Source: Gammaproteobacteria bacterium (GTDB lineage: Bacteria; Pseudomonadota; Gammaproteobacteria; QNFE01). Taken from it: a DNA stretch of 64,000 nt. The notes below the pieces were generated by a model. The model was not told the origin of the DNA and made no database searches. It saw only the letters and a program-made list of their open reading frames with translations. The stretch is from NCBI GenBank assembly GCA_003645455.1, contig QNFE01000005.1, positions 3,840 to 67,839 on the forward strand, written 5' to 3'. The position numbers and the translations under genes were made by a program. Positions 1 to 64,000 of the stretch are shown here, one piece after another (position 1 is the first letter of the stretch; each line of letters opens with the position of its first letter).

Positions 1-1
1 C

Positions 2-1111
2 AAATTACTTTCAAAAAATGCTATCAATACTTGCCAAATATTACAGCAACACGGATTTTTTGCTTTCATAGTCGGTGGTAGCATTCGCGACATTCTATTA
101 GATTTAAAGCCAAAAGATTTTGACATTGCCACCGATGCCTATCCCGAGCAGATAAAAAAAATATTTCAAAGAAAATGTATCTTAATCGGCAAAAGATTTC
201 GCTTAGCCCATATCCGTTATAGAAATGAGTTGATTGAGGTAGCAACTTTCAGAGGGGATCATAAACAAACAGATAAAAACGGCAGAATAACTCGTGACAA
301 TAGCTTTGGCAGTCTTGATGAAGATGCTCACAGACGAGATTTTACCATCAATAGCCTGTATTATGATCCGGTTCGCAAAAAATTAATTGATAATATGGAA
401 GCAATACAAGACTTAGAAAAAAAACAAATCAAACTTATCGGCAAAAATAAAGACAGAATTATAGAGGATCCAGTGCGAATGTTAAGAGCAATGAGATTTA
501 TGGCAAAATTAGATTTTTATATTAACGATGAGTTTCACCAAGACATTCAAAATAATAAAAAACTCTTAGAAAATATTCCAGCAGCTCGTCTTTTTGAAGA
601 GTATAAAAAGTTTTTTCATACCGGGCATGCCTTAAAATCATATCAAAAATTAAAAGATTATAATTGCTTGATATATCTCTTTAAATATTCTCAAAATATA
701 AAAAATAATTTATTTATTGTCAATGCCTTGGAAAATAGCGATAATCGTTTTAAAAATAACTTACCATTGAGTGCAGGGTTTTTAATGGCAGTTTTTTTAT
801 TTCATCATTTTGAATTGCAACTTAAAAATTATAAAGGGACTGCCACCCATTATGAAAAAGTAGATGACATAGTTTATCATATCTTTAAAGCACAAAATAA
901 AATCTGTTCTGTGCCGAAGTTTTTTATCAGTATGATAAAAGAGATTTGGTATTTGCAACACAAAATGAGCCATTGCAACAGTAATAACATCAAAAGCATT
1001 CTAAAACAAAAATACTTCCGGGCTGCTTATGATTTTTTTATCCTAAGAGCCGTATCGGACCCTACCATCAAAGAGCAAGCCAAACTCTTAACTAACTCAC
1101 AACAAAACTAA
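2..1111 (+). CDS. pcnB: Poly(A) polymerase I, 5'-truncated by the window edge
   Basis: The frame is open from base 2 (KLLSKNAINTCQILQQHGFCAFIVGGSIRDILLDLKPKDFDIATDA...). It has the nucleotidyltransferase motifs VGGSIRD, DFDIAT, GKRFRLAH, IEVATFR, RRDFTINSLYY and EDPVRMLRA. The ORF-track start at 230 is internal. Confidence 0.92.
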   Translation, partial: KLLSKNAINTCQILQQHGFFAFIVGGSIRDILLDLKPKDFDIATDAYPEQIKKIFQRKCILIGKRFRLAHIRYRNELIEVATFRGDHKQTDKNGRITRDNSFGSLDEDAHRRDFTINSLYYDPVRKKLIDNMEAIQDLEKKQIKLIGKNKDRIIEDPVRMLRAMRFMAKLDFYINDEFHQDIQNNKKLLENIPAARLFEEYKKFFHTGHALKSYQKLKDYNCLIYLFKYSQNIKNNLFIVNALENSDNRFKNNLPLSAGFLMAVFLFHHFELQLKNYKGTATHYEKVDDIVYHIFKAQNKICSVPKFFISMIKEIWYLQHKMSHCNSNNIKSILKQKYFRAAYDFFILRAVSDPTIKEQAKLLTNSQQN

Positions 1112-1156
1112 TGTTTTTTACATCCTATAAACAGTGATTAATTTATGCAAAAATCT

Positions 1157-1936
1157 CTATAAACCAAAAAAATTTATTGCCGTATTTGTTGTTTGTTGGC
1201 ATATTTGATCATAGGTTTTATTGGTAATTTTTGCGATATATTTGGCAATATGAGGTAAATTTGCAGGAACATTACGATGATTTTTATTTTTTAAAGTTTT
1301 GGGGGTTAAATATGGGCTATCAGTTTCGATCATAAGTCTATTATTTGGGATAATTTTTAACTGCTCGTGCAAATGCTCTCCCCTTTTTTCATCACAAACC
1401 CAGCCGGTAATTCCAATATAAGCATCTTTTTTTATCAAAACTTCCAACTCATCTTTTGCTCCTGTCCAACAATGCACAACATATTTTGGGATATCTTTTA
1501 AGTATGGCTCAATAATTTTTATAAAATCATCAAATGAATCTCGTTGGTGTAAAAATAGCGGTTTTTGCAATTCACAAGACAACTCTAAAAACATTTTAAA
1601 ACAATCTATTTGTTTTTGTCTGGGAGAAAAATTACGAAAATAATCCAAACCGCACTCGCCGATGGCTTTTAAGTGGGGATTATTGATATTGTCTTTAATT
1701 GTTTTTATGTCTGACGATTTAAAATCTTTGGCATAATGCGGATGACAACCTGCGGTAACATATAATTGTGATAACGGATATTCATCGCATATTTTTAATG
1801 CCTGTTTATTGCTATCCCTATCCGCTCCGGTTATTATTATTTTTTTTACTCCAGATTTTTCTGCCTCATTTATGACATTTGTTAAATCTTTATCGAAACT
1901 TTTGTGGGTTAAATTTGCTCCAATATCTATTAACAT
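1157..1936 (-). CDS. tatD: TatD family DNase/metal-dependent hydrolase
   Basis: Motifs DIGANL, GCHPH, AIGECGLDY, LHQR, VHCWTG, ETDSPYL. Confidence 0.92.
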   Translation of the reverse strand: MLIDIGANLTHKSFDKDLTNVINEAEKSGVKKIIITGADRDSNKQALKICDEYPLSQLYVTAGCHPHYAKDFKSSDIKTIKDNINNPHLKAIGECGLDYFRNFSPRQKQIDCFKMFLELSCELQKPLFLHQRDSFDDFIKIIEPYLKDIPKYVVHCWTGAKDELEVLIKKDAYIGITGWVCDEKRGEHLHEQLKIIPNNRLMIETDSPYLTPKTLKNKNHRNVPANLPHIAKYIAKITNKTYDQICQQTTNTAINFFGL

Positions 1937-1954
1937 ATTTGTTGTAAAAAATAG

Positions 1955-2131
1955 ACTCCGTCATTGCGAGGCGGACGAAAAATGATGTAAAATCAGGTAA
2001 TTAAACCGCCGCGGCAATCTCCTCAACTGAAACGGAATTCAACAAGAAAACGGCTCTGCCACGAAATTGCCACGGCGGTTAATTGCTCTGTGTTCCTTTT
2101 TATTTACCGTCCGCCTCGCAATGACGGGAGT
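1955..2131. repeat. Nested palindromic element (GTCATTGCGAG...CTCGCAATGAC type, MITE/RPE-like)
   Basis: Outer inverted repeat ccgtcattgcgaggcggacg (1958-1977) / cgtccgcctcgcaatgacgg (2108-2127) is a perfect 20 bp. Inner inverted repeat 2004-2021 / 2063-2080 matches 16/18. GC-rich relative to its surroundings, with T-tracts outside both ends. Confidence 0.85.
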
Positions 2132-2178
2132 CCTTTTTTGCTTGATAAACGAAGCTAAAAAATGTTATTTTTATTTTG

Positions 2179-2676
2179 TTAAAGTTTAAATTTTTTAAGT
2201 AATTTGATTAGTTTTTTGCTTACTGTTCCTTGACTATACTTTCCTTTTTTTAACCAAGTTCCGCTTTTTCTTATGTATTTGTTTGTTTGCTCCCACAAAT
2301 CAACCAAATCATCATGCAAAAGCAAATACCAGTTATTGAACTGATCTGGAAAAACAATATATAAATTTTTACCCATGTATTTTTTAGCAATGGAAATTCT
2401 TGCTTTTTGTTGAACTTTAAGAGCATCACCGTTTATGTGAATTGCAAGAAAATCAGCCCCATTCCAGTCATCATTAAGGCGAGTTGAGATGTAACCATAG
2501 TTAGCCAACAAATTAGCAACTTTATAGAAATTATAATTTTCTTGCTGTTTTTTGTTTAGATTTTTATAATCTATTTTGTTTAAAACAAGATTAGAGTTTT
2601 TATTGCATGGGTTTTCTTCACAAGAACATGCAACCAAAGGAAAAAACAGCATTAAAGCCAATATTATTTTATTCAT
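2179..2676 (-). CDS. Hypothetical protein: lipoprotein-type signal peptide fused to a PD-(D/E)XK nuclease-like domain
   Basis: N-terminus MNKIILALMLFFPLVAC resembles a lipobox. The body contains LNDDWNGADFLAIH...KVQQK, a D...QxK arrangement typical of restriction-endonuclease-like folds. Confidence 0.55.
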   Translation of the reverse strand: MNKIILALMLFFPLVACSCEENPCNKNSNLVLNKIDYKNLNKKQQENYNFYKVANLLANYGYISTRLNDDWNGADFLAIHINGDALKVQQKARISIAKKYMGKNLYIVFPDQFNNWYLLLHDDLVDLWEQTNKYIRKSGTWLKKGKYSQGTVSKKLIKLLKKFKL

Positions 2677-2762
2677 AATTATTTATAGTAAAAAATTGTT
2701 ATTATAATACAAAATCAATTTTCACTGCAAAACTTATATAGTGTTTTTGGTGTAGTTGTGTC

Positions 2763-3590
2763 TTATAACAAGTCGCCTCGTTTGAAGGTGATATACCCTA
2801 TTACAGCAGAAATTGTGCCTAAGATAAATGGATATACTATCGCCCAAATGAGATACATTGTATTACCGAAGGTATCTAAGATTAAAAAAGCCGCAGGACC
2901 TATCAAAACAAGCTGTGAGTCAAAAAGCATCATTGAGGCGGTTCTGAAAACTTGCAATGGATTTAAAAGTGCAATGGTTATAACGGTATTTGGCATTGAG
3001 GTTTGTTGCATTATCAAACCTAAGAAGATTAAATCTAATAATAATAGCAACAATAACCATAAGAAAAAAGCGAACCCCTGGGCGACATCAACAGATTTAG
3101 CAAGAGTTGAGATTAACATACTCAAGCCTAAAAAACACCAACTAAGTGAGATTAAAAAAGACGTGTAGAAAAAAAAGATTTTCCACGGAATGTCATAACC
3201 GCTAATCCCACCGATAATTATAACTGGCAACATAGCGACAAATACTGGGATAAAAACTGTAAAAAAACGCCCGATCATCTTGCCCCAAAACCAAGCCGAA
3301 AGTGACACCGGAAGCGACAATAAATATTCAAAAACTCCGGCTTCTTTGTCCCCTGCCAAAGATCGCACCGTGCTAATTAACACAAAAATTGGCATAATTG
3401 CCATTGAAAGTTGAATATATGTAATCAGTAATCTTGAAAGACCGGTAAAACCTGTAACTCTTGATTCGGTCAACCCAAAAGCAAATAACATAACCATTAA
3501 GCCACCGAACACCAAAGAATAAACCAAGAACCATTTAGCTCGGATTGATTCATTTATATCTAACAAACAGGTTTGGATAAGTTGTTTCAT
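2763..3590 (-). CDS. nosY: NosY, ABC transporter permease for NosZ maturation
   Basis: Multi-pass membrane protein with DKEAGVFEYLLSLP and LNPLQVFRTA; last gene of the nos cluster. Confidence 0.9.
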   Translation of the reverse strand: MKQLIQTCLLDINESIRAKWFLVYSLVFGGLMVMLFAFGLTESRVTGFTGLSRLLITYIQLSMAIMPIFVLISTVRSLAGDKEAGVFEYLLSLPVSLSAWFWGKMIGRFFTVFIPVFVAMLPVIIIGGISGYDIPWKIFFFYTSFLISLSWCFLGLSMLISTLAKSVDVAQGFAFFLWLLLLLLLDLIFLGLIMQQTSMPNTVITIALLNPLQVFRTASMMLFDSQLVLIGPAAFLILDTFGNTMYLIWAIVYPFILGTISAVIGYITFKRGDLL

Positions 3591-4072
3591 TATTTTTTGT
3601 CCTTTAAAAGTTTTTGCCTTTTTTGATATTCTTCTCTTGCTCTTTTTAAGTTATAAGCCTCTTTGGCGATTATACCTTCTATCATTTTTTGATAATTTAT
3701 TGTGTTTTTAGTCTCTTTTGTGCTTGCACTAAACCCAAACTCCATTGGGGTATGGTTTTCTTTGATATAAAATGCTTTTTTTGCATCTATCCATTTTGCT
3801 GTTTCGTGATCATTGACCCATATTTCAAAATTAGGATTACTTTTAATTTTTTTATTTTCCTGTAACCATAAAACAGCATCCCCTATATCATCAAATTTAT
3901 GGACTTTGTGTTTTGATATTCTAATTTGGGCTGAATGGTAGTGGTCTGATAGTGCCATTTTACAACGGACACAAATATCTCTATCCCACTTTACCTCCAC
4001 GGGTCCTGACTCTGGCACCTCACTACAAGAGAGCAAAAAAAATGCCGATAAGATTATAAAAATTCGTTTCAT
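3590..4072 (-). CDS. nosL: NosL, copper-binding lipoprotein
   Basis: Lipobox LLSC, CxxCxM motif (CVRCKM), FDDIGDA and TPMEFG motifs. Confidence 0.9.
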   Translation of the reverse strand: MKRIFIILSAFFLLSCSEVPESGPVEVKWDRDICVRCKMALSDHYHSAQIRISKHKVHKFDDIGDAVLWLQENKKIKSNPNFEIWVNDHETAKWIDAKKAFYIKENHTPMEFGFSASTKETKNTINYQKMIEGIIAKEAYNLKRAREEYQKRQKLLKDKK

Positions 4073-4920
4073 TTTTCTGTGAGTTGTATTTCTTTGAGAC
4101 TTGATGCATAACGCGACACAAGGCTTAAAAATTTTAACCTATCTGCCCCTGCTATCTCTCCTTTAAAAGTTATTCCATCTTGTGATTTTTTTAAATTCCA
4201 GTCAATCAAATTTTTAGCAAAACTATCTGTTTTTTTATTAAAAGTCAAAGTGCATAATAGTTTTTGTGCCATATCTACATTATCTGATACCATATCATCT
4301 AATATAATTATCCCTTGATCTAATTCAATTACTCTATTTACTAAGGAGGCGACCTCATCCAAACGATGAGATGATATTAACATTATTGTGTCTTGTGGTT
4401 TTTGAGCTAAGATTTTAAACAGGACTGCTCTGGCTTGTGGGTCTAAGTTTGCCGCAGGCTCATCCATAATTAAAATCGGACAATCTCTGCCAAGTGCTAT
4501 GGCTATTAATAGTTTTTGTTTTTGTCCGCCTGATAATTTGAAAAACGGCTGTTTTTTTATTGGCAAAACATCTAAACCTAAATCTTTTGCTATTTTTATT
4601 ATATGGCTCTCTTTTGTTTGAGATATTTTGGCTGAAAATTCAATCAATGAACCTACTGGCATTTTCAAAGGTGGTGGCAGTTGTGGCACAAAACCGATAT
4701 TTTTTAATACATCTGTGCGATGGTGTCTTGGGTGTTTTTTATCAATTGATACCTCACCATCATAGGTATATTCTCCTAAAATACAACGAATCAAGGTTGT
4801 TTTGCCTGCACCATTTGAACCAATTAAGGCGATTTTTTCACCTTTTTTTATGGACAAATCAAGTTCTTTTAAAATTTTATTTTTTTTAAAAGATTTTACT
4901 AATTTTTTAATTTCTATCAT
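4069..4920 (-). CDS. nosF: NosF, ABC transporter ATPase
   Basis: Walker A GSNGAGKT, signature LSGGQKQK, Walker B LIMDEP; lies between nosH and nosL. Confidence 0.9.
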   Translation of the reverse strand: MIEIKKLVKSFKKNKILKELDLSIKKGEKIALIGSNGAGKTTLIRCILGEYTYDGEVSIDKKHPRHHRTDVLKNIGFVPQLPPPLKMPVGSLIEFSAKISQTKESHIIKIAKDLGLDVLPIKKQPFFKLSGGQKQKLLIAIALGRDCPILIMDEPAANLDPQARAVLFKILAQKPQDTIMLISSHRLDEVASLVNRVIELDQGIIILDDMVSDNVDMAQKLLCTLTFNKKTDSFAKNLIDWNLKKSQDGITFKGEIAGADRLKFLSLVSRYASSLKEIQLTEK

Positions 4921-4984
4921 AGTTTTTTATCAATTATTATTGTTGTTGTTTCTGTTATTTCTTTTTTAATTGTTATTTTGTCAT

Positions 4985-6043
4985 TTATTTTTTATCAACT
5001 TTTATTTTTTGCTTATTATTTTTAGGCTCCGGATCATTACAGGGATATTTTTCACGACTAATACCTTTAAATTTAAAAGTGAGGCTATTAGTCGGGCATA
5101 TATCCACACAAGCACCGCAGCGAGTGCAGTCAGGACCCAATTCTTGGTTTTCGTTAAAACTGCGATTTTTAATTGTCCACTCTAATACGTGAGGCACAAG
5201 ACACACCTTGCGACAGTCTCCCTCGTGCAGGCAATCATTGATATTGTAATTTACCCGAAAAATTGAAAAAATCCCTACAAAACCATAAGTTAAACCAATC
5301 GGGCAAACATACCGACACCACATTCTACGAGAATATAAAATCTCAATCATCAATAGAAAGACAACCCATAACAATACAAAAGTAGGTCCATAAATCAAAG
5401 CACGGCTTAAAATTCCAGTCGGTGATATGACCTCAAACACGGTATAACCTGTTAAAAATGCTAATAACAAAAATACGATATAAAAAACAGTGCGAACCTT
5501 GCGGTTAAAAGCATGGTCTGATACTATTCCTTTTTGGGCTAATTTAAGATGAATAAACTCAGCAAATTCGGCTATCAGATGATAGGGACATACCCACGAG
5601 CAAAAAGTTCGCCCGCCAAAGATTATCCACATTATTAAAACTGTGACAAAACCTATGACTAAGTTTATTAAAATCATTTTTGAGGCAAGAGTTATTTGTA
5701 AAGCGGAGTTTAAATCTGCCATATGAAAACCCATAAATCTGGATGCAGTTAATGCACCCTCTAAGACACTCATATCAAAAAAATAAGAGACCACAAACAA
5801 TAGATTTATAAATAATAAAGTCCCCCAACGGCGGTTTCGCCATTTGTTTTTATTCTTGCGATTTTTTTCTTTGGCTTTTTCAGCCTTTAAGAGTTTAATG
5901 ACCTCTGCACCTTTGGGTTTGTTTTCATATATCTGGATTACTCTCTCACTGATATCATTTTTTAAGGTTTTGCTGACAGACTTGCCGAGCATCAAACCTA
6001 CACAATAAAAAAAACCTGGTTTTTTTTGTTTTTTATCGCTCAT
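4985..6043 (-). CDS. nosH: NosH, NapH/MauN-type membrane polyferredoxin (quinol dehydrogenase membrane subunit)
   Basis: GGRTFCSWVCP and WCRYVCPIG (CxxxCP) motifs plus a CTRCGACVDICP 4Fe-4S motif. Start placed at MSDKK (6043), which gives an ATGA overlap with the nosG stop. Confidence 0.88.
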   Translation of the reverse strand: MSDKKQKKPGFFYCVGLMLGKSVSKTLKNDISERVIQIYENKPKGAEVIKLLKAEKAKEKNRKNKNKWRNRRWGTLLFINLLFVVSYFFDMSVLEGALTASRFMGFHMADLNSALQITLASKMILINLVIGFVTVLIMWIIFGGRTFCSWVCPYHLIAEFAEFIHLKLAQKGIVSDHAFNRKVRTVFYIVFLLLAFLTGYTVFEVISPTGILSRALIYGPTFVLLWVVFLLMIEILYSRRMWCRYVCPIGLTYGFVGIFSIFRVNYNINDCLHEGDCRKVCLVPHVLEWTIKNRSFNENQELGPDCTRCGACVDICPTNSLTFKFKGISREKYPCNDPEPKNNKQKIKVDKK

Positions 6044-6834
6044 TTCTCGCTCCATTCTACTCTTTCATCAATAACAATAGCAGGCTCCGGCAATGGACAT
6101 ACCATCTCACACACACCACAACCAACACAACCTTGTAGAACTGTTGGCACATATCTGTTGTTATCTTTTTTTACTAATTCTATAGCTTTATATGGCGGAC
6201 ATTGATTTTTATCATTTTGTGGTGGTTTGCCTGCCTCACATTGCAAACGACGAATTTCAAGCGGACACAAACGCACACATAAATCACAAATTTCTAAATC
6301 ATAATCTTGACTATTTATTTCCAAAGGATTCCAGCGATCAATTTCATCAAATCTTAATTTGCCACTATAACCTTCCTCTCTGATTTTACCCTTAAAACCT
6401 TTTCCTGCTACAGCAAGACAGGTTTTAGGGCTTGATAATCTTGCCAAGCCCATTCTAGTATCTGGCACATAGTTTAAATCGTGAGTTAAAGAACCCGTAG
6501 GACAAGCTAACACACATTGCAAACCATCACAAGAGAAGTCACAAGCCTGAACACGAGCATCAATATATGGAACGCCTGATCCTTGTCCGTCAAAAATATC
6601 TCCCAGAAATATTGCCTCTACCGGACAAACTTGGACACATTGACCACATTTTATACAACTTGCCAGATATAATTTTTCATCCAAAGCCCCAGGTGGGCGA
6701 AGCCTTGGAGCTGAATTAGTTAGAGTGGGGATTAAAGCTGCCAAAGATATGCCCGTTACCGAAGTTGCCAAAACTGTTGTTCTTAAAAACTCTCGTCTTG
6801 CCTTCTCTGCTCGGTTTAGTTTTTTATCACTCAT
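6040..6834 (-). CDS. nosG: NosG, NapG/MauM-type periplasmic polyferredoxin
   Basis: Tat motif ARREFL, LRPPGA, and four Cys clusters (CIKCGQCVQVCP, CDFSCDGLQCVLACP, CDLCVRLCP, CVGCGVCEMVCP). Confidence 0.88.
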   Translation of the reverse strand: MSDKKLNRAEKARREFLRTTVLATSVTGISLAALIPTLTNSAPRLRPPGALDEKLYLASCIKCGQCVQVCPVEAIFLGDIFDGQGSGVPYIDARVQACDFSCDGLQCVLACPTGSLTHDLNYVPDTRMGLARLSSPKTCLAVAGKGFKGKIREEGYSGKLRFDEIDRWNPLEINSQDYDLEICDLCVRLCPLEIRRLQCEAGKPPQNDKNQCPPYKAIELVKKDNNRYVPTVLQGCVGCGVCEMVCPLPEPAIVIDERVEWSEK

Positions 6835-8066
6835 AATTTTGTTTTGTCTTTCTTAAAAGGTTTTTTATCTCTTAATAATAATCGTGGCTCTGAAAATGGT
6901 GCCAATCTCTCCAAAAAATCTAAAACCTCTAATACCGGAGTTGCTTTGAAAAATTTTGCCATTGGCACATCTGCCCATATTCTATCAGCATAACTATATA
7001 ACTCATATGGGGTATCGCCTATGTTGTCATTATTGTTGTCAAAACCTTGATAGTCGTCCCAATAATTGCCATCCCATTCATTTTTGGTAGCACCGCCATT
7101 GCCATTTACCATCACTTGATTAATATTAGATTTAAAAATATTGTTTGAAATTTTATTGCCCCACCATGGGCTGTGAAATAAAAAACCTACTCCATTGAAG
7201 GCTATGAGATTATCTTTGACGATATTAAATGTATCTGGTTGGAAGGGTGAGTTATCGCTGAATAATCCGGTGGCACAATATAAAATTTTATTGCCAATTA
7301 TTTTGGAATCTGATGTTTCTTTGATACCGATTCCCATCCCTGTGACCCCTTGTGAGTTTGCTATATAATTATTTTTTATGGTGACACTATCGCTATACAT
7401 TAAAAAAATACCAACCGAGCCACCAACATAATAATTGTTTTCAACCAAATTTTCTTGAGCATACATAAAATGCAGGGAATATCTGCCACCTGTGGTTTTA
7501 TTGCCTGAGATTACATTGCCTTTGCTATACCATACCACCATATCACGAGCTCCGGTTATGATATTGTCTTTAATTTGATTATCAAAACTATACCAAAGAC
7601 GAATGGAATCCCCCTTCATGCCAAGGCTATTTGCTGATTTTGAACTTATTTTGTTGCGTTTTATTATGTTGTTTTTGGCTTGCCCTAAATCAATACCAAA
7701 CAAACATTCATCAATTACAACATTTTTTATGACATTAAAATTGCCCCGAACCATAACCCCCGAGTCAAGATCGTTATGAGATTCGCCGGAATTAGTGAGC
7801 CTTATATTTTTGATTGTGACACCGTCTGTTTTGATATGAATAACAGAGCCTTTGCCACCGCCATCAATTATAACCTTATTTCTGCCATCAATGGTAATAG
7901 ATTTAGTGATAACAACAGGTCCTGCATATCTACCCGCCTTAGGGCTTATGACATCGCCTTTTTGTGCATTATCTATCAATTTTTGAAAAGATGGTAATTG
8001 TATTGCATTTGTTGTGTTTACAACAAAACACAAAATAACCATAGAAAAAAACTGCCATCTATTCAT
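6831..8066 (-). CDS. nosD: NosD, periplasmic beta-helix maturation protein
   Basis: Signal peptide, parallel beta-helix repeats, GDSIRLWYS, RYSLHFMY, GNYWDDYQGFD, GDTPY. Confidence 0.93.
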   Translation of the reverse strand: MNRWQFFSMVILCFVVNTTNAIQLPSFQKLIDNAQKGDVISPKAGRYAGPVVITKSITIDGRNKVIIDGGGKGSVIHIKTDGVTIKNIRLTNSGESHNDLDSGVMVRGNFNVIKNVVIDECLFGIDLGQAKNNIIKRNKISSKSANSLGMKGDSIRLWYSFDNQIKDNIITGARDMVVWYSKGNVISGNKTTGGRYSLHFMYAQENLVENNYYVGGSVGIFLMYSDSVTIKNNYIANSQGVTGMGIGIKETSDSKIIGNKILYCATGLFSDNSPFQPDTFNIVKDNLIAFNGVGFLFHSPWWGNKISNNIFKSNINQVMVNGNGGATKNEWDGNYWDDYQGFDNNNDNIGDTPYELYSYADRIWADVPMAKFFKATPVLEVLDFLERLAPFSEPRLLLRDKKPFKKDKTKL

Positions 8067-8068
8067 TT

Positions 8069-9268
8069 TTAATGATTTTCTTTATAGCGTAACAATGCCA
8101 TCAAAGCAGTTAAAACTGCAACTAACATTATTAAACCAAAACCGTAGTCCGGATAGGAGTAGGTGGCAAACTGGGCTACTTTACCAACCCCAAAAACTGT
8201 TGGCATAAAAGGCTTAACGGTAAATGCTCCAAATTCTGACAAATTATGACCAAACCAATATAACCAACCGGCATAATCAGCCACAAAGAAAACTGGCAAC
8301 ATCATAGGCACTATAATAAGCAACCAGTAAATTTGTTTATATTTTAGCCCGCCTATAACAAGCAATAAAATAGCAAAAACTAATCCTGCAAAAACGACAA
8401 TCGTAGCATTTTTGATGATCTCAACTCGTTTGACATCTGGGATTGAATCTGTATGAGCAAACTTATCACAGGCTTGCATAAAATCTTTTTGAATTACATC
8501 AGTAGTTATATTGTCTTTATTTTTGAATTTTTTATATGTTTTGCTAAACACTCCCATTAATGCAGGATTATCCACCCCATTAGCACTTAAAACATCATTA
8601 AGGCTTAAAAATTCTTTATTTTGTGAGCTATATAATTTTAGATATTTCATTAGAGGTTCATATTTTTCACACTTTACTTCAACTGTGGGGAAGTATCGTG
8701 CCAAGGATTCGGCATAACTTCTTTGTATAACTTCTAATCCTGTTAGGTGATGCACTTCATTATCATCCAAATCCATCGTAGTTTGCACATCATTGAGATA
8801 TGGTGAAGATTGCATCTCTGCTCCGCCTTCGGTGAATAAAACCATAGTTGCCCACAGAATTATCAAACTTCCTGTCGACCCTAACCATATAGTTCGATAT
8901 TTTTTATCGGTCATTATAAAGCCTATAATCATAACCGCCAATAAGGCAAATATAAAAGGAGACATAGCTCGTTCCACAGGAGCTCCTGCGGCAATTGGAT
9001 ACATTCCTACATAATGGTTAATAGCATCCATCTCATGTTTGCAATTTAAAGCCTCATCTTCGGTAAGTTCAGCGGATTTAACCTTAGTGCAGCCGTTAAA
9101 TACTCCATTGACATGAAAATTAATCTTAATGCCGTCAGGAAAAGCTACTTCTGGATATTGGGGGGCTGTTAGGGATACCCACCAAACAGGGGAGAAGAAA
9201 ATAAAAAATAGGAGTGCAACTGCACTAGTTCCAAGCGAAGCTATAATAATATTTTGTTTTTTAAGCAT
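8069..9268 (-). CDS. nosB: NosB, clade II nos membrane protein
   Basis: WWVSLTAPQYPE...PDGI, HEMDAINHYVGM, WLYWFGHNL and PFMPTVFGVGKVAQFATYSYP motifs; sits between the cytochromes and nosD. Confidence 0.8.
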   Translation of the reverse strand: MLKKQNIIIASLGTSAVALLFFIFFSPVWWVSLTAPQYPEVAFPDGIKINFHVNGVFNGCTKVKSAELTEDEALNCKHEMDAINHYVGMYPIAAGAPVERAMSPFIFALLAVMIIGFIMTDKKYRTIWLGSTGSLIILWATMVLFTEGGAEMQSSPYLNDVQTTMDLDDNEVHHLTGLEVIQRSYAESLARYFPTVEVKCEKYEPLMKYLKLYSSQNKEFLSLNDVLSANGVDNPALMGVFSKTYKKFKNKDNITTDVIQKDFMQACDKFAHTDSIPDVKRVEIIKNATIVVFAGLVFAILLLVIGGLKYKQIYWLLIIVPMMLPVFFVADYAGWLYWFGHNLSEFGAFTVKPFMPTVFGVGKVAQFATYSYPDYGFGLIMLVAVLTALMALLRYKENH

Positions 9269-9318
9269 AGTGTATAATTTTAAAAATAATATTTATTACG
9301 AATAAAATAAAGATACAA

Positions 9319-9350
9319 AAAAAACAAGGGGCAAAAACCCCTTGTTTTTT
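9319..9350 (-). terminator. Rho-independent terminator-like hairpin between nosC2 and nosB
   Basis: 13 bp stem aaaaaacaagggg / ccccttgtttttt with a 6 nt loop, immediately after the nosC2 stop; T-tract on both strands. Confidence 0.7.
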
Positions 9351-9365
9351 ATAGGATTAGATTTT

Positions 9366-10112
9366 TTAATCGTAATCAGGGTTTTGCCATCCTACTGGTG
9401 CTACATCTTTTTTAGGGACTGGGATGCGCGAGGCATAGTTAATAACCATCGCCATATCTGCATCAGAGAAACCTTTGATTTGTTTAACCATATCAGGATT
9501 TGCATTACGACGTTTACCGTCTCTAATCCATTCAAACTGGCGAATCATATAACTATAATGTTGTCCGACAATCTTAGGATAAAATTTAATCGCATCACCT
9601 TCACCTGCTTTACCGTGACATTCAGTGCAATTATCATCATAAAGTTTTTTACCCTTGACAAATTCAGGAGTGCCTTTGGCCCATTTACCTTTGTGATTAT
9701 TAGGGTTCATTTTTAATTTTGCAATGTAGTCGGTAACATCTGCCATAGCCTGCTCGTCACCGATAGATTCTGGCAAGGCAAAAGGATACATCGTAGGGTT
9801 ATCGCGATTTAATGCCCTAATATCGGCAAGTTGCTTGATTAAGACCGAGCGATGTTGCCCTGCAAGTTGCGGAAATGTGCCATCTACTGTACCCCAGCCT
9901 TCCAACAAATGACAAGCCGAGCATACTTCATAAACCTCAATGCCATTTTTTTTATCAGCTTTTAGATGCATAGCTTTATCAGTCTCACCTGAATGAGTTG
10001 TGTCGCTCCAAACTTTTACATCCGTTGCCTGTTTAGTGCTTTTATCAGCATACGATGAACTTACTGAAAGCAAAAATAAAACTGACAAAATTATTGATAT
10101 ATTTTTTTTCAT
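9366..10112 (-). CDS. Di-heme c4-type cytochrome (NosC2-like)
   Basis: Signal peptide; two CxxCH motifs (CSACH, CTECH); FPQLAGQH and YPKIVGQH; within the nos cluster. Confidence 0.88.
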   Translation of the reverse strand: MKKNISIILSVLFLLSVSSSYADKSTKQATDVKVWSDTTHSGETDKAMHLKADKKNGIEVYEVCSACHLLEGWGTVDGTFPQLAGQHRSVLIKQLADIRALNRDNPTMYPFALPESIGDEQAMADVTDYIAKLKMNPNNHKGKWAKGTPEFVKGKKLYDDNCTECHGKAGEGDAIKFYPKIVGQHYSYMIRQFEWIRDGKRRNANPDMVKQIKGFSDADMAMVINYASRIPVPKKDVAPVGWQNPDYD

Positions 10113-10137
10113 AATATTTACCTTTTAAAAAATTTAA

Positions 10138-10752
10138 TTATTTTAAAGTAGCCAACCAAGTAGCTATCTCCTCTATTTGCTTGTCATCAACAAGTCCCAT
10201 TACACCTTTCATAGCAGCGGATTGTCCGTTTGCTCTTTTGCCAGACTTTATATCTTTCATTTGATTTAGAATATACTCTTTGCTTAACCCTGTAAGATTA
10301 GGATAGATTGGTAAAATTGGAGTTTTAGCATCCTTACCATGACAAGACCAACAAGTCTTTTCTTGGAACAACTTTGCACCACCTGTTAATGCTTCTTTTG
10401 CTTTTGGAGCAGCAGTGGCAGTTTTTGCAGGAGCAGTAGATGCTATCCAAGCTGCAATCTCATCAATTTGTTTGTCATCTAATAATCCCATAAAACTTTG
10501 CATCGCAACAGAGTGTCCATTCTTTCTTTTACCAGATTTAATATCTTTCATTTGAGCAGATATGTATTCCTTTTTTTGATTCGCTAAACTTGGATAAATC
10601 GGTAAAACTGGAGTTTTTGCATCTTTGCCGTGACAAGACCAACAAGCATTGACATTATCTTGAAATAATTTTTCGCCGTCAGCTAAGACAAGATTAGAAA
10701 ATGCGACAGATGTTAACAGGCTTGTCGCTATAAGTGTAATTTTTACTTTCAT
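10138..10752 (-). CDS. Di-heme cytochrome c made of two tandem near-identical domains (NosC1-like)
   Basis: Signal peptide; two CWSCH motifs, each followed by YPxL...QMKDIKSGKR...AM; Ala/Thr/Lys/Pro-rich linker. Confidence 0.88.
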   Translation of the reverse strand: MKVKITLIATSLLTSVAFSNLVLADGEKLFQDNVNACWSCHGKDAKTPVLPIYPSLANQKKEYISAQMKDIKSGKRKNGHSVAMQSFMGLLDDKQIDEIAAWIASTAPAKTATAAPKAKEALTGGAKLFQEKTCWSCHGKDAKTPILPIYPNLTGLSKEYILNQMKDIKSGKRANGQSAAMKGVMGLVDDKQIEEIATWLATLK

Positions 10753-10858
10753 ATTTTACATCCTTAAAGTTAAAAAAAATCTCTTTCGTTAAAAACATAT
10801 AAGAGTAGAGATGAAACTCTTATCAAAATAACCTTAACAAAAAATAGTTATTTTGATA

Positions 10859-10896
10859 AAAGCAAGGTGGGTATAAAATAAAACCCACCTTGTTTT
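10859..10896 (-). terminator. Rho-independent terminator-like hairpin after nosZ
   Basis: 10 bp stem caaggtgggt (10863-10872) / acccaccttg (10883-10892), followed by cTTTT on the minus strand, about 30 bp after the nosZ stop. Confidence 0.7.
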
Positions 10897-10921
10897 GTTT
10901 TTAGAAACAAATCAATAGCTT

Positions 10922-13219
10922 TTACTTCTTAATTTTCTTAGCTTTGTTTTGCTCTAAATAGGATTTAGCACGGATACCGATATCCGCAGCTTTAACCTGA
11001 TACTGCCACCATTGACCCGCTTGCAAAGTTGCATTCTGCCAATCTTTTGCTTTGGCTGAGGCCTCTGATTTTTTCTGCCATGTAGCTGCAAACCCTAACT
11101 GGTCGGTTGCATCTTCTACCAAAGCTACCGCAGTAGGAAAATCCTTATAGTTGCGCTCAGTGATGAATTTAACCACACCATTGATAACAGCTTGGGTTGC
11201 AATATTAGTCTTAACCTGTTTGTCATAATCAGCTTTGGTGTAGGTTTGACCTTCAACCATTTTGGTTTTAACTGCTTTATAACCTTTTGGTTTGACTAAT
11301 AAATAACCTTGCATCTCCAAATGTAATGCAGAGCAAAACTCGGTGCAATAGTATGGAAATACACCTTCTCTATCAGCTACAAATGTAGCAGAGACAGTTT
11401 TACCAGGCTCTACTGACAAGTTCACATTTTGACCATACATAGCGAAACCGTGAGTTTCATCCTGCGCACGCTCTAAGTTGGTTAAATGGATTATAACAGT
11501 ATCTCCTGCTTCTGCTTCAATAATCTCTGGTGTAATGTGTGAGCGAATAAGAGTTCCCCATACTTCGGTTGTACACTTATCACCTTCACAATTACGAACA
11601 GTTTTTTCACGACCTGCACGAGTTTTAAAAGGAGAAATTGAATCAGTTCTGCTGTTCCAACCAGACTTATAACGAACAGCCGGTTTTAACTTATCAGCAC
11701 TAATCGCCGCGGCATAGTGAGGTTCGCCTAATGGAACTGGCATATCATATAGCAATTGCATTTTATCACCTGAGATATCAATTAACTGGTGGTTTTGCGG
11801 ATGCAAAGGACCTACAGGGTTGAATCTATCAATTGATAATTTATTCAAAGCAACAAGATATTTACCCTTAGGAGTAACAGAGTCACCTTCCATTGACATT
11901 AAATGTCCGACATTATAATGGATAGATAGTTTATCCAAAACTTTGCCTTTACAATAATCCCATTTAGTTATAACTGAGTCAACATAAATAGAGGTATAAG
12001 CAATACATTCTTTTGAATCATATTGAGTGTGTAGCGGACCTAAACCTACTTCTACTTGTACATGAACCGAGTCTTTTAAAGATACAATTGGAATACCGTA
12101 TGGATCTTTGCCTTCATATTTCTTAGCTTTATGAGCTTTCATCATTTTTTCAAAGCTATATACAGTCGCATGAGAGTCAAGCTTACCTGATACAATTAAA
12201 AATTTACCAGTAGGATTCATCATAACACCGTGTGGGCTTTTATGCTCTGGCACGAGAAATAAAGCACCTGCATCTACCATAGTTTTCATTGATAACATGT
12301 CCATGCCATTTACTTTCTTGGCTTTGCCGCCTGCTACTAATTCGGCAGCTTTCTTCCAGTTAATTACCTGCAAGAAATCAGTATCTTTTTGTGAGCAACC
12401 TGCCTCAAATGGAGGACGACCACGTTCAATACCACCGACATATCTCTCAGAACAAAAAGAGTTAGTAAAAGACCAGCCATCAGATGGGCCTTTACCGGCG
12501 TCTGATAAATCTTGGCTATATGGAGGAAGTTCAACTGTAAAAGATTTAGACTTATCTATACGACCTTTTTTGCGATCAAATTTCCAGTAAGTTACACCAC
12601 CACGATATTTGTCATTAAATTGCTCTAATGGCACAAATTTATCAGCAAAAGGGGCAGCATATTGAGCAGCTTCAATTACATATTCTGTATTTGGAGTTAC
12701 GAAAGCACCACCGTGTTCATTTTTGAAATGAGGATTAACCACGATTTGTTTGGTTTCAAAATCATGTAAGTCAATCACAGCTACACGAGGGTTAGCCTTG
12801 TCATTGATGAATACATACTGTCCATCATAAACACCCTTGGTTTCTGTGAATGCTGGATGGTGAGTATCACCATAATTGATTTGTTTACCGTGAATCTTGC
12901 CTTGGGCTAAAACAGCTTTTGATTCATCATCAAAGCCATAACCCTGCCAAGGTTCTGGGGTAAAAACCGCAATATACTTTAAAATCCGCATAGATGGGAT
13001 ACCATAGACAATTACTTGTCCCGATTGTCCGCCTGATGAAAAGACAATAAATTCGTCTCGACCAGCAGTTGGGGTATAGGTTTTGGCTGCCGCTAATAAA
13101 TCTTTTTGGGTTAAACCACGAGCCTTCATAACATCATCCAAAGCTGACGCAGAGGCTACGTTAATAAGACCAAAAGATATAATAGCAAACAAAAAACCTG
13201 TTAAGTTTTTAAATTTCAT
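10922..13219 (-). CDS. nosZ: Nitrous oxide reductase, clade II (Sec-exported), with a C-terminal extension
   Basis: CuZ histidine motifs (GDTHH, NEHG, KSPHG, GPLH, VGH, EPH) and CuA motif DETHG...CTEFCSALHLEM. The signal peptide is hydrophobic and has no twin-arginine. A Cys-free 121 aa tail follows the CuA domain. Confidence 0.97.
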   Translation of the reverse strand: MKFKNLTGFLFAIISFGLINVASASALDDVMKARGLTQKDLLAAAKTYTPTAGRDEFIVFSSGGQSGQVIVYGIPSMRILKYIAVFTPEPWQGYGFDDESKAVLAQGKIHGKQINYGDTHHPAFTETKGVYDGQYVFINDKANPRVAVIDLHDFETKQIVVNPHFKNEHGGAFVTPNTEYVIEAAQYAAPFADKFVPLEQFNDKYRGGVTYWKFDRKKGRIDKSKSFTVELPPYSQDLSDAGKGPSDGWSFTNSFCSERYVGGIERGRPPFEAGCSQKDTDFLQVINWKKAAELVAGGKAKKVNGMDMLSMKTMVDAGALFLVPEHKSPHGVMMNPTGKFLIVSGKLDSHATVYSFEKMMKAHKAKKYEGKDPYGIPIVSLKDSVHVQVEVGLGPLHTQYDSKECIAYTSIYVDSVITKWDYCKGKVLDKLSIHYNVGHLMSMEGDSVTPKGKYLVALNKLSIDRFNPVGPLHPQNHQLIDISGDKMQLLYDMPVPLGEPHYAAAISADKLKPAVRYKSGWNSRTDSISPFKTRAGREKTVRNCEGDKCTTEVWGTLIRSHITPEIIEAEAGDTVIIHLTNLERAQDETHGFAMYGQNVNLSVEPGKTVSATFVADREGVFPYYCTEFCSALHLEMQGYLLVKPKGYKAVKTKMVEGQTYTKADYDKQVKTNIATQAVINGVVKFITERNYKDFPTAVALVEDATDQLGFAATWQKKSEASAKAKDWQNATLQAGQWWQYQVKAADIGIRAKSYLEQNKAKKIKK

Positions 13220-13345
13220 AAAGCACTATTCTCCTAAGATTACAAAAAAATAAGAATTTTTACAACAAAAATTCTCAACAAAAACAACAAAAATAAAGAT
13301 TATGTTGCCAATTTTAAAACACAATTATCTTAAAACTGTGTGCAT

Positions 13346-13388
13346 AGAATAACATAATAAATTTCTTTATGCAAATTATTTCTATCAA
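13346..13388 (-). promoter_or_regulatory. Putative FNR/DNR-type promoter of nosZ
   Basis: Minus strand reads TTGAT-agaa-ATAAT (8/10 match to TTGAT-N4-ATCAA), directly followed by TTGCAT, a 17 nt spacer ending in TGT, and TATTCT. The box centre would be about -42.5. Confidence 0.4.
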
Positions 13389-13427
13389 TAACAATAAACC
13401 AATTAAATATTGCAGTTTTATTTATTT

Positions 13428-13586
13428 GAGACCTTTGCATAATTCAAGCACAATTTATAAAACACACAAAATGCACCTTTTCATAGCAAAAATTCGTCAA
13501 AGGACTTGCCATTTTCCTCATTTTTGCTATAAAAATTCACTATTTTCTGTATTCTCTAAACAGCACTTGAATTATCCAAAGGTCTC
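13428..13586. mobile_element. 159 bp MITE-like element with GAGACCTTTG termini (IS5/IS1106-like ends)
   Basis: 21 bp terminal inverted repeats gagacctttgcataattcaag / cttgaattatccaaaggtctc (1 mismatch). ATTT lies directly on both sides (candidate 4 bp target duplication). Internal 11 bp inverted repeat at 13483-13493 / 13520-13530. No transposase ORF. Confidence 0.75.
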
Positions 13587-14022
13587 ATTTAATTTTTTTA
13601 TCGTCATTATTAATCTCATAAAATTCACCGTCTATAATGGTATCCGATTTTTTGTCTCCTGATACACTAAAATCTATAAATAATGCCAAGCCAAACTCTG
13701 CAATAAACTCACGGATAAAAGGGATTAGAAGCAAAAAACCTATGCTATCTGTAAAAAAACCAGGTGTCAACAATAAAGCGGCACTAATGATTAAAAATAT
13801 ACCATCGGCTAATTCTGCTGTTGGTATTTTCCCTTGTTGCAATTTATTTTGAAATTTTTTGATAACAGATAATCCTTGTTGTTTCAACAAAGATACTCCG
13901 ATTATTGCAGTTAGGATTATCATTGCAATAGTTGGCCATACTCCGATTAATTCACCCACAAAAATAAAAAAATAGATCTCAATTATAGGGATTATTATAA
14001 AAAGTGTAAGGGCAATAGACAT
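13585..14022 (-). CDS. fxsA: FxsA family membrane protein
   Basis: PIIEIYFFI, TAIIGVSLLKQQG, LLLTPGFFTDSIG and the C-terminal IIDGEF motif. Confidence 0.9.
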   Translation of the reverse strand: MSIALTLFIIIPIIEIYFFIFVGELIGVWPTIAMIILTAIIGVSLLKQQGLSVIKKFQNKLQQGKIPTAELADGIFLIISAALLLTPGFFTDSIGFLLLIPFIREFIAEFGLALFIDFSVSGDKKSDTIIDGEFYEINNDDKKIK

Positions 14023-14084
14023 AGACTTAAACCTTTGTAGAGTTGATAAAAAATACTATGATAACAAATCTTTTCAATCTTTAC

Positions 14085-14103
14085 GAGACCTTTGCATAAA
14101 AAC
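14085..14103. repeat. Isolated terminus of the GAGACCTTTG element
   Basis: gagacctttgcataa is identical to the first 15 bp of the element at 13428; no partner arm found. Confidence 0.6.
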
Positions 14104-14116
14104 TAAAAATGATTTT

Positions 14117-15121
14117 TTAAAAATTTAACATTTTTTTAAGAGATTTTTGGGCTTGTTTAATTATATTTTTGTCTATTTTTATTTCATTTTGTTTGTTTTT
14201 TAAGCAATAATAAAGATTTTGCAAATCATTCATTGCCATCCATGGGCAGTGGGCACAACTGTGACAGGTGGCACCATCTCCTGCTGTGGGGGCAGCGATG
14301 AGTTTTTTATTTTTACTATATTTTTTCATTTGATAAAAAATTCTATCATCCGTAGCTATGATAAAAACTTTGTTGTTATTTTCTTTAACTGCATTTATAA
14401 GGGTTGTGGTGGAGCCTATGATGTCAGCTTGTGATAAAACTTGCATGGGGGATTCAGGATGAGCCAAGATTAAAGCCTGTGGATATTTTATTTTTAATTT
14501 TTTTAGCTCGTGTGATTTGAATTCTTCGTGCACTATGCATGAGCCATCCCATAACAACATATCAGCTCTGGATTCTTGGTGAACATACTCTCCCAAATAT
14601 TTATCAGGCGCCCATATTATTTTTTTATTTTTGCTGTGGAGGTATTTTATAACGTCCAAAGCAATTGAAGATGTTACTACCCAGTCTGCACGGGCTTTGA
14701 CAGCAGCCGAAGTATTAGCATAAACTACAATTTCACGACCAGGATATTTATCGCAAAAATTTGAAAACTCATCAATAGGACAGGATATATCCAAAGAGCA
14801 GATTGCATCTAATGTAGGCATCAAAACTTGTTTATGAGGGCTTAGAATCTTGGCGCTCTCACCCATAAAAGCAACCCCTGCTACAATTAAAATATTGCTA
14901 TCGCTTTTGAATCCAAATTTTGCCATCTCCAAAGAATCAGATACTATACCACCTGTTTCTTCGGTTATCTGTTGAATATCAGAGCTTACATAATAGTGGG
15001 ATAATAGGGTCGCATTTTCTTTTTTTAATAGTTTTTTTATCTTTTTTTTTAACTTTTCTTTGTCGGCATCGGATAGATAGTGTTTTTTTAAAACCTCAGC
15101 GGTGGCAGGATATGAAAACAT
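14117..15121 (-). CDS. nadA: Quinolinate synthase
   Basis: LLSHYY, GDSLEMA-like region, CSLDISC, VVYANTSAAVKA, CIVHEEF, LAHPES, CPWMAMN. Confidence 0.95.
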   Translation of the reverse strand: MFSYPATAEVLKKHYLSDADKEKLKKKIKKLLKKENATLLSHYYVSSDIQQITEETGGIVSDSLEMAKFGFKSDSNILIVAGVAFMGESAKILSPHKQVLMPTLDAICSLDISCPIDEFSNFCDKYPGREIVVYANTSAAVKARADWVVTSSIALDVIKYLHSKNKKIIWAPDKYLGEYVHQESRADMLLWDGSCIVHEEFKSHELKKLKIKYPQALILAHPESPMQVLSQADIIGSTTTLINAVKENNNKVFIIATDDRIFYQMKKYSKNKKLIAAPTAGDGATCHSCAHCPWMAMNDLQNLYYCLKNKQNEIKIDKNIIKQAQKSLKKMLNF

Positions 15122-15133
15122 AAAATGGTGATT

Positions 15134-15727
15134 TTAAAGTTTTTCTTCAATAATTTTTTGCAAACTTGTCGCCCTTGACATTATTTTTTTAGGATCCAAT
15201 CCTAATTGACGAGCGATTTGGGTTGTCGAGATGATGCCTCTTAAAAATTGTTCGTTTGTATTGTTGTCACTTTGAGTTATAAGGGTATGATGACGATGTA
15301 ATGGCTCCAAAGTAGCTATAATGTCACCGACATTTGCTTTTTTTATCTCACTAATATCAATGGCTGTAATATTTATTGTTTTTGTCATTATTTGACGAAC
15401 TTTCAGCTCTGAAAACCCTATTCTTTCTTGTTGAGACAGTTGCACGGGTTTTTCACCAAACAAATCAACCGAGGTAACGATTCCCACAATGTTAGAAGAG
15501 ATATCCACCACCACCATAAGACGCACTTTGACAGCTTTCATTCGTAATCTGGCATCTTCAAGAGATATATTTTCCACAACAGATATAGGGTTTATTAGTT
15601 TAAAATCAGTCATAATATCAATCGCAGGGGATTCTAAATTTACAGGTTTATTACGATAATGCCCTGCCATGATTGATAGATTGCTGGATACTTTTTGATG
15701 GTAAAGTTCCTTATAGTGTCTAAACAT
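15134..15727 (-). CDS. CBS domain-containing protein
   Basis: SPAIDIMTDF, VRLMVVVD...IVGIVTSVDL and VRQIMT segments form a CBS pair. Confidence 0.75.
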   Translation of the reverse strand: MFRHYKELYHQKVSSNLSIMAGHYRNKPVNLESPAIDIMTDFKLINPISVVENISLEDARLRMKAVKVRLMVVVDISSNIVGIVTSVDLFGEKPVQLSQQERIGFSELKVRQIMTKTINITAIDISEIKKANVGDIIATLEPLHRHHTLITQSDNNTNEQFLRGIISTTQIARQLGLDPKKIMSRATSLQKIIEEKL

Positions 15728-15821
15728 AAGATTATCGTTTTATAGTAAAAAACTAATATTATACATATTTAAATTTAAATTATTGTAAAATGTTATTTTT
15801 TTACTAACTGTATCTATATCT

Positions 15822-17642
15822 ATGCCTCAATACCGCTCAAAAATATCAACCGCAGGTCGTGCTATGGCAGGCGCTCGTGCACTTTGGCGTGCCACTGGTA
15901 TGACTGATGATGATTTTAGCAAACCCATTATTGCTGTTGTCAACTCATTCACTCAATTTGTGCCAGGCCACATTCACCTCAAAGATATGGGGCAGTTGGT
16001 CGCCCGCGAGATTGAAAAATCAGGCGGTGTTGCCAAAGAGTTTAATACCATTGCTATTGATGATGGGATTGCGATGGGGCACGATGGAATGTTATATTCT
16101 TTGCCATCTCGTGAGATTATCGCAGATTCTGTGGAATATATGGTGCAAGCTCATAAAGCTGATGCCTTAATATGCATTAGCAATTGTGATAAAATTACCC
16201 CAGGGATGTTAAATGCCAGTTTGCGTTTGAATATCCCTACTATATTTATCACAGGCGGACCGATGGAGGCAGGCTTGACTAATATAGACAATAAACCTGT
16301 TAAATTAGATCTGGTGGATGCGATGGTAGCAGCCGTTGATGACAAACACACCGATAAAGAAATCAATGACATAGAACATAATGCTTGCCCTACTTGTGGC
16401 TCTTGCTCCGGGTTATTTACGGCGAACTCTATGAATTGTTTGTTGGAGGCATTAGGTTTGGCATTGCCAGGTAACGGCACTCTATTGGCAACTCATAAAA
16501 CTCGTAAAGATTTATTTTTAAAAGCCGCTCGACGCATTGTTAAATTATGTGATATTTATTACAAACAAGATGATGATAGCATTTTGCCACGTAATATCGC
16601 TTGTAAAAAAGCTTTTGATAATGCGATGAGTCTTGATATTGCGATGGGAGGCTCGACCAATACTATTTTGCACCTTTTAGCGGCGGCCTCCGAGGCAGAG
16701 GTTGATTTTAAAATGGCAAGAATTGATGAATTATCGCGTCTTGTGCCAAACCTATGTAAGGTTGCCCCATCTGTGAATAAATACCACATACAGGATGTGC
16801 ATCGTGCAGGTGGCATTATGGCGATTTTAAATCAATTAGATCAAGCCAACTTAATCCATAACGAGATAAAAACAGTCCATAGCAATACAATCAAAGAGGC
16901 GATTGGAAAATGGGACGTAACAGATAATAAAAATTCTATCGCCTGTGATTTTTTTAAAGCGGCTCCCTCAAATATTGTGGGGACACAAGCATTTTCTTGT
17001 GATAATAAATATGAAAATTTAGACTTAGATAGAAAAAACGGTTGCATAAGGTCAGCACAAAACCCCTATAACATTGAAGGTGGTCTAGCTGTTTTGTTTG
17101 GCAATATCGCAGAGGACGGTTGTGTTGTTAAAACCGCAGGAGTCGATGAAAGTATTTTTAATTTTACAGGCGAGACGATTGTATTTGAGAGCCAAGATGA
17201 AGCAGTCGAGGCAATTTTATCTGATAAAATCAAGTCGCAATCTGTCGTTGTAATCCGTTATGAGGGACCAAAGGGCGGTCCTGGAATGCAAGAAATGTTA
17301 TACCCTACCACCTACCTCAAAGCAAAGGGTTTAGGCAAAAGTTGTGCACTTATTACAGATGGCAGGTTTTCAGGTGGCACCGCAGGTTTATCCATAGGAC
17401 ATATATCTCCAGAGGCGGCATCAGGTGGTGCGATAGCTTTAATAGAAAATGGCGATAAAATAAATATCAATATCCCACAAAGAACAATAAATCTTAAAAT
17501 AAGTGATGATGAATTACAACAAAGAGCAGATAACATAACAGCCTATCAACCAAAAACCAGAAAAAGAATAATAAGCCGTGCTTTGCAGATATATGCTAAA
17601 TTTGTCACCTCGGCGGCAGAAGGTGCGGTTCGTAAAATTTAA
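15822..17642 (+). CDS. ilvD: Dihydroxy-acid dehydratase
   Basis: [55 protein letters not shown]. Confidence 0.97.
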
Positions 17643-17878
17643 TGGTAAAATTACAAGACCCCAAAGTCATAACCGATATAAACCAAGACTTAGTTTGCAT
17701 TTTACCAATAGGTTTTGATTTTGATGATAGAGCTTGGGATATAATCTGGCAAGAGTATGACAAACAAGAAAAAACTCTCAGTATGGCAGATTTAAAATTT
17801 TTATTCCCAGATGATAAAAGCTTAAAGATAGCCCTGCAACCAGATGAAAAGGGGCATAAATGGTGCTCTGATAATTGA
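17642..17878 (+). CDS. Hypothetical protein (78 aa)
   Basis: TAATG stop/start overlap with ilvD suggests translational coupling; composition is protein-like; no family recognised. Confidence 0.6.
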   Translation: MVKLQDPKVITDINQDLVCILPIGFDFDDRAWDIIWQEYDKQEKTLSMADLKFLFPDDKSLKIALQPDEKGHKWCSDN

Positions 17879-17910
17879 TAAAGAAGGGTCTGTCCTCCAT
17901 CTTTGCACAC

Positions 17911-17936
17911 TCGCTTTACTTCGCTTGCAATGACGG
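17911..17936 (-). repeat. Remnant arm of the GTCATTGC palindromic element
   Basis: Minus strand ccgtcattgcaagcgaagtaaagcga shares ccgtcattgc with the arm at 1958. It supplies the last six codons and the stop of the 17916-18383 gene. Confidence 0.5.
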
Positions 17937-18383
17937 TTCAGGTGGGAGGTTAAAGGTGCTAAAATAAAAAGGGACTTTATAATATTTTTTATCGGTTTTG
18001 ATATGCACCATAGCCTCCCAGTCCATTTTAAACAGAGTGCAGATTGACAATATCCCCGTCCCTGAAAATTTATCATTATTTATTTTTTTTAATTTTGTAG
18101 GCAATTGCCCCATTTCCATATTGCGTCCTTTGAAAATAACAGACACCTCTTGTATGTCTATATTTTTGGTGTTTAATGTTAAGGTAAGCGGCTTTAATTG
18201 CGGTGAATTTTTAGGTAAAACCTCAAACTCTATCTCGCCACCATCTGCTATTTTTTTTGTACACTTTTGCATATTGACTTCGCAGTCGGTGACCGCAGAT
18301 AAAAGCTCAGCATCAGGATTTTTATCACATGATGACAGCAAAAAAGAAGCGCCAATCAATACAGGTATAAATGTTTTAATCAT
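17916..18383 (-). CDS. Lipoprotein with YtkA-like domain, copper-chaperone operon member
   Basis: Lipobox LSSC; FKGRNMEMG...FSGTGILSIC...MDW pattern; directly downstream of SCO. Confidence 0.55.
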   Translation of the reverse strand: MIKTFIPVLIGASFLLSSCDKNPDAELLSAVTDCEVNMQKCTKKIADGGEIEFEVLPKNSPQLKPLTLTLNTKNIDIQEVSVIFKGRNMEMGQLPTKLKKINNDKFSGTGILSICTLFKMDWEAMVHIKTDKKYYKVPFYFSTFNLPPEPSLQAK

Positions 18384-18385
18384 AA

Positions 18386-19024
18386 TTATTTGTAGTTATT
18401 AACGACCCTTGTAATGTCAGAGATAAAACTATCTAATTTATGGGGCAATGGAAAGACTGCATGCAACTTCCCCTCTGGGTTGATCAGATAAATATCCGCC
18501 GAATGGTTGATGAGGTACGAATCTTTTAACTCATCTGGCACGGTTGCATTTTTTTTAATAATAACCTGTTTACCGTCTTTGTGATAAACTCTTTCATAAA
18601 TAACATTCATAAAACTTGATAATTTATCTGATTCCGTTTGTTTGCCACCTATGCCTATAAAATTCTTATTAAAGTATGCCGTAAATTTATTTAACATATC
18701 AGGTGTGTCTCTTGATGCATCTACACTAACAAAATAAACATCGGGCATTTTTATTTTAATGTTTTCTGATATATTATTTAAAAACATCAACTCCGTAGGG
18801 CAAACATCAGGGCAACGAGCATAACCAAAAAACATTATACTCCATTTGTTTTTTAACGATTGATTGTTAAATGGTTTGTCGTTTTGTTGCAATTGGAATT
18901 TAGGCAAATCTTTGGCAGGGCTGACAAAACGAGCCACTTCCAAACTTGGTAATTTTGACATCAAAATAACAGCAGAGATTATGACCGCAACTATTAAAGA
19001 CGAGAATATATATATTTTTTTCAT
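18386..19024 (-). CDS. SCO1/SenC family copper chaperone
   Basis: FFGYARCPDVCP (CxxxC), FVSVD and NHS (conserved His); N-terminal membrane anchor. Confidence 0.92.
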   Translation of the reverse strand: MKKIYIFSSLIVAVIISAVILMSKLPSLEVARFVSPAKDLPKFQLQQNDKPFNNQSLKNKWSIMFFGYARCPDVCPTELMFLNNISENIKIKMPDVYFVSVDASRDTPDMLNKFTAYFNKNFIGIGGKQTESDKLSSFMNVIYERVYHKDGKQVIIKKNATVPDELKDSYLINHSADIYLINPEGKLHAVFPLPHKLDSFISDITRVVNNYK

Positions 19025-19055
19025 AGCAAGAATCCAAGATTAAAGAAATCATAAA

Positions 19056-19081
19056 GCCATAGGTAAACAAATACCTATGGC
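19056..19081 (-). terminator. Hairpin between PCuAC and SCO (terminator/attenuator-like)
   Basis: Perfect 10 bp stem gccataggta / tacctatggc with a 6 nt loop, followed by tttatgatttcttt on the minus strand. Confidence 0.55.
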
Positions 19082-19097
19082 CGAACAATCAAAAAAA

Positions 19098-19613
19098 TTA
19101 CTTTTTCATAGGTTTTTCCATAGGCATAGCTTTTTTATGCTCGCCTGACATATTGTGTTTCATCATCATGCCTTTCATTTTGCCTTTCATTTTTTTAACA
19201 GGAGCCTCAACATCAAGTTTGCTACCGTCATCAAATTCTAAGGTAAGTTTTACAGATTCACCCACTTTTGGCACGGCTTTTGGCTGGATAAGCATAATGT
19301 GCCAACTACCAGGTTGCAACACTAATTCACCACCTGCTTTGATTGGCATAAACTCTTGTTTAATCATTTTCATCATGCCATCTTGCTTCAAGGTGCGATG
19401 TAACTCAATAACTTTGTAGTTATCAGGGTTGCTAACAGATGCTTTGACGAGCTTTTTATCAACTTTTGAATTGTTGATAATTTTCATAAAAGCTGCTGTG
19501 GCAGGAGCATTTTGAGGAGCCGCACGTACCCATGGATTATCAATAACAAGGTCGGCGGCATTAACGGATATGGATGCAAGCATCATAATGCTCGCTAAGA
19601 TAATTTTTTTCAT
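19098..19613 (-). CDS. PCuAC family periplasmic copper chaperone
   Basis: Signal peptide, PWVRA, TAAFM, ELH...MMKM, LQPGSWHIML; Met/His-rich C-terminal tail. Confidence 0.92.
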   Translation of the reverse strand: MKKIILASIMMLASISVNAADLVIDNPWVRAAPQNAPATAAFMKIINNSKVDKKLVKASVSNPDNYKVIELHRTLKQDGMMKMIKQEFMPIKAGGELVLQPGSWHIMLIQPKAVPKVGESVKLTLEFDDGSKLDVEAPVKKMKGKMKGMMMKHNMSGEHKKAMPMEKPMKK

Positions 19614-19705
19614 AAATAATTCCTATAATAATAAATAATTTTGGTAATAATTTTTTTGCCTTTATAAAATAAAAACAAAAAATAGTAATAAATTTGTTAC
19701 AAGGA

Positions 19706-20068
19706 TTAGATAGGAGGGGCACGGCTGCCAACCGGCAACATTGCAAAGCTTAGGAGAGCCTTGTTTGGTTCATCACTTTTAAAATAAGTGATTTTTTTTA
19801 TCGAGTTGATAGTTTTAAATGATTCAAAAACTACTTTATCTATATCACTGTCATCAATATTGGGCAACAAACAAAAAGGACAATGAGCACCTTTTTTATT
19901 GCCAGACGGTGCTCCTTTATCATCCAAATAGACCTTTTGGAAGCCGTATGATGTGCACAGAGTAACAAATGATCCATTGTCCGTGCCATAAGCTACCCCA
20001 ATGAAAGGGGCAAACGACTGAAACAAGACAGTTGCAATTAAAATAGATTTGAGGTTAATTTTTTTCAT
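19706..20068 (-). CDS. DUF2946 family protein
   Basis: LCT...G, CPFC and C-terminal RAPP motifs; first gene of a copper-chaperone operon. Confidence 0.8.
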   Translation of the reverse strand: MKKINLKSILIATVLFQSFAPFIGVAYGTDNGSFVTLCTSYGFQKVYLDDKGAPSGNKKGAHCPFCLLPNIDDSDIDKVVFESFKTINSIKKITYFKSDEPNKALLSFAMLPVGSRAPPI

Positions 20069-20081
20069 AAATATGATGCCT

Positions 20082-20153
20082 ATTATACTTTTTTAAATTA
20101 GTTATTGCAAATTTTTATTTAATCTTGCAATTTTAAAAATTATTTGATATAAT
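20082..20153. promoter_or_regulatory. Back-to-back sigma70-like promoters for the copper operon and petABC
   Basis: Plus strand: TTGCAA (20125-20130), 17 nt, TATAAT (20148-20153). Minus strand: TTGCAA (20110-20105), 17 nt, TATAAT (20087-20082). Confidence 0.65.
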
Positions 20154-20183
20154 ATGCCATTTTTTTATATGGAGTGGTTTTAT

Positions 20184-20771
20184 ATGTCAGATAATATAGA
20201 TACCAAAAAACGCAGAACCTTATTAGGTGCTACTGTTGCTGTGGGAACTGTAGCAGGAGTTGGTGCTGTATATCCACTATTGGCATCGATGCAACCATCT
20301 GCACGAGCTCTTGCAGCTGGTGCATCAGTTGAGATTGATATTAGCAATTTGCAAATCGGACAACAAGTCACAGTTGAGTGGCGAGGAAAACCTGTATGGA
20401 TTGTTCGTCGCAGTAAAAAATCATTGGAAGATTTAGCAACTTTAAACGATTCGTTGGTAGATCCTAACTCTGATGTGCCACAGCAACCAGAATATGCAAA
20501 AAATGCTAATCGCTCCATCAAGGATGAATTTTTAGTGATTGTCGGTATCTGCACTCACTTAGGATGTGTGCCTACCTACCGCCCTGATATAGCACCTGCC
20601 GATCTCGGAGCTGATTGGAAAGGGGGCTTTTTTTGCCCTTGTCACGGTTCTACTTTTGATTTAGCAGGACGGGTTTACAAAGGTGTGCCGGCACCTACAA
20701 ATTTAGTCGTGCCACCCTATAAATATTTAAGCGAAGCTAAATTATTGATTGGCGAAGGAGAGATAACATAA
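20184..20771 (+). CDS. petA: Ubiquinol-cytochrome c reductase Rieske Fe-S subunit
   Basis: Tat-like KRRTLL, CTHLGC and CPCHGS Rieske motifs; start moved to MSDNID. Confidence 0.95.
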   Translation: MSDNIDTKKRRTLLGATVAVGTVAGVGAVYPLLASMQPSARALAAGASVEIDISNLQIGQQVTVEWRGKPVWIVRRSKKSLEDLATLNDSLVDPNSDVPQQPEYAKNANRSIKDEFLVIVGICTHLGCVPTYRPDIAPADLGADWKGGFFCPCHGSTFDLAGRVYKGVPAPTNLVVPPYKYLSEAKLLIGEGEIT

Positions 20772-21982
20772 TGATGAGTAAAATTTTAAATTGGATTGAT
20801 TTAAGATATCCGCTAACCTCTACCTGGGAGCAACATCTTTCAAAATACTATGCTCCTAAAAACTTTAATTTTTGGTATTATTTTGGTTCACTTGCATTGT
20901 TGGTTTTGGTAATTCAAATTGTAACTGGTATTTTTCTAGCTATGCACTTTAAACCTGATGCGGCGACAGCTTTTGCCTCTACTGAATATATAATGCGTGA
21001 TGTGCCATGGGGTTGGTTAGTGCGATATATGCACTCAACTGGGGCATCTATGTTTTTTATTGCCATTTATCTACATATGTTCCGAGGACTTATCTATGGC
21101 TCTTTTAAAAAACCTCGTGAATTATTATGGGTAATCGGGATGCTTATTTATGTCGCTTTGATGGCAGAGGCATTTATGGGTTATTTATTACCATGGGGAC
21201 AGATGTCATACTGGGGTGGGCAAGTTATTATCTCTTTATTCGGTGCAATACCCGCTATTGGCGAGCCTTTGGCATTATGGATTAGAGGTGATTTTGTTAT
21301 AGCAGATGCAACTTTGAATCGCTTTTTTGCTTTTCATGTAATCGCTATTCCGTTAATTTTAGTCATTCTTGTTTTTGTCCATATTATCGCTTTACATAAA
21401 GTCGGCTCAAATAACCCAGACGGAGTTAATATCAAAGAACACAAAGATAAAAACGGTGTGCCATTAGATGGTATTCCTTTTCATCCTTATTATACCCTCA
21501 AAGATATTGTGGGAATCGGGGTCTTTATGATGATATTTTTTGCCATTGTTTTCTTTGCCCCTGAAATGGGAGGTTATTTTATCGAACATGCTAACTTTAT
21601 CCCGGCAAACCCGATGGCAACACCTGAGCATATTGCACCACTTTGGTATTTTACACCATTTTATGCAATCTTGCGAGCTGTGCCTGATAAGTTTATGGGA
21701 GTGGTAGCGATGGGGGCTGCGATTATGATATTATTCGCGCTACCTTGGATTGATCGTGGTAAAGTCCTATCAATTCGTTATCGCTCGGTCGCTTATAAAG
21801 TTTTAATTGCAATTTTTGTTATAAGTTTTTTTGTCTTGGGTTATCTGGGTATGCAACCTGCCACGGCGACTATGACTCTAATAGCACAAATTGCCAGCAT
21901 CGCATATTTTGGTTTTTTTATCGCTTTGTTTTTTATTAGCAAAAATGAAAAAACAGGCGAAGTTCCAAAGAGGGTAACATAA
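20771..21982 (+). CDS. petB: Cytochrome b
   Basis: NFWYYFGS, RYMHSTGAS, LHMFRG, LPWGQMSYWG and TPEHIAPLWYF (PEWY-equivalent region). Confidence 0.97.
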   Translation: MMSKILNWIDLRYPLTSTWEQHLSKYYAPKNFNFWYYFGSLALLVLVIQIVTGIFLAMHFKPDAATAFASTEYIMRDVPWGWLVRYMHSTGASMFFIAIYLHMFRGLIYGSFKKPRELLWVIGMLIYVALMAEAFMGYLLPWGQMSYWGGQVIISLFGAIPAIGEPLALWIRGDFVIADATLNRFFAFHVIAIPLILVILVFVHIIALHKVGSNNPDGVNIKEHKDKNGVPLDGIPFHPYYTLKDIVGIGVFMMIFFAIVFFAPEMGGYFIEHANFIPANPMATPEHIAPLWYFTPFYAILRAVPDKFMGVVAMGAAIMILFALPWIDRGKVLSIRYRSVAYKVLIAIFVISFFVLGYLGMQPATATMTLIAQIASIAYFGFFIALFFISKNEKTGEVPKRVT

Positions 21983-22707
21983 TGAAAATAACAATAAATA
22001 CTTTTATCGCTCTATCATTTTTATTGGTAGGTACTGTCTCATTCGCCGCAGGCAATGTCAAATTAGATAGTGTTGATATTGATGTAAGCGACCATGAATC
22101 TTTGCAAAGAGGTGCAAAAACTTTCATCAATTATTGTATGGGTTGCCATAGTCTCTCATATCAGCGATATAACAGAATGGCAGATGACATCGGCATAAAT
22201 ATTGACCAACTCAAAGAAAATCTAATTTTTACGACTGATAAAAATGGTAAAAAAAGCAAAGATGGTGCTTTGATGAAAATCACAATGCAAAAAGACTACA
22301 CCGAGAAAGCTTTCGGGGTAGCGCCTCCTGATTTAACCGTAATTGCAAGATCTAATGGCACCAACTGGCTTTATACCTATTTAAGATCTTTTCATAAAGA
22401 TGAAAAATCTGCCACAGGTTTTGCCAATACTGTCAAAATTGTTAGTATGCCAAATGTTTTGTGGCAATTACAAGGCGAACAGGTGCTTGATAAAAAAACA
22501 GGTAAATTCTCTATCAGTAAATTAGGATTACAAACCCCGAAAGAATTTGATGCCACAATTAAAGATTTGGTAACATTTTTATCCTATACTGGTGAACCCA
22601 TTCAACAAACAAGAAAAACATTAGGAATATGGGTGTTGTTATTTATGTTAATTTTTACAATCGTCGCTTATTTCTTAAAAAAAGAATACTGGCGTGACAT
22701 CCATTAA
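21982..22707 (+). CDS. petC: Cytochrome c1
   Basis: SLQRGA, CMGCH, PPDLT, SMPNVL; C-terminal TM helix and KKEYWRDIH. Confidence 0.95.
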   Translation: MKITINTFIALSFLLVGTVSFAAGNVKLDSVDIDVSDHESLQRGAKTFINYCMGCHSLSYQRYNRMADDIGINIDQLKENLIFTTDKNGKKSKDGALMKITMQKDYTEKAFGVAPPDLTVIARSNGTNWLYTYLRSFHKDEKSATGFANTVKIVSMPNVLWQLQGEQVLDKKTGKFSISKLGLQTPKEFDATIKDLVTFLSYTGEPIQQTRKTLGIWVLLFMLIFTIVAYFLKKEYWRDIH

Positions 22708-22726
22708 AATACAGAGATAAAAAATA

Positions 22727-23323
22727 ATGTTATTATATTCAGGAGATAGTTGTCTTTTTAGCCACAGGGTTCGTTTTTTAGCAAAAATAAAAAAAATGAC
22801 TCTTAATGTCGTGTCGGTCAATCTTGATGATTTGCCAGAAGATTTATTACAATTAAACCCCTATGGCACAGTGCCTACATTATTAGAGAGAAGAATTGCC
22901 CTGTATGATTCAAGAGTTATAATAGATCACTTGGATGAGAGATACCCACATCCTCCACTGATGCCAGTTGAGCCTTTAAAAAGAGCAAGAATGCGGTTAG
23001 CATTATACAGAATAGAGAGAGACTGGTATTCACTTATTGAAGACATAGAAGGGAAAAGCGAAAGAAAATCATTAAGATCTCGAAAATCTCTTGCCGAATC
23101 CTTGCAATCATCACAGCAGGTATTCTCGATTAGAAAATTTTTTTTAAGTGACGATATGACATTGGTTGATGTTTCTTTGGCTCCATTATTATGGAGAATA
23201 GAAAAATATGGCATCCGTTTGAACCGAAAAGAATGCGAGCCTATGTTTCGCTATATGGATAGATTATTTGCAATTCCTGGTTTTACAGAGAGCCTAACCC
23301 CATCCGAACAAGATATGAGATAA
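22727..23323 (+). CDS. sspA: Stringent starvation protein A (GST-like)
   Basis: LNPYGTVPTL, LYDSRVIIDHLDERYPHPPLMPV; follows petC as in many Gammaproteobacteria. Confidence 0.93.
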   Translation: MLLYSGDSCLFSHRVRFLAKIKKMTLNVVSVNLDDLPEDLLQLNPYGTVPTLLERRIALYDSRVIIDHLDERYPHPPLMPVEPLKRARMRLALYRIERDWYSLIEDIEGKSERKSLRSRKSLAESLQSSQQVFSIRKFFLSDDMTLVDVSLAPLLWRIEKYGIRLNRKECEPMFRYMDRLFAIPGFTESLTPSEQDMR

Positions 23324-23718
23324 TGAAACTATTGCCACAACAACCCTATTTTATGCGTGCTATTTATGAATGGATTTACGATAATGGTCTCACACCTCAG
23401 GTTTTAATAGATTGCTCTTATGATAATGTGAATGTGCCTACCCAATACATTAAGAACAATATGATTATTTTTAATATATCAGAGAGTGCAACTAATAATT
23501 CTCTATTAATATCAAACGAAGAAATTAAATTTAAAGCCAGAATTGATGAAAAATTTTTAGAAATTGATGCTCCGGTTTATGCAATTAAAGCTATATTTGC
23601 CAAAGAAGATCAATCTGTGGGTTTAACATTTTCTCAACAGATACCAGCACCAATAAAAAATAAGAAAACTAAAGTAAAAAAAACTCCTTTTAAGAATTCT
23701 AAATTAAAAATAGTATGA
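23323..23718 (+). CDS. sspB: ClpXP adaptor SspB
   Basis: PYFMRAIYEWIYDNGLTP, IIFNIS and C-terminal LKIV; follows sspA. Confidence 0.88.
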   Translation: MKLLPQQPYFMRAIYEWIYDNGLTPQVLIDCSYDNVNVPTQYIKNNMIIFNISESATNNSLLISNEEIKFKARIDEKFLEIDAPVYAIKAIFAKEDQSVGLTFSQQIPAPIKNKKTKVKKTPFKNSKLKIV

Positions 23719-23773
23719 GGTTTTTGCAAAAATCTCATTATTCTAAATCGCAATTAATTTATACAAAGGTCTC
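23717..23773. repeat. Degenerate, internally deleted copy of the GAGACCTTTG element
   Basis: The right end ttattctaaatcgcaattaatttatacaaaggtctc resembles the right end of the 45290 copy (tcctaaatcgcacttgagttatacaaaggtctc). The left end gaggtttttgcaaaa is degenerate. Confidence 0.65.
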
Positions 23774-23776
23774 ATT

Positions 23777-25177
23777 ATGAAAAAAGTTGAAGTTATTATT
23801 ATAGGTTCTGGCACCGCAGGTTTGAATGCCTTATCGCAGGTTAAAAAATACACGGAATCTTATCTTTTAATTAACGGCGGATTTTTTGGTACAACCTGTG
23901 CCAGAGTCGGCTGTATGCCATCAAAAGTTATAATCCAAGTCGCTGATGATTTTCATCGTAAACATATTTTCAAACGTTTTGGCATCAAGGGAGCTGACAA
24001 TATAAGAATTGACAACAACGAGGTTATGGAATATACCCGTGATATAAGAGATATACTGGTAGATAGAGTAAAATCAAGTAGCACTGATAATATGCCTACT
24101 GATAAACTTATCAAGGGTTATGCAAATTTTATAAACCACAACACGATTGAGGTCAATGGCGAACAAATTGAGGCGACAAAAATAATTATTGCCACAGGTT
24201 CTACCCCTATAATGCCCGTTGATTTTAAAAGATTCGGTGATAAAGTTATCAGCACGGATGATTTATTTGAATTAGAAAAACTTCCCAAAACTATGGCAGT
24301 CATAGGGCTTGGTGCCATAGGTTTGGAGTTAGGTCAGGCCTTAAATAGAGTTGGAGTAAAAATTACAGGATTTGATTTTTTACATAATATCGGTGGTATC
24401 ACAGATGAATCGATCAACAAAACTGCAATTGATCTAATATCAAAAGAATTTGATATGCACTTAGGACAAAATGCATCTTTATCCGCCTGTGATGGTGGTA
24501 TAAAAGTCCACTCAGGCGACAATGAAATTATCGTTGAAAAAGTTTTACTAAGCATAGGTAGAAAACCTAATTTAGATAAATCAAACTTAGAAAATATTGG
24601 GGTTAAATTAGACAAAAAAGGTCTGCCAGTTTACAATATAAACACGATGCAAATAGAGGACAAACCAATTTTTCTATGTGGCGATGCAAGTGGCGACAGA
24701 ACATTATTACACGAAGCATCAGATGAGGGTAAAATAGCAGGATATAATGCCTGTGCTAAAAAAATAACGAAATTTAAAAGAAAAACTCATATAGGCATTG
24801 TTTTTACCAGCCCCAATATAATAAGTGTTGGATTGGGTTTAAATCAACTTAACAAAAGCCAAACAGCAACAGCAGAGATGCCAATGGGACCTGTAAGTCG
24901 GGCATTGGTTATGGGTGAAAACAAGGGTTTAATAAGAATATATGCCGACAAAAAAACAGGACTGTTAAAAGGGGCTCAGATAATTGCAGCTCGTGCAGAG
25001 AACTTAGCCCACTTGCTTGTATGGGCAATAGAGAAAAAAATGACAGTTAATGAAATGCTGCAGATGCCATTTTATCATCCAGTGATTGAAGAGGCATTAC
25101 AGGGTGCATTATACAACTTAAAATCAAAATTAAATCTAAAAATTAACACTCCAATTTTAGAGTTGCCAATTTTATAA
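23777..25177 (+). CDS. Dihydrolipoamide dehydrogenase-like flavoprotein disulfide reductase
   Basis: IIGSGTAG FAD site, GTTCARVGCMPSK redox disulfide, IGLGAIGLE NAD site, FYHPVIEE; not flanked by E1/E2 genes. Confidence 0.85.
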   Translation: MKKVEVIIIGSGTAGLNALSQVKKYTESYLLINGGFFGTTCARVGCMPSKVIIQVADDFHRKHIFKRFGIKGADNIRIDNNEVMEYTRDIRDILVDRVKSSSTDNMPTDKLIKGYANFINHNTIEVNGEQIEATKIIIATGSTPIMPVDFKRFGDKVISTDDLFELEKLPKTMAVIGLGAIGLELGQALNRVGVKITGFDFLHNIGGITDESINKTAIDLISKEFDMHLGQNASLSACDGGIKVHSGDNEIIVEKVLLSIGRKPNLDKSNLENIGVKLDKKGLPVYNINTMQIEDKPIFLCGDASGDRTLLHEASDEGKIAGYNACAKKITKFKRKTHIGIVFTSPNIISVGLGLNQLNKSQTATAEMPMGPVSRALVMGENKGLIRIYADKKTGLLKGAQIIAARAENLAHLLVWAIEKKMTVNEMLQMPFYHPVIEEALQGALYNLKSKLNLKINTPILELPIL

Positions 25178-25180
25178 TAG

Positions 25181-25435
25181 ATGACAACCGCAAAACTTAA
25201 CAAAGAGCAAAAAATTCTTTTAATTGTCCGTAAAACCTTAGCACAAATAGCCATAGATACAGCACCCAAATCCGGACAAAAAAGTCCGTTATCGCCAGTT
25301 TGCATTGAAAATATGAAACAATGTTTTGATTTAATAAGCTCTCGTGAAAAAGAATTAAATGCCAACCAAAATCCTCCGAAATATCCAATTTATCAAGATA
25401 ATAAAGCACAACCGATAAATTTCATCAAAAAATAG
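25181..25435 (+). CDS. Small conserved-looking hypothetical protein
   Basis: KEQKIL..VRKTL..IAIDTAP....PLS......CFDLISSREKEL pattern, recalled from small hypothetical proteins of sulfur-oxidising Gammaproteobacteria; tightly packed between lpd-like and lpxL. Confidence 0.65.
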   Translation: MTTAKLNKEQKILLIVRKTLAQIAIDTAPKSGQKSPLSPVCIENMKQCFDLISSREKELNANQNPPKYPIYQDNKAQPINFIKK

Positions 25436-25436
25436 G

Positions 25437-26321
25437 ATGAGAGATAATCTCATAATAGTAATATATAAATTCTTCGGCAGATTATCCTTCCCCACAATTC
25501 AAAAAGTCGGCTCTCTGGTGGGCTTGATATTATATCTAATTCCCAATAAACAAAAAAAAATAACCCAGATAAATATAAATATGTGTTATCCGGATTTAAC
25601 AGATAAACAAAAAAAAGAGCTAATAAAGAACCATTTAAAAGCTGTTGGTATGACATTATTTGAGAGTATGTATATGTGGCATACGGACAAAAAAGAAGTG
25701 GAAAAACTTATTCAGAAGCCTATCAATCAACAAATATTCAAAGATGCTCTCCAAAAAAAAGAAAAAATAATTCTGGCTATTTTGCATTTTGGCAACTGGG
25801 AGATAGGAATTTTAGATTTTAAAAAAATAATAGATGTTCGCTCTTTATATGCCCCTATAAAGTATAAAAAATTAGAAAACTATTCTTATAAAAAAAGAAT
25901 ACAGTTAGGATGGCAACTGGCAAATGGTAACAAATCTGGCATTAAAATGTTAATGCAATCTTTAAAAAATAACCAAGTCATAGGGATAGCGGCGGACCAG
26001 GTACCAGTGCACGGCAGCGGTATTTTTAGTCAATTTTTTAATAACTCTGCCTATACTATGACTTTAATGGTGCAACTTGCTCTAAAAAATAAGGCCACCA
26101 TAATTTTTACCGTTATGGAGAGGTTAGAAAAACACGAAGGTTTTAGAATGCACTACATAAAAGCCGATAAAGATATTTATAATCAAGATATAAGCATAGC
26201 AACAAAAAGCATGAATAAAAGTTTAGAAAAATGTATAAAAATCAATCCTGCACAATATATGTGGAATTACAAAAAATTTAAAATTCAACCAGATAATAAA
26301 AAAAATCCTTACAATTTTTGA
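25437..26321 (+). CDS. lpxL: Lipid A lauroyl/myristoyl acyltransferase (LpxL/HtrB family)
   Basis: HFGNWE (HxxxxE), AADQ, NPAQYMWNYKKFK. Confidence 0.8.
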   Translation: MRDNLIIVIYKFFGRLSFPTIQKVGSLVGLILYLIPNKQKKITQININMCYPDLTDKQKKELIKNHLKAVGMTLFESMYMWHTDKKEVEKLIQKPINQQIFKDALQKKEKIILAILHFGNWEIGILDFKKIIDVRSLYAPIKYKKLENYSYKKRIQLGWQLANGNKSGIKMLMQSLKNNQVIGIAADQVPVHGSGIFSQFFNNSAYTMTLMVQLALKNKATIIFTVMERLEKHEGFRMHYIKADKDIYNQDISIATKSMNKSLEKCIKINPAQYMWNYKKFKIQPDNKKNPYNF

Positions 26322-26359
26322 TTTAAATCATTGTAAATTAAAACCTACAAACATATTAT
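26318..26359 (+). promoter_or_regulatory. FNR/Anr box and -10 element upstream of hemN
   Basis: TTGAT-ttaa-ATCAT (26318-26331) is a 9/10 match to TTGAT-N4-ATCAA. TATTAT at 26354-26359 places the box centre at -41.5 if it is the -12..-7 hexamer. Confidence 0.7.
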
Positions 26360-26407
26360 ATCTACTATAGTTGTGGTGCAAAAATATTTCATAAAAGGAA
26401 CAAAACA

Positions 26408-27796
26408 TTGGAAAATAATCATAAAATTGTTTTTGACGAAAAAATAATAAAAAAATATGACAAGTCAGGGCCTCGTTATACCTCCTACCCTACTTCAATA
26501 GAATTTAATGATAATTTTACACAAAGAGATTATCGCAGATGGTCTCGTGCCTCTAATGCTCTTAATCGTCCTTTATCTTTATATTTTCATATTCCATTCT
26601 GTGATACTGTGTGTTACTATTGTGGCTGTAATAAAATTGCCACCAAAGATAGAACTAGATCCATGCCCTATATGGAGGCTTTAAAAAAAGAAATTGTTAT
26701 GCAATCTATGTTGTTTAACAAAGATAAACAGGTTGAGCAGCTACATCTTGGTGGTGGCACTCCTACTTTTTTAAATGATGGACAATTGGAGGACTTAATA
26801 ACTTTTACTAACAAAAATTTTGCTTTAAAAAATGATGATAGTGGCGAGTATTCGATTGAAATTGATCCACGAGAAATTGGCGAACAAACCCTTGCAACAC
26901 TCAGAGAATTAGGATTTAATCGTCTAAGTCTCGGAGTGCAAGATTTTAATTATGATGTGCAGGTAGCAGTAAACCGTATCCAACCTATAAACCAGACAGA
27001 AAATGCCATAAAAATTGGTAGGGACTTAAAATATCACTCAATTAGCATTGATCTTATATACGGATTGCCATTCCAAAACATCAAGAGTTTTTCTGTAACA
27101 CTCGATAATATAATTAGATTATCACCTGATAGGGTATCTGTTTATAATTATGCTCATCTACCAAAACTTTTTAAACCTCAAAGAAGAATAAATGCCGCAA
27201 CCTTACCATCTCCTGGTGAAAAATTAGATATTTTAAAAATGACAATAGAAAAACTACATAACGCAGGTTATGTTTATATTGGCATGGATCATTTTGCTAA
27301 AAAAACAGATGAGCTTACAATCGCCCAACAAAACGGCACTTTACAACGAAATTTTCAAGGATACTCCACCCATGCCAATTGTGATATGATAGCCATGGGG
27401 CTCAGCTCCATCAGCAATGTAGGTAATACTTATAGCCAAAATGTCCGAACAGAAATAGAATACTATGAAAAAATTGAAGAAGGATCTTTGCCTATTTTTA
27501 GAGGTATTGAATTTACCGGAGACGATATAGTTCGCCAAGATATAATAAGCCAATTAATTTGTCATCTGCATCTTAATACTAATATTATATCAAAAATATA
27601 CTCAATTAATTTTTGGGAATACTTTAAAAAAGAAGAAGCGGATTTACTCTTAATGCAAAAAGACGGACTACTTGAACTGGATAAAAACCAGATAACAATA
27701 AACTCCAAAGGTGTGCTTTTAATTCGTAACATCTGCATGGTTTTTGATGCCTATTTAAGAAAAAGGCAAACAACCAACTTCTCCAAAACAATATAA
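26408..27796 (+). CDS. hemN: Oxygen-independent coproporphyrinogen III oxidase
   Basis: GPRYTSYPT, YFHIPFCDTVCYYCGC (radical SAM CxxxCxxC), LHLGGGTPT, RNFQGY. Confidence 0.96.
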   Translation: MENNHKIVFDEKIIKKYDKSGPRYTSYPTSIEFNDNFTQRDYRRWSRASNALNRPLSLYFHIPFCDTVCYYCGCNKIATKDRTRSMPYMEALKKEIVMQSMLFNKDKQVEQLHLGGGTPTFLNDGQLEDLITFTNKNFALKNDDSGEYSIEIDPREIGEQTLATLRELGFNRLSLGVQDFNYDVQVAVNRIQPINQTENAIKIGRDLKYHSISIDLIYGLPFQNIKSFSVTLDNIIRLSPDRVSVYNYAHLPKLFKPQRRINAATLPSPGEKLDILKMTIEKLHNAGYVYIGMDHFAKKTDELTIAQQNGTLQRNFQGYSTHANCDMIAMGLSSISNVGNTYSQNVRTEIEYYEKIEEGSLPIFRGIEFTGDDIVRQDIISQLICHLHLNTNIISKIYSINFWEYFKKEEADLLLMQKDGLLELDKNQITINSKGVLLIRNICMVFDAYLRKRQTTNFSKTI

Positions 27797-27799
27797 TAA

Positions 27800-27880
27800 G
27801 AGACTTTTTCATAGCAAAAATTTGTCATCAAACGAGCATAGCGGAGAACTTCAAAGGACTTGCCATTTTCCTCATTTTTG
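27800..27880. repeat. Internal segment shared with the 13428 element, between convergent genes
   Basis: 27851-27880 tcaaaggacttgccattttcctcatttttg is identical to 13497-13526. The segment ttttcatagcaaaaatt is also shared. An extra ~27 bp segment lies between them, and the left end gagactttttc is degenerate. Confidence 0.75.
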
Positions 27881-27882
27881 GT

Positions 27883-30800
27883 TTAAATCAAAATACTGTC
27901 TATTTTGGGTTCAGTTATTTTTTGAATACATATTTTTTGCCAATCTTTACCCCATTTTTTTTGTGCCATCTGACACACAACATAATCAGTTTTTAATTTT
28001 GTCTCGCTTTGATATCTAGATAATCCTTGCAAACATGAAGGGCAAGTAGTAATAATTGTTGTGGCTTTGGTATTTTTTTGCAAACTCTCTTGTAAATTTT
28101 TATTTTTTTTAAATTTTACCTGGGTAGATATATCAGCACGATTTATAGCAAATGTGCCAGATTCACCACAACATCTATCTGTAATTGTTATTTTATTATT
28201 ATCCTCGTCATTGTTATATTGCAACAAATCTCTTGTCATCTTTATGGGCTTGATATTTTTTGTAGGACTGTGACAAGGGTCGTGAAAAAGAAAACTTTTA
28301 TTTAGCTCTACACTTATATTTTGTTGGTGCAAAAATTCGTGAATATCTATAATTTCTACCTGGGGAAATATTTTTTCAAACTCATAATCGCAAAGTTTAT
28401 CCAAACAAGTTCCGCAAGAGACGATAACTTTTTTAATATCTAAGTAATTTAATGTTGTTGCTATTCTGTGGAATAAAACTTTGTTGTTAGTTATTATATT
28501 ATCTGATATACTTTTGTCACCTGCAGAACTTTGTGGATAACCACAACATAAATTAGGAGGAGGCAACACAACCTGAAAATCATATTCCCGTAACATAGCT
28601 ATGGTTGCTATCGCAATCTTAGGATATAATTTTTCACTACCACAGCCTGCAAAATAAAAAACACTTTGTTTTGGGTTTTTAATGGGTATTATCGACACAT
28701 TATAAGGATTATCAATTGACAAGATTGATGAGAGAGTTTTATGACTTATATCATTTGGTAGCGGCCGATTTATAAAATGGATAACCTGCTCTGTAATATT
28801 TGCAGTTTTACAGGTTGTTGCAGGTGGTTTTTGGAGTTGTTTTTTGGTTACATGGTAGTGCTTTAAAAGTTTATGGGCATATCTTTGCATCTTATAACTC
28901 ATAAAAAAAAGTCTTTTTAAGTTATTGATTATAAGAGTATTAGTGTTGTTTAAAAAAATATTACCAAATTTTGCTACTGGATGAGATCTTTTTTGCCCCA
29001 TAACATTTAAAATTATTCTCAGATTTGATGTTACGTCAGCAAAATTAATATCTACCGGACATTTTATCTTGCAACGGGCACAAACAGTGCAATGATCGCT
29101 AATATCATTAAAGCTTTCATAGTGTTTTTTGTCCACTCCACGACGAGTTTGACTCTCATAAAGATAAACTTCTAACAAAAGCCCTAAATTTAAGATTTTA
29201 TTTCGTGGTGAATATAACAAATTTGCCTCGGGAACATGTGTAGAGCAGGTAGATTTGCACTTTCCGCAACGAAGACAGTTTTTAAAGCTATCATTTAATT
29301 TATCCAAATCCTGTTGTTTTAAAATCAGAGCCTCTTGGTGCAAAAGTTGCAAAGATGGAGTCCATGCAACGGATAAATCTGCTTTATTTTGAAGTTTTCC
29401 TGGATTAAAAACATCATTTTTATCAACCTGTCTTTTATACTTTAAAAAACTTGTTTTTTGTTTTTTGTCAAGATATTGAAATTTTGTCAGTCCTATGCCA
29501 TGCTCTCCTGAAATAACTCCTCCTAATTTTTGGGCTATCAACATTATTTTATCTGCCATTTGATAGGCATCTGCCATAGCTTCATAATCGTGAGAATTTA
29601 CTGGAATATTCGTGTGGACATTACCGTCTCCCGCATGCATATGCAGACCTATGAATAATTTTCTCTTTGAGTTTTTATGATAATGTTGGAGCAGATTATT
29701 TTTTAAATCTGCAAAAATTTCACCGTCAAATATTCTTAAAATTTTATTTACATCCAATTCAAGTGACGCAGTGATATTCTGATTTGTTAAAAAATCTATC
29801 TGCAAACTTTTATTCAAATTGTTAAAAAAATCTATGGCATAATTATATTTGTCGTTCAATGACTTGTGTTGATTTTTATTATTACTTGAATATTTTTTTA
29901 TTATTTCAATAAAAATACCGATGGTTGCTGTAATGTTTTTTAAAGCATATTCTTCGTTTATTCTCTGAATTTCTTTGGTATATTGTGCTAATTTATCTAA
30001 TGGAATAACAACATCTTCATTTAATTTAAAAGCATTGGTGTGTTTGGCAATTGCTGCTGTTCTGCTCCTTGGCGCCCAAAAATCTTTAATCGAATTTGCA
30101 GTTTTTGCGACGAATACAGATGCGCCACATTTTTTAGATATTTTGGCGATAACTTGACAAGCATCATCTAATTTTTTTTGAGAATTAGCACAAATATCGG
30201 CCAACAAAATCATATGGGGAAGTTTATTTTTGTTGTCTTTGGGTGTATAGTTTACCGCTTTTAAATATGTCTGATCCAAATGCTCCAAGCCTGTTAATAA
30301 AAAACTATCATCATTTTGTTTGAGGTTTTTAATTTCAAATATTGCTGGAATAAATTTTTCCATCTCATCGCCATAAAACTCCATACAAATAGTTAAGCCA
30401 TAATCAAAAGATTTATGCAGCACAAATTTTGCTGATGTTATAAGACCGTCTGTGCCCTCTTTTTGCACCGCAGGCAAACCTTGCAAAAACTTATCAGTAA
30501 CATCCTTTCCCAAGCCATTTTTACGAAAAACAGAGCCTTTAATTTTTAAGGTATTATCACTTAATATTTTATTTTTTACATCGGTTGTAATTATTTTATA
30601 AACAACTAAATCATCAGGTTGTATTTTTTTTTCAATATAATTCAATCTTTCTACATCAACTATATTACCATCGGGATTTATCATCCTCCAAGAATGTAGA
30701 TTATCAACAGTTGTGCCATAACAAACAGCTTTTTTGCCACCGGCATTCATGGCAATATTGCCACCTATGGTAGAGGCATCAGCAGATGTAGGGTCTACTG

Positions 30801-31581
30801 CAAAAACCAAATCACGATTCTTTGCATAGTTTTCAATTTCGCGAGTTATAACACCACAACCGACATTAATGACAGTAATTTTTTGCTTTGAGTTTAATGG
30901 TTTTATTTTTTCTATACCAGTTATTTTATTTAATTTTTCAGTATTGATAACGACTGTATTTGCCACCAAAGGCACAACAGCTCCTGTGTAACCTGTGCCA
31001 GCACCAAATGAAATTATCTTTAATTTAAGTTTGATGCAGATTTTGACTAAATGCAAAGCTTCGGTTTCATCGTCAGGATAAAGCACACAAAGAGGATATT
31101 CGGATCGCCAATCAGTGGCATCGGTGCAGTGCGATATACATGCCATCGATGAAAAATCAATATTATCTTTATGTGTATATTTTTTAAATTTTATCGCAAC
31201 TTTTGCTCTTATTTTTTTTAATTGTTTTAAATTGCTTTCAAATTCAGTTACTCTGTTGCAAGTTTTTTGCCACAAAAATTTAGCATCTTGATTGTCATTT
31301 AATCTATTTTCAATTTGTTTTAACCTGTGTTGCATGGCATCAATAAGTTGTTTTTTGCGTTTTTTGTTAACAATTAAATCATTTTGGAGGTATGGGTTAC
31401 GGTTAACAATCCACATATCTCCCAAAACTTCAAAAAGCATCCTGGCAGAGCGCCCCGTTCGTCTTGCTTTTTTTAGTTTTTGTAAAATTTGCCAACTTTT
31501 TTTGCCTAATAGACGATAAATTATTTCTTTATCTGAAAAAGATGTATAATTATATGGTATTTCACGAATACGATTAGTCAT
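27883..31581 (-). CDS. Large FAD-binding/4Fe-4S oxidoreductase (DUF3683-type; GlcD-like + GlcF/CCG-like fusion)
   Basis: IREIPYNYTSFSD start, GAGTGYTGAVVP and IGGNIAMNAGG (FAD-PCMH), HAGDGNVH and SGEHGIG, CLRCGKCKSTC, CTVCARCKIKCP, CCG motifs. Start moved to MTNRIRE. Confidence 0.85.
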   Translation of the reverse strand: MTNRIREIPYNYTSFSDKEIIYRLLGKKSWQILQKLKKARRTGRSARMLFEVLGDMWIVNRNPYLQNDLIVNKKRKKQLIDAMQHRLKQIENRLNDNQDAKFLWQKTCNRVTEFESNLKQLKKIRAKVAIKFKKYTHKDNIDFSSMACISHCTDATDWRSEYPLCVLYPDDETEALHLVKICIKLKLKIISFGAGTGYTGAVVPLVANTVVINTEKLNKITGIEKIKPLNSKQKITVINVGCGVITREIENYAKNRDLVFAVDPTSADASTIGGNIAMNAGGKKAVCYGTTVDNLHSWRMINPDGNIVDVERLNYIEKKIQPDDLVVYKIITTDVKNKILSDNTLKIKGSVFRKNGLGKDVTDKFLQGLPAVQKEGTDGLITSAKFVLHKSFDYGLTICMEFYGDEMEKFIPAIFEIKNLKQNDDSFLLTGLEHLDQTYLKAVNYTPKDNKNKLPHMILLADICANSQKKLDDACQVIAKISKKCGASVFVAKTANSIKDFWAPRSRTAAIAKHTNAFKLNEDVVIPLDKLAQYTKEIQRINEEYALKNITATIGIFIEIIKKYSSNNKNQHKSLNDKYNYAIDFFNNLNKSLQIDFLTNQNITASLELDVNKILRIFDGEIFADLKNNLLQHYHKNSKRKLFIGLHMHAGDGNVHTNIPVNSHDYEAMADAYQMADKIMLIAQKLGGVISGEHGIGLTKFQYLDKKQKTSFLKYKRQVDKNDVFNPGKLQNKADLSVAWTPSLQLLHQEALILKQQDLDKLNDSFKNCLRCGKCKSTCSTHVPEANLLYSPRNKILNLGLLLEVYLYESQTRRGVDKKHYESFNDISDHCTVCARCKIKCPVDINFADVTSNLRIILNVMGQKRSHPVAKFGNIFLNNTNTLIINNLKRLFFMSYKMQRYAHKLLKHYHVTKKQLQKPPATTCKTANITEQVIHFINRPLPNDISHKTLSSILSIDNPYNVSIIPIKNPKQSVFYFAGCGSEKLYPKIAIATIAMLREYDFQVVLPPPNLCCGYPQSSAGDKSISDNIITNNKVLFHRIATTLNYLDIKKVIVSCGTCLDKLCDYEFEKIFPQVEIIDIHEFLHQQNISVELNKSFLFHDPCHSPTKNIKPIKMTRDLLQYNNDEDNNKITITDRCCGESGTFAINRADISTQVKFKKNKNLQESLQKNTKATTIITTCPSCLQGLSRYQSETKLKTDYVVCQMAQKKWGKDWQKICIQKITEPKIDSILI

Positions 31582-31619
31582 TATGTAACAATAAATAAAT
31601 TCACACATTATATATTTTT

Positions 31620-32171
31620 ATGAAAATTATTAACGGCATATTACAAGAGGTGACCCAAATTCCGTCACCTAACTTTGATGAACGTCCCATAAATGAGACC
31701 ATAAACCTATTAGTTATTCATAATATATCTCTGCCTCCTGGCAAATTTGGAGACAACTATATAGTTGATTTTTTTTGCAATAAATTGAAAACAGACCAAC
31801 ATCCTTTTTTTGCATCCATCAAAAATACAAAAGTATCGTCTCATTTTTTAATCCTAAGAAACGGAGAAATAATTCAATTTATCAACACAAAAAGAAGAGC
31901 CTGGCACGCAGGATTATCAGAATTTAATAACAAAAAAAATTGCAATGACTATTCCATTGGGGTAGAATTAGAGGGTACAGATAACATAAACTACACACCA
32001 CAACAATACCATGCCCTTAAAAAACTTACAGAATCAATAATAAAAGAATATCCAAAAATCACTAAAACAAGAATAACAGGACACAGCAATATAGCAAAAG
32101 GACGCAAGACAGACCCAGGAGATAGTTTTAAATGGCAATTATATTTTAAATCTTTGGGTGCCGATTTTTAA
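31620..32171 (+). CDS. ampD: 1,6-anhydro-N-acetylmuramyl-L-alanine amidase
   Basis: SPNFDERP, VIHNISLPPG, VSSHFLI, RAWHAG, SIGVELEG, GHSNIA.GRKTDPG. Confidence 0.95.
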   Translation: MKIINGILQEVTQIPSPNFDERPINETINLLVIHNISLPPGKFGDNYIVDFFCNKLKTDQHPFFASIKNTKVSSHFLILRNGEIIQFINTKRRAWHAGLSEFNNKKNCNDYSIGVELEGTDNINYTPQQYHALKKLTESIIKEYPKITKTRITGHSNIAKGRKTDPGDSFKWQLYFKSLGADF

Positions 32172-32197
32172 CACAGCTTCATTCAGTTATAATTTTG

Positions 32198-32460
32198 TCA
32201 ACAGATAACGGGATTTGATAATTGCTTTGGGTTCTTTTTCCTGTATTCTTTATCCACAAAAAAGAGTTTTAAAGGGGATATATCAGCACCATTGTTCCAT
32301 CCAATAGCATTAGAGTTTAGTTTAAATTTTTTAAAATAATCAATATCTTTCAAAGAAGCAAAAACACCATTATCTTTTTTATTAAGAATTAAATCTTGCA
32401 AATCAACTTTTTTATTGACAACATTAACCGAGTCTTCTTGCCAAATTTTGAAAACAAGAT
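32198..32460 (-). pseudogene. DUF2442-like (antitoxin-associated) fragment lacking a clear start
   Basis: VDL...GVFASLKD..YF......IGWNNGADISP pattern. The frame is open upstream of the TTG at 32401 but has no ATG, and it abuts the truncated yafQ. Confidence 0.5.
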
Positions 32461-32619
32461 CTAATTTGAACTTAATTTGTGATTTTTGTTTTTTGGTGGT
32501 AGCGGTTGATCGTTTGATAACAATAACAAAACATCTGTTAGTTTGTTGATTTTATAACCTCTTTTTATGGCTTGTTTATAGTCTCTTTTAAATTGGTTAG
32601 AGCGAACAATATCTCTCAT
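32461..32619 (-). pseudogene. yafQ: Truncated YafQ-family toxin (52 aa, not in the ORF track)
   Basis: Translates as MRDIVRSNQFKRDYKQAIKRGYKINKLTDVLLLLSNDQPLPPKNKNHKLSSN*, i.e. the YafQ N-terminal half. A TAG falls where the family has Trp (H.L.G.W). The start is 4 bp after the dinJ stop. Confidence 0.8.
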
Positions 32620-32623
32620 ATTT

Positions 32624-32896
32624 TTATGAATTAAGATCTTGCATTAAATCATCAACAGATTTAAATCTCTGTTGAGTTGATAAATCTTCATTGATAGCAT
32701 CTATTGTAATTTTATTTGGTGTATTTTGTTGTTGGCTCTCATCAATATTAAAAGGCAATTTTTGTAAAGCAACTAATTGACGATAAAACATTGTTATGGC
32801 TTGATTTTGGCTCAAACCAATCGAGGCTAACACAGCATCAGCATGCTTTTTTAAATCAGGAGCGATTTTGGTATTGATTGTAGTTGTCATAGCCAT
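32624..32896 (-). CDS. dinJ: RelB/DinJ family antitoxin
   Basis: INTKIAPDLKKHADAVLASIGLSQNQAITMFYRQL....KLPF, TPNKITIDAI and RFKSVDDLMQDL are typical RelB/DinJ segments. Confidence 0.85.
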   Translation of the reverse strand: MAMTTTINTKIAPDLKKHADAVLASIGLSQNQAITMFYRQLVALQKLPFNIDESQQQNTPNKITIDAINEDLSTQQRFKSVDDLMQDLNS

Positions 32897-33009
32897 AATA
32901 AAATAAATTCTTTGAGTTCTGCCATTATACTTTTTTTAAGAATACTTTTTTATTTTTTTGTGGATTTTTTTGTTGTTATGCATTCCAATTTTTGAAAAGT
33001 GGGAACGAG

Positions 33010-33591
33010 TTAATTTCTATCAGATTTGTGTTTTTCCAGATAACTAATCACTCTTTCTAAAAACTTTGTATCATCTTTGAATCTTCCTAACCCAGTATTA
33101 CAACTATCGCATATCCATTCTCGCCCCTTGCCAGTTTCGTGATCATGGTCTCTGACTAAATTTGCTGTTATTCCTACTATAGTGGTTTTTAAACAAATAG
33201 GACACTCAAAGATACTGCCTTTTCCGGGTTTTACTTTGTTCATTTTATTTTTTTCTGCGGCTGTTAATTTAACGCCATCTATATTTTTTCTGCATTCTTT
33301 GCAGCTTGGTCTAGTTGTTTTTTGCCCTTTTGCATCTGTTTGGTTTACATCAAATTCTTCTGTGGTTTTCAGGATGTGGCAAATATTACATATTTTTTTG
33401 TCGTATCCCTTTCCAGTATGTTCGGCATCTATGGCTCTGATATTATCAAAATCTACTCTTAGTATTTTATTTAAGCCCACGAATAAAACCATAGCATTTT
33501 TACCATTTATAGCTTTGATAATTCCTATGGAATTGTTTGCTATGTTGCTTAATTTTGTTGTATTGATAATAATATTGTCAATTTTTATCAT
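33010..33591 (-). CDS. Hpy99I-like type II restriction endonuclease (beta-beta-alpha-Me, Zn-binding)
   Basis: Four CxxC pairs (CNIC, CKEC, CPIC, CDSC); DHDH...REWICDSCNTGLGRF active-site region; segments TGKGYDKKICNICHILK and NQTDAKG..TTRPSC match Hpy99I as recalled. Confidence 0.85.
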   Translation of the reverse strand: MIKIDNIIINTTKLSNIANNSIGIIKAINGKNAMVLFVGLNKILRVDFDNIRAIDAEHTGKGYDKKICNICHILKTTEEFDVNQTDAKGQKTTRPSCKECRKNIDGVKLTAAEKNKMNKVKPGKGSIFECPICLKTTIVGITANLVRDHDHETGKGREWICDSCNTGLGRFKDDTKFLERVISYLEKHKSDRN

Positions 33592-34385
33592 ACAAATATT
33601 CCTAATGCATCGGTCAACCTTTTTTGTGCAATGTCTATATATTGCTCGCTAATATCTACCCCAATATATTTTCTATTATTTAATGTTGCCATTTTACAAG
33701 TCGTTCCAGACCCGCACATAGGATCAAAAACAACATCACCTTTATTGCTCCAAGATAATATATGGTCTTGTGCTAATTTTTCTGGATATATAGCAGGATG
33801 CTGAAAGGCTTTTTTATCGTTGGTGCTTCCGCCTAATCCAACAGCATAATACCAAATATTGCTTTTTGTTTTTTCCTTTTTCAATTCTTTTAATATTTTG
33901 TTGTTTTTTGCATCTGCTCCTTTGTTGTGGACAAGCATTTCCAAGCCACTTCGGACGGTGGGTTCTTTTAGGGGGTTAAAAGTTTTTGGACTTCCTTTGG
34001 ATAGCACAAACATATACTCATGACCGTTTGTATAAGCATTAGAACGCATAAATGGTGTATTTTTTTTTGCATATATCATTACATCGTGAACATTGAATCC
34101 AATTTTTTGAAAATATAAAGCATGTTTGAAGCTGGTTAAAGTTTTATTTCCTTTGTTTATTTTGTCTCCAATAACCCAAACTAACACACCGCCTTTTTTT
34201 GTTACCCTAAAAAGCTCACAAGCCATTTTTTCAAATTCAAACTCATATCCATTATAGTTTCTAAGGTTATCATATGGTGGTGAGGTGACAGTAAGATCAA
34301 CGCTACTTGTGTCCATATATTTTTTCATGAACTCAATTGAATTAGCCGTATGCAGTTTGTTTATTATATTTTCTTTCATATGCAA
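33588..34385 (-). CDS. Beta-class DNA methyltransferase, probably N4-cytosine (cognate of the Hpy99I-like enzyme)
   Basis: Motif IV TSPPY precedes motif I DPMCGSGTT (beta order); HPAIYP; ATGA overlap with the endonuclease gene. Confidence 0.88.
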   Translation of the reverse strand: MHMKENIINKLHTANSIEFMKKYMDTSSVDLTVTSPPYDNLRNYNGYEFEFEKMACELFRVTKKGGVLVWVIGDKINKGNKTLTSFKHALYFQKIGFNVHDVMIYAKKNTPFMRSNAYTNGHEYMFVLSKGSPKTFNPLKEPTVRSGLEMLVHNKGADAKNNKILKELKKEKTKSNIWYYAVGLGGSTNDKKAFQHPAIYPEKLAQDHILSWSNKGDVVFDPMCGSGTTCKMATLNNRKYIGVDISEQYIDIAQKRLTDALGIFV

Positions 34386-34401
34386 CGTTTTCTTTGACTT
34401 A

Positions 34402-35658
34402 TTATTTTTTCATCATTGCAAAAAATTCTTCATTCGTTTTGCTGTCTTGCATTCTTTTGACGACAAATTCAATCGCAGCGATCTCGTCCATTTGGTGTAA
34501 AAATTTGCGTAAAATCCAAATTTTTTGTTGTTGCTCTTCTGATAATAATAACTCTTCACGGCGAGTGCCAGAGCGGTTTACATTGATGGCAGGATAGATA
34601 CGTCTCTCAGAGGCTTTACGGTCTAAGTGTAATTCCATATTTCCTGTGCCTTTAAACTCTTCATAAATAACCTCGTCCATTTTGGAGCCGGTATCAACTA
34701 ATGCTGTGGCAAGAATCGTCAAAGAACCGCCCTCTTCAATATTGCGAGCTGCTCCGAAAAATCTTTTCGGACGATGTAAAGCATTAGCATCAACTCCGCC
34801 TGTTAAAATCTTGCCAGATGATGGGGCAACTGTATTATAAGCACGTGCTAAACGAGTAATTGAATCCAATAAAATAACTACATCTTGTTTGTGTTCGACA
34901 AGTCTGCGGGCTTTTTCAATTACCATCTCAGCGACCTGTACATGACGGGTAGCAGGCTCATCAAAAGTGGATGAAATTACCTCGCCTCTAACCATTCTTT
35001 CCATTTCTGTTACTTCCTCTGGACGTTCATCAATCAACAACACCATAAGGCTTACCTCAGGATGGTTGGCGGCAATACTTTGGGCGATATTTTGCAGCAT
35101 CATAGTTTTACCTGCTTTTGGAGGCGAGACAATCAATCCCCTTTGTCCTTTACCGATAGGTGACATTATATCAATAATGCGAGGAGTGATATCTTCTGTG
35201 CTACCATTGCCAAGCTCTAAGGTGAATCTTTTATTAGCATGCAAGGGTGTCAGGTTTTCAAAAAGTATTTTATTACGAATCTCATCTGGATGGGAATCGT
35301 TTATTTTATCTACCTTTAAAAGAGCAAAATATTTTTCTGTATCTTTGGGAGGGCGAATTTTACCAAATACAGTGTCTCCTGTTCTAAGAGAAAAACGTCG
35401 AATTTGACTGGGAGAAACATATATATCATCAGATCCTGCCAAATATGAACTATCTTTTGATCTTAAAAAACCAAAACCATCTGGTAAAATCTCCAAGGCT
35501 CCATCACCAAATATATCCTCGCCTTGTTTAGCATGTGCTTTTAAGATTGCAAAAATAATGTCTTGTTTGCGATTACGGACAGTATTGGCAATATTCATAG
35601 ACTGTGCCATTTCTATTAGTTGGGGGACAGATTTTGTTTTGAGTTCTGCAAGATTCAT
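34402..35658 (-). CDS. rho: Transcription termination factor Rho
   Basis: [47 protein letters not shown]. Confidence 0.98.
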
Positions 35659-35789
35659 AAAAATTTTAAGTTAAAAAAGAAAAGTTGAAAAAAGTTGAAA
35701 ATAAAAAAATAAATAATTTGAAAAATTTGTAAAAAGATTGGATAAAAATAATTGTCGATATTATAACATTGTTTTTTATAAAAAAAGTT

Positions 35790-36293
35790 TTATTTTCTTT
35801 TTTTTATTTTTCTGATGATATAAATTCGCCAAATAACCCTAATTGAAACATAACCTACAATAGCAGAGCTTGCACCAATTATAAAACAACCCAATAAAAA
35901 AGGTTGCCAAATTATTGCAAAAGAATCCATTATATAACTTATATTTACTTTAAATTCCATATTGTTACCACTTTGTCCCATAACCCATAATCCTAATTTA
36001 TAGGCACCGTAATACATCGGTGGAATTGTAAAAGGGTTGGTGATCCACACTAATCCCACCGATATAGGGAGATTTACTCTGAAATATATTCCACTAATTG
36101 TGGCGAGAACCATCTGCAAAGGCACAGGCACCCATGCTAAAAATAAACCGTTAGCAAATGCCCCTGAAACCGAGCGACGGTTAAGATGCCACAGATTAGG
36201 ATCGTGAAATTTATCACCAAATTTTGCTAGATACTTATGAGTCTTTATGCTCTCAGCAGAAGGAAAATGTTTTTTTAAAAATTTTTTTGGCAT
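35790..36293 (-). CDS. DUF2062 family membrane protein
   Basis: LWHLNRRSVSGAFANGLF..WVPVPLQM and NLPISVGLVWITNPFTIPP; start moved to MPKKFL. Confidence 0.85.
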   Translation of the reverse strand: MPKKFLKKHFPSAESIKTHKYLAKFGDKFHDPNLWHLNRRSVSGAFANGLFLAWVPVPLQMVLATISGIYFRVNLPISVGLVWITNPFTIPPMYYGAYKLGLWVMGQSGNNMEFKVNISYIMDSFAIIWQPFLLGCFIIGASSAIVGYVSIRVIWRIYIIRKIKKRK

Positions 36294-36328
36294 AATATGT
36301 GGTTGTATTTTTGTATTTTTATTTTTAT

Positions 36329-38623
36329 ATGAACTTTTTTTTCGGCTTATTGTTTTTAACAGGAATACTGATGGGGCAATTTTTACCCCAGCTTTTGCCG
36401 ACAAATCTATATATTATCCTGCTTATAATAACATTTTGTTTGTTGGTTTATGTATTTAAATTTAAAATCAAACAAAAAAATATAATTTTATTTATTTGTG
36501 TTTATTTGTTGGGATTCTCATACATAGGTATTATGGCACAACATCGCACAAACCTACAACCTAACATTCAAAATAATACAACCAGCAACATAACGGGCTG
36601 CATAGTATCTATAATCACAGAAGATAAAATAAAAAAATCTTTTTTATTAAAAACAGGTAAAATAAATAACAAAAACATCAAAATAAAAATAAAATTATCC
36701 GATTATAGCGATAACCAGTATCAAAGTGGCAAATGTTATAAGTTACAAGCGAAAATTAAAAAACCTCATGGAATGTATAATCCTGGTGGTTTTGATTATG
36801 AGGCATATTTGTTATCCTCTAATATAACCTTAACAGGTTATATAAAAAAACAAATTAAAATAAAAGAGGATAATTTTAATTATTTTCATTTTATACGTGG
36901 CATATTTTTTCAGCAGATTAAAAATAATACCAACAACCTTTTATTCGCAGATGTTTTACAAGCCCTAATCTTAGGCGAGAGAGGACAAATTAGTTCATCT
37001 CATAATAGTATTTTTACCAACACTGGCACATCTCACCTCATTGCAATTTCAGGGTTACACATAGGTTTGGTAGCGGGTTTTGGTATGTTTGTGGGAATTT
37101 TAATTTGGCTTATTCTACCAATTCACCATAAAATTAGCAAACAGGTTTTTTCACTAATCTTTGCTTTGTTGGTTGCCGTAATATATGCAATTATGGCAGG
37201 CTTGTCGTTGCCGACCATTAGAGCAATTTTAATGTTAATCGTTTTTGCATTTAGTATTTTTTTAAAGCGCCACTCATCACCTTGGAATACATTATCAGTA
37301 GCATTGTTGTTGGTTTTATTGATAGATCCATTCGCACCGATGCAAGTGGGTTTTTGGTTATCTTTTATCGCGGTAGCTTTTATTATTTATTTTTACCCTA
37401 AAATATCCTCTTTTAAAAAACACTATCAATTTTTAATATTCACCCCATCCATCTCCATAGCCTTGATATTACCAATTTTATTTTTCTTCGGGCAAGCCTC
37501 GGCAATCTCTCCTTTGGCAAATATAATAGCTGTGCCTATTATTAGTTTTTTGGTTTTGCCTCTGAGCCTTATTGCAGCTTTATTGTCTTTTGTTATGCCT
37601 GTTGTCAGTATTTGCTTATTAAAAATAACAGATTTATTGTTATATTATTTATTTTGGTATTTAGAGAAACTATCAAGCTTTTCTTTTTCTCAGTTATACT
37701 TAGACAACATCACAACATTACAAATAATAATAGCAGGCATAATGTTATTATTAATTTTTAAACAACATTATAAATCATCATTTTTTGCCTTTGCAATCTG
37801 TATAACTTTAATTTTTATAAACTACGACAAATTGCAACAATCCGAATTTGAGGTTACAGTATTAGATGTAGGTCAAGGTTTATCAATAGTTGTAAGAACT
37901 CAAAATAAACTATTAGTCTTTGACACAGGGGAACGTTTTTCAGAAAAATTTAACATAGTGGAGGGAATCTTAATCCCCTATCTTATGCACACACGAACCA
38001 AAAAATTAGATGCTTTAATAGTCTCTCACAGTGATAGCGATCACTCGTCAAACATCAAAGAGTTGCTCTATAAATACAATTCTTACAATCGATGGGCAGG
38101 ACAGATAGATGATGATAAAATAATAAAAATAGGATCATTTAAACAATGCAAAAGGGGAGTTCAGTGGCAATGGGACGGGGTTGACTTTTCTTTTTTGTCA
38201 CCTGAGGATAATAAAATATCAAAAAAAGACAACAACCAATCCTGCGTTTTAAGAATTTCAAATAAAAATAATTCAATTCTTATAAGTTCAGACATAGAAA
38301 AAGAAATAGAAAAACATTTAATACGAAGTGAAAAAAATAAAAGTTTATCGGCAGATATTTTAATTGTGCCTCATCACGGTAGCAAAACATCCTCCACAAC
38401 AAATTTTTTAAAAACTGTAAATCCTCAATATGCCATAGTATCTGCAGGTTATAAAAACAAATTTAAACACCCTGCCAAAACCATTCAACAAAGATATAAA
38501 AAATTAAAAATTCCTCTTTTAAATACCGCCCATCTCGGAGCCATCAGTATAATTTTTAAGAAAAAAATAACCATTAAAACTCATCGTTTTGATTATCCGC
38601 GTTATTGGCACAGTAAAAAATGA
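36329..38623 (+). CDS. comEC: DNA internalization competence protein ComEC/Rec2
   Basis: NPGGFDYEAYL, GTSHLIAISGLHIG, GFWLSF, VLDVGQGLS, SHSDSDH and VPHHGSKTSS (MBL domain). Confidence 0.92.
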   Translation: MNFFFGLLFLTGILMGQFLPQLLPTNLYIILLIITFCLLVYVFKFKIKQKNIILFICVYLLGFSYIGIMAQHRTNLQPNIQNNTTSNITGCIVSIITEDKIKKSFLLKTGKINNKNIKIKIKLSDYSDNQYQSGKCYKLQAKIKKPHGMYNPGGFDYEAYLLSSNITLTGYIKKQIKIKEDNFNYFHFIRGIFFQQIKNNTNNLLFADVLQALILGERGQISSSHNSIFTNTGTSHLIAISGLHIGLVAGFGMFVGILIWLILPIHHKISKQVFSLIFALLVAVIYAIMAGLSLPTIRAILMLIVFAFSIFLKRHSSPWNTLSVALLLVLLIDPFAPMQVGFWLSFIAVAFIIYFYPKISSFKKHYQFLIFTPSISIALILPILFFFGQASAISPLANIIAVPIISFLVLPLSLIAALLSFVMPVVSICLLKITDLLLYYLFWYLEKLSSFSFSQLYLDNITTLQIIIAGIMLLLIFKQHYKSSFFAFAICITLIFINYDKLQQSEFEVTVLDVGQGLSIVVRTQNKLLVFDTGERFSEKFNIVEGILIPYLMHTRTKKLDALIVSHSDSDHSSNIKELLYKYNSYNRWAGQIDDDKIIKIGSFKQCKRGVQWQWDGVDFSFLSPEDNKISKKDNNQSCVLRISNKNNSILISSDIEKEIEKHLIRSEKNKSLSADILIVPHHGSKTSSTTNFLKTVNPQYAIVSAGYKNKFKHPAKTIQQRYKKLKIPLLNTAHLGAISIIFKKKITIKTHRFDYPRYWHSKK

Positions 38624-38663
38624 CCTTATGCCTGTGTTTTTTGCTTGAAAAAGATTTGCTTAA

Positions 38664-39530
38664 TTATAATTGTTGCAAGTATTTCTTTAGATCATCGCAG
38701 GTCTGGGGGTGCCTTATGCCATACTCTATGTTGGCTTTTAAAAAACCAAATTTACTGCCACAGTCATATCTTATACCTTTGAATTTACAGGCCAAAACAT
38801 TTTCATTTTTTATTTGCTCTGCTATAGCATCTGTGAGTTGAATCTCGCCACCTGCACCTTTTTTTGTATTTTGTAAATATTTAAAAATACTGGGGTTTAG
38901 GATATAACGACCGATAACAGCTAAGTTTGAGGGAGCTTTTTCTATTGCTGGCTTTTCTATTATGTTGTCTAATTTTAACAAATCATCGGTAATATTTTTA
39001 CCAGATACTATGCCATAGGAACTGACATCTTTCATCTGCACTTCCTCTGTGGCAATAATTGAGTTTTTATATTTTTGGTATAAGCGGACCATTTGGGCGG
39101 TAGCAGATAAACCGTCATTATAAACTAAATCATCAGCGAGCAAAACGGCAAAAGGCTCGTCTCCTACAATTTTTTCGGCACACAAAACTGCATGCCCCAA
39201 GCCTTTTGCCTCTCTTTGACGAGTATAGATAAAGTTTATTTTATCACCTGCGACATCTTGAACTATTTTTAATAAATCTTTTTTGTTTTTTTGTATCAAT
39301 TCTGATTCCAGCTCCAAACTTAAATCAAAATGATTCTCAATGGCACTTTTGTTGCGACCTGTGACAAATATCATCGTATCAATTCCGGCTGTTGCTGCCT
39401 CCTCGACGGCATACTGAATCAGGGGTTTATCCACGACAGGTAACATCTCTTTGGGTGATGCTTTGGTGGCAGGGAGGAATCTGGTGCCAAGCCCTGCCAC
39501 AGGGAATACGGCTTTTTTTATAATTGACAT
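38664..39530 (-). CDS. galU: UTP--glucose-1-phosphate uridylyltransferase
   Basis: FPVAGLGTRFLPATKASPKEMLP, GLGHAVLCA, RYDCGSK. Confidence 0.96.
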   Translation of the reverse strand: MSIIKKAVFPVAGLGTRFLPATKASPKEMLPVVDKPLIQYAVEEAATAGIDTMIFVTGRNKSAIENHFDLSLELESELIQKNKKDLLKIVQDVAGDKINFIYTRQREAKGLGHAVLCAEKIVGDEPFAVLLADDLVYNDGLSATAQMVRLYQKYKNSIIATEEVQMKDVSSYGIVSGKNITDDLLKLDNIIEKPAIEKAPSNLAVIGRYILNPSIFKYLQNTKKGAGGEIQLTDAIAEQIKNENVLACKFKGIRYDCGSKFGFLKANIEYGIRHPQTCDDLKKYLQQL

Positions 39531-40300
39531 TTTTTAAACTCTAAAATCATTTTGTGAAAAATATAAGGATTGCCAGCTAAGATATTACCAGTTTTCAGAT
39601 AAGTTTTACCGCCTTTTAAGTCTCCTACCATCCCGCCTGCCTCTTTAATCAACAAGACTCCTGCTGCTATATCCCAGATATGTAACCCCATTTCATAAAA
39701 ACCATCAAACCTACCACAGGAGACCCAGGCTAAATCCAAAGCGGCAGAACCAGGGCGACGAATCCCTGCGGTTTTTGCCATAAAATTTTTTAAACTTGGT
39801 AGATAGGCATCAATATTTTGATCACTACGATAAGGAAAACCTGTGCCAATTAAAGCTTTATCCAGTTCGTTATTTTTGCTAACTCTGATTCTTTTGTTGT
39901 TTAAATATGCACCATCTCCTGCCGAGGCATAAAATAATTCCTCCGATACTGGGTTATAGATCACAGAATGTTGTAAAATATCTTTTTTCATAACAGCAAT
40001 TGAGACGGCATATTGAGGAATATTATGTAAAAAGTTGGTTGTTCCATCTAATGGATCTATTATCCATTGGTATTCATCGCCTTCAATAATGCCAGATTCT
40101 TCGGCGATAATGCCATGTGATGGATAGGCCTTTTGAATATGTTGGATAATAATTTGTTCGGCATTTATATCCACTTCGCTGACAAAATCGTGTTTTTGTT
40201 TATTGATAACTGTTAGGGTATCTATTCTGTTGCCAGCACGGGCAATATAAATCCCTGCTTCGCGGGCGGCCGATATAGCAATATTTAAAATTGGATGCAT
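39518..40300 (-). CDS. suhB: Inositol monophosphatase family protein SuhB
   Basis: DFVSEVD, WIIDPLDGTTNF, GSAALDL, WDIAAG; divergent from trmJ; start moved to MHPIL. Confidence 0.93.
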   Translation of the reverse strand: MHPILNIAISAAREAGIYIARAGNRIDTLTVINKQKHDFVSEVDINAEQIIIQHIQKAYPSHGIIAEESGIIEGDEYQWIIDPLDGTTNFLHNIPQYAVSIAVMKKDILQHSVIYNPVSEELFYASAGDGAYLNNKRIRVSKNNELDKALIGTGFPYRSDQNIDAYLPSLKNFMAKTAGIRRPGSAALDLAWVSCGRFDGFYEMGLHIWDIAAGVLLIKEAGGMVGDLKGGKTYLKTGNILAGNPYIFHKMILEFKKCQL

Positions 40301-40352
40301 TGTGTATGTTTTAAAAAATAATGGCAAATTCTAACATAAAAAAAATTATAAT

Positions 40353-41069
40353 ATGGATAATTTAAATTCTATAAGTCTGGTTTTATTAAATACCTCTCAT
40401 CCTGGAAATATAGGGGCTGCGGCTCGGAGCATGAAAACTATGGCAATTGAAAATCTTATATTGGTTCAACCTAATAAACCACTATCACCTATTGCCATAG
40501 CTCGTAGCTCAGGTGCCAAAAGAATTTTAGAAAATGCTAAAATCTATGATAATATAAATGATGCTCTAACGGATAAAAAATATATCTTTGGCACCACGGC
40601 TCGCAACCGTTATTTTAATCAAAAAATTTTAAGCCCCCAAGATTCTGGTAAAAAAATTATAAAATACTCTATGCAAGATTTATCTTCCGCTATAATTTTT
40701 GGCAACGAGAGAACTGGACTTAGCAATGAGGATGTGCAAAAGTGTCACTATTTAATCAAGATACCTACTACGGATAATTTTTCATCTTTAAATCTTGCCT
40801 CAGCGGTGCAAATTATCTCTTATGAAATTTATAAACAATATCTAAAAACACAAAAAAATAATAGAAAAATAGACAAAAAAATAATAGAAATAGCAGATTA
40901 TAGTAAATTAACAAAAATGATAGAACACCTCCAAAACACTTTAAAATCACTTAATTTTTATAGTCCACAAATAACCCAAAAATTACAAAGATATTTTCTG
41001 CAAAACCCACCAACAGATGAGATAATAAATATTTTCCGAGGAATTTTTAAAAAAATTGAAAACAAATAA
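40353..41069 (+). CDS. trmJ: tRNA (C32/U32) 2'-O-methyltransferase TrmJ family
   Basis: SHPGNIGAAARSMK, GTTAR, FGNERTGLSNE, SSLNLASAVQI. Confidence 0.9.
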   Translation: MDNLNSISLVLLNTSHPGNIGAAARSMKTMAIENLILVQPNKPLSPIAIARSSGAKRILENAKIYDNINDALTDKKYIFGTTARNRYFNQKILSPQDSGKKIIKYSMQDLSSAIIFGNERTGLSNEDVQKCHYLIKIPTTDNFSSLNLASAVQIISYEIYKQYLKTQKNNRKIDKKIIEIADYSKLTKMIEHLQNTLKSLNFYSPQITQKLQRYFLQNPPTDEIINIFRGIFKKIENK

Positions 41070-41118
41070 GAGTGTTCGTGTTAAAATTATCGTTTTTTTG
41101 CGGAAATAAAAACTAAAA

Positions 41119-41775
41119 ATGTTTAAATATATTTATGAAAGAGATCCGTCTGCTCGTAATTTTTTAGAAATAATTTTTACCTATCCTGGTTTGCATGCTC
41201 TGTGGATTTATCGGGTATCTCATTTTTTTTGGATAATAAAAATAAAAACAATAGCTAAAATTATCTCAAACATAGGCAGGTTATTAACTGGCATAGAAAT
41301 TCACCCAGGGGCTGTTATTGGCAAAAGATTTTTTATAGATCACGGTATGGGAGTTGTAATCGGTGAGACGGCTATAATCGGCGATGATGTCACAATTTAT
41401 CACGGAGTAACCTTAGGAGGCACATCTTGGAACAAGGGCAAAAGACACCCTACTTTGGAAGATAATGTAGTAATCGGCGCAGGCGCTAAGATCTTAGGCC
41501 CCATCACTCTTGGCAAAAAATCACGAGTAGGATCTAATTCGGTTGTTGTCCGAGATGTCCCAGAATATGCCACATGTGTTGGTATTCCAGGACGAATAGT
41601 GAATAAAAAAGATCTGAAAACAAAACGTCAAAAAACTGCTAAAAAATTAGGATTTGATGCCTATGGTGCAACATCAGATATGCCAGATCCACAAGCAATA
41701 GCTATCAATGCTATATTGGATCACATTCATATTATGGATGAAAAAATGAGCGATATTTTATGCAAAAAGAATTAA
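41119..41775 (+). CDS. cysE: Serine O-acetyltransferase
   Basis: [41 protein letters not shown]. Confidence 0.95.
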
Positions 41776-42431
41776 AAATAATCACCATTGATGGGCCAGG
41801 AGGAGCAGGCAAAGGAACAATAGCTGCCATGCTGTCTCAAAAATATGGTTTATTTTTGTTAGATAGTGGAGCTTTATATAGAATCTTAGCCCTGCATGTT
41901 ATGCAATTGGGACACAATATAACAGATGAAAAACAAGTTTATCATGATGCAAAAAATATAAAAATATCATTTAAACAAGAAAATTCAAAAGTTATAAGTT
42001 ATCTAAATGGAGTTGATGTAAGCATAAAAATTCGCAACGAAGATTGTGCCAAAAATGCCTCAATTATCGCAGGTTATAAAACTATACGCGAAATTTTGTT
42101 GCAAAAACAGCGAGATTTTGCATCCCCACCTGGGGTTGTAGCGGATGGACGAGATATGGGATCAGTTGTATTCTCACAGGCTAAATATAAGATATTTATC
42201 ACAGCTACCATTATGGTTCGAGCCAAAAGAAGACAAAAACAATTGCAAAACCAAGGAGAGAATGTTAATATAGTCAGTTTATGTAAACAAATAGAAGAAA
42301 GAGATTATAGAGATAAGAATCGTGCTGTGTCTCCTTTGAAACCTGCAACAGATGCTTTTATTATTGATACCTCTGCAATGACCATTAAAGAGGTCTTTAA
42401 AAAAGCCCAGAATTTTATTGAAGCCAAATGA
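41760..42431 (+). CDS. cmk: Cytidylate kinase
   Basis: [34 protein letters not shown]; precedes rpsA. Confidence 0.95.
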
Positions 42432-42503
42432 ATTGGTTTTTTGTTTTTTTTAAATTTTTATAAAAAAAGATTTTTTATAAAAATATTTTTTTATAAATTT
42501 ATT

Positions 42504-44171
42504 ATGCCTGAATCATTCGCGCAACTTTTTGAAGAAAGCTTGCAAACCAACAAAGTTAAACAAGGGGAAATCATCCCAGCCACTATAATCAAAGTTAGTT
42601 CTAACCATATTACGGTAGATGCTGGATTAAAATCTGAGAGTGTTATTCCTGCTGAACAATTTACCGACCGTAAAGGACAAATTGACATCAAGGAAGGTGA
42701 TAACACAGAAGTCGTTTTAGAATACTTTGAAGATGGCACAGGTGAGACACTACTTTCAAGAGAAAAAGCTAAAAAAATTCGTAGTTGGGAATTTTTAGAA
42801 ACTGCATTAGAGAGCAAAGAAATAATTCACGGACAAATAACAGGTAAAGTGAAGGGTGGTTTTACGGTTGATACTCTCGATATTCATGCATTTTTACCAG
42901 GATCGCTGGTTGATAGACATCCCGTAAAAGACATTGCATTTTTAGAAAAACGAGAACTTGACTTTATCGTAATTAAGTTAGATCATCAACGCAATAATGT
43001 TGTGGTCTCTCGTAAAGCAGTATTAGAGAAAGAAAATTCAGCCGAGAGAGAAGCTCTGATGGAGACCTTGGAGAAAGGAAAGACCGTCAAAGGAATAGTA
43101 AAAAATCTTACCGAGTATGGTGCATTTTTAGATCTCGGCGGTATCGACGGACTACTGTATATTACAGATATGGCATGGAGACGAGTGCGTCACCCATCAG
43201 AGGTGGTTGAGGTAGGACAAGAGTTAGAGGTTATGGTATTAAATTTTGATATCGATAAAAATAGGATTTCATTAGGCTTAAAACAGATGCACGAAGATCC
43301 GTGGTCAAACCTACAAGAAAAATATCCAGTTGGATCAAAAATTGCAGGAAAGGTTACTAATGTTACCGATTACGGTTGTTTTGTTGAAATTGAGCCTGGA
43401 ATTGAAGGCTTGGTGCATGTATCTGAGATGGACTGGACTAATAAAAATGTAAGCCCTGCAAAATTTATCAAATTAGGATCCGATGCTGAGGTTATGATCT
43501 TGGATATAGAACCTAATAGTCGTCGAATATCCCTTGGCATCAAGCAATGCTCTGAAAACCCTTGGAATGAATTTGCCATGAAATATAAGAAAAATGATAT
43601 CATCAAAGGCCCGATTAAATCCATCACAGATTTTGGTTTATTTGTAGGATTAGAGGGTAAAATTGACGGACTTGTGCATTTATCTGACTTATCTTGGAAC
43701 GAATCAGGTGATGTTGCCATCAAAAAATACAAAAGAGATAATGAGGTTGAGGTGCGAATTTTATCAATTAGCCCAGAAAGTGAGCGCATATCATTGGGAA
43801 TTAAACAATTAGACAACGATCCATTATCTTTATTTATCACCAAAAACCCTAAGGGTTCTATAGTCCATGGCACGGTCAAAGAAGTAGCAACACGTTATGC
43901 TGTTATCGAGTTAGCAGAGGATGTTTTAGGAAAAGTTAAAGCATTAGATATCTCATCTGAAAAAATAGAAGATGTTACAAAAGTCTTAAAAATAGGAGAT
44001 AAAATAGAAGCTAAATTCATTGCCTTTGACCGCAAAAATCGCTCTATTTCTTTGTCAATAAAAGCAAAAAATGAGCAGGAAGAAAAACAAGCTATTGCTG
44101 ATTATGCCTCAATGGACAAAGAAGATGCTACCACATCATTGGGTGATATCCTAAAAGATCAGATGAAATAG
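42504..44171 (+). CDS. rpsA: 30S ribosomal protein S1
   Basis: MPESFAQLFEES start and six S1 repeats (YGAFLDLGG, YGCFVE, FGLFVGL). Confidence 0.97.
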   Translation: MPESFAQLFEESLQTNKVKQGEIIPATIIKVSSNHITVDAGLKSESVIPAEQFTDRKGQIDIKEGDNTEVVLEYFEDGTGETLLSREKAKKIRSWEFLETALESKEIIHGQITGKVKGGFTVDTLDIHAFLPGSLVDRHPVKDIAFLEKRELDFIVIKLDHQRNNVVVSRKAVLEKENSAEREALMETLEKGKTVKGIVKNLTEYGAFLDLGGIDGLLYITDMAWRRVRHPSEVVEVGQELEVMVLNFDIDKNRISLGLKQMHEDPWSNLQEKYPVGSKIAGKVTNVTDYGCFVEIEPGIEGLVHVSEMDWTNKNVSPAKFIKLGSDAEVMILDIEPNSRRISLGIKQCSENPWNEFAMKYKKNDIIKGPIKSITDFGLFVGLEGKIDGLVHLSDLSWNESGDVAIKKYKRDNEVEVRILSISPESERISLGIKQLDNDPLSLFITKNPKGSIVHGTVKEVATRYAVIELAEDVLGKVKALDISSEKIEDVTKVLKIGDKIEAKFIAFDRKNRSISLSIKAKNEQEEKQAIADYASMDKEDATTSLGDILKDQMK

Positions 44172-44181
44172 CAAGAACACT

Positions 44182-45280
44182 ATGAAAGAATCTAATCAGA
44201 TAAAAAATCAATTATTAAACATAAAAGAGCAAACCGCCAAACTTCGGCGGTTGCTTTGACTATGATGGCAAAAAAAACCAGTTAGAAGAGGTATGTTTAG
44301 AATTAGAGTTGCCCAACCTATACAAAAACCCTAAAAAAGCACAATCTCTCAACAAACAACATAGTTACCTATTAAAAATCACCAACAATATTGACAAATT
44401 AAAAGAAGATTCGGACAATAACTTAGAATTATTAAAAATGGCAGTAGATGATAATGATGATATGGCGATTAAAACATTATCAGACGACACCAATAATTTA
44501 AAAAAAATTATTGATGATTTGGAATTCAATAGAATGTTTTGCCACCCTAATGATGAATGCCATGCTTTTTTAGATATTCAAGCAGGATCGGGGGGCACAG
44601 AGGCATGCGACTGGGCTCAAATGTTGTTAAGAATGTATCTAAGATGGGGCGAGAGCCATAAATTTAAAACAGAAGTATTAGAGGCACAGTCAGGAGATGT
44701 CGCGGGGTTAAAAAGTGCGACCATCCACCTCAAAGGGGATTATGCTTTTGGTTGGTTGAGAACAGAAACCGGAGTACACAGATTAGTGCGAAAATCACCA
44801 TTTGATTCTGGCAACCGTCGCCATACCTCTTTTGCATCCGTGTTTGTTTCACCTGAAATATCAGATGATATAGAAATTGACATCAACCCTGCTGATTTAA
44901 GAATAGATGTATATCGTGCATCAGGTGCAGGAGGACAACACATCAACAAAACAGAAAGTGCGGTGCGAATAACCCACAAACCCACAGAGACAGTGGTTCA
45001 GTGCCAAAACGATAGGTCACAGCATAAAAATAAAGCGGCGGCCATGAAACAGTTAAAAGCAAAATTATACGAATTAGAAAAACAAAGACAAAACCAAGAG
45101 ATCCAAAAAACAGAAGATAGTAAATCTGATATAGGATGGGGATCACAGATTAGATCCTATGTTTTGGATCAATCTCGGATAAAAGATTTGAGAACAAAAG
45201 AAGAGAATACCAACACAGGAGCAGTTTTAGATGGCGATTTGGATTCATTTTTAATCGCTAGTTTAAAAATGCAAGTTTAA
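44182..45280 (+). CDS. prfB: Peptide chain release factor 2, with programmed +1 frameshift
   Basis: ATG at 44182 reads in frame to CTT TGA C (44254-44260); the +1 frame continues [12 protein letters not shown] into the tracked ORF with GGTEA, SPF and GGQ motifs. Confidence 0.95.
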
Positions 45281-45289
45281 TATCTATTA

Positions 45290-45385
45290 GAGACCTTTGT
45301 ATAACTCAAGCACAATTTATAACAACAATAAAATGCACCTATTTTCTTATTATCCTAAATCGCACTTGAGTTATACAAAGGTCTC
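45290..45385. mobile_element. 96 bp MITE-like element with GAGACCTTTG termini, between prfB and lysS
   Basis: Perfect 21 bp terminal inverted repeat gagacctttgtataactcaag, extendable to 26 bp with the flanks tatta/taata. The interior cacaatttataa...aaaatgcacct is shared with the 13428 copy. Confidence 0.8.
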
Positions 45386-45417
45386 TAATAATTTTTAGAA
45401 AAATAACGGAAAATAAA

Positions 45418-46899
45418 ATGGCAGAAGAAAATAAACTAGTCTCTATAAGACGAGAAAAATTAAACATTTTACGCCAACAAGGTGTGGCATATAACAATAA
45501 CTTCAAACCCCTAAATGAAGTTGCCCTATTGCACGAACTATATGACAATAAAACCAAAGAAGAACTCTCAATTTTAGCTGCCAAAATATCCGTTGCGGGA
45601 CGAATTATTGCTACAAGAATGATGGGGAAAGCAAGTTTTATTTCTTTGTTGGATGATGACACGGAGATTCAAATTTATATCCAAAAAGACAACATAGGAG
45701 AGAATAACTATATCAATTTTAAAACAGACGACATAGGAGACATTGTAGGAGTCGTTGGCGAAATTTTTAAAACTAATAAAAATGAGCTCTCAATCCGAGC
45801 AGAATCCTATCAGTTGCTAAGCAAATCTTTGCATCCATTACCAGAGAAATTTCACGGATTAACAGACACAGAACAAAAATACCGCCAAAGATATGTCGAT
45901 TTAATCATCAATGAAAAAACTCGCCAAACTTTCAAAAATAGAGTTAAAATCATCAACGGCATTCGTAATTATTTTAACAACTTAGATTTTATGGAAGTTG
46001 AAACTCCGATGATGCATACTCAACCAGGAGGGGCTACGGCTTGTGCTTTTGAAACCCATCACAATGCGATGAATATGCCTCTATACCTGAGAATCGCTCC
46101 GGAATTATTTTTAAAAAGACTTATAATTGGTGGATTTAATCGTGTATATGAGATAAATCGTAGTTTTCGCAATGAAGGGGTATCAAAAAAACACAATCCA
46201 GAATTTACAATGATAGAGTTTTATCAAGCCTATGCCACCTATGAAGATTTAATAACTCTAACCGAAGATCTTTTAAAAAATCTTTGTCAATTAGTTCACA
46301 ATAAACTACAATTTATAAACAATAATATTAAATATGATTTTTCTAAAAAATTTGCAAGAAAAACATTAAAACAAATAATCAAAGAATATAATCCAAAACT
46401 TGAAAATATTAATAACTTTGATAATGTTTTATCCTATGTCAAATCAATCGGCATAAGACCTGAAAAAAACTGGGGATTAGGAAAGTTACAATTTGAAATT
46501 TTTGAAAAAACAGTAGAGGATAATTTAATTCAACCCATATTCATCACAGAATATCCTACCGAAGTATCACCCTTAGCCCGAAAAAATGACAAAAATCCAG
46601 ACATAACTGACAGATTTGAATTTTTTGCAGGAGGAGTTGAGATTGCTAATGGTTTTTCAGAATTAAACGACCCAGAAGATCAGGCAAGAAGGTTTATGGC
46701 GCAGGTTGCCAACAAAAAAGCAGGAGATGATGAGGCTATGAGTTATGATAAGGACTACATCACAGCTTTGGAATATGGAATGCCCCCCACCGCAGGAGAG
46801 GGAATAGGAATTGATAGATTAGTTATGTTATTAACCGATCAACAAACCATAAAAGATGTAATTCTATTCCCTCATATGAAAAACCAAAACTCAATATGA
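45418..46899 (+). CDS. lysS: Lysine--tRNA ligase
   Basis: MGKASF, YRQRYVDL, FMEVETP, YLRIAPEL, FRNEG, HNPEFT, GIGIDRL. Confidence 0.97.
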   Translation: MAEENKLVSIRREKLNILRQQGVAYNNNFKPLNEVALLHELYDNKTKEELSILAAKISVAGRIIATRMMGKASFISLLDDDTEIQIYIQKDNIGENNYINFKTDDIGDIVGVVGEIFKTNKNELSIRAESYQLLSKSLHPLPEKFHGLTDTEQKYRQRYVDLIINEKTRQTFKNRVKIINGIRNYFNNLDFMEVETPMMHTQPGGATACAFETHHNAMNMPLYLRIAPELFLKRLIIGGFNRVYEINRSFRNEGVSKKHNPEFTMIEFYQAYATYEDLITLTEDLLKNLCQLVHNKLQFINNNIKYDFSKKFARKTLKQIIKEYNPKLENINNFDNVLSYVKSIGIRPEKNWGLGKLQFEIFEKTVEDNLIQPIFITEYPTEVSPLARKNDKNPDITDRFEFFAGGVEIANGFSELNDPEDQARRFMAQVANKKAGDDEAMSYDKDYITALEYGMPPTAGEGIGIDRLVMLLTDQQTIKDVILFPHMKNQNSI

Positions 46900-46915
46900 G
46901 ACCTTTGATAATAAA
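46898..46915. repeat. Isolated terminus of the GAGACCTTTG element overlapping the lysS stop
   Basis: t|gagacctttgataat: the TGA stop of lysS is formed with the first two bases of the element end. Confidence 0.55.
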
Positions 46916-46937
46916 ACTCTACATTTTTATAAAAACA

Positions 46938-46946
46938 TGCTATAAT
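46938..46946 (+). promoter_or_regulatory. Extended -10 promoter candidate for rsxA-nifJ
   Basis: TGcTATAAT ends 27 bp upstream of the rsxA ATG. Confidence 0.4.
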
Positions 46947-46973
46947 TGATATTTTTTGTAAATATCGCTGCAA

Positions 46974-47549
46974 ATGACTGATTACATATTGATTCTAATC
47001 GGCACAATTTTTGTTAACAACATTGTATTAGCAAAATTTTTAGGCCTATGTCCTTTTATGGGTGTGTCACGAAAATTAGAAACCGCAGCTGGAATGGGTT
47101 TTGCTACCACTTTTGTGCTGACATTATCTGCCATCCTATCCTATCTTGTTAATGAATATTTGCTTATTCCGCTTGAAATTGAATATTTAAAAACTATCAG
47201 TTTTATTTTAGTAATTGCTGTTGTTGTGCAATTCACTGAAAGTTTTATCCGCAAAACTTCTCCAGTTTTATATAGTGTTTTGGGAATTTTTTTGCCACTT
47301 ATTACAACTAATTGTGCGGTGTTGGGGGTGGCTTTATTAAATGCTCAACAATCGCACAATTTATTGGAATCAGCTTTATATGGTTTTGGGTCGGCTTTGG
47401 GGTTTACTTTTGTTTTAGTTTTATTTGCTGCTATTCGCGAAAGATTATCCGCATCTGATGTGCCGGTGCCTATGGTAGGTACCGCTATCGCACTTATCAC
47501 AGCAGGTTTAATGTCGGTAGCTTTTATGGGTTTTTCTGGATTAATATAA
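46974..47549 (+). CDS. rsxA: Rnf/Rsx electron transport complex subunit A
   Basis: [47 protein letters not shown]. Confidence 0.95.
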
Positions 47550-50500
47550 TGAATAAAAAATATATGACTATTGATGGTAATGAGGCAGTATCTTATGTCT
47601 CATATGCTTTTACCGAAGTAGCAGGAGTATACCCTATTACACCTGCCTCTCCTATGGGAAGTTTGGCAGAAATTTGGAGCTCGCAAGGTAAAACTAATTT
47701 GTTTGGCACAAGTGTAAAAATAGTTGAGATGCAGTCTGAGGCAGGGGCTGCAGGAGTCTTTCACGGCTCATTGCAAATAGGGGCGATGACTACGACTTAT
47801 ACTGCCTCACAAGGTTTATTATTAAAAATCCCCAATATGTATAAGGTGGCAGGACAACTTTTGCCAGGTGTCATTCATGTCTCGGCAAGATCAATCGCAG
47901 CTCATGCTTTATCAATTTTTGGCGACCATCAAGATGTTATGAGTGTTCGTGCCACAGGTTTTGCGATGCTTGCCACAGGCTCTGTGCAACAGGTAATGGA
48001 TCTATCAGGCATAGCCCACCTTGCCTCTCTTAAAAGTAAAGTCCCATTTTTACATTTTTTTGATGGCTTTCGCACCTCCCACGAGATAAATAAAATTGAA
48101 AGTTTTGATTATAAAGATTTTGATAAATTGCTTGATAAAAAAGCCTTGCAAGAGTTTCGGGATAATTCATTAAACCCTGAATCTCCGACAACTCGTGGTT
48201 CGGCCCAAAATGATGATATATATTTTCAAGGACGCGAAGCCTGCAACCCATTTTATGAAGCAGTGCCTGATATAGTCAATGATTATATGATAGAGATATC
48301 AAAAATAACAGGTAGGGAATATGCCCCGTTTACTTTTTATGGTGCAACCGATGCCACAGATATAATAATCGCTATGGGCTCTGTGACAGAAACCATCAAA
48401 GAAACAATTGATTACTTACAAAAAAAAGAAGGTAGGAAAGTAGGACTTATCAGTGTTCATCTTTATCGTCCATTTTCTTTAAAATATTTTTTTAATGTCT
48501 TGCCTAAAAGCACAAAAAAAATATGTGTAATTGATCGCACCAAAGAACCAGGTAGCCTAGCAGAGCCCTTATATTTAGACATAAAAGCTGCTATCTACAA
48601 TAACGACTTTCACCCTATGATTATTGGAGGCAGATATGGTTTATCTTCAAAAGATGTGCCGCCGAACCAAATTATTGCCCTCTATGATAATCTTGCATCC
48701 AATCAACCAAAGGATAATTTCACAGTCGGCATAAATGACGATATCTCTCATACCTCAATCTCTGTCGGAGAAAATATATCCATTAAAACTGATGATGTTA
48801 AAGAGTGTTTGTTTTATGGCATAGGTGCAGATGGCACAGTCGGTGCCAATAAAAACTCGGTTAAAATAATCGGCGAGAAAACAGATCTTTACGCTCAGGC
48901 ATATTTTGCCTATGATTCTAAAAAATCAGGTGGCTTCACGAGATCTCATTTAAGATTTTCACCGCGTCCTATCCGTTCAACTTATTTGGTATCAAATCCT
49001 GGTTTTGTCGCCTGCTCCAAAGAGATTTATTTAGAACAATATGAAATGATAGATAACTTAAAACAGGGCGGAACTTTTTTATTAAATTCAATTTGGCAAC
49101 CAGATAAATTGATTGAAAAAATGCCAGAGAGAGTTAAAAAAATTCTCGCCGAGAAAAAAGCAAAATTCTACACCATAAATGCTACCAAAATAGCCGAAGA
49201 TATCGGGCTTGGCAATCGCACAAATACTATAATGCAATCGGCTTTTTTTAAGTTATCAGGCGTTATTGATTATCATAAAGCTATAGATTATATGAAAGAA
49301 TATGCCAAAAAAGCTTATTCTAAAAAAGGAGTTGATATGGTGGGAATGAATTATAAAGCCATTGATATGGGAGCCGATGCGATTCAAGAGATAGAAGTTA
49401 AAGAGCAATGGTTAAAATTTGAATCAAGTGATTTAATTTTGGATGAAACCTATCAAGGCACAGAATATGTTGAAAATTTTGCCAAGATTGTCAATGCCGG
49501 ACAAGGCAACAATTTACCAGTTTCAATATTTAAAGGAGCAGAGGGCGGATTTTTAGAAAACGGTAGCACCAAATATGAAAAGCGAGGAATAGGTTTAACA
49601 GTCCCTAAATTTTTACAAGAGCATTGCATTCAATGTAATCAGTGTATTTTAGACTGCCCTCATGGCTGTATGCGCGCTTTTTTGTTGAATAAAGATGAAT
49701 ATAATGCAGCCCCTGACGGAGTTAAAAATCACTGCATAGATGTCTCGGGCAAAGGCTTGAAAGAAATAGGCTTGAAATATGTAATTTCAACCTCAATTTT
49801 AGACTGCACGGGGTGTAACATATGTGTCGATGTTTGCCCTACAAAAATAAAATCATTAGAAATGGTGCCATTCGCCGAAGAAGATGAGCAAGGCGCGCAA
49901 CAAGATGCAGATTATTTATACAGCAAAGTAACCTACAAAGATGATTTAATCTCAAAAGATACAATTCGTGGTTCACAATTTGCTCAACCACTTTTTGAAT
50001 TTAACTCCGCCTGCCCAGGTTGTGGCGAAACACCATATATAAAACTTGTCACTCAATTGTTTGGCGATCGAACAATAATAGCCAATGCGACAGGTTGTTC
50101 GTCAATTTTTGGTGGATCTGCACCCTCAACTCCATATACAACCAACGATAAAGGTGAGGGACCTGCCTGGGCAAATTCCCTGTTTGAAGATGCCGCAGAG
50201 TTTGGTTTTGGGATGTTACAAGCGAACAACACTATCCGTAATCGTTTGGAAATGTTAATGTTAAACAACAAAAATAAAGTCGCCAAACCCTTGGGCGACT
50301 TATTTAATCAATGGTTGGAACATAAAGAAAATGGCATTCAAACTCAAAAACTAAAAAATCTAATTTTGCCATTATTAAAGAAAGAAAATAACAACAAAGA
50401 TATGGCAACAATTTTAAGCCTAAAACAATATCTTGTCAAAAAATCACAATGGGTGATAGGTGGTGATGGTTGGGCATATGATATAGGATACGGTGGTTTG

Positions 50501-51124
50501 GATCATGTCATCTCCACAGGAGAAAACATAAATTTATTAGTCTTAGATACCGAAGTGTACTCCAACACCGGCGGACAAAGCTCCAAAGCATCAAGAACTG
50601 GCTCAATAGCAGAATATACCAACTCTGGCAAAATATCACCAAAAAAAGATTTAGGATATATAGCTATGACTTACGGTCATGTATTTATTGCCCAGATAAA
50701 CTCTCGCGCCCGTGCAAAACAGACGATGGAGGTAATAAGAGATGCTGAAAAATTTGATGGACCATCTTTAATTATCGCCTACTCTCCTTGTATATCTCAC
50801 GGCATCAAAGGCGGTTTGATGGCATCAGTAGACCAAGGTAAACTTGCCACCGAGTGTGGATATTGGCCGTTATATACCTATAATCCAGACCTTATCAAAG
50901 ATGGTAAAAACCCCATCAAATTATTTGGCAAACCACCAGCATGGGATAGATATAAAGATTTTTTAAATCAAGAAAATCGTTATGTAAATTTAAAAAAATC
51001 AAACCCAGAAAAAGCGGAAGAATTATTTGACCTTAACAAAAAAGAGGCACAATTTAGATACCGTCAATTAAAAAGAATGGCAAGTGCGGATTATAGCAAC
51101 GAGATACAATCTGACCCAACATAA
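47549..51124 (+). CDS. nifJ: Homodimeric pyruvate:ferredoxin/flavodoxin oxidoreductase
   Basis: DGNEA, YPITPAS, EMQSEAGAAG, HFFDGFRTSHE, GIGADGTVG, two ferredoxin motifs (CIQCNQCILDCP, CTGCNICVDVCP), ACPGCGE, GDG..YDIG TPP site. Confidence 0.95.
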   Translation: MNKKYMTIDGNEAVSYVSYAFTEVAGVYPITPASPMGSLAEIWSSQGKTNLFGTSVKIVEMQSEAGAAGVFHGSLQIGAMTTTYTASQGLLLKIPNMYKVAGQLLPGVIHVSARSIAAHALSIFGDHQDVMSVRATGFAMLATGSVQQVMDLSGIAHLASLKSKVPFLHFFDGFRTSHEINKIESFDYKDFDKLLDKKALQEFRDNSLNPESPTTRGSAQNDDIYFQGREACNPFYEAVPDIVNDYMIEISKITGREYAPFTFYGATDATDIIIAMGSVTETIKETIDYLQKKEGRKVGLISVHLYRPFSLKYFFNVLPKSTKKICVIDRTKEPGSLAEPLYLDIKAAIYNNDFHPMIIGGRYGLSSKDVPPNQIIALYDNLASNQPKDNFTVGINDDISHTSISVGENISIKTDDVKECLFYGIGADGTVGANKNSVKIIGEKTDLYAQAYFAYDSKKSGGFTRSHLRFSPRPIRSTYLVSNPGFVACSKEIYLEQYEMIDNLKQGGTFLLNSIWQPDKLIEKMPERVKKILAEKKAKFYTINATKIAEDIGLGNRTNTIMQSAFFKLSGVIDYHKAIDYMKEYAKKAYSKKGVDMVGMNYKAIDMGADAIQEIEVKEQWLKFESSDLILDETYQGTEYVENFAKIVNAGQGNNLPVSIFKGAEGGFLENGSTKYEKRGIGLTVPKFLQEHCIQCNQCILDCPHGCMRAFLLNKDEYNAAPDGVKNHCIDVSGKGLKEIGLKYVISTSILDCTGCNICVDVCPTKIKSLEMVPFAEEDEQGAQQDADYLYSKVTYKDDLISKDTIRGSQFAQPLFEFNSACPGCGETPYIKLVTQLFGDRTIIANATGCSSIFGGSAPSTPYTTNDKGEGPAWANSLFEDAAEFGFGMLQANNTIRNRLEMLMLNNKNKVAKPLGDLFNQWLEHKENGIQTQKLKNLILPLLKKENNNKDMATILSLKQYLVKKSQWVIGGDGWAYDIGYGGLDHVISTGENINLLVLDTEVYSNTGGQSSKASRTGSIAEYTNSGKISPKKDLGYIAMTYGHVFIAQINSRARAKQTMEVIRDAEKFDGPSLIIAYSPCISHGIKGGLMASVDQGKLATECGYWPLYTYNPDLIKDGKNPIKLFGKPPAWDRYKDFLNQENRYVNLKKSNPEKAEELFDLNKKEAQFRYRQLKRMASADYSNEIQSDPT

Positions 51125-51173
51125 TATTCTATTGATGCTTGTATCTTGATTTATTTGTTCGTGGTTTGAGGTT

Positions 51174-52307
51174 TTAACCTATCTCTTTATCGGTTAAATA
51201 ACAACCAGGATCTTCTGCCCATGCATCATTATATTCTATGTATGCACGAGTGCGAGTGTTACCATCGCATATTTTTTTGTAAGAACAAGTATAACACCTG
51301 CCCTTAACAGGGCGAGGTTTTTGTTTTAACCCTGCCATAAGAGGATCACTTACATCCTGCCAAATTTCTGAAAATTCTCTATCTTTTACATTCCCTAAAT
51401 TATAATTCCACCACATTGTATCAGGATGAACCTGTCCTGTGTTGTCAATGTTTGAGATATTTATCCCAGAACTATTACCTGCCCATTGTTCTAATTTTTG
51501 CCTGACATGTTCTGCTGATTTTGGATAATTTTTTTTTACCCATAAATATAAATAGACACCGTCTGCATCATTATTGCCAGTTACAAATTCTTTGTTGTTC
51601 TTATTGAGGTTATCAATACAGGTTGAGAATAATAAATCAAGAGATTCACGAGTAGTTTTAAATTCAGCAATATCGGCACGATTTTTGCTGCCTCGTCCTG
51701 CAAAATTTAAATGAGAATAGTAAAATTTATCAACCCCTTCGTCATCCATAAGTTGCAACATATTTTTAAGTTGATTTTGGTTGTCGGTAGTTTGAGTAAA
51801 ACGCAACCCCACCTTAATGTTGTTTTTTTTGCACAACCTTATTCCGTTGATTGATTCTTGATAAGCACCTTCTTTTTGGCGAAATACATCATGAGTTGCC
51901 TGCACTCCATCAATACTTATTCCTAAATAATCAAAACCTATGTCTGTTATTTGCTTGATATTTCTATCTGTAATTAGTGTCCCATTGGTAGATAGAGCCG
52001 TATAGAAACCCATATTTTTAGCGCGTCTTGCAATTTTAAATATATCATCTCGCAAAAGTGGCTCGCCACCAGAGAGAATTAGAACCGGAACTTTAAAATT
52101 TTTTAAATCATCCATGGTTTTAAAAACTTGTGCTGTGCTTAATTCTCCTTTAAAGTTTGTATCTGCGGAGATTGAATAACAGTGTTTACAGGTTAAATTA
52201 CAACGCCGAATAAGATTCCAAATCACAACAGGTCCTAGTGGATTTTTTATAGGACTGATGGGGATGGGATTTTTTATCTCTTGCAAAATTTTATTTATTC
52301 TTAACAT
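51174..52307 (-). CDS. nirJ: Heme d1 biosynthesis radical SAM protein NirJ
   Basis: GPVVIWNLIRRCNLTCKHCYS, LSGGEPL, GNSSGINISNID..G.VHPD and a SPASM C-terminus (CYTC..KKICDGNTR, EDPGCYL). Confidence 0.85.
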   Translation of the reverse strand: MLRINKILQEIKNPIPISPIKNPLGPVVIWNLIRRCNLTCKHCYSISADTNFKGELSTAQVFKTMDDLKNFKVPVLILSGGEPLLRDDIFKIARRAKNMGFYTALSTNGTLITDRNIKQITDIGFDYLGISIDGVQATHDVFRQKEGAYQESINGIRLCKKNNIKVGLRFTQTTDNQNQLKNMLQLMDDEGVDKFYYSHLNFAGRGSKNRADIAEFKTTRESLDLLFSTCIDNLNKNNKEFVTGNNDADGVYLYLWVKKNYPKSAEHVRQKLEQWAGNSSGINISNIDNTGQVHPDTMWWNYNLGNVKDREFSEIWQDVSDPLMAGLKQKPRPVKGRCYTCSYKKICDGNTRTRAYIEYNDAWAEDPGCYLTDKEIG

Positions 52308-52775
52308 TTAAAACCTCATTCCTGTTTTTTTTAAGATTCTTTTGCTAAATAAAATATCATATTTATTTTTATCTATACCAAACTCAAGAGCAATTTGATA
52401 AACTTTTTGCCAAACTTTATCTTTGCAGGTAGCATGAATCATTGCAAAAATATTATACTGCCATATATCCTTATGGCGTGGTCGCAGATAACAGTGGCTT
52501 ATATCGTTATTTTTTGCTAATTCTTTACCAAATTCATCAGCAAAATTATCATCTATATTCCATACAGACATACCATTTGCCATGATACCAAGTTTGTAAT
52601 GATTGGGGACGGCTCCAATGCGGCGAATTTGTTGATTTTGGAGCATTTTTTGAAACTCAGTAATTACAGATAACTCATCAATATCAAGTTTGTAAGCAAC
52701 CTCATCATAGGGGTTTTTTACAAGAGGCAGACCAGATTGTGTTTCTTTAATAATTTTTTTTTGAAATTGATTCAT
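52308..52775 (-). CDS. nirH: Siroheme decarboxylase subunit, NirH-like (Lrp/AsnC fold)
   Basis: GLPLVKNPY, IRRIGAVPNHYKLG, ANGMSVW, SHCYLRPR, W.YNIFAMIH, KKTGMR; immediately upstream of nirJ. Confidence 0.78.
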   Translation of the reverse strand: MNQFQKKIIKETQSGLPLVKNPYDEVAYKLDIDELSVITEFQKMLQNQQIRRIGAVPNHYKLGIMANGMSVWNIDDNFADEFGKELAKNNDISHCYLRPRHKDIWQYNIFAMIHATCKDKVWQKVYQIALEFGIDKNKYDILFSKRILKKTGMRF

Positions 52776-52834
52776 ATGAAGTTACCACTCTGTGCTTTTT
52801 TTCATTTTCAATTATCAATTTTCAATTCTAAAAA

Positions 52835-53038
52835 TTAGCCTCCAAAACGTTTCTTAAATTTATCTATTTGTCCTGCAGAGTCAATTATTTTTTGTTGCCC
52901 CGTATAAAATGGATGACAATTAGAGCAAACTTCAATCTGCAATTCTTCTTGACCTATCGTAGATTTTGTTAAAAATTTATTGCCACAACTACAGACTACA
53001 TTTACTGCTTCATATTTAGGGTGGGTATCTTTTTTCAT
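52835..53038 (-). CDS. rpmE: 50S ribosomal protein L31 (Zn-binding type)
   Basis: [24 protein letters not shown]. Confidence 0.95.
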
Positions 53039-53517
53039 TTATCCTCCGTTTTGATGATTTTTTTATCTTTATCTTTTTCTGTTTTATTTTCTTTAGTGTC
53101 TTTTATTTTGTTAGTTTTTTTTGCATCTAGTTTTTCTTGTTGAGAATCATCATTATTTTTATCTTTATCTAATAATTCAACATATGCCATAGGTGCCTTA
53201 TCACCCAATCTAAAGCCACATTTTAATATACGTAGATAACCACCTGGACGATTTTTATATCTATTAGAGAAAGCACCAAATAGTTTATTAACACTTTCTT
53301 TGTCTCGCAAATAAGCAAAAATAAGTCGTCTGTTTGCTACATTGTCTGTTTTAGCCTTTGTTATAAGTGGCTCTACTACCATCTTCAATTCTTTTGCTTT
53401 GGGTAAGGTGGTTTTTATCAACTCGTGTTTAAATAAAGAATTCGCCATATTTTTGAACATCGCTTTACGATGAGATGAATTTCTGTTTAATTTTCTGCCT
53501 GTTTTTCTATGTCTCAT
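53035..53517 (-). CDS. rplQ: 50S ribosomal protein L17 with charged C-terminal tail
   Basis: [34 protein letters not shown]. Confidence 0.96.
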
Positions 53518-53529
53518 AATTGTTTTACC

Positions 53530-54516
53530 TTAATAGTCACGTTTTAAATTTTTAGGTGGCCACTCCACAAGCCTCATCCCAAGGGACAATGCATGATTTG
53601 CTAAAATATCCTTTATCTCTGTTAGAGATTTACGCCCTAAGTTTGGTGCTCGCAAGAGTTCTGCTTCTGTAATTTGCACCAAATCTCCTATGTATTGAAT
53701 ATTTTCAGCCTTCAAGCAATTAGCAGAGCGAACTGTAAGTTCTAAATCATCAACAGGTTGCAGTAATATAGGGTCAATTTGTGGCTCTGGCTCTTCTTCC
53801 ACTTCAATTTCTGGCGCTTCTAAATCAACAAAAACTTTTAACTGATCCGATAAAATTGTGGCAGCTCTTTTTATGGCATATTCAGGGTCAATTGTGCCAT
53901 CGGTTGTCAGATTTAAAATAAGTTTGTCAAGATTAGCACTTTGCTCTAGTCTTGCATCTTCTACATCAAAGGTTACCATATTAACAGGAGAAAAGTTTGC
54001 ATCAATTTTTAAAAATCCATGATTGATGTTTTCTTCATCAGATTTTTGAGCATCAGATGTCATATAACCTCTTCCTTGGTTAACTATTAAATCAATATTA
54101 ATCTCAACATCGTCAGTTATAGTGGCAATAATTAAGTCGGGATTTATGATTTGGACATTGTGTTGGGTTTTTATGTCTGCTGCTGTAATTTCTGCAGGAC
54201 CTTTCTTTTTAATATTTAGTTGGGCGGTATCCGCATCAGTTAAAATCACATTGACATTTTTCAGATTCATTAAAACATCTATTATGTCTTCTTTTATGCC
54301 CTCTAATGTAGAATATTCGTGCTCTACTTTGGATATCTTAACATCAGTAATGGATGAGCCTGGCATTGAAGATAACATAACACGACGTAAAGCATTGCCG
54401 AGCGTGTGACCAAAACCTCTCTCTAATGGCTCTAATGTTACTTTTGCTTTTGTTTTACTTATCTCTTCAACATCAACGATTCTCGGTGTTAAAAATTCAA
54501 ACATATTGTTTTTCAT
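53530..54516 (-). CDS. rpoA: RNA polymerase alpha subunit
   Basis: [38 protein letters not shown]. Confidence 0.98.
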
Positions 54517-54550
54517 GTGATTTTATCCTTTTTTATTTCTAACTATTATA

Positions 54551-55171
54551 TTATTTTGAATACAATTCAACAATAAGAGATTCGTTTATTTCAGATGGTA
54601 AATCTGACCTATCTGGCACTCTGCTTAATGTGCCTTGGCATTTCTTGCTATCAACCTCTACCCATTCAACGAAACCCTTTTGAGAAGCAATTTCAAGAGA
54701 ATCGGATATTCTTGTTTGTTTTTTGGCTTTTTCTCTAACCGTTATAGAATCTCCTTCTGACACAACATAAGAGGGGATGTTGACAATTTTTTGATTGACC
54801 AATATAGCTTTATGAGATACTAATTGACGAGATTCAGAACGAGTTGACCCAAAACCCATTCTGTATACAATATTGTCCAATCTTTGCTCTAACATAAATA
54901 ATAAATTTTCACCAGTTGCTCCTTTTTTTTGAGCTGATTTTTTGTAGTAGTTTAAGAATTGTTTTTCTAATATACCATACATTCTTTTTAGTTTTTGTTT
55001 TTCACGCAACTGCAAACAATAGTCGGATTGTCTTCGTGGACGTGACTCAGACTGACCTGGAATTCTTTCGAATTTACATTTTGATTCAATCGAACGGATA
55101 CCAGATTTTAAATAAAGATCAGTCCCTTCTCTGCGGGATAATTTACATTTTGGTCCTAAATATCTTGCCAT
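54551..55171 (-). CDS. rpsD: 30S ribosomal protein S4
   Basis: [33 protein letters not shown]. Confidence 0.97.
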
Positions 55172-55174
55172 AAT

Positions 55175-55567
55175 TTATACCCTTCTACGTTTAGGTGGGC
55201 GACATCCATTGTGTGGTAATGGAGTCACATCTGTTATACTAAAAACTTTAAAACCCAATGCATTTAAAGATCTAACAGCTGATTCTCGTCCAGGTCCTGG
55301 GCCCTTAATACGAACATCAAGATTTTTCATGCCAAATTCTTGGGCTTTTCTTCCTGCTTTTTCGGCAGCAACCTGGGCGGCATACGGTGTACTCTTGCGA
55401 GATCCTCTAAAACCTGATCCGCCAGATGTAGCCCATGAAAGTGCATTGCCATTTCTGTCTGTTATCATTACAATAGTGTTATTAAAAGAAGCATGAACAT
55501 GAACTATTCCGTCAGTTACTACTCTTTTAATTTTTTTCTTTGTTAGTTTTTGTTTATTTTGTGCCAT
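55175..55567 (-). CDS. rpsK: 30S ribosomal protein S11
   Basis: [38 protein letters not shown]. Confidence 0.97.
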
Positions 55568-55580
55568 AGTTAGTTATACC

Positions 55581-55937
55581 TTATCTTTTAATAGATTTAA
55601 TCGGACCCTTACGAGTGCGAGCATTTGTTTTTGTTCGTTGTCCCCGCACTGGCAATTTACGTCTATGACGTATGCCCCTAAAAGATCCCATATCCATAAG
55701 TCTTTTTATATTCATAGATACATCACGGCGAAGATCTCCTTCTGTTTTATATTTTCCGATCTCTACTCTTAATTTTTCTAATGTAGCCTCATCCAACTCA
55801 TTTATTTTTATGTTAGGATTTGTCTTTGTTGCGTCACATATTGCATACGAGAGAGTACGTCCAATTCCATAGATTGATGTTAATGCAATCCACACATGTT
55901 TTTTTTCAGGAATATTAATTCCAGCTATACGAGCCAT
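55581..55937 (-). CDS. rpsM: 30S ribosomal protein S13
   Basis: [29 protein letters not shown]. Confidence 0.97.
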
Positions 55938-55942
55938 ATATT

Positions 55943-56059
55943 TTACCCTTGACGTTGTTTATGGCGCGGATCTTTTTTACAAATTACCCTTATCACACCA
56001 TGGCGTTTAATAATTTTACAATCTCGGCACATTTTTTTTACCGATGCACGAACTTTCAT
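55943..56059 (-). CDS. rpmJ: 50S ribosomal protein L36 (38 aa, not in the ORF track)
   Basis: Translates as [38 protein letters not shown]; lies between secY and rpsM. Confidence 0.96.
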
Positions 56060-56079
56060 AATTTATACTCCAAAATTTT

Positions 56080-57411
56080 TTATGAAAAACCTTTAAAGTT
56101 TGATTTTTTCATCAAACTATCATATTGATGAGACATAAGATGGGATTGCACCTGAGCAATAAAATCCATCACGACCACAACAATAATTAACAATGATGTG
56201 CCACCAAAATAAAAAGGCACATTCCAATACAATATCAAAAATTCAGGCAACAAACAAACCGAGGTAATATATAATGCACCTACCATGGTAAGTCTTGTTA
56301 TGACTCCATCAATATGTTTTGCTGTTTGCTCCCCTGGACGAATCCCTGGAATAAAAGCACCTGATTTTTTTAAGTTATCTGCAGTTTCTTTTGAGTTAAA
56401 CACCAAAGCCGTATAAAAAAAACAAAAGAATATTATGGCACCTGCATACAACATTACATAAATAGGTTGTCCTGGTTGCAAAGTTGAGACTATGTTTTGT
56501 AACCAACCCATTGAATCGCCTTTGCCAACCCAATCTCCCAAAGCTGCTGGAAATAAAATTATACTTGATGCAAAAATCGGCGGTATTACCCCTGCCATAT
56601 TTAATTTTAATGGTAAATGGGATGATTGAGCCGCATATAATTTTCTACCCTGTTGTCTTTTTGCATAGTTTACGGTTATACGTCTTTGACCGCTTTCAAC
56701 AAAAATTACGAAATAAGTGACTGCAACAACCAGCATAAAAATCAAAATAACTGCGATAGTGTTGAGTTCTCCTGTTCGCACCAATTCCAAAGTGCCACCA
56801 ATAGCCTGGGGTAATCCAGACACTATTCCTGCAAAAATTATAATTGAAATTCCGTTGCCTATACCTCGCTCTGTTATTTGCTCACCGAGCCACATTAAAA
56901 AGATTGTACCTGTGACCAAAGTTACCGCTGCGGTAAAGATAAAACCTATGCCTTGACTATATACCAAAGGAGCAGACCCCATTGATTGGCTTTGCAGGGC
57001 ATAAGAGATTCCAATGGCTTGAAAACTTGCTAATAATAATGTTCCGTATCTTGTGTATTTTGTAATTGTTCTTCGTCCTTGTTGTCCTTCTTTGCGTAGC
57101 TGTTCAAATGTAGGCACAACATGAGTTAATAATTGCATAATAATTGAGGCGGAAATATAAGGCATGACTCCCAAAGCAAACAAGGACATTCTTGATAATG
57201 CACCACCTGAAAACATATTCACCATTCCCAGTATTCCGCTTTGTTGTTGTTCAAAGATTGATGCCATAACACCAGGATCAATTCCTGGAATTGTAATATG
57301 TGAGCCAATTCTGTATACTATCAGAGCAAAAAGCACAAACATAATTCGCATCTTTAACTCTGATGATTGGGTTAATCCTTCAATTGCACTCATTGATGAT
57401 TTAGTTGCCAT
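56080..57411 (-). CDS. secY: Preprotein translocase subunit SecY
   Basis: [53 protein letters not shown]. Confidence 0.98.
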
Positions 57412-57413
57412 TG

Positions 57414-57845
57414 TTATTCTACCTTGCCCCCTGCTTTTTCAATTTCTTCTTTTGCTCCTTTGGTAACTTTTAGACCCTTGATTGTGATTGCCTTGTCTAT
57501 TGTTCCTGACTTAAACACCTTAACAACTTTTGTTCTTTTATGCACTGTATTATTTTGTATTAAATCTTCTATTGTTATTGTTGCTAATCCCAATAGAGAT
57601 AACTCACTTAGTCTTACCTGTGATGTTTGGGATGATTTAGCCGCCGTAAAACCGACTTTTGGTAGTCTTCTTTGTAATGGCATCTGACCGCCTTCAAAAC
57701 CTACTTTATGAAAGCCACCTGATCTGGATTTTTGTCCTTTGTGACCACGACCACAGGTTTTGCCGTCTGTACATCCTATGCCACGGCCTACTCTTTTAGC
57801 TTTTTTAGTGCTACCTACAGCAGGTTTGATTGTATTTAAAAACAT
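57414..57845 (-). CDS. rplO: 50S ribosomal protein L15
   Basis: [33 protein letters not shown]. Confidence 0.96.
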
Positions 57846-58028
57846 TTATGAAACCTCCACAAGATAAGATATTTTATTTATCATACCTCTGTTTTCTGGG
57901 CTATCTATAACCTCAACTGTATGATTTATTTTCCTAAGCCCCAATCCTTTGATACAGTTTCGATGATTTTTTAATCTGCCAAACTTACTTTTTTTAAGGG
58001 TAACTTGTATTGTATTTTTATTTGCCAT
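57846..58028 (-). CDS. rpmD: 50S ribosomal protein L30
   Basis: [20 protein letters not shown]; position in the spc operon. Confidence 0.95.
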
Positions 58029-58031
58029 TTT

Positions 58032-58544
58032 TTAACCTAATATTTGCTCAACTGTTTTGCCTCTTTTGGCTGCCATTTGCTGTGGTGATATCAAGCTATG
58101 TAATCCATTCACTGTAGCTCTGACCACATTTATCGGATTTTGCGAACCGATTATTTTTGCTAAGACATTTTTTACCCCAGATGCTTCAAATACCGCACGC
58201 ATAGCACCACCTGCTATGACTCCTGTGCCCTCTGATGCAGGTTGCATATATACTCTTGCCGCTCCATGTCTTGCAGTAAGAGAATAAGCAATTGTGCCAT
58301 CTGATATATTAACATTTATCATATTGTGTCGAGCTTTTTCCATAGCTTTTGATATAGCATTTGGAACCTCTTTTGATTTACCATAACCTATGCCAATTTT
58401 ACCGTTGCCATCTCCTACTACTGTAAGAGCAGTGAAGCCAAATTGACGACCACCCTTGACCACTTTGGAGACTCTATTAACATTAACGAGTTTTTCAATA
58501 TAATCATCTTTTGGGGCCTGATAATTTCCTTTCTTTTTGTCCAT
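58032..58544 (-). CDS. rpsE: 30S ribosomal protein S5
   Basis: [27 protein letters not shown]. Confidence 0.97.
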
Positions 58545-58560
58545 GTGTTTATTCCTTACT

Positions 58561-58914
58561 TTAAAATTTCAAGCCAGCTTCGCGGGCTGCTTCTGCCAAG
58601 GCCTTTACCCTGCCATGATAATGAAAGCCTGAACGATCAAAGGCTACATTTTTAATGCCAACTTTTTGAGCTTTTTCTGCTATTTGTTGTCCTACTTTGC
58701 GGGCAGCTTCAATGTTGCTACTACTTTTTACATTTGTTTTAATTTCTGGGCTCAAGGTCGATGCGGATATTAAGGTTTTTAAGTTGTCATCAGATATTAT
58801 TTGGGCGTAAATATTTTTATTTGTACGAAAAACACTTAGACGAACTGCCTTTTGTTTTAAAATTTTTTTACGAGCCTTTATGGCTCTTCTTATCCTTGGT
58901 TTGTTATTTATCAT
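58561..58914 (-). CDS. rplR: 50S ribosomal protein L18
   Basis: [37 protein letters not shown]. Confidence 0.96.
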
Positions 58915-59447
58915 TATTTTTTCTTAGCCTCTTTTCTAATAATATGTTCGTCAGAATATTTTATGCCTTTGCCTTTATAGGGCTCTGGTGGGCGATAAGA
59001 TCTTATGTCTGCTGCCACCTGACCTACTTGCTGTTTATCACAACCTTTTATTAATATTTCTGTGTTACTTGGGGTTTCAACTGTTATGCCATCTGGTATT
59101 GCATGATTAACTGGATGTGAAAAACCCAAACTCAAACCTAAAATATTTCCTTTAATTTGGGCTCTATAACCCACACCTACAAGTTGCAATTTTTTTTCAA
59201 AACCTATGGATGATCCCACCAAACAGTTGTTTAGAAGTGCTCTCATAGTGCCTGAGAGTGCATTTGTTTCTTTGTCATCTTTTAGGGTTTTTACCGTAAG
59301 AATCCCATCATCAAGACTTGCTTTAATTGCAGGATGTAATTCTAAACTCATTTTTCCGCTCTTACCTACAAAAGAGACATTATTGTCTTTTATTGACACC
59401 TCCACATCTTGTGGAATTTTTATAGGTTTTTTAGCAATTCTTGACAT
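58914..59447 (-). CDS. rplF: 50S ribosomal protein L6
   Basis: [24 protein letters not shown]. Confidence 0.97.
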
Positions 59448-59462
59448 TTTTATTGATCCTTT

Positions 59463-59858
59463 TTAACTAACATTACAAATAATTTCACCACCCAATCCCA
59501 TTTTTACGGCCTCTTTATCGGTCTTTATTCCTTGTGAAGTTGAAATAATTGATGCCCCTAAGCCACCTTGAACTTTTGGCAACTCGTCCTTATTTTTAAA
59601 AATTCTTAAACCTGGGCGACTTACCTTGTCTATTTTACTTATCACAGGATTACCTTCAAAATATTTTAACTTTATTTTGATTGTTTTTTTGACGCCATTT
59701 TCTTCTACTATATGACCCTCAATAAAACCACATTCCTCTAAAGCTTTAATGATTGATAATTTAAATTTTGAAGATGGACAATTTACAATTAATTTGTTTG
59801 CTTTTTGGCCGTTACGAACTCTTGTTATCATATCTGCTATTGGGTCTGACATACTCAT
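59463..59858 (-). CDS. rpsH: 30S ribosomal protein S8
   Basis: [23 protein letters not shown]. Confidence 0.96.
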
Positions 59859-59884
59859 ATTATATTTACCTTTTTATGTTTTTA

Positions 59885-60190
59885 TTACCAACTCGCCTTG
59901 GTTAAGCCCGGAACATTGCCTAACATAGCATGTTCGCGAAGTTTATTACGACTCAACCCAAATTTACGATAAAAACCATGGGGACGACCAGTTAAATTAC
60001 ATCTATTTCTGCCTCTAACCACACTGGAATCTCTCGGTAATTTTGAAAGAGCGGACATAGCTTTTATTTTATCTTCATATTGAGTGTCTGGATTTTTAAT
60101 ATTTTTTTTCAAATCTGCTCTTTTTTTGGCAAATATTTTCACCAATTTAGTTCGTTTAATCTCCCTTTGAATCATAGATTGTTTTGCCAT
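59885..60190 (-). CDS. rpsN: 30S ribosomal protein S14 (long, non-zinc form)
   Basis: [31 protein letters not shown]. Confidence 0.96.
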
Positions 60191-60194
60191 AATT

Positions 60195-60740
60195 TTATAC
60201 TCCTCTCAATGGAAAATTAAAAGATTTTAATAAAAATCTTGCCTCGTCATCTGTTTTTGCTGTGGTTGTTATTGTAATATTCATACCTCTCAGAGCATCG
60301 ATTTTATCATAGTCAATTTCTGGAAATATTATTTGTTCTTTTATTCCCATACTATAATTACCTCTACCATCGAATGATTTTGAATTTAACCCACGAAAAT
60401 CTCTAATTCTTGGTATTGAAATATTTATCAGCCTATCTAAAAATTCATACATTCGGTGACGGCGGAGAGTTACTTTTACACCAATCGGATAGTTATCTCT
60501 AATTTTAAAACCGGCTATGGATTTGCGAGCTTTGGTAACTATTGGTTTTTGTCCGCTTATTTGCTCTAAATCCTTAACTGCATTCGGTACAACTTTTTTA
60601 TCCACTACGGCTTCACCGAGACCTATATTAAGTGTTACTTTATTGATATATGGCACCTCCATGGCTGTTTTATAGCCAAATTCTTTTTTTTGTGCTTTTA
60701 TAATATCTTTTTGATATAGCTCTTGTAGTCTGCTTTTCAT
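60195..60740 (-). CDS. rplE: 50S ribosomal protein L5
   Basis: [33 protein letters not shown]. Confidence 0.97.
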
Positions 60741-60752
60741 TTATATGTCCTG

Positions 60753-61067
60753 TTATGTATCGACAACTTCGTTATCTGATTTAAAAAAACGCACTTTTTT
60801 GCCGTCTTCTAATTTTTTTATACCAACTCTATCTCCCGCTTTTTTTGTTGCATTATAGAGCATCACATTGGAAATATGAAGTGAAGATTCTTTTTCAATT
60901 ATGCCACCTTGTGAGTTGGTTGCAGGGTTGCCTTTGGTATGTTTTTTTACCATCTTAGCTCCTTCAACAAAGACTCTATCATTATTTATTTTAGTAACCT
61001 TACCAATCTTGCCTTTATCCTTGCCAGATATTAGTATCACCTCATCGCTTAACTTTATTCTTTTCAT
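60753..61067 (-). CDS. rplX: 50S ribosomal protein L24
   Basis: ISGKDKGKIG, VEG, GGIIEKE...HISNV. Confidence 0.96.
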   Translation of the reverse strand: MKRIKLSDEVILISGKDKGKIGKVTKINNDRVFVEGAKMVKKHTKGNPATNSQGGIIEKESSLHISNVMLYNATKKAGDRVGIKKLEDGKKVRFFKSDNEVVDT

Positions 61068-61072
61068 AGTTA

Positions 61073-61441
61073 TTATAACACCTCAGGGGCTAATGATATA
61101 ATCTTCATAAACTTATCAGATCGTAACTCACGAGTTACAGGTCCGAATATTCTGGTTCCTACTGGCTCTAATTTTGCATTGAGGATTACAGCGGCATTGG
61201 TATCAAATTTGATTTTTGAGCCATCTGGACGGCGGACACCTGATTTTGTGCGAACAACAATGGCATTATAAACATCGCCTTTTTTTGTTTTTCCGCGAGG
61301 GATGGCATCTTTTATACTAACTTTTATGACATCTCCTATGGCAGCATACCTTCTTTTTGAGCCACCTAACACCTTGATGCACTGGACTAATTTTGCACCA
61401 GAGTTATCGGCTACTTGTAATTTTGACTGCATCTGTATCAT
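61073..61441 (-). CDS. rplN: 50S ribosomal protein L14
   Basis: [35 protein letters not shown]. Confidence 0.97.
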
Positions 61442-61719
61442 TGTTCCTGACCCTTTGAATTATCGCTTATAACCTTGCTTAACTTCCATGATTTAGTTTT
61501 TGAAATAGGAGCACATTCCTCTATTAAAACTGTGTCACCGACTTGACAAACATTCAATTCATCATGAACATGAATCTTATTGGATTTTTTAATATATTTT
61601 CCATACACAGGATGTTTTATTTTTCTCTCTACCAGAACTGTGGCAGATTTTTGCATCTTATCGCTTGTGACAGTTCCGAGTGTTTTTCTCGTTAATTTAT
61701 TTTCTGATGTTGTCGTCAT
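61438..61719 (-). CDS. rpsQ: 30S ribosomal protein S17
   Basis: [26 protein letters not shown]. Confidence 0.96.
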
Positions 61720-61724
61720 ATATT

Positions 61725-61919
61725 TTAAACCTTTTTACTGTTTTGATTAAGCACTGTTTTAATGCGAGCAATTGTTTTGCGAACCTTTTTAAACTCTGAT
61801 GGTTTAGGGCTTTGCTGAACTCCTCTTTGCATTCTTAAATTAAACTGCTCCTTATAAAGAGATTTTAATTCGCCTTGCAATTCTTGATCGTTTTTTTCTC
61901 TGATGTCTGCTATTTTCAT
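61725..61919 (-). CDS. rpmC: 50S ribosomal protein L29
   Basis: [18 protein letters not shown]; lies between rplP and rpsQ. Confidence 0.94.
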
Positions 61920-62332
61920 TACATTATAACCCTGTTAACAAAATTAGTTTGCACCGGCAATTTAGCTGCTGCCAAAGTGAAAGCTTTACGGGCAATGTCT
62001 TCGTTCACACCTTCCATTTCATATAACATTTTACCAGGTTGTATCTTTGCCACCCAGTATTCAACATTTCCTTTGCCCTTGCCCATTCTAACTTCAATTG
62101 GTTTTTTGGTTATGGGAGTATCTGGGAATATTCTTATCCAAACTTTTCCTCCTCTTTTTATGTATCTTGTCATAGCACGACGAGCAGCTTCAATCTGTCT
62201 TGCGGTAATTCTACCACGAGTTGTAGCCTTTAAACCATACTCACCAAAACTTACTTTGTTGGCATTTTGTGAGAGACCACGATTGCGACCTTTTTGCTGT
62301 TTTTTATATTTTGTTTTTTTTGGTTGTAACAT
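61919..62332 (-). CDS. rplP: 50S ribosomal protein L16
   Basis: [27 protein letters not shown]. Confidence 0.97.
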
Positions 62333-62333
62333 T

Positions 62334-63014
62334 TTATTTGCCTTTTAAACCCTTTAAACTTTTTGTTTTTTCTTCTAAGTTAAATACTTCACCCTTGCAT
62401 ATCCATACTTTTACCCCAATTATTCCATAGGTGGTAGCAGCCGATGCTGTGCCATAGTCTATGTCTGATCTTAGGGTATGAAGTGGCACTCTACCTTCAA
62501 GATACCATTCCGTTCTTGCTATTTCTGCACCATTTAATCTTCCTCCGACTGATACTTTGATTCCCTTTGCACCCAGCCTCATACAGTTGGTAACTGATCT
62601 TTTCATGGCACGTCGAAACATTATTCGTCTCTCTAACTGAGAGGCTATATTTTGTGCAACCAAAGATGCCTCAATTTCAGGTTTACGAATTTCGCTAATA
62701 TTTAATTTAATTGTTCTTATATCTACTCCACTGTGTTTAGCTATTTGTAATCTTAATCTTTCAATATCTTCGCCTTTTTTTCCAATAACTATACCAGGTT
62801 TTGCTGTGGCTATAATAACTTGTAAATTTTTTGCTGTTCTTTCAATATATACATTGCTTACCGAGGCATTTTTTAATTTAGAAAAAATATAGTCTCTAAT
62901 TAGCAAATCTTGATTCAAAAATTTTGCATAGTTACGATTGTCTGCATACCAAACTGAATTCCAACTCTTGGCTATCTTTAATCTGATTCCTATTGGATTT
63001 ACTTTTTGTCCCAT
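62334..63014 (-). CDS. rpsC: 30S ribosomal protein S3
   Basis: [41 protein letters not shown]. Confidence 0.97.
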
Positions 63015-63026
63015 ATTATTATATCC

Positions 63027-63365
63027 TTAATCTTTTTGCACAACAGTCACAGATAGATGTGATGTTCTTTTTAAAATTTTATTCCCACGACCTTTCGCAC
63101 GAGGACGCATTCTTTTCATTGTCGGACCCTCGTTGACAAAAATAGTCTCCACAACCAACTCATCTATGTCAGCTCCTTCATTATGCTCAGCATTAGCTAT
63201 GGCAGAATTTAGTGTTTTTTTAACTAAAACTGCAGATTTTTTATTACTAAAACCTAAAATATTTAAAGCACTTTCTACTGTTTTACCGCGAACTTGATCA
63301 GCCACTAATCTCATTTTTTGAGCCGATATTCTTGCATGCCTGTATATTGCTGTTGCTTTTATCAT
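63027..63365 (-). CDS. rplV: 50S ribosomal protein L22
   Basis: [37 protein letters not shown]. Confidence 0.96.
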
Positions 63366-63382
63366 GTTTATAAACTCACTAT

Positions 63383-63655
63383 TTATTTTACTTTTTTATC
63401 AATTATATGACCACGAAATGTGCGGGTTAGCACAAATTCACCTAATTTATGTCCTACCATGTTTTCATTAACAAAAACAGGGACATGTTGTTTTCCATTG
63501 TGAATGGCAAATGTAAAGCCTACCATATCTGGCAAAACCATTGATCGTCTTGACCATGTTTTAATTGGTTTTTTGCTATTTTCACTTTTTGCTTTATTTA
63601 TTTGCTTCAATAACGAAGCATCAATAAACGGACCTTTTCTTAATGATCTTGGCAT
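63383..63655 (-). CDS. rpsS: 30S ribosomal protein S19
   Basis: [32 protein letters not shown]. Confidence 0.97.
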
Positions 63656-63658
63656 TGT

Positions 63659-64000
63659 TTAGTTCCTTTTTTGTCTGTGACGAACAATCAATCTATCTGT
63701 TCGTTTATTAGTTCTTGTTTTAAAGCCTTTGGCAGGTTGTCCCCAAGGTGACACTGGGTGCCTACCACCTGATGTTTTACCTTCACCACCGCCATGGGGG
63801 TGATCTACTGGGTTCATCACAACTCCTCGCACAGTCGGACGCACTCCACGCCATCTTGATGCACCAGCTTTTCCTAATTTACGCAAAGAATGCTCGCCGT
63901 TGCTAACCTCGCCTATCGTAGCCTTGCAATGACTTAGGACTTTTCTCATCTCACCTGAACGCAAGCGGATAGTTGCATATTGTCCTTCTCTGGCAACAAG
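63659..64000 (-). CDS. rplB: 50S ribosomal protein L2, C-terminal part (runs off the window)
   Basis: [33 protein letters not shown]. Confidence 0.97.

Follow-up and report, generated by a model that had tools for sequence, protein, structure and literature searches.

An intact clade II nitrous-oxide reductase gene cluster in an AT-rich gammaproteobacterium

Ten neighbouring genes in the DNA of an AT-rich gammaproteobacterium raise the question of whether they make up a complete nitrous-oxide respiration system, to which type this system belongs, and how unusual it is among related bacteria. We addressed this question in a window of 64 kb, the whole stretch of DNA analysed here, and found ten intact, closely packed nos ORFs in the order Z-C1-C2-B-D-G-H-F-L-Y, which run on the minus strand from position 13219 to position 2763:

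10922-13219, minus strand: nosZ, 765 aa, TIGR04246 at 859 bits (cutoff 625)
10138-10752, minus strand: nosC1, 204 aa, two CxxCH motifs
9366-10112, minus strand: nosC2, 248 aa, two CxxCH motifs
8069-9268, minus strand: nosB, 399 aa, BLASTP match to reference NosB (E 6e-24 and 1e-16)
6831-8066, minus strand: nosD, 411 aa, TIGR04247 at 387 bits (cutoff 300)
6040-6834, minus strand: nosG, 264 aa, NapG-like, RREFLR Tat motif
4985-6055, minus strand: nosH, 356 aa, TIGR02163 at 234 bits (cutoff 213)
4069-4920, minus strand: nosF, 283 aa, ABC ATPase (PF00005)
3590-4072, minus strand: nosL, 160 aa, PF05573 at 30.1 bits (cutoff 24), lipobox
2763-3590, minus strand: nosY, 275 aa, ABC-2 type permease (PF12679 and PF01061)

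Neighbouring genes overlap by up to 16 nt or are separated by up to 169 nt, frameshifts are absent, and the ORF lengths are those of homologues. A first-pass annotation had proposed a complete nos cluster in this order, and all ten ORFs were found at these coordinates. The region is very probably a locus for clade II (Sec-dependent) nitrous-oxide respiration, complete and intact, and of a type that is common in marine sulfur-oxidising Gammaproteobacteria. A further ORF downstream of nosY (2179-2676) was considered as an eleventh nos gene and rejected: it has zero family matches, lies beside the nos cluster in no relative, and is unrelated to the ORF that follows nosY in the closest relative.

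The clade II assignment, likewise made in the first-pass annotation, is borne out by NosZ, which passes the NCBIfam model for Sec-dependent enzymes and stays under the cutoff on both the Tat-type model (TIGR04244, 359.5 bits, cutoff 625) and the clade III model (NF052460, 183 bits). Its best database matches are annotated as Sec-dependent nitrous-oxide reductases, and its lineage is the one named 'Dechloromonas-Magnetospirillum-Thiocapsa'. The N-terminus, MKFKNLTGFLFAIISFGLINVASASA, joins a positive n-region to a hydrophobic core (residues 5-28) followed by an ASA motif, without RR in the first 40 residues; we assigned it by inspection as a Sec signal, in agreement with the non-Tat signal peptide noted earlier. 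In an alignment with the clade I structures PDB 9f8x and 1qni, each of the seven CuZ histidines is retained, as is the CuA motif (HGF...CTEFCSALHLEM); the ligand motifs are DTHHP, EHGG, SPHG, PLHT, VGHL, EPHY, ETHGF and CTEFCSALHLEM. The CuA ligands His/Cys/Cys/His/Met are conserved relative to solved NosZ structures, among whose matches there was no clade II NosZ, and the CuZ and CuA ligands are invariant in 32 homologues. By analogy with the genetics of Wolinella succinogenes and with clade I enzymology, this NosZ would reduce N2O to N2 in vivo.

Clade II is defined by Sec export together with nosB (PMC11409646). The third gene downstream of nosZ encodes a polytopic protein with about six hydrophobic segments and no haem motif, which shares two conserved blocks with the reference NosB of Sulfurimonas denitrificans (Text S1 of PMC11409646) and carries a central insert of ~155 aa; the NosB call of the first-pass annotation is thus upheld. 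It is free of the cytochrome fusion seen in the NosB-NosC proteins of the reference set. The proposed NapG/H-like pair is also present: NosH passes its model and resembles the NapH-type membrane quinol-dehydrogenase Fe-S subunit, with hydrophobic segments and a C-terminal Fe-S motif, while NosG is NapG/MauM-like under the equivalog cutoff (123 bits), with its Tat motif at residue 13 and the Fe-S cysteine motifs of a poly-[4Fe-4S] ferredoxin. A literature search for nosB, nosG and nosH together with clade II gave no match in the library searched. NosR and NosX/ApbE, which the earlier annotation had reported missing from the cluster, are absent from it and from all annotated ORFs of the 64-kb window; the sole match to the NosR model is a 28-bit partial hit inside NosH.

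The maturation genes were correctly described as contiguous. NosD is a periplasmic beta-helix maturation protein with a Sec signal, also matched by PF05048, and NosL is a lipoprotein copper chaperone with the lipobox FFLLSC; NosF (49-59% identity, at a conserved position) and NosY (59-68%) recur in relatives, all of which share the order F-L-Y. The set as a whole resembles that of Wolinella succinogenes and the Campylobacterota, the model in which genetics has been done (Hein et al. 2017), with a Sec-type NosZ, NosB, NosG, NosH, two NosC and NosDFYL, and without NosR. The clade I systems nosRZDFYL(X) of Pseudomonas stutzeri, Paracoccus and Marinobacter (3sbp, 1fwx, 1qni) have in common with it the seven-His CuZ propeller, the cupredoxin CuA domain and the NosDFY-L set, but they use Tat export and NosR, often with NosX, and possess no NosB, NosGH or NosC. 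The gene order here differs from that of Wolinella, which is Z-B-D-G-C1-C2-H-F-Y-L.

Homologues of NosZ (75-87% identity) occur in abundance in Sedimenticola, Ca. Thiodiazotropha, Thiohalobacter, tubeworm symbionts and a large number of MAGs (best match among the genome representatives searched, 79%), and the ten-gene order is identical in 48 of 80 genome loci, with 26 more colinear up to the contig end. The cluster is therefore ordinary, since dozens of related sulfur-oxidising bacteria share it in the same order. The rarity implied by the first-pass annotation has to be abandoned: identical order is what this NosZ lineage normally shows, and a paper of 2018 had already described sulfur-oxidising Gammaproteobacteria as its dominant carriers in sediments (PMC6440730). 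Sedimenticola selenatireducens BK-1, Candidatus Thiodiazotropha endolucinida and tubeworm and lucinid symbionts have the same ten genes in this order, with a NosZ of ~765 aa that is 75-79% identical and bears the same C-terminal domain, a NosB of ~395-400 aa without haem, and a dihaem C2. The locus described here differs from these clusters in its duplicated dihaem C1 of 204 aa, where they have a monohaem protein of ~107 aa, in an FNR-type box upstream of nosZ that is decayed, unlike in most relatives, in a GC content of 0.36 against mostly 0.45-0.65, and in its genomic context. With it the list of known clade II N2O reducers grows by another uncultured member, an unusually AT-rich gammaproteobacterium of marine sediment; this is useful for cataloguing marine N2O sinks but unsurprising. 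Our data furthermore provide small testable leads on the wiring and regulation of a common, biochemically unstudied cluster type: an FNR/DNR-type box that precedes nosZ almost throughout the lineage but has decayed in this organism, a NosC1 that has been duplicated, and a conserved helical domain at the C-terminus of NosZ.

The AT-rich gammaproteobacterial host proposed from the sequence is confirmed by a GC content of 34.5% and by gammaproteobacterial SecY relatives, those bearing names being labelled Gammaproteobacteria bacterium or Chromatiales bacterium. A campylobacterotal host, suspected from the low GC, was rejected on the strength of the SecY relatives and the gammaproteobacterial NosZ lineage. 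No rRNA or tRNA genes were found in the 64-kb window, so that the placement of the host stops at the class, above order and family. Relatives share the arrangement of petABC-sspAB and of the ribosomal-protein operon.

Recent acquisition of the cluster as a mobile island would fit three observations: the flanking genes are unlike those of every relative (fxsA-nadA upstream here, recA-recX-nth in the closest one), a MITE-like repeat abuts the cluster, and the NosZ lineage is not confined to one class, since its matches include alphaproteobacterial MAGs. Yet all ten genes match the host's housekeeping genes in GC and GC3 (GC3 0.22-0.38 in nos genes, 0.25-0.33 in housekeeping genes), which is a host-like codon composition, whereas most donor-like relatives have 45-65% GC; base composition thus gives no support to recent horizontal transfer. 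Integrase, transposase and tRNA are moreover absent at the cluster borders, and NosZ and SecY diverge in parallel (87%/94% to the nearest relatives, then ~82%/82%). We consider a recent island very improbable and regard the cluster as long-resident.

Both cytochromes named in the first-pass annotation are present, each with two CxxCH motifs. NosC1 is a periplasmic dihaem cytochrome c with a signal peptide, whose halves share 56 of 83 residues and 72% of their DNA sequence; judged by this internal repeat, it is a tandem duplication of a c552-like monohaem unit, and relatives carry a monohaem protein of ~107 aa at its position. An assembly artefact was rejected, because the copies have diverged and because an independent contig spans the region unchanged (0 differences). 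NosC1 matches cytochromes c4 and c552 (1cno) in the PDB, and a c552 of the 1cno type serves as electron donor for a clade I NosZ. NosC2 is a periplasmic cytochrome c4-like dihaem protein with a signal peptide (PDB 6q2u, E 2.8e-16), found with 60-78% identity at the same position in relatives.

Taking the Wolinella genetics and clade I enzymology as a guide, NosZ would be exported unfolded through Sec and would receive copper and sulfide in the periplasm from the ABC-type machinery NosDFY and the lipoprotein NosL. The NapGH-like membrane proteins NosGH and/or cytochrome bc1 would draw electrons from the quinol pool and pass them via periplasmic NosC1 and NosC2 to the CuA centre, with NosB as a presumably essential membrane partner. 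That the host is an N2O sink supplied with electrons through NosGH, as the first-pass annotation suggested, is thus a reasonable expectation from homology to Wolinella, in which NosGH-C1-C2 and NosB are required according to Hein et al. 2017 as cited in PMC11102522.

Electrons could also reach NosZ mainly via bc1 and NosC, with NosGH and NosB serving to keep the copper centres reduced and active and not to carry respiratory flux, a role that has been proposed for clade I NosR. Judging by how Hein et al. 2017 is titled, a paper cited in both PMC11102522 and PMC11409646, N2O respiration in Wolinella depends also on a Rieske/cytochrome bc complex. The petABC genes for bc1 (20154-22707) lie 7 kb away, and genes for Sco1 and PCuAC are found in the vicinity of the cluster; the proximity of petABC may be coincidental, since the locus context differs in the closest relative. 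The resemblance of NosC1 to cytochrome c552 and the Fe-S/membrane module that NosH shares with the C-terminal part of NosR (the 28-bit match) would also suit such a route. However, no sequence feature separates the two routes, which can coexist, and we rate a mainly bc1-borne flux as possible, if clearly the less likely arrangement. The quinol that supplies either route may be ubiquinol or menaquinol.

The C-terminus of NosZ may bear on electron entry as well. While NosZ of Wolinella ends in a cytochrome c domain, the protein described here ends in a haem-free domain of ~120 aa (residues ~646-765, no CxxCH), which was predicted as a three-helix bundle when modelled alone (pLDDT 90); the full-length model was moderate (mean pLDDT 63.7) and was not used for placing this domain. 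A Foldseek search against the PDB returned nothing significant (best E 0.48, generic helical proteins), and a literature search for a NosZ C-terminal extension found no match in the library searched. We tentatively suggest, as a rather doubtful idea, that this domain, which is conserved throughout the proteobacterial clade II lineage, is an uncharacterised functional module that could dock or tether the NosC cytochromes or the NosB/NosGH membrane complex in place of the campylobacterial cytochrome c domain, and that electron entry may be further remodelled here, where NosC1 has been duplicated to give a c4-like dihaem protein.

Whether the host also performs other steps of denitrification is hinted at by two genes elsewhere in the window, in accordance with the nirHJ reported in the first-pass annotation:

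51174-52307: nirJ, NirJ equivalog at 596 bits (cutoff 515)
52308-52775: nirH/AhbB-like gene for a siroheme-decarboxylase subunit, beside nirJ

Together they point to haem d1 synthesis, and therefore to a cd1 nitrite reductase encoded outside the window. A non-denitrifying N2O scavenger, with nosZ but without nir and nor, would agree with the absence of nirS, nirK, nor and nap genes from the 64-kb window, and other denitrification genes are missing in many clade II carriers (PMC11409646). Against this stand the nirJ score and the adjoining siroheme-decarboxylase gene, both kept in the closest relative, and the fact that most Pseudomonadota carrying clade II nosZ are denitrifiers (PMC11409646). 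A pure scavenger, as against a complete denitrifier, is therefore unlikely.

Three features in and upstream of the cluster may affect its expression:

9319-9350, minus strand: terminator-like hairpin, 14-bp stem and T-run, between nosC2 and nosB
13375-13388, minus strand: decayed FNR/DNR-type box TTGATAGAAATAAT, two mismatches, in the nosZ upstream region
13427-13587, no strand assigned: nested MITE-like repeat, 208-368 bp upstream of the nosZ start codon

The hairpin, found by a consensus scan, folds at -22.9 kcal/mol and probably separates two transcription units, nosZ-C1-C2 and nosBDGHFLY. In 58 of 79 related loci, an FNR/DNR-type box with no more than one mismatch lies within 300 bp upstream of nosZ (shuffle mean 1.45), and the closest relative has a perfect FNR-type box at -170; upstream of nosZ in our window there is none, which makes anaerobic induction uncertain. 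A search for RNA runs containing nos cluster sequence found none. The first-pass annotation had described an FNR-type promoter at hemN (26408-27796), where a one-mismatch box is indeed present (26318-26331); as a single match it could be due to chance, FNR-like boxes not being enriched in this AT-rich window (12 seen, 8.7 expected).

It is quite unlikely, in our view, that this intact cluster is cryptic or poorly expressed because its FNR/DNR-dependent promoter has decayed and a repeat has inserted upstream. The lack of a box that most relatives possess and the start of the nested repeat 35 bp upstream of the residual half-site would speak for it. On the other hand, ten full-length ORFs with conserved catalytic residues argue for continued selection, the two-mismatch box with its intact TTGAT half-site may still bind a regulator, and a recognisable box is also missing in 21 of the 79 relatives. 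The repeat itself has terminal inverted repeats and a DNA fold z of -5.6, and homology to the relative's promoter region ends at its edge. The outer element recurs at 45285-45391 and the inner one at 27806-27880, and the word depth of the repeat, ~140x the flanking level in one metagenome run and ~25x in the other, marks it as a high-copy element.

The locus is a standard, intact clade II nos cluster of the gammaproteobacterial sulfur-oxidiser type. The first-pass annotation, which had claimed a complete cluster with content and order nosZ-C1-C2-B-D-G-H-F-L-Y, is correct and describes it accurately throughout. Ten consecutive open reading frames (ORFs) run along the minus strand from 13219 down to 2763, overlapping by at most 16 nt and separated by at most 169 nt, and profile searches, with scores given against curated cutoffs, identified them as follows:

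nosZ, minus strand, 765 aa: TIGR04246 (Sec-dependent nitrous-oxide reductase), 859 bits, cutoff 625
nosC1, 10138-10752, minus strand, 204 aa: class I c-type cytochrome
nosC2, minus strand, 248 aa: class I c-type cytochrome
nosB, 8069-9268, minus strand, 399 aa: matches reference NosB
nosD, minus strand, 411 aa: TIGR04247, 387 bits, cutoff 300
nosG, minus strand, 264 aa: NapG-like poly-ferredoxin
nosH, minus strand, 356 aa: NapH-family membrane Fe-S protein, TIGR02163, 234 bits, cutoff 213
nosF, minus strand, 283 aa: ABC ATPase
nosL, minus strand, 160 aa: PF05573, 30 bits, cutoff 24
nosY, minus strand, 275 aa: ABC-2 permease

The accepted distinction between the clades sets Sec export and nosB against Tat export and nosR (PMC11409646), and the cluster falls on the clade II side, as annotated. 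NosZ scores 359.5 bits against the Tat-type model and 183 against the clade III model, each far under its cutoff, and neither NosR nor NosX/ApbE was found among the ORFs of the 64-kb window. The ORF at 8069-9268 matched no Pfam or NCBIfam family in profile searches. Against the NosB references of a published nosZ survey (Text S1 of PMC11409646), it aligns with Sulfurimonas denitrificans NosB in two blocks (E values 6e-24 and 1e-16) separated by an insert of about 155 aa; these matches, together with about six hydrophobic segments and the lack of a haem motif, identify it as NosB. NosZ, both cytochromes and NosD carry Sec-type signals without a twin arginine, which for NosZ bears out the non-Tat signal peptide of the first reading, while NosG carries RREFLR and NosL a lipobox; these predicted export signals fit the expected protein topology. 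In alignment with solved clade I enzymes, NosZ retains all seven CuZ histidines as well as the CuA ligands, and these ligand residues are invariant in 32 homologues.

Such clusters are common. NosZ homologues number in the thousands, and the best 120 of these share 75-87% identity, and are nearly all 761-770 aa long; those with names belong to Thiohalobacter, Sedimenticolaceae, Ca. Thiodiazotropha, a Gigantopelta symbiont and unclassified Gammaproteobacteria. A scan in which each species was represented by a single genome gave at least 589 relatives, of which the best 80 loci were compared; they include Sedimenticola selenatireducens, Ca. Thiodiazotropha endolucinida, Ca. Thiosymbion and tubeworm symbionts, as well as Beggiatoaceae, Saanich Inlet MAGs and some alphaproteobacterial MAGs. 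All ten genes occur in exactly the same order in 48 of these 80 loci, and a further 26 show the identical order as far as the contig end. In marine sediment, sulfur-oxidising Gammaproteobacteria also dominate the 'Dechloromonas-Magnetospirillum-Thiocapsa' clade II nosZ lineage (PMC6440730). With the order routine in relatives and carriers already published, the novelty of the cluster is lowered, as the first-pass annotation had allowed. What is new is the uncultured AT-rich host; the cluster itself would not surprise a specialist, and its interest is limited to small local variants and to an uncharacterised C-terminal domain of NosZ that is common to the whole lineage.

This domain comprises about 120 residues past the CuA domain (residues ~646-765; 10922-11290, minus strand), lacks a haem motif, is strongly conserved in homologues and occurs throughout the NosZ lineage. 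It matched no Pfam family in a profile search, and nothing corresponds to it in the solved NosZ structures, which stop at the CuA domain. Modelled alone, it is predicted to form a three-helix bundle (pLDDT 90), for which no significant structural neighbour was found in the PDB (best E value 0.48), and the searchable literature yielded no mention of it.

The first local variant is NosC1 (10138-10752, minus strand), in which a monohaem c552-like unit is duplicated in tandem, with one CxxCH motif per half. The two halves are identical at 56 of 83 residues (67%) and at 72% of positions at the DNA level. In almost all relatives, including the closest one, whose NosZ is 87% identical, the C1 position is occupied by a monohaem protein of ~107 aa, to which the C-terminal half of the duplicated protein is 64-68% identical. 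An independent metagenome contig crosses nosC1 with 0 differences.

The second variant lies upstream of nosZ. An FNR/DNR-type box (TTGAT-N4-ATCAA with at most one mismatch, within 300 bp upstream of nosZ) is present in 58 of 79 related loci (L002-L088), against 1.45 expected from shuffles, and is perfect in the closest relative. The window holds only a two-mismatch remnant at 13388-13375 (minus strand), TTGATAGAAATAAT, and the FNR-type box of this nosZ has decayed. Just upstream of nosZ, a nested MITE-like repeat with terminal inverted repeats (13427-13587; fold z -5.6) marks the edge at which homology to the promoter region of the closest relative stops. Related copies occupy the intergenic spacers at 45285-45391 (prfB-lysS) and 27806-27880 (after hemN). 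Assembler word depth on the element reaches ~2100-2365 against 15.7 in the flanks in one run (~140x) and ~207-230 against ~8 in the other (~25x), so this repeat is very abundant.

Between nosC2 and nosB lies a strong terminator-like hairpin (9350-9319, minus strand) with a 14-bp stem and flanking A- and T-runs, and relatives also have a structured spacer of 110-280 nt at this position. The hairpin suggests that nosZ-C1-C2 and nosBDGHFLY may be transcribed as separate units, or that transcription may be attenuated between them. Of the two cytochromes, C2 is dihaem and cytochrome c4-like, and C1 matches c4 and c552 structures. By homology, we infer that quinol would supply the electrons, with NosGH, the bc1 complex whose genes lie 7 kb off, or both handing them to the periplasmic cytochromes, which would pass them on to CuA and CuZ of NosZ; NosDFY and NosL would build these copper centres. 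The genetic evidence from Wolinella succinogenes is that of Hein et al. 2017, as cited in PMC11102522 and PMC11409646.

Copper chaperone genes for Sco1/SenC (18386-19024) and PCuAC (19098-19613) adjoin petABC, which encodes cytochrome bc1, in a region (18386-22707) 5-9 kb from nosZ; this proximity may have a bearing on CuA assembly and the supply of electrons, or may be coincidental.

The genes around the cluster are ordinary housekeeping genes: pcnB and tatD flank one end and fxsA, nadA and ilvD the other, and farther along, after petABC, come sspAB, lpd, lpxL and hemN. The window also holds rho, comEC, rpsA, prfB, lysS, rnfA and a pyruvate:ferredoxin oxidoreductase gene; rRNA and tRNA genes are absent from its 64 kb. 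This context differs from that of the closest relative, which has recA-recX-nth upstream. Third-position GC is 0.22-0.38 in the ten nos genes against 0.25-0.33 in housekeeping genes, the same range, which argues that the cluster has long resided in this AT-rich lineage and was not newly imported. The AT-rich gammaproteobacterial host proposed at first reading agrees with a GC content of 34.5% and with SecY, which shares 94% identity with a single metagenome contig and no more than 82% with any other sequence, and whose named relatives are all 'Gammaproteobacteria bacterium' or 'Chromatiales bacterium'. Two metagenome runs contain the sequence, one labelled 'sediment metagenome' and the other 'marine metagenome'.

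Elsewhere in the window, nirJ and one gene for a siroheme-decarboxylase subunit, both noted at first reading, directly follow rplQ, where the large ribosomal-protein/rpoA operon ends (51174-52775, minus strand). Their arrangement is repeated in the closest relative (locus L085, 13487-15101), and no further haem d1 genes were found near nirJ. A gene for a 1191-aa pyruvate:ferredoxin oxidoreductase (46974-51124, plus strand) directly follows rnfA/rsxA, and the pair points to low-potential ferredoxin metabolism in the host. The prfB ORF as listed (44309-45280, plus strand) begins at position 34 of the release factor 2 model, which would fit a putative programmed +1 frameshift site, usual for this gene, just upstream. 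A probable restriction-modification pair occupies 33010-34385 (minus strand):

33588-34385, minus strand: adenine-type DNA methyltransferase, upstream member of the pair
33010-33591, minus strand: His-Me finger/endonuclease VII protein with a restriction-endonuclease SH3 domain, following the methyltransferase

A 1241-aa fusion of a GlcD-like FAD domain with a GlcF/LdhH-like Fe-S domain is encoded at 27883-31608 (minus strand), with an FNR-like box of one mismatch (27878-27891) at its start.

Follow-up and report, generated by a model that had tools for sequence, protein, structure and literature searches.

A Campylobacterota-like pyruvate:ferredoxin oxidoreductase gene overlaps rnfA in a gammaproteobacterium with a split Rnf complex

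The canonical rnf operon has the order rnfABCDGE (rsxABCDGE), as in the rsx genes of E. coli and in rnf1 of the Solemya velum gill symbiont. The symbiont, a sulfur-oxidizing gammaproteobacterium, has in its rnf2 operon a pyruvate:ferredoxin oxidoreductase (PFOR) amid the rnf genes (rnfB-PFOR-rnfCDGEA), and pyruvate was proposed as the electron donor of Rnf (Dmytrenko et al. 2014, PMC4287430). A PFOR-ferredoxin-Rnf chain is also known from acetogens, from clostridia, and from Prevotella, where Rnf re-oxidizes ferredoxin to NADH (PMC10542786). The window analyzed here, the whole stretch of 64,000 nucleotides (64 kb) from the genome of a marine, sulfur-oxidizing gammaproteobacterium, contains an rnfA that is directly followed by a PFOR gene (PFOR1; Table 1). 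As in the canonical systems, the six Rnf subunits are present and all score above the NCBIfam cut-offs, but they are spread over three loci, and PFOR1 takes the place of rnfB after rnfA. As in rnf2, a PFOR gene accompanies rnf genes in a sulfur-oxidizing gammaproteobacterium. However, the PFOR gene of rnf2 lies between rnfB and rnfC in a BCDGEA order, whereas here it stands behind rnfA, the set is of the ABCDGE type, the other rnf genes are unlinked, and PFOR1 is a standard enzyme of 1191 residues, most likely of Campylobacterota origin. No rnf2-type module was found in the genome, which has one rnfA, one rnfE and an rnfB directly overlapping rnfC; the two arrangements look like independent origins. 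The locus shares with the anaerobes named above the proposed path from pyruvate through ferredoxin and Rnf to NAD+ with ion translocation, but in those microbes the genes are not overlapping neighbors, and the present host is a Calvin-cycle sulfur oxidizer, not a fermenter. We found no description of an rnfA-PFOR operon in the literature; PFOR genes in rnf operons have already been published in another form (rnf2), and the novelty is modest.

Table 1. Features of the rnfA-PFOR1 locus and related genes elsewhere in the genome (positions in the window unless a contig is given)
Feature	Position	Strand	Length	Basis or remark
Single, degenerate terminal inverted repeat (end) of an abundant MITE family	46897..46911	-		Immediately follows the stop of lysS
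Best sigma-70-like promoter candidate for the rnfA-PFOR1 pair	46918..46946	+		TCTACA, 17-nt spacer, TATAAT, TG before the -10; 10/12 matches
rnfA/rsxA	46974-47549	+	191 aa	ORF call, profile matches
TAATG stop/start overlap of rnfA and PFOR1	47547-47551	+		Read from the sequence
PFOR1, single-chain pyruvate:ferredoxin oxidoreductase, most likely of Arcobacteraceae-like (Campylobacterota) origin	47549-51124	+	1191 aa
rnfE	C18:5333-5959			RsxE 281 bits (cut-off 184)
rnfBCDG	C18:10695-14358			Intact
PFOR2, second, gammaproteobacterial-type PFOR	C29:6133-9708			Groups with gammaproteobacterial PFORs and E. coli YdbK

The product of rnfA was judged against NF003481, TIGR01943 and PF02508 and is RnfA/RsxA (NF003481 at 316.3 bits, above its cut-off of 240 and spanning residues 1-191 of 193 model positions; PF02508, 205 bits, positions 2-174 of 174). 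It is gammaproteobacterial in type, and its closest named relatives, at 74-80% identity, are Gammaproteobacteria. The translation of 46974-47546 contains both conserved cysteines (GLCPFMG and TTNCAVLG), with the counterparts GLCPLLA and VTNCVIIG in RnfE; in the Nqr and Rnf structures these cysteines, common to RnfA and RnfE/NqrD/NqrE, are the Fe-S ligands at the A/E interface. The earlier note had described rnfA as an orphan, which is true of the 64-kb window, where no other Rnf gene was found, and not true of the genome, where the remaining subunits are encoded on contig C18 (RsxB 239 bits, cut-off 203; RsxC 604, 345; RnfD 366, 207; RsxG 219, 178). The suggestion that PFOR had replaced the rest of the operon by loss is thus not supported, and rnfA, which would have been considered a relic had rnfB to rnfE been missing from the genome, belongs to a full set of six intact genes for the single Rnf complex of this organism. 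Because the genome contains only two genes of the Rnf-Nqr family, this rnfA and the rnfE on C18, rnfA must serve the complex encoded on C18. The contiguous order is nevertheless broken into three loci: rnfA and PFOR1 lie behind prfB-lysS on contig C5, rnfE lies behind rplU-rpmA, and rnfBCDG follows 4.7 kb downstream of rnfE, with four unrelated genes in between. This split is derived, because rnfA-rnfB-rnfC was kept in all 26 rnfA-type loci from 20 genomes of the class, including the only genome of the same order. A functional Rnf encoded by three scattered loci would matter for automated pathway calls, which expect a single operon.

PFOR1 is a single-chain PFOR of full length: it scores 1713.6 bits with TIGR02176 (cut-off 911), has the complete Pfam domain series (POR_N, PFOR_II, POR, EKR, 2x4Fe-4S, TPP_C), and was aligned with the solved structures 6CIN, 7PLM and 1B0P over residues 1-1181. 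In the alignment with the M. thermoacetica enzyme, read to residue ~1004, the Fe-S and TPP/Mg motifs CIQCNQCILDCPH, CTGCNICVDVCP, ACPGCGETPY, ATGCSSI and GGDGWAYDIGYGGLDH are matched. Of two peptides named in the earlier note as Campylobacter/Arcobacter-type signatures, GLLLKIPNMYKVAGQLLP is present; RYRQLKRMASADYSNE lies near the C-terminus, but it is followed by IQSDPT and does not end the protein. The best named matches of PFOR1 (Arcobacter, Halarcobacter, Sulfurospirillum and Campylobacter) are 64-70% identical, and the single-chain PFORs of Arcobacteraceae, Sulfurospirillum and Campylobacter as a group 64-71% over the full length, compared to 42-48% for all PFORs of its own class, where 65 other genomes of 400 carry one. 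In a rooted tree, PFOR1 and its homologue on a metagenome contig of a related organism (L066) were sister to the Arcobacteraceae clade (100/100), inside a Campylobacterota-type clade (100/100) whose metagenome rows we took to be Campylobacterota. An earlier tree gave the pair the same position (99-100 SH-aLRT), and the AU test rejected a placement of PFOR1 outside this clade (p 0.024). One row of the tree, L162, with a branch length of 10, had been taken from an incorrect ORF of its locus and was disregarded; the nodes of interest were unaffected. Klebsiella NifJ and E. coli YdbK belong to the same TIGR02176 family and have the same domain order, but they are 45% identical to PFOR1, branch in the opposite part of the tree, and in the present genome such an enzyme would have no nitrogenase to feed. 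The tree, the AU test and the identities thus bear out the claim that this PFOR is foreign and Campylobacterota-like. The most likely donor of PFOR1 is a member of the Campylobacterota close to the Arcobacteraceae, and the transfer, which placed the gene behind rnfA, would be old. Its setting differs from that of the Campylobacterota enzymes (e.g. the Campylobacter POR), since the host is a gammaproteobacterium in which no flavodoxin gene was found, and the Campylobacterota loci examined had no nearby rnfA.

The two genes lie on one strand and share one base at the junction (...GGA TTA ATA TAA TG..., with the rnfA stop TAA at 47547-47549 and the PFOR1 ATG at 47549-47551), which confirms the overlap read in the earlier note; in L066 the overlap is ATGA. 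No convincing terminator was found between the genes or downstream of PFOR1, and no clear Shine-Dalgarno sequence was seen ahead of the PFOR1 start. There is an alternative ATG 15 nt downstream, and the N-terminal length of PFOR1 agrees with that of its Campylobacterota homologues. The promoter candidate, 28 bp upstream of the rnfA start and inside the 74-bp spacer between lysS and rnfA, is a consensus match only, of a kind that occurs in the region at about the chance rate expected from shuffled sequence. Judged from this arrangement, rnfA and PFOR1 are probably co-transcribed and translationally coupled: transcription of PFOR1 would most likely start at a promoter ahead of rnfA, and the ribosomes completing RnfA would most likely move on to translate PFOR1.

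The metabolic setting narrows the roles that PFOR1 might have. No pyruvate dehydrogenase (PDH) E1 of the AceE or PdhA type was found in the source genome, which is 98% complete in 83 contigs; the absence of PDH is thus likely, not certain. AceE was found in 30 of 40 relatives, including the genome of the same order, which is without PFOR. A search of the genome for flavodoxin found no gene, and flavodoxin was rejected as the electron carrier of PFOR1; a YfhL-type 2[4Fe-4S] ferredoxin is present. A role in nitrogen fixation, like that of NifJ, was likewise rejected, because no true nifH was found in the genome; the best Fer4_NifH match, of 43 bits and with a stop codon inside, looks like a ParA/MinD-type protein by its low score. 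The earlier note had also considered a use of PFOR in the reductive TCA cycle, which lacks support and was rejected as a role for PFOR1: RuBisCO is present, no KorA/PorA-like match for 2-oxoglutarate:ferredoxin oxidoreductase (oorAB) was obtained in the source genome, though the same search gave matches in other genomes, and there is one homologue each of SucC and SucD, with no extra copy to be ATP-citrate lyase. A search for ATP-citrate lyase with PF16114 gave no match, and the controls were likewise silent.

We suggest the following course of events. An ancestor of this AT-rich, sulfur-oxidizing and CO2-fixing gammaproteobacterium would have gained its single-chain PFOR gene from a member of the Campylobacterota, and the gene would have settled directly behind rnfA, in the usual place of rnfB. 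The rnf operon would afterwards have been scattered in three pieces, with its six genes intact and Rnf still made. Because no PDH E1 was found, it is apparently through PFOR1 and PFOR2 that pyruvate becomes acetyl-CoA, and the direction of pyruvate oxidation is favored. PFOR1 would reduce a ferredoxin, its probable partner because no flavodoxin gene was found, and Rnf would hand the electrons to NAD+ while pumping ions. The gene content thus points to an electron path from PFOR1 through ferredoxin and Rnf to NAD+, by which PFOR and Rnf may do the job of PDH in an oxygen-poor, denitrifying niche and conserve some extra energy. We hold this whole account, with a foreign PFOR behind rnfA, a split Rnf that was kept, and PFOR and Rnf in the stead of PDH, with moderate confidence. 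It would show how a Calvin-cycle sulfur oxidizer in an oxygen-poor setting remodeled its pyruvate node, losing PDH and gaining PFOR from Campylobacterota of the same habitat, and tied the new gene to a subunit gene of its only ferredoxin:NAD+ ion pump. The case appears to be a tidy and unsurprising metabolic rewiring after the loss of PDH. PFOR2 is paired with a GltD-like protein, and the two could carry the main flux.

It is possible that the electrons flow in the opposite direction. Rnf would then use the ion gradient to reduce ferredoxin from NADH, PFOR1 would act as a pyruvate synthase for mixotrophic acetate assimilation, and the cell could switch between the two directions with conditions. 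That PFOR works reversibly is established biochemistry, and reverse electron flow already serves CO2 fixation by RuBisCO in this organism. Acetate assimilation is possible because the genome encodes acetyl-CoA synthetase (acs, 61% identical to E. coli Acs) and PEP synthetase (ppsA, 61%), and a glyoxylate shunt was not found in it: malate synthase A is absent and the sole isocitrate-lyase-like match is weak (25%). However, without PDH the oxidation would be needed anyway for making acetyl-CoA from Calvin-cycle carbon, and close Campylobacterota homologues such as the Campylobacter jejuni POR are known as pyruvate-oxidizing enzymes. We consider the reversed direction unlikely, and pyruvate oxidation remains the direction that we favor.

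The L066 contig carries the same rnfA-PFOR pair between different flanks, with 91% identity for RnfA and 80% for PFOR; dS is above 2, and the dN/dS values of 0.028 for rnfA and 0.072 for PFOR1 indicate strong purifying selection on both. The two genes remained side by side through a change of both flanks and the saturation of synonymous sites, which supports a conserved unit and not an accident of one assembly, on the strength of one comparison between two organisms. The transfer is, as read from these sequences, old and maintained. Among 5.8 billion proteins, that of L066 was the only one with more than 80% identity to RnfA. The survey of other genomes for rnfA-nifJ adjacency yielded no further example: in about 95 Campylobacterota-type and other PFOR loci (about 63 from genomes and 31 from metagenomes, with related PFORs), none had an adjoining rnfA, and one Christensenellaceae locus had an rnfA 5 kb upstream. 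It could be argued from this scarcity that the adjacency has no functional meaning, in that PFOR captured a resident promoter, the overlap is hard to separate, and the electrons go mainly elsewhere. The restriction of the pair to two related organisms, the heavily rearranged, MITE-rich genome and the transposase genes that flank one close homologue of PFOR1 agree with this. However, the pair was kept despite the changed flanks and the saturated sites, Rnf is the only recognizable ferredoxin:NAD+ oxidoreductase besides the GltD-like partner of PFOR2, and a linkage of PFOR with rnf arose independently elsewhere (PMC4287430). A meaningless adjacency therefore seems quite improbable to us. As a second, independent joining after rnf2, the rnfA-PFOR1 unit would strengthen the case for pyruvate-ferredoxin-Rnf as a selected module outside the classical anaerobes. 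Its practical reach is limited, because the organism is uncultured and two examples are known.

A closer association can be imagined, in which PFOR1 is a dedicated peripheral partner of Rnf, made beside nascent RnfA at the membrane and docking on RnfB/RnfC, so that a pyruvate:NAD+ oxidoreductase supercomplex pumps ions. We regard such a supercomplex as a long shot. If true, the placing of PFOR within rnf, as in rnf2 operons, would have been invented a second time and independently, and each PFOR would be hard-wired to its own ferredoxin re-oxidizer, PFOR2 to the GltD-like NAD(P)H flavoprotein.

The genome was assembled from a metagenome and comprises 83 contigs, and in run X2 identical pieces of both genes were found but no contig over 47308-47559, hence no independent support for the join; yet a chimeric contig or binning error joining a gammaproteobacterial rnfA to an Arcobacter PFOR, or a decaying relic rnfA, is hardly credible, since another assembler gave a single independent Logan contig (19.9 kb, even depth of 15.7) that covers 46000-52000 with 0 differences, the same pair occurs in L066, which comes from another sample and another organism, PFOR1 has the same GC3 as the host genes, and rnfA is full length, above its equivalog cut-off and under a dN/dS of 0.028. 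The junction that the earlier note wished to see checked against reads is thus not a mis-assembly. The stretch was found in DNA runs only.

MITE ends were considered as an explanation of the rnf split and rejected: they occur at 3 of the 6 boundaries of the rnf pieces, compared to 17% of the intergenic gaps genome-wide, which is not significant (p about 0.07). The end next to lysS may be a trace of rearrangement. Such ends number 386 in the genome, and a control with reversed sequence gave 5. The synteny comparison with the only genome of the same order gave no information, with every neighboring gene mapping to a different contig of the present genome.

The earlier note had described an overlap between rnfA and a gene for pyruvate:ferredoxin oxidoreductase (PFOR) of Campylobacterota type, here called PFOR1. 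This was confirmed: the two open reading frames lie on the same strand, and the rnfA stop and the PFOR1 ATG have one base in common (GGA TTA ATA TAA TG). The first protein is RnfA/RsxA, covering the Pfam model PF02508 in full and scoring 316 bits with NF003481 of NCBIfam (cut-off 240). The second is a complete single-chain PFOR (TIGR02176, 1714 bits, cut-off 911) with every Pfam PFOR domain present. Its alignment with the structurally solved enzymes 6CIN, 7PLM and 1B0P extends over the full length and shows the TPP motif GGDGWAYDIG, the cysteine motifs of ferredoxin type and the motif of the third cluster. The N-terminal length, counted from the overlapping ATG, is the same as in the Campylobacterota enzymes. 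One sediment metagenome run, assembled independently, gave a 19.9-kb contig (depth 15.7) that reproduced the junction without differences; a second run, of a marine metagenome, contained identical fragments of both genes, none spanning the junction. Upstream of the pair are rpsA, prfB and lysS, and downstream on the opposite strand are a radical-SAM gene, a NirD/L-like gene, rplQ and rpoA. Both the radical-SAM gene and the NirD/L-like gene, which is of siroheme decarboxylase type, run towards the end of PFOR1; a role in making heme d1, or in alternative heme biosynthesis, would suit them and would match a denitrifying lifestyle.

Features discussed in the text (plain coordinates, window; C2, C17, C18 and C29, other contigs of the same genome; L087, a metagenome contig)
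Feature	Location	Strand	Remark
prfB-lysS-rnfA	44309-47549		74-bp gap before rnfA
Full MITE copy	45289-45385		fills prfB-lysS spacer
Degenerate single MITE end	46897-46911		directly after lysS stop
Promoter-like site	46918-46946		putative
rnfA/rsxA	46974-47549	+	ORF, 191 aa
PFOR1	47549-51124	+	ORF, 1191 aa
Radical-SAM and NirD/L-like genes	51174-52775	-	
YfhL-type 2[4Fe-4S] ferredoxin	C2:28195-28443		
RuBisCO	C2:62595-64034		
Indolepyruvate oxidoreductase beta subunit	C17:23806-24396		NF005322, 249 bits
rplU-rpmA-rnfE	C18:4258-5959		317-bp gap before rnfE
rnfE	C18:5333-5959		
rnfB, C, D, G	C18:10695-14358		junctions overlapping
Flavoprotein gene-PFOR2	C29:4367-9708		stop overlaps PFOR2 start
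PFOR2, gamma-type	C29:6133-9708		45% identical to PFOR1, 50% to E. coli YdbK
Integrase-PFOR-transposase	L087:3445-10431		JGI 3300062115

The two genes differ in their nearest relatives, which are gammaproteobacterial for RnfA (74-80% identity) and, among named organisms, Arcobacter, Halarcobacter, Malaciobacter, Marinarcus, Sulfurospirillum and Campylobacter for PFOR1 (64-70%). In maximum-likelihood trees, PFOR1 and one metagenome sequence formed a clade that was sister to the Arcobacteraceae sequences, within the Campylobacterota-type clade, with SH-aLRT support of 99-100 in a 57-row tree and bootstrap/SH-aLRT support of 100/100 in a more careful tree of 37 rows. Constraining PFOR1 outside the Campylobacterota-type clade cost 70 log-likelihood units (AU p 0.024). 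Among 400 genomes drawn evenly from the class of the host, 65 others had a full-length PFOR, and in every one the identity to PFOR1 was 42-48%. Tree placement, AU test and these identities together support the foreign origin that had been proposed. Because the GC and GC3 of PFOR1 are those of the host genes, the transfer was old. On a contig of another metagenome, genes for an rve-type integrase and a Transposase_mut protein flank a PFOR gene whose product shares 71% identity with PFOR1, and these flanks suggest that an Arcobacteraceae-type PFOR is able to travel on mobile DNA.

The rnfA gene is an orphan within the window, as had been claimed, but not in the genome as a whole (2.06 Mb, 33% GC, 83 contigs, 98% complete), in which the window occupies C5:3840-67839. 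The rnfBCDG genes are found on C18, 4.7 kb downstream of rnfE, with a porin-like gene, rmuC, serS and a tsaC-like gene in between. The idea that PFOR had replaced the rest of the operon is thus unsupported, since all five of these rnf genes scored above the NCBIfam Rsx/Rnf cut-offs. Exactly two genes of the Rnf-Nqr family occur in the genome, the rnfA of the window and rnfE; with neither Nqr nor a second rnfA found in it, this rnfA must serve the Rnf complex encoded on C18. A functional Rnf can thus be encoded by three scattered loci. The order rnfA-rnfB-rnfC was present in all 26 rnfA-type loci of 20 genomes of the same class, including G001, the only genome placed in the same order as ours, so the three-way split is derived.

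A related organism, known from a 14-kb contig of another metagenome (L066), has the same two genes in the same order (RnfA 91% and PFOR 80% identical), which supports a conserved pairing. The junction there is an ATGA overlap instead of TAATG, and the overlapping ATG is the sole candidate start of PFOR. The flanks also differ: the pair is preceded by acpP-fabF and followed, on the opposite strand, by coaBC-dapD; orthologues of these flanking genes are on other contigs of our genome (57-94% identity). Between the two pairs dS was saturated (> 2), and dN/dS was 0.028 for rnfA and 0.072 for PFOR1. Such ratios at saturated synonymous sites mean that both genes are functional, and the overlap has been kept through long divergence and rearrangement on both sides.

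Gene content offers a rationale for the pairing. No AceE- or PdhA-type pyruvate dehydrogenase E1 was found in the 98%-complete assembly. Of 40 relatives, 30 have AceE, among them G001, which has a canonical rnfABC and no PFOR. Compared with G001, the loss of pyruvate dehydrogenase, the gain of PFOR and the split of rnf all fall on the branch of our genome, and the lineage most likely exchanged pyruvate dehydrogenase for PFOR. The genome also encodes RuBisCO, 2-oxoglutarate dehydrogenase (sucAB-lpd), sdhAB, gltA and sucCD. A role in the reductive TCA cycle, as once suggested, finds no support, as neither a 2-oxoglutarate:ferredoxin oxidoreductase gene nor a candidate for ATP-citrate lyase was found in this genome, which has RuBisCO instead; nifH was not found either. 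Calvin-cycle carbon must still become acetyl-CoA, so PFOR must run at least oxidatively, and because no flavodoxin gene was found, it must reduce ferredoxin, for which a YfhL-type 2[4Fe-4S] ferredoxin gene is present.

Apart from Rnf, the only recognisable enzyme that could pass electrons from ferredoxin back to pyridine nucleotides is an NAD(P)-binding Fe-S flavoprotein similar to GltD (NF009410, 724 bits). It is encoded directly before PFOR2, the second copy, which clusters with gamma sequences in the tree; the flavoprotein-PFOR2 pair also occurs in a relative, G002 (flavoprotein identity 57%). For both PFOR genes, therefore, the gene immediately before encodes a candidate for the re-oxidation of ferredoxin, and PFOR1 is read as expressed with the gene of its functional partner. 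It is most likely, judging from the genes, that the pair serves an oxidative path, in which PFOR would pass electrons from pyruvate to ferredoxin and Rnf would pass them to NAD+ with ion pumping. The foreign gene would have landed behind rnfA, to be co-transcribed from the promoter-like site and translated by re-initiation at the overlap. Under other conditions the reverse may occur, Rnf-driven ferredoxin reduction supporting pyruvate synthesis from acetate; this is compatible with the presence of acetyl-CoA synthetase (acs) and PEP synthetase (ppsA) and with the lack of a glyoxylate shunt, malate synthase A not being found in the genome. That neutral promoter capture produced the pair, with no special coupling, we consider improbable.

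The PFOR-ferredoxin-Rnf chain for which we argue is established in anaerobes (PMC10542786). In the Solemya velum symbiont, PFOR genes are in an rnfBCDGEA operon, between rnfB2 and rnfC2, and pyruvate was proposed as electron donor to Rnf (PMC4287430). However, our PFOR1 is not between rnfB and rnfC, is of standard size and came from another source. The pair looks like a variant of the PFOR-in-rnf theme that arose independently and is restricted to one lineage, and our literature search found no paper on rnfA paired with PFOR or on rnf genes split three ways. We do not regard the locus as a new kind of system; it exemplifies horizontal transfer and the remodelling of an operon, for which the metabolic rationale is plausible.

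Some minor observations were made in the same genome. A gene for the beta subunit of indolepyruvate oxidoreductase stands alone on C17, with no adjoining ORF of at least 100 aa as a candidate for the alpha subunit (iorA). Two of the scattered rnf pieces, rnfA and rnfE, are directly behind same-strand genes of the translation machinery. MITEs of one family, whose terminal inverted repeats are close to GAGACCTTTGCATAATTCAAGC, are also abundant in the genome; 386 ends were counted genome-wide, compared to 5 when the reversed sequence served as control. The paired elements number 118 and belong to three size classes (about 70, 97 and 160 bp). On C18, rnfBCDG has single MITE ends on both sides, before rnfB and after rnfG.
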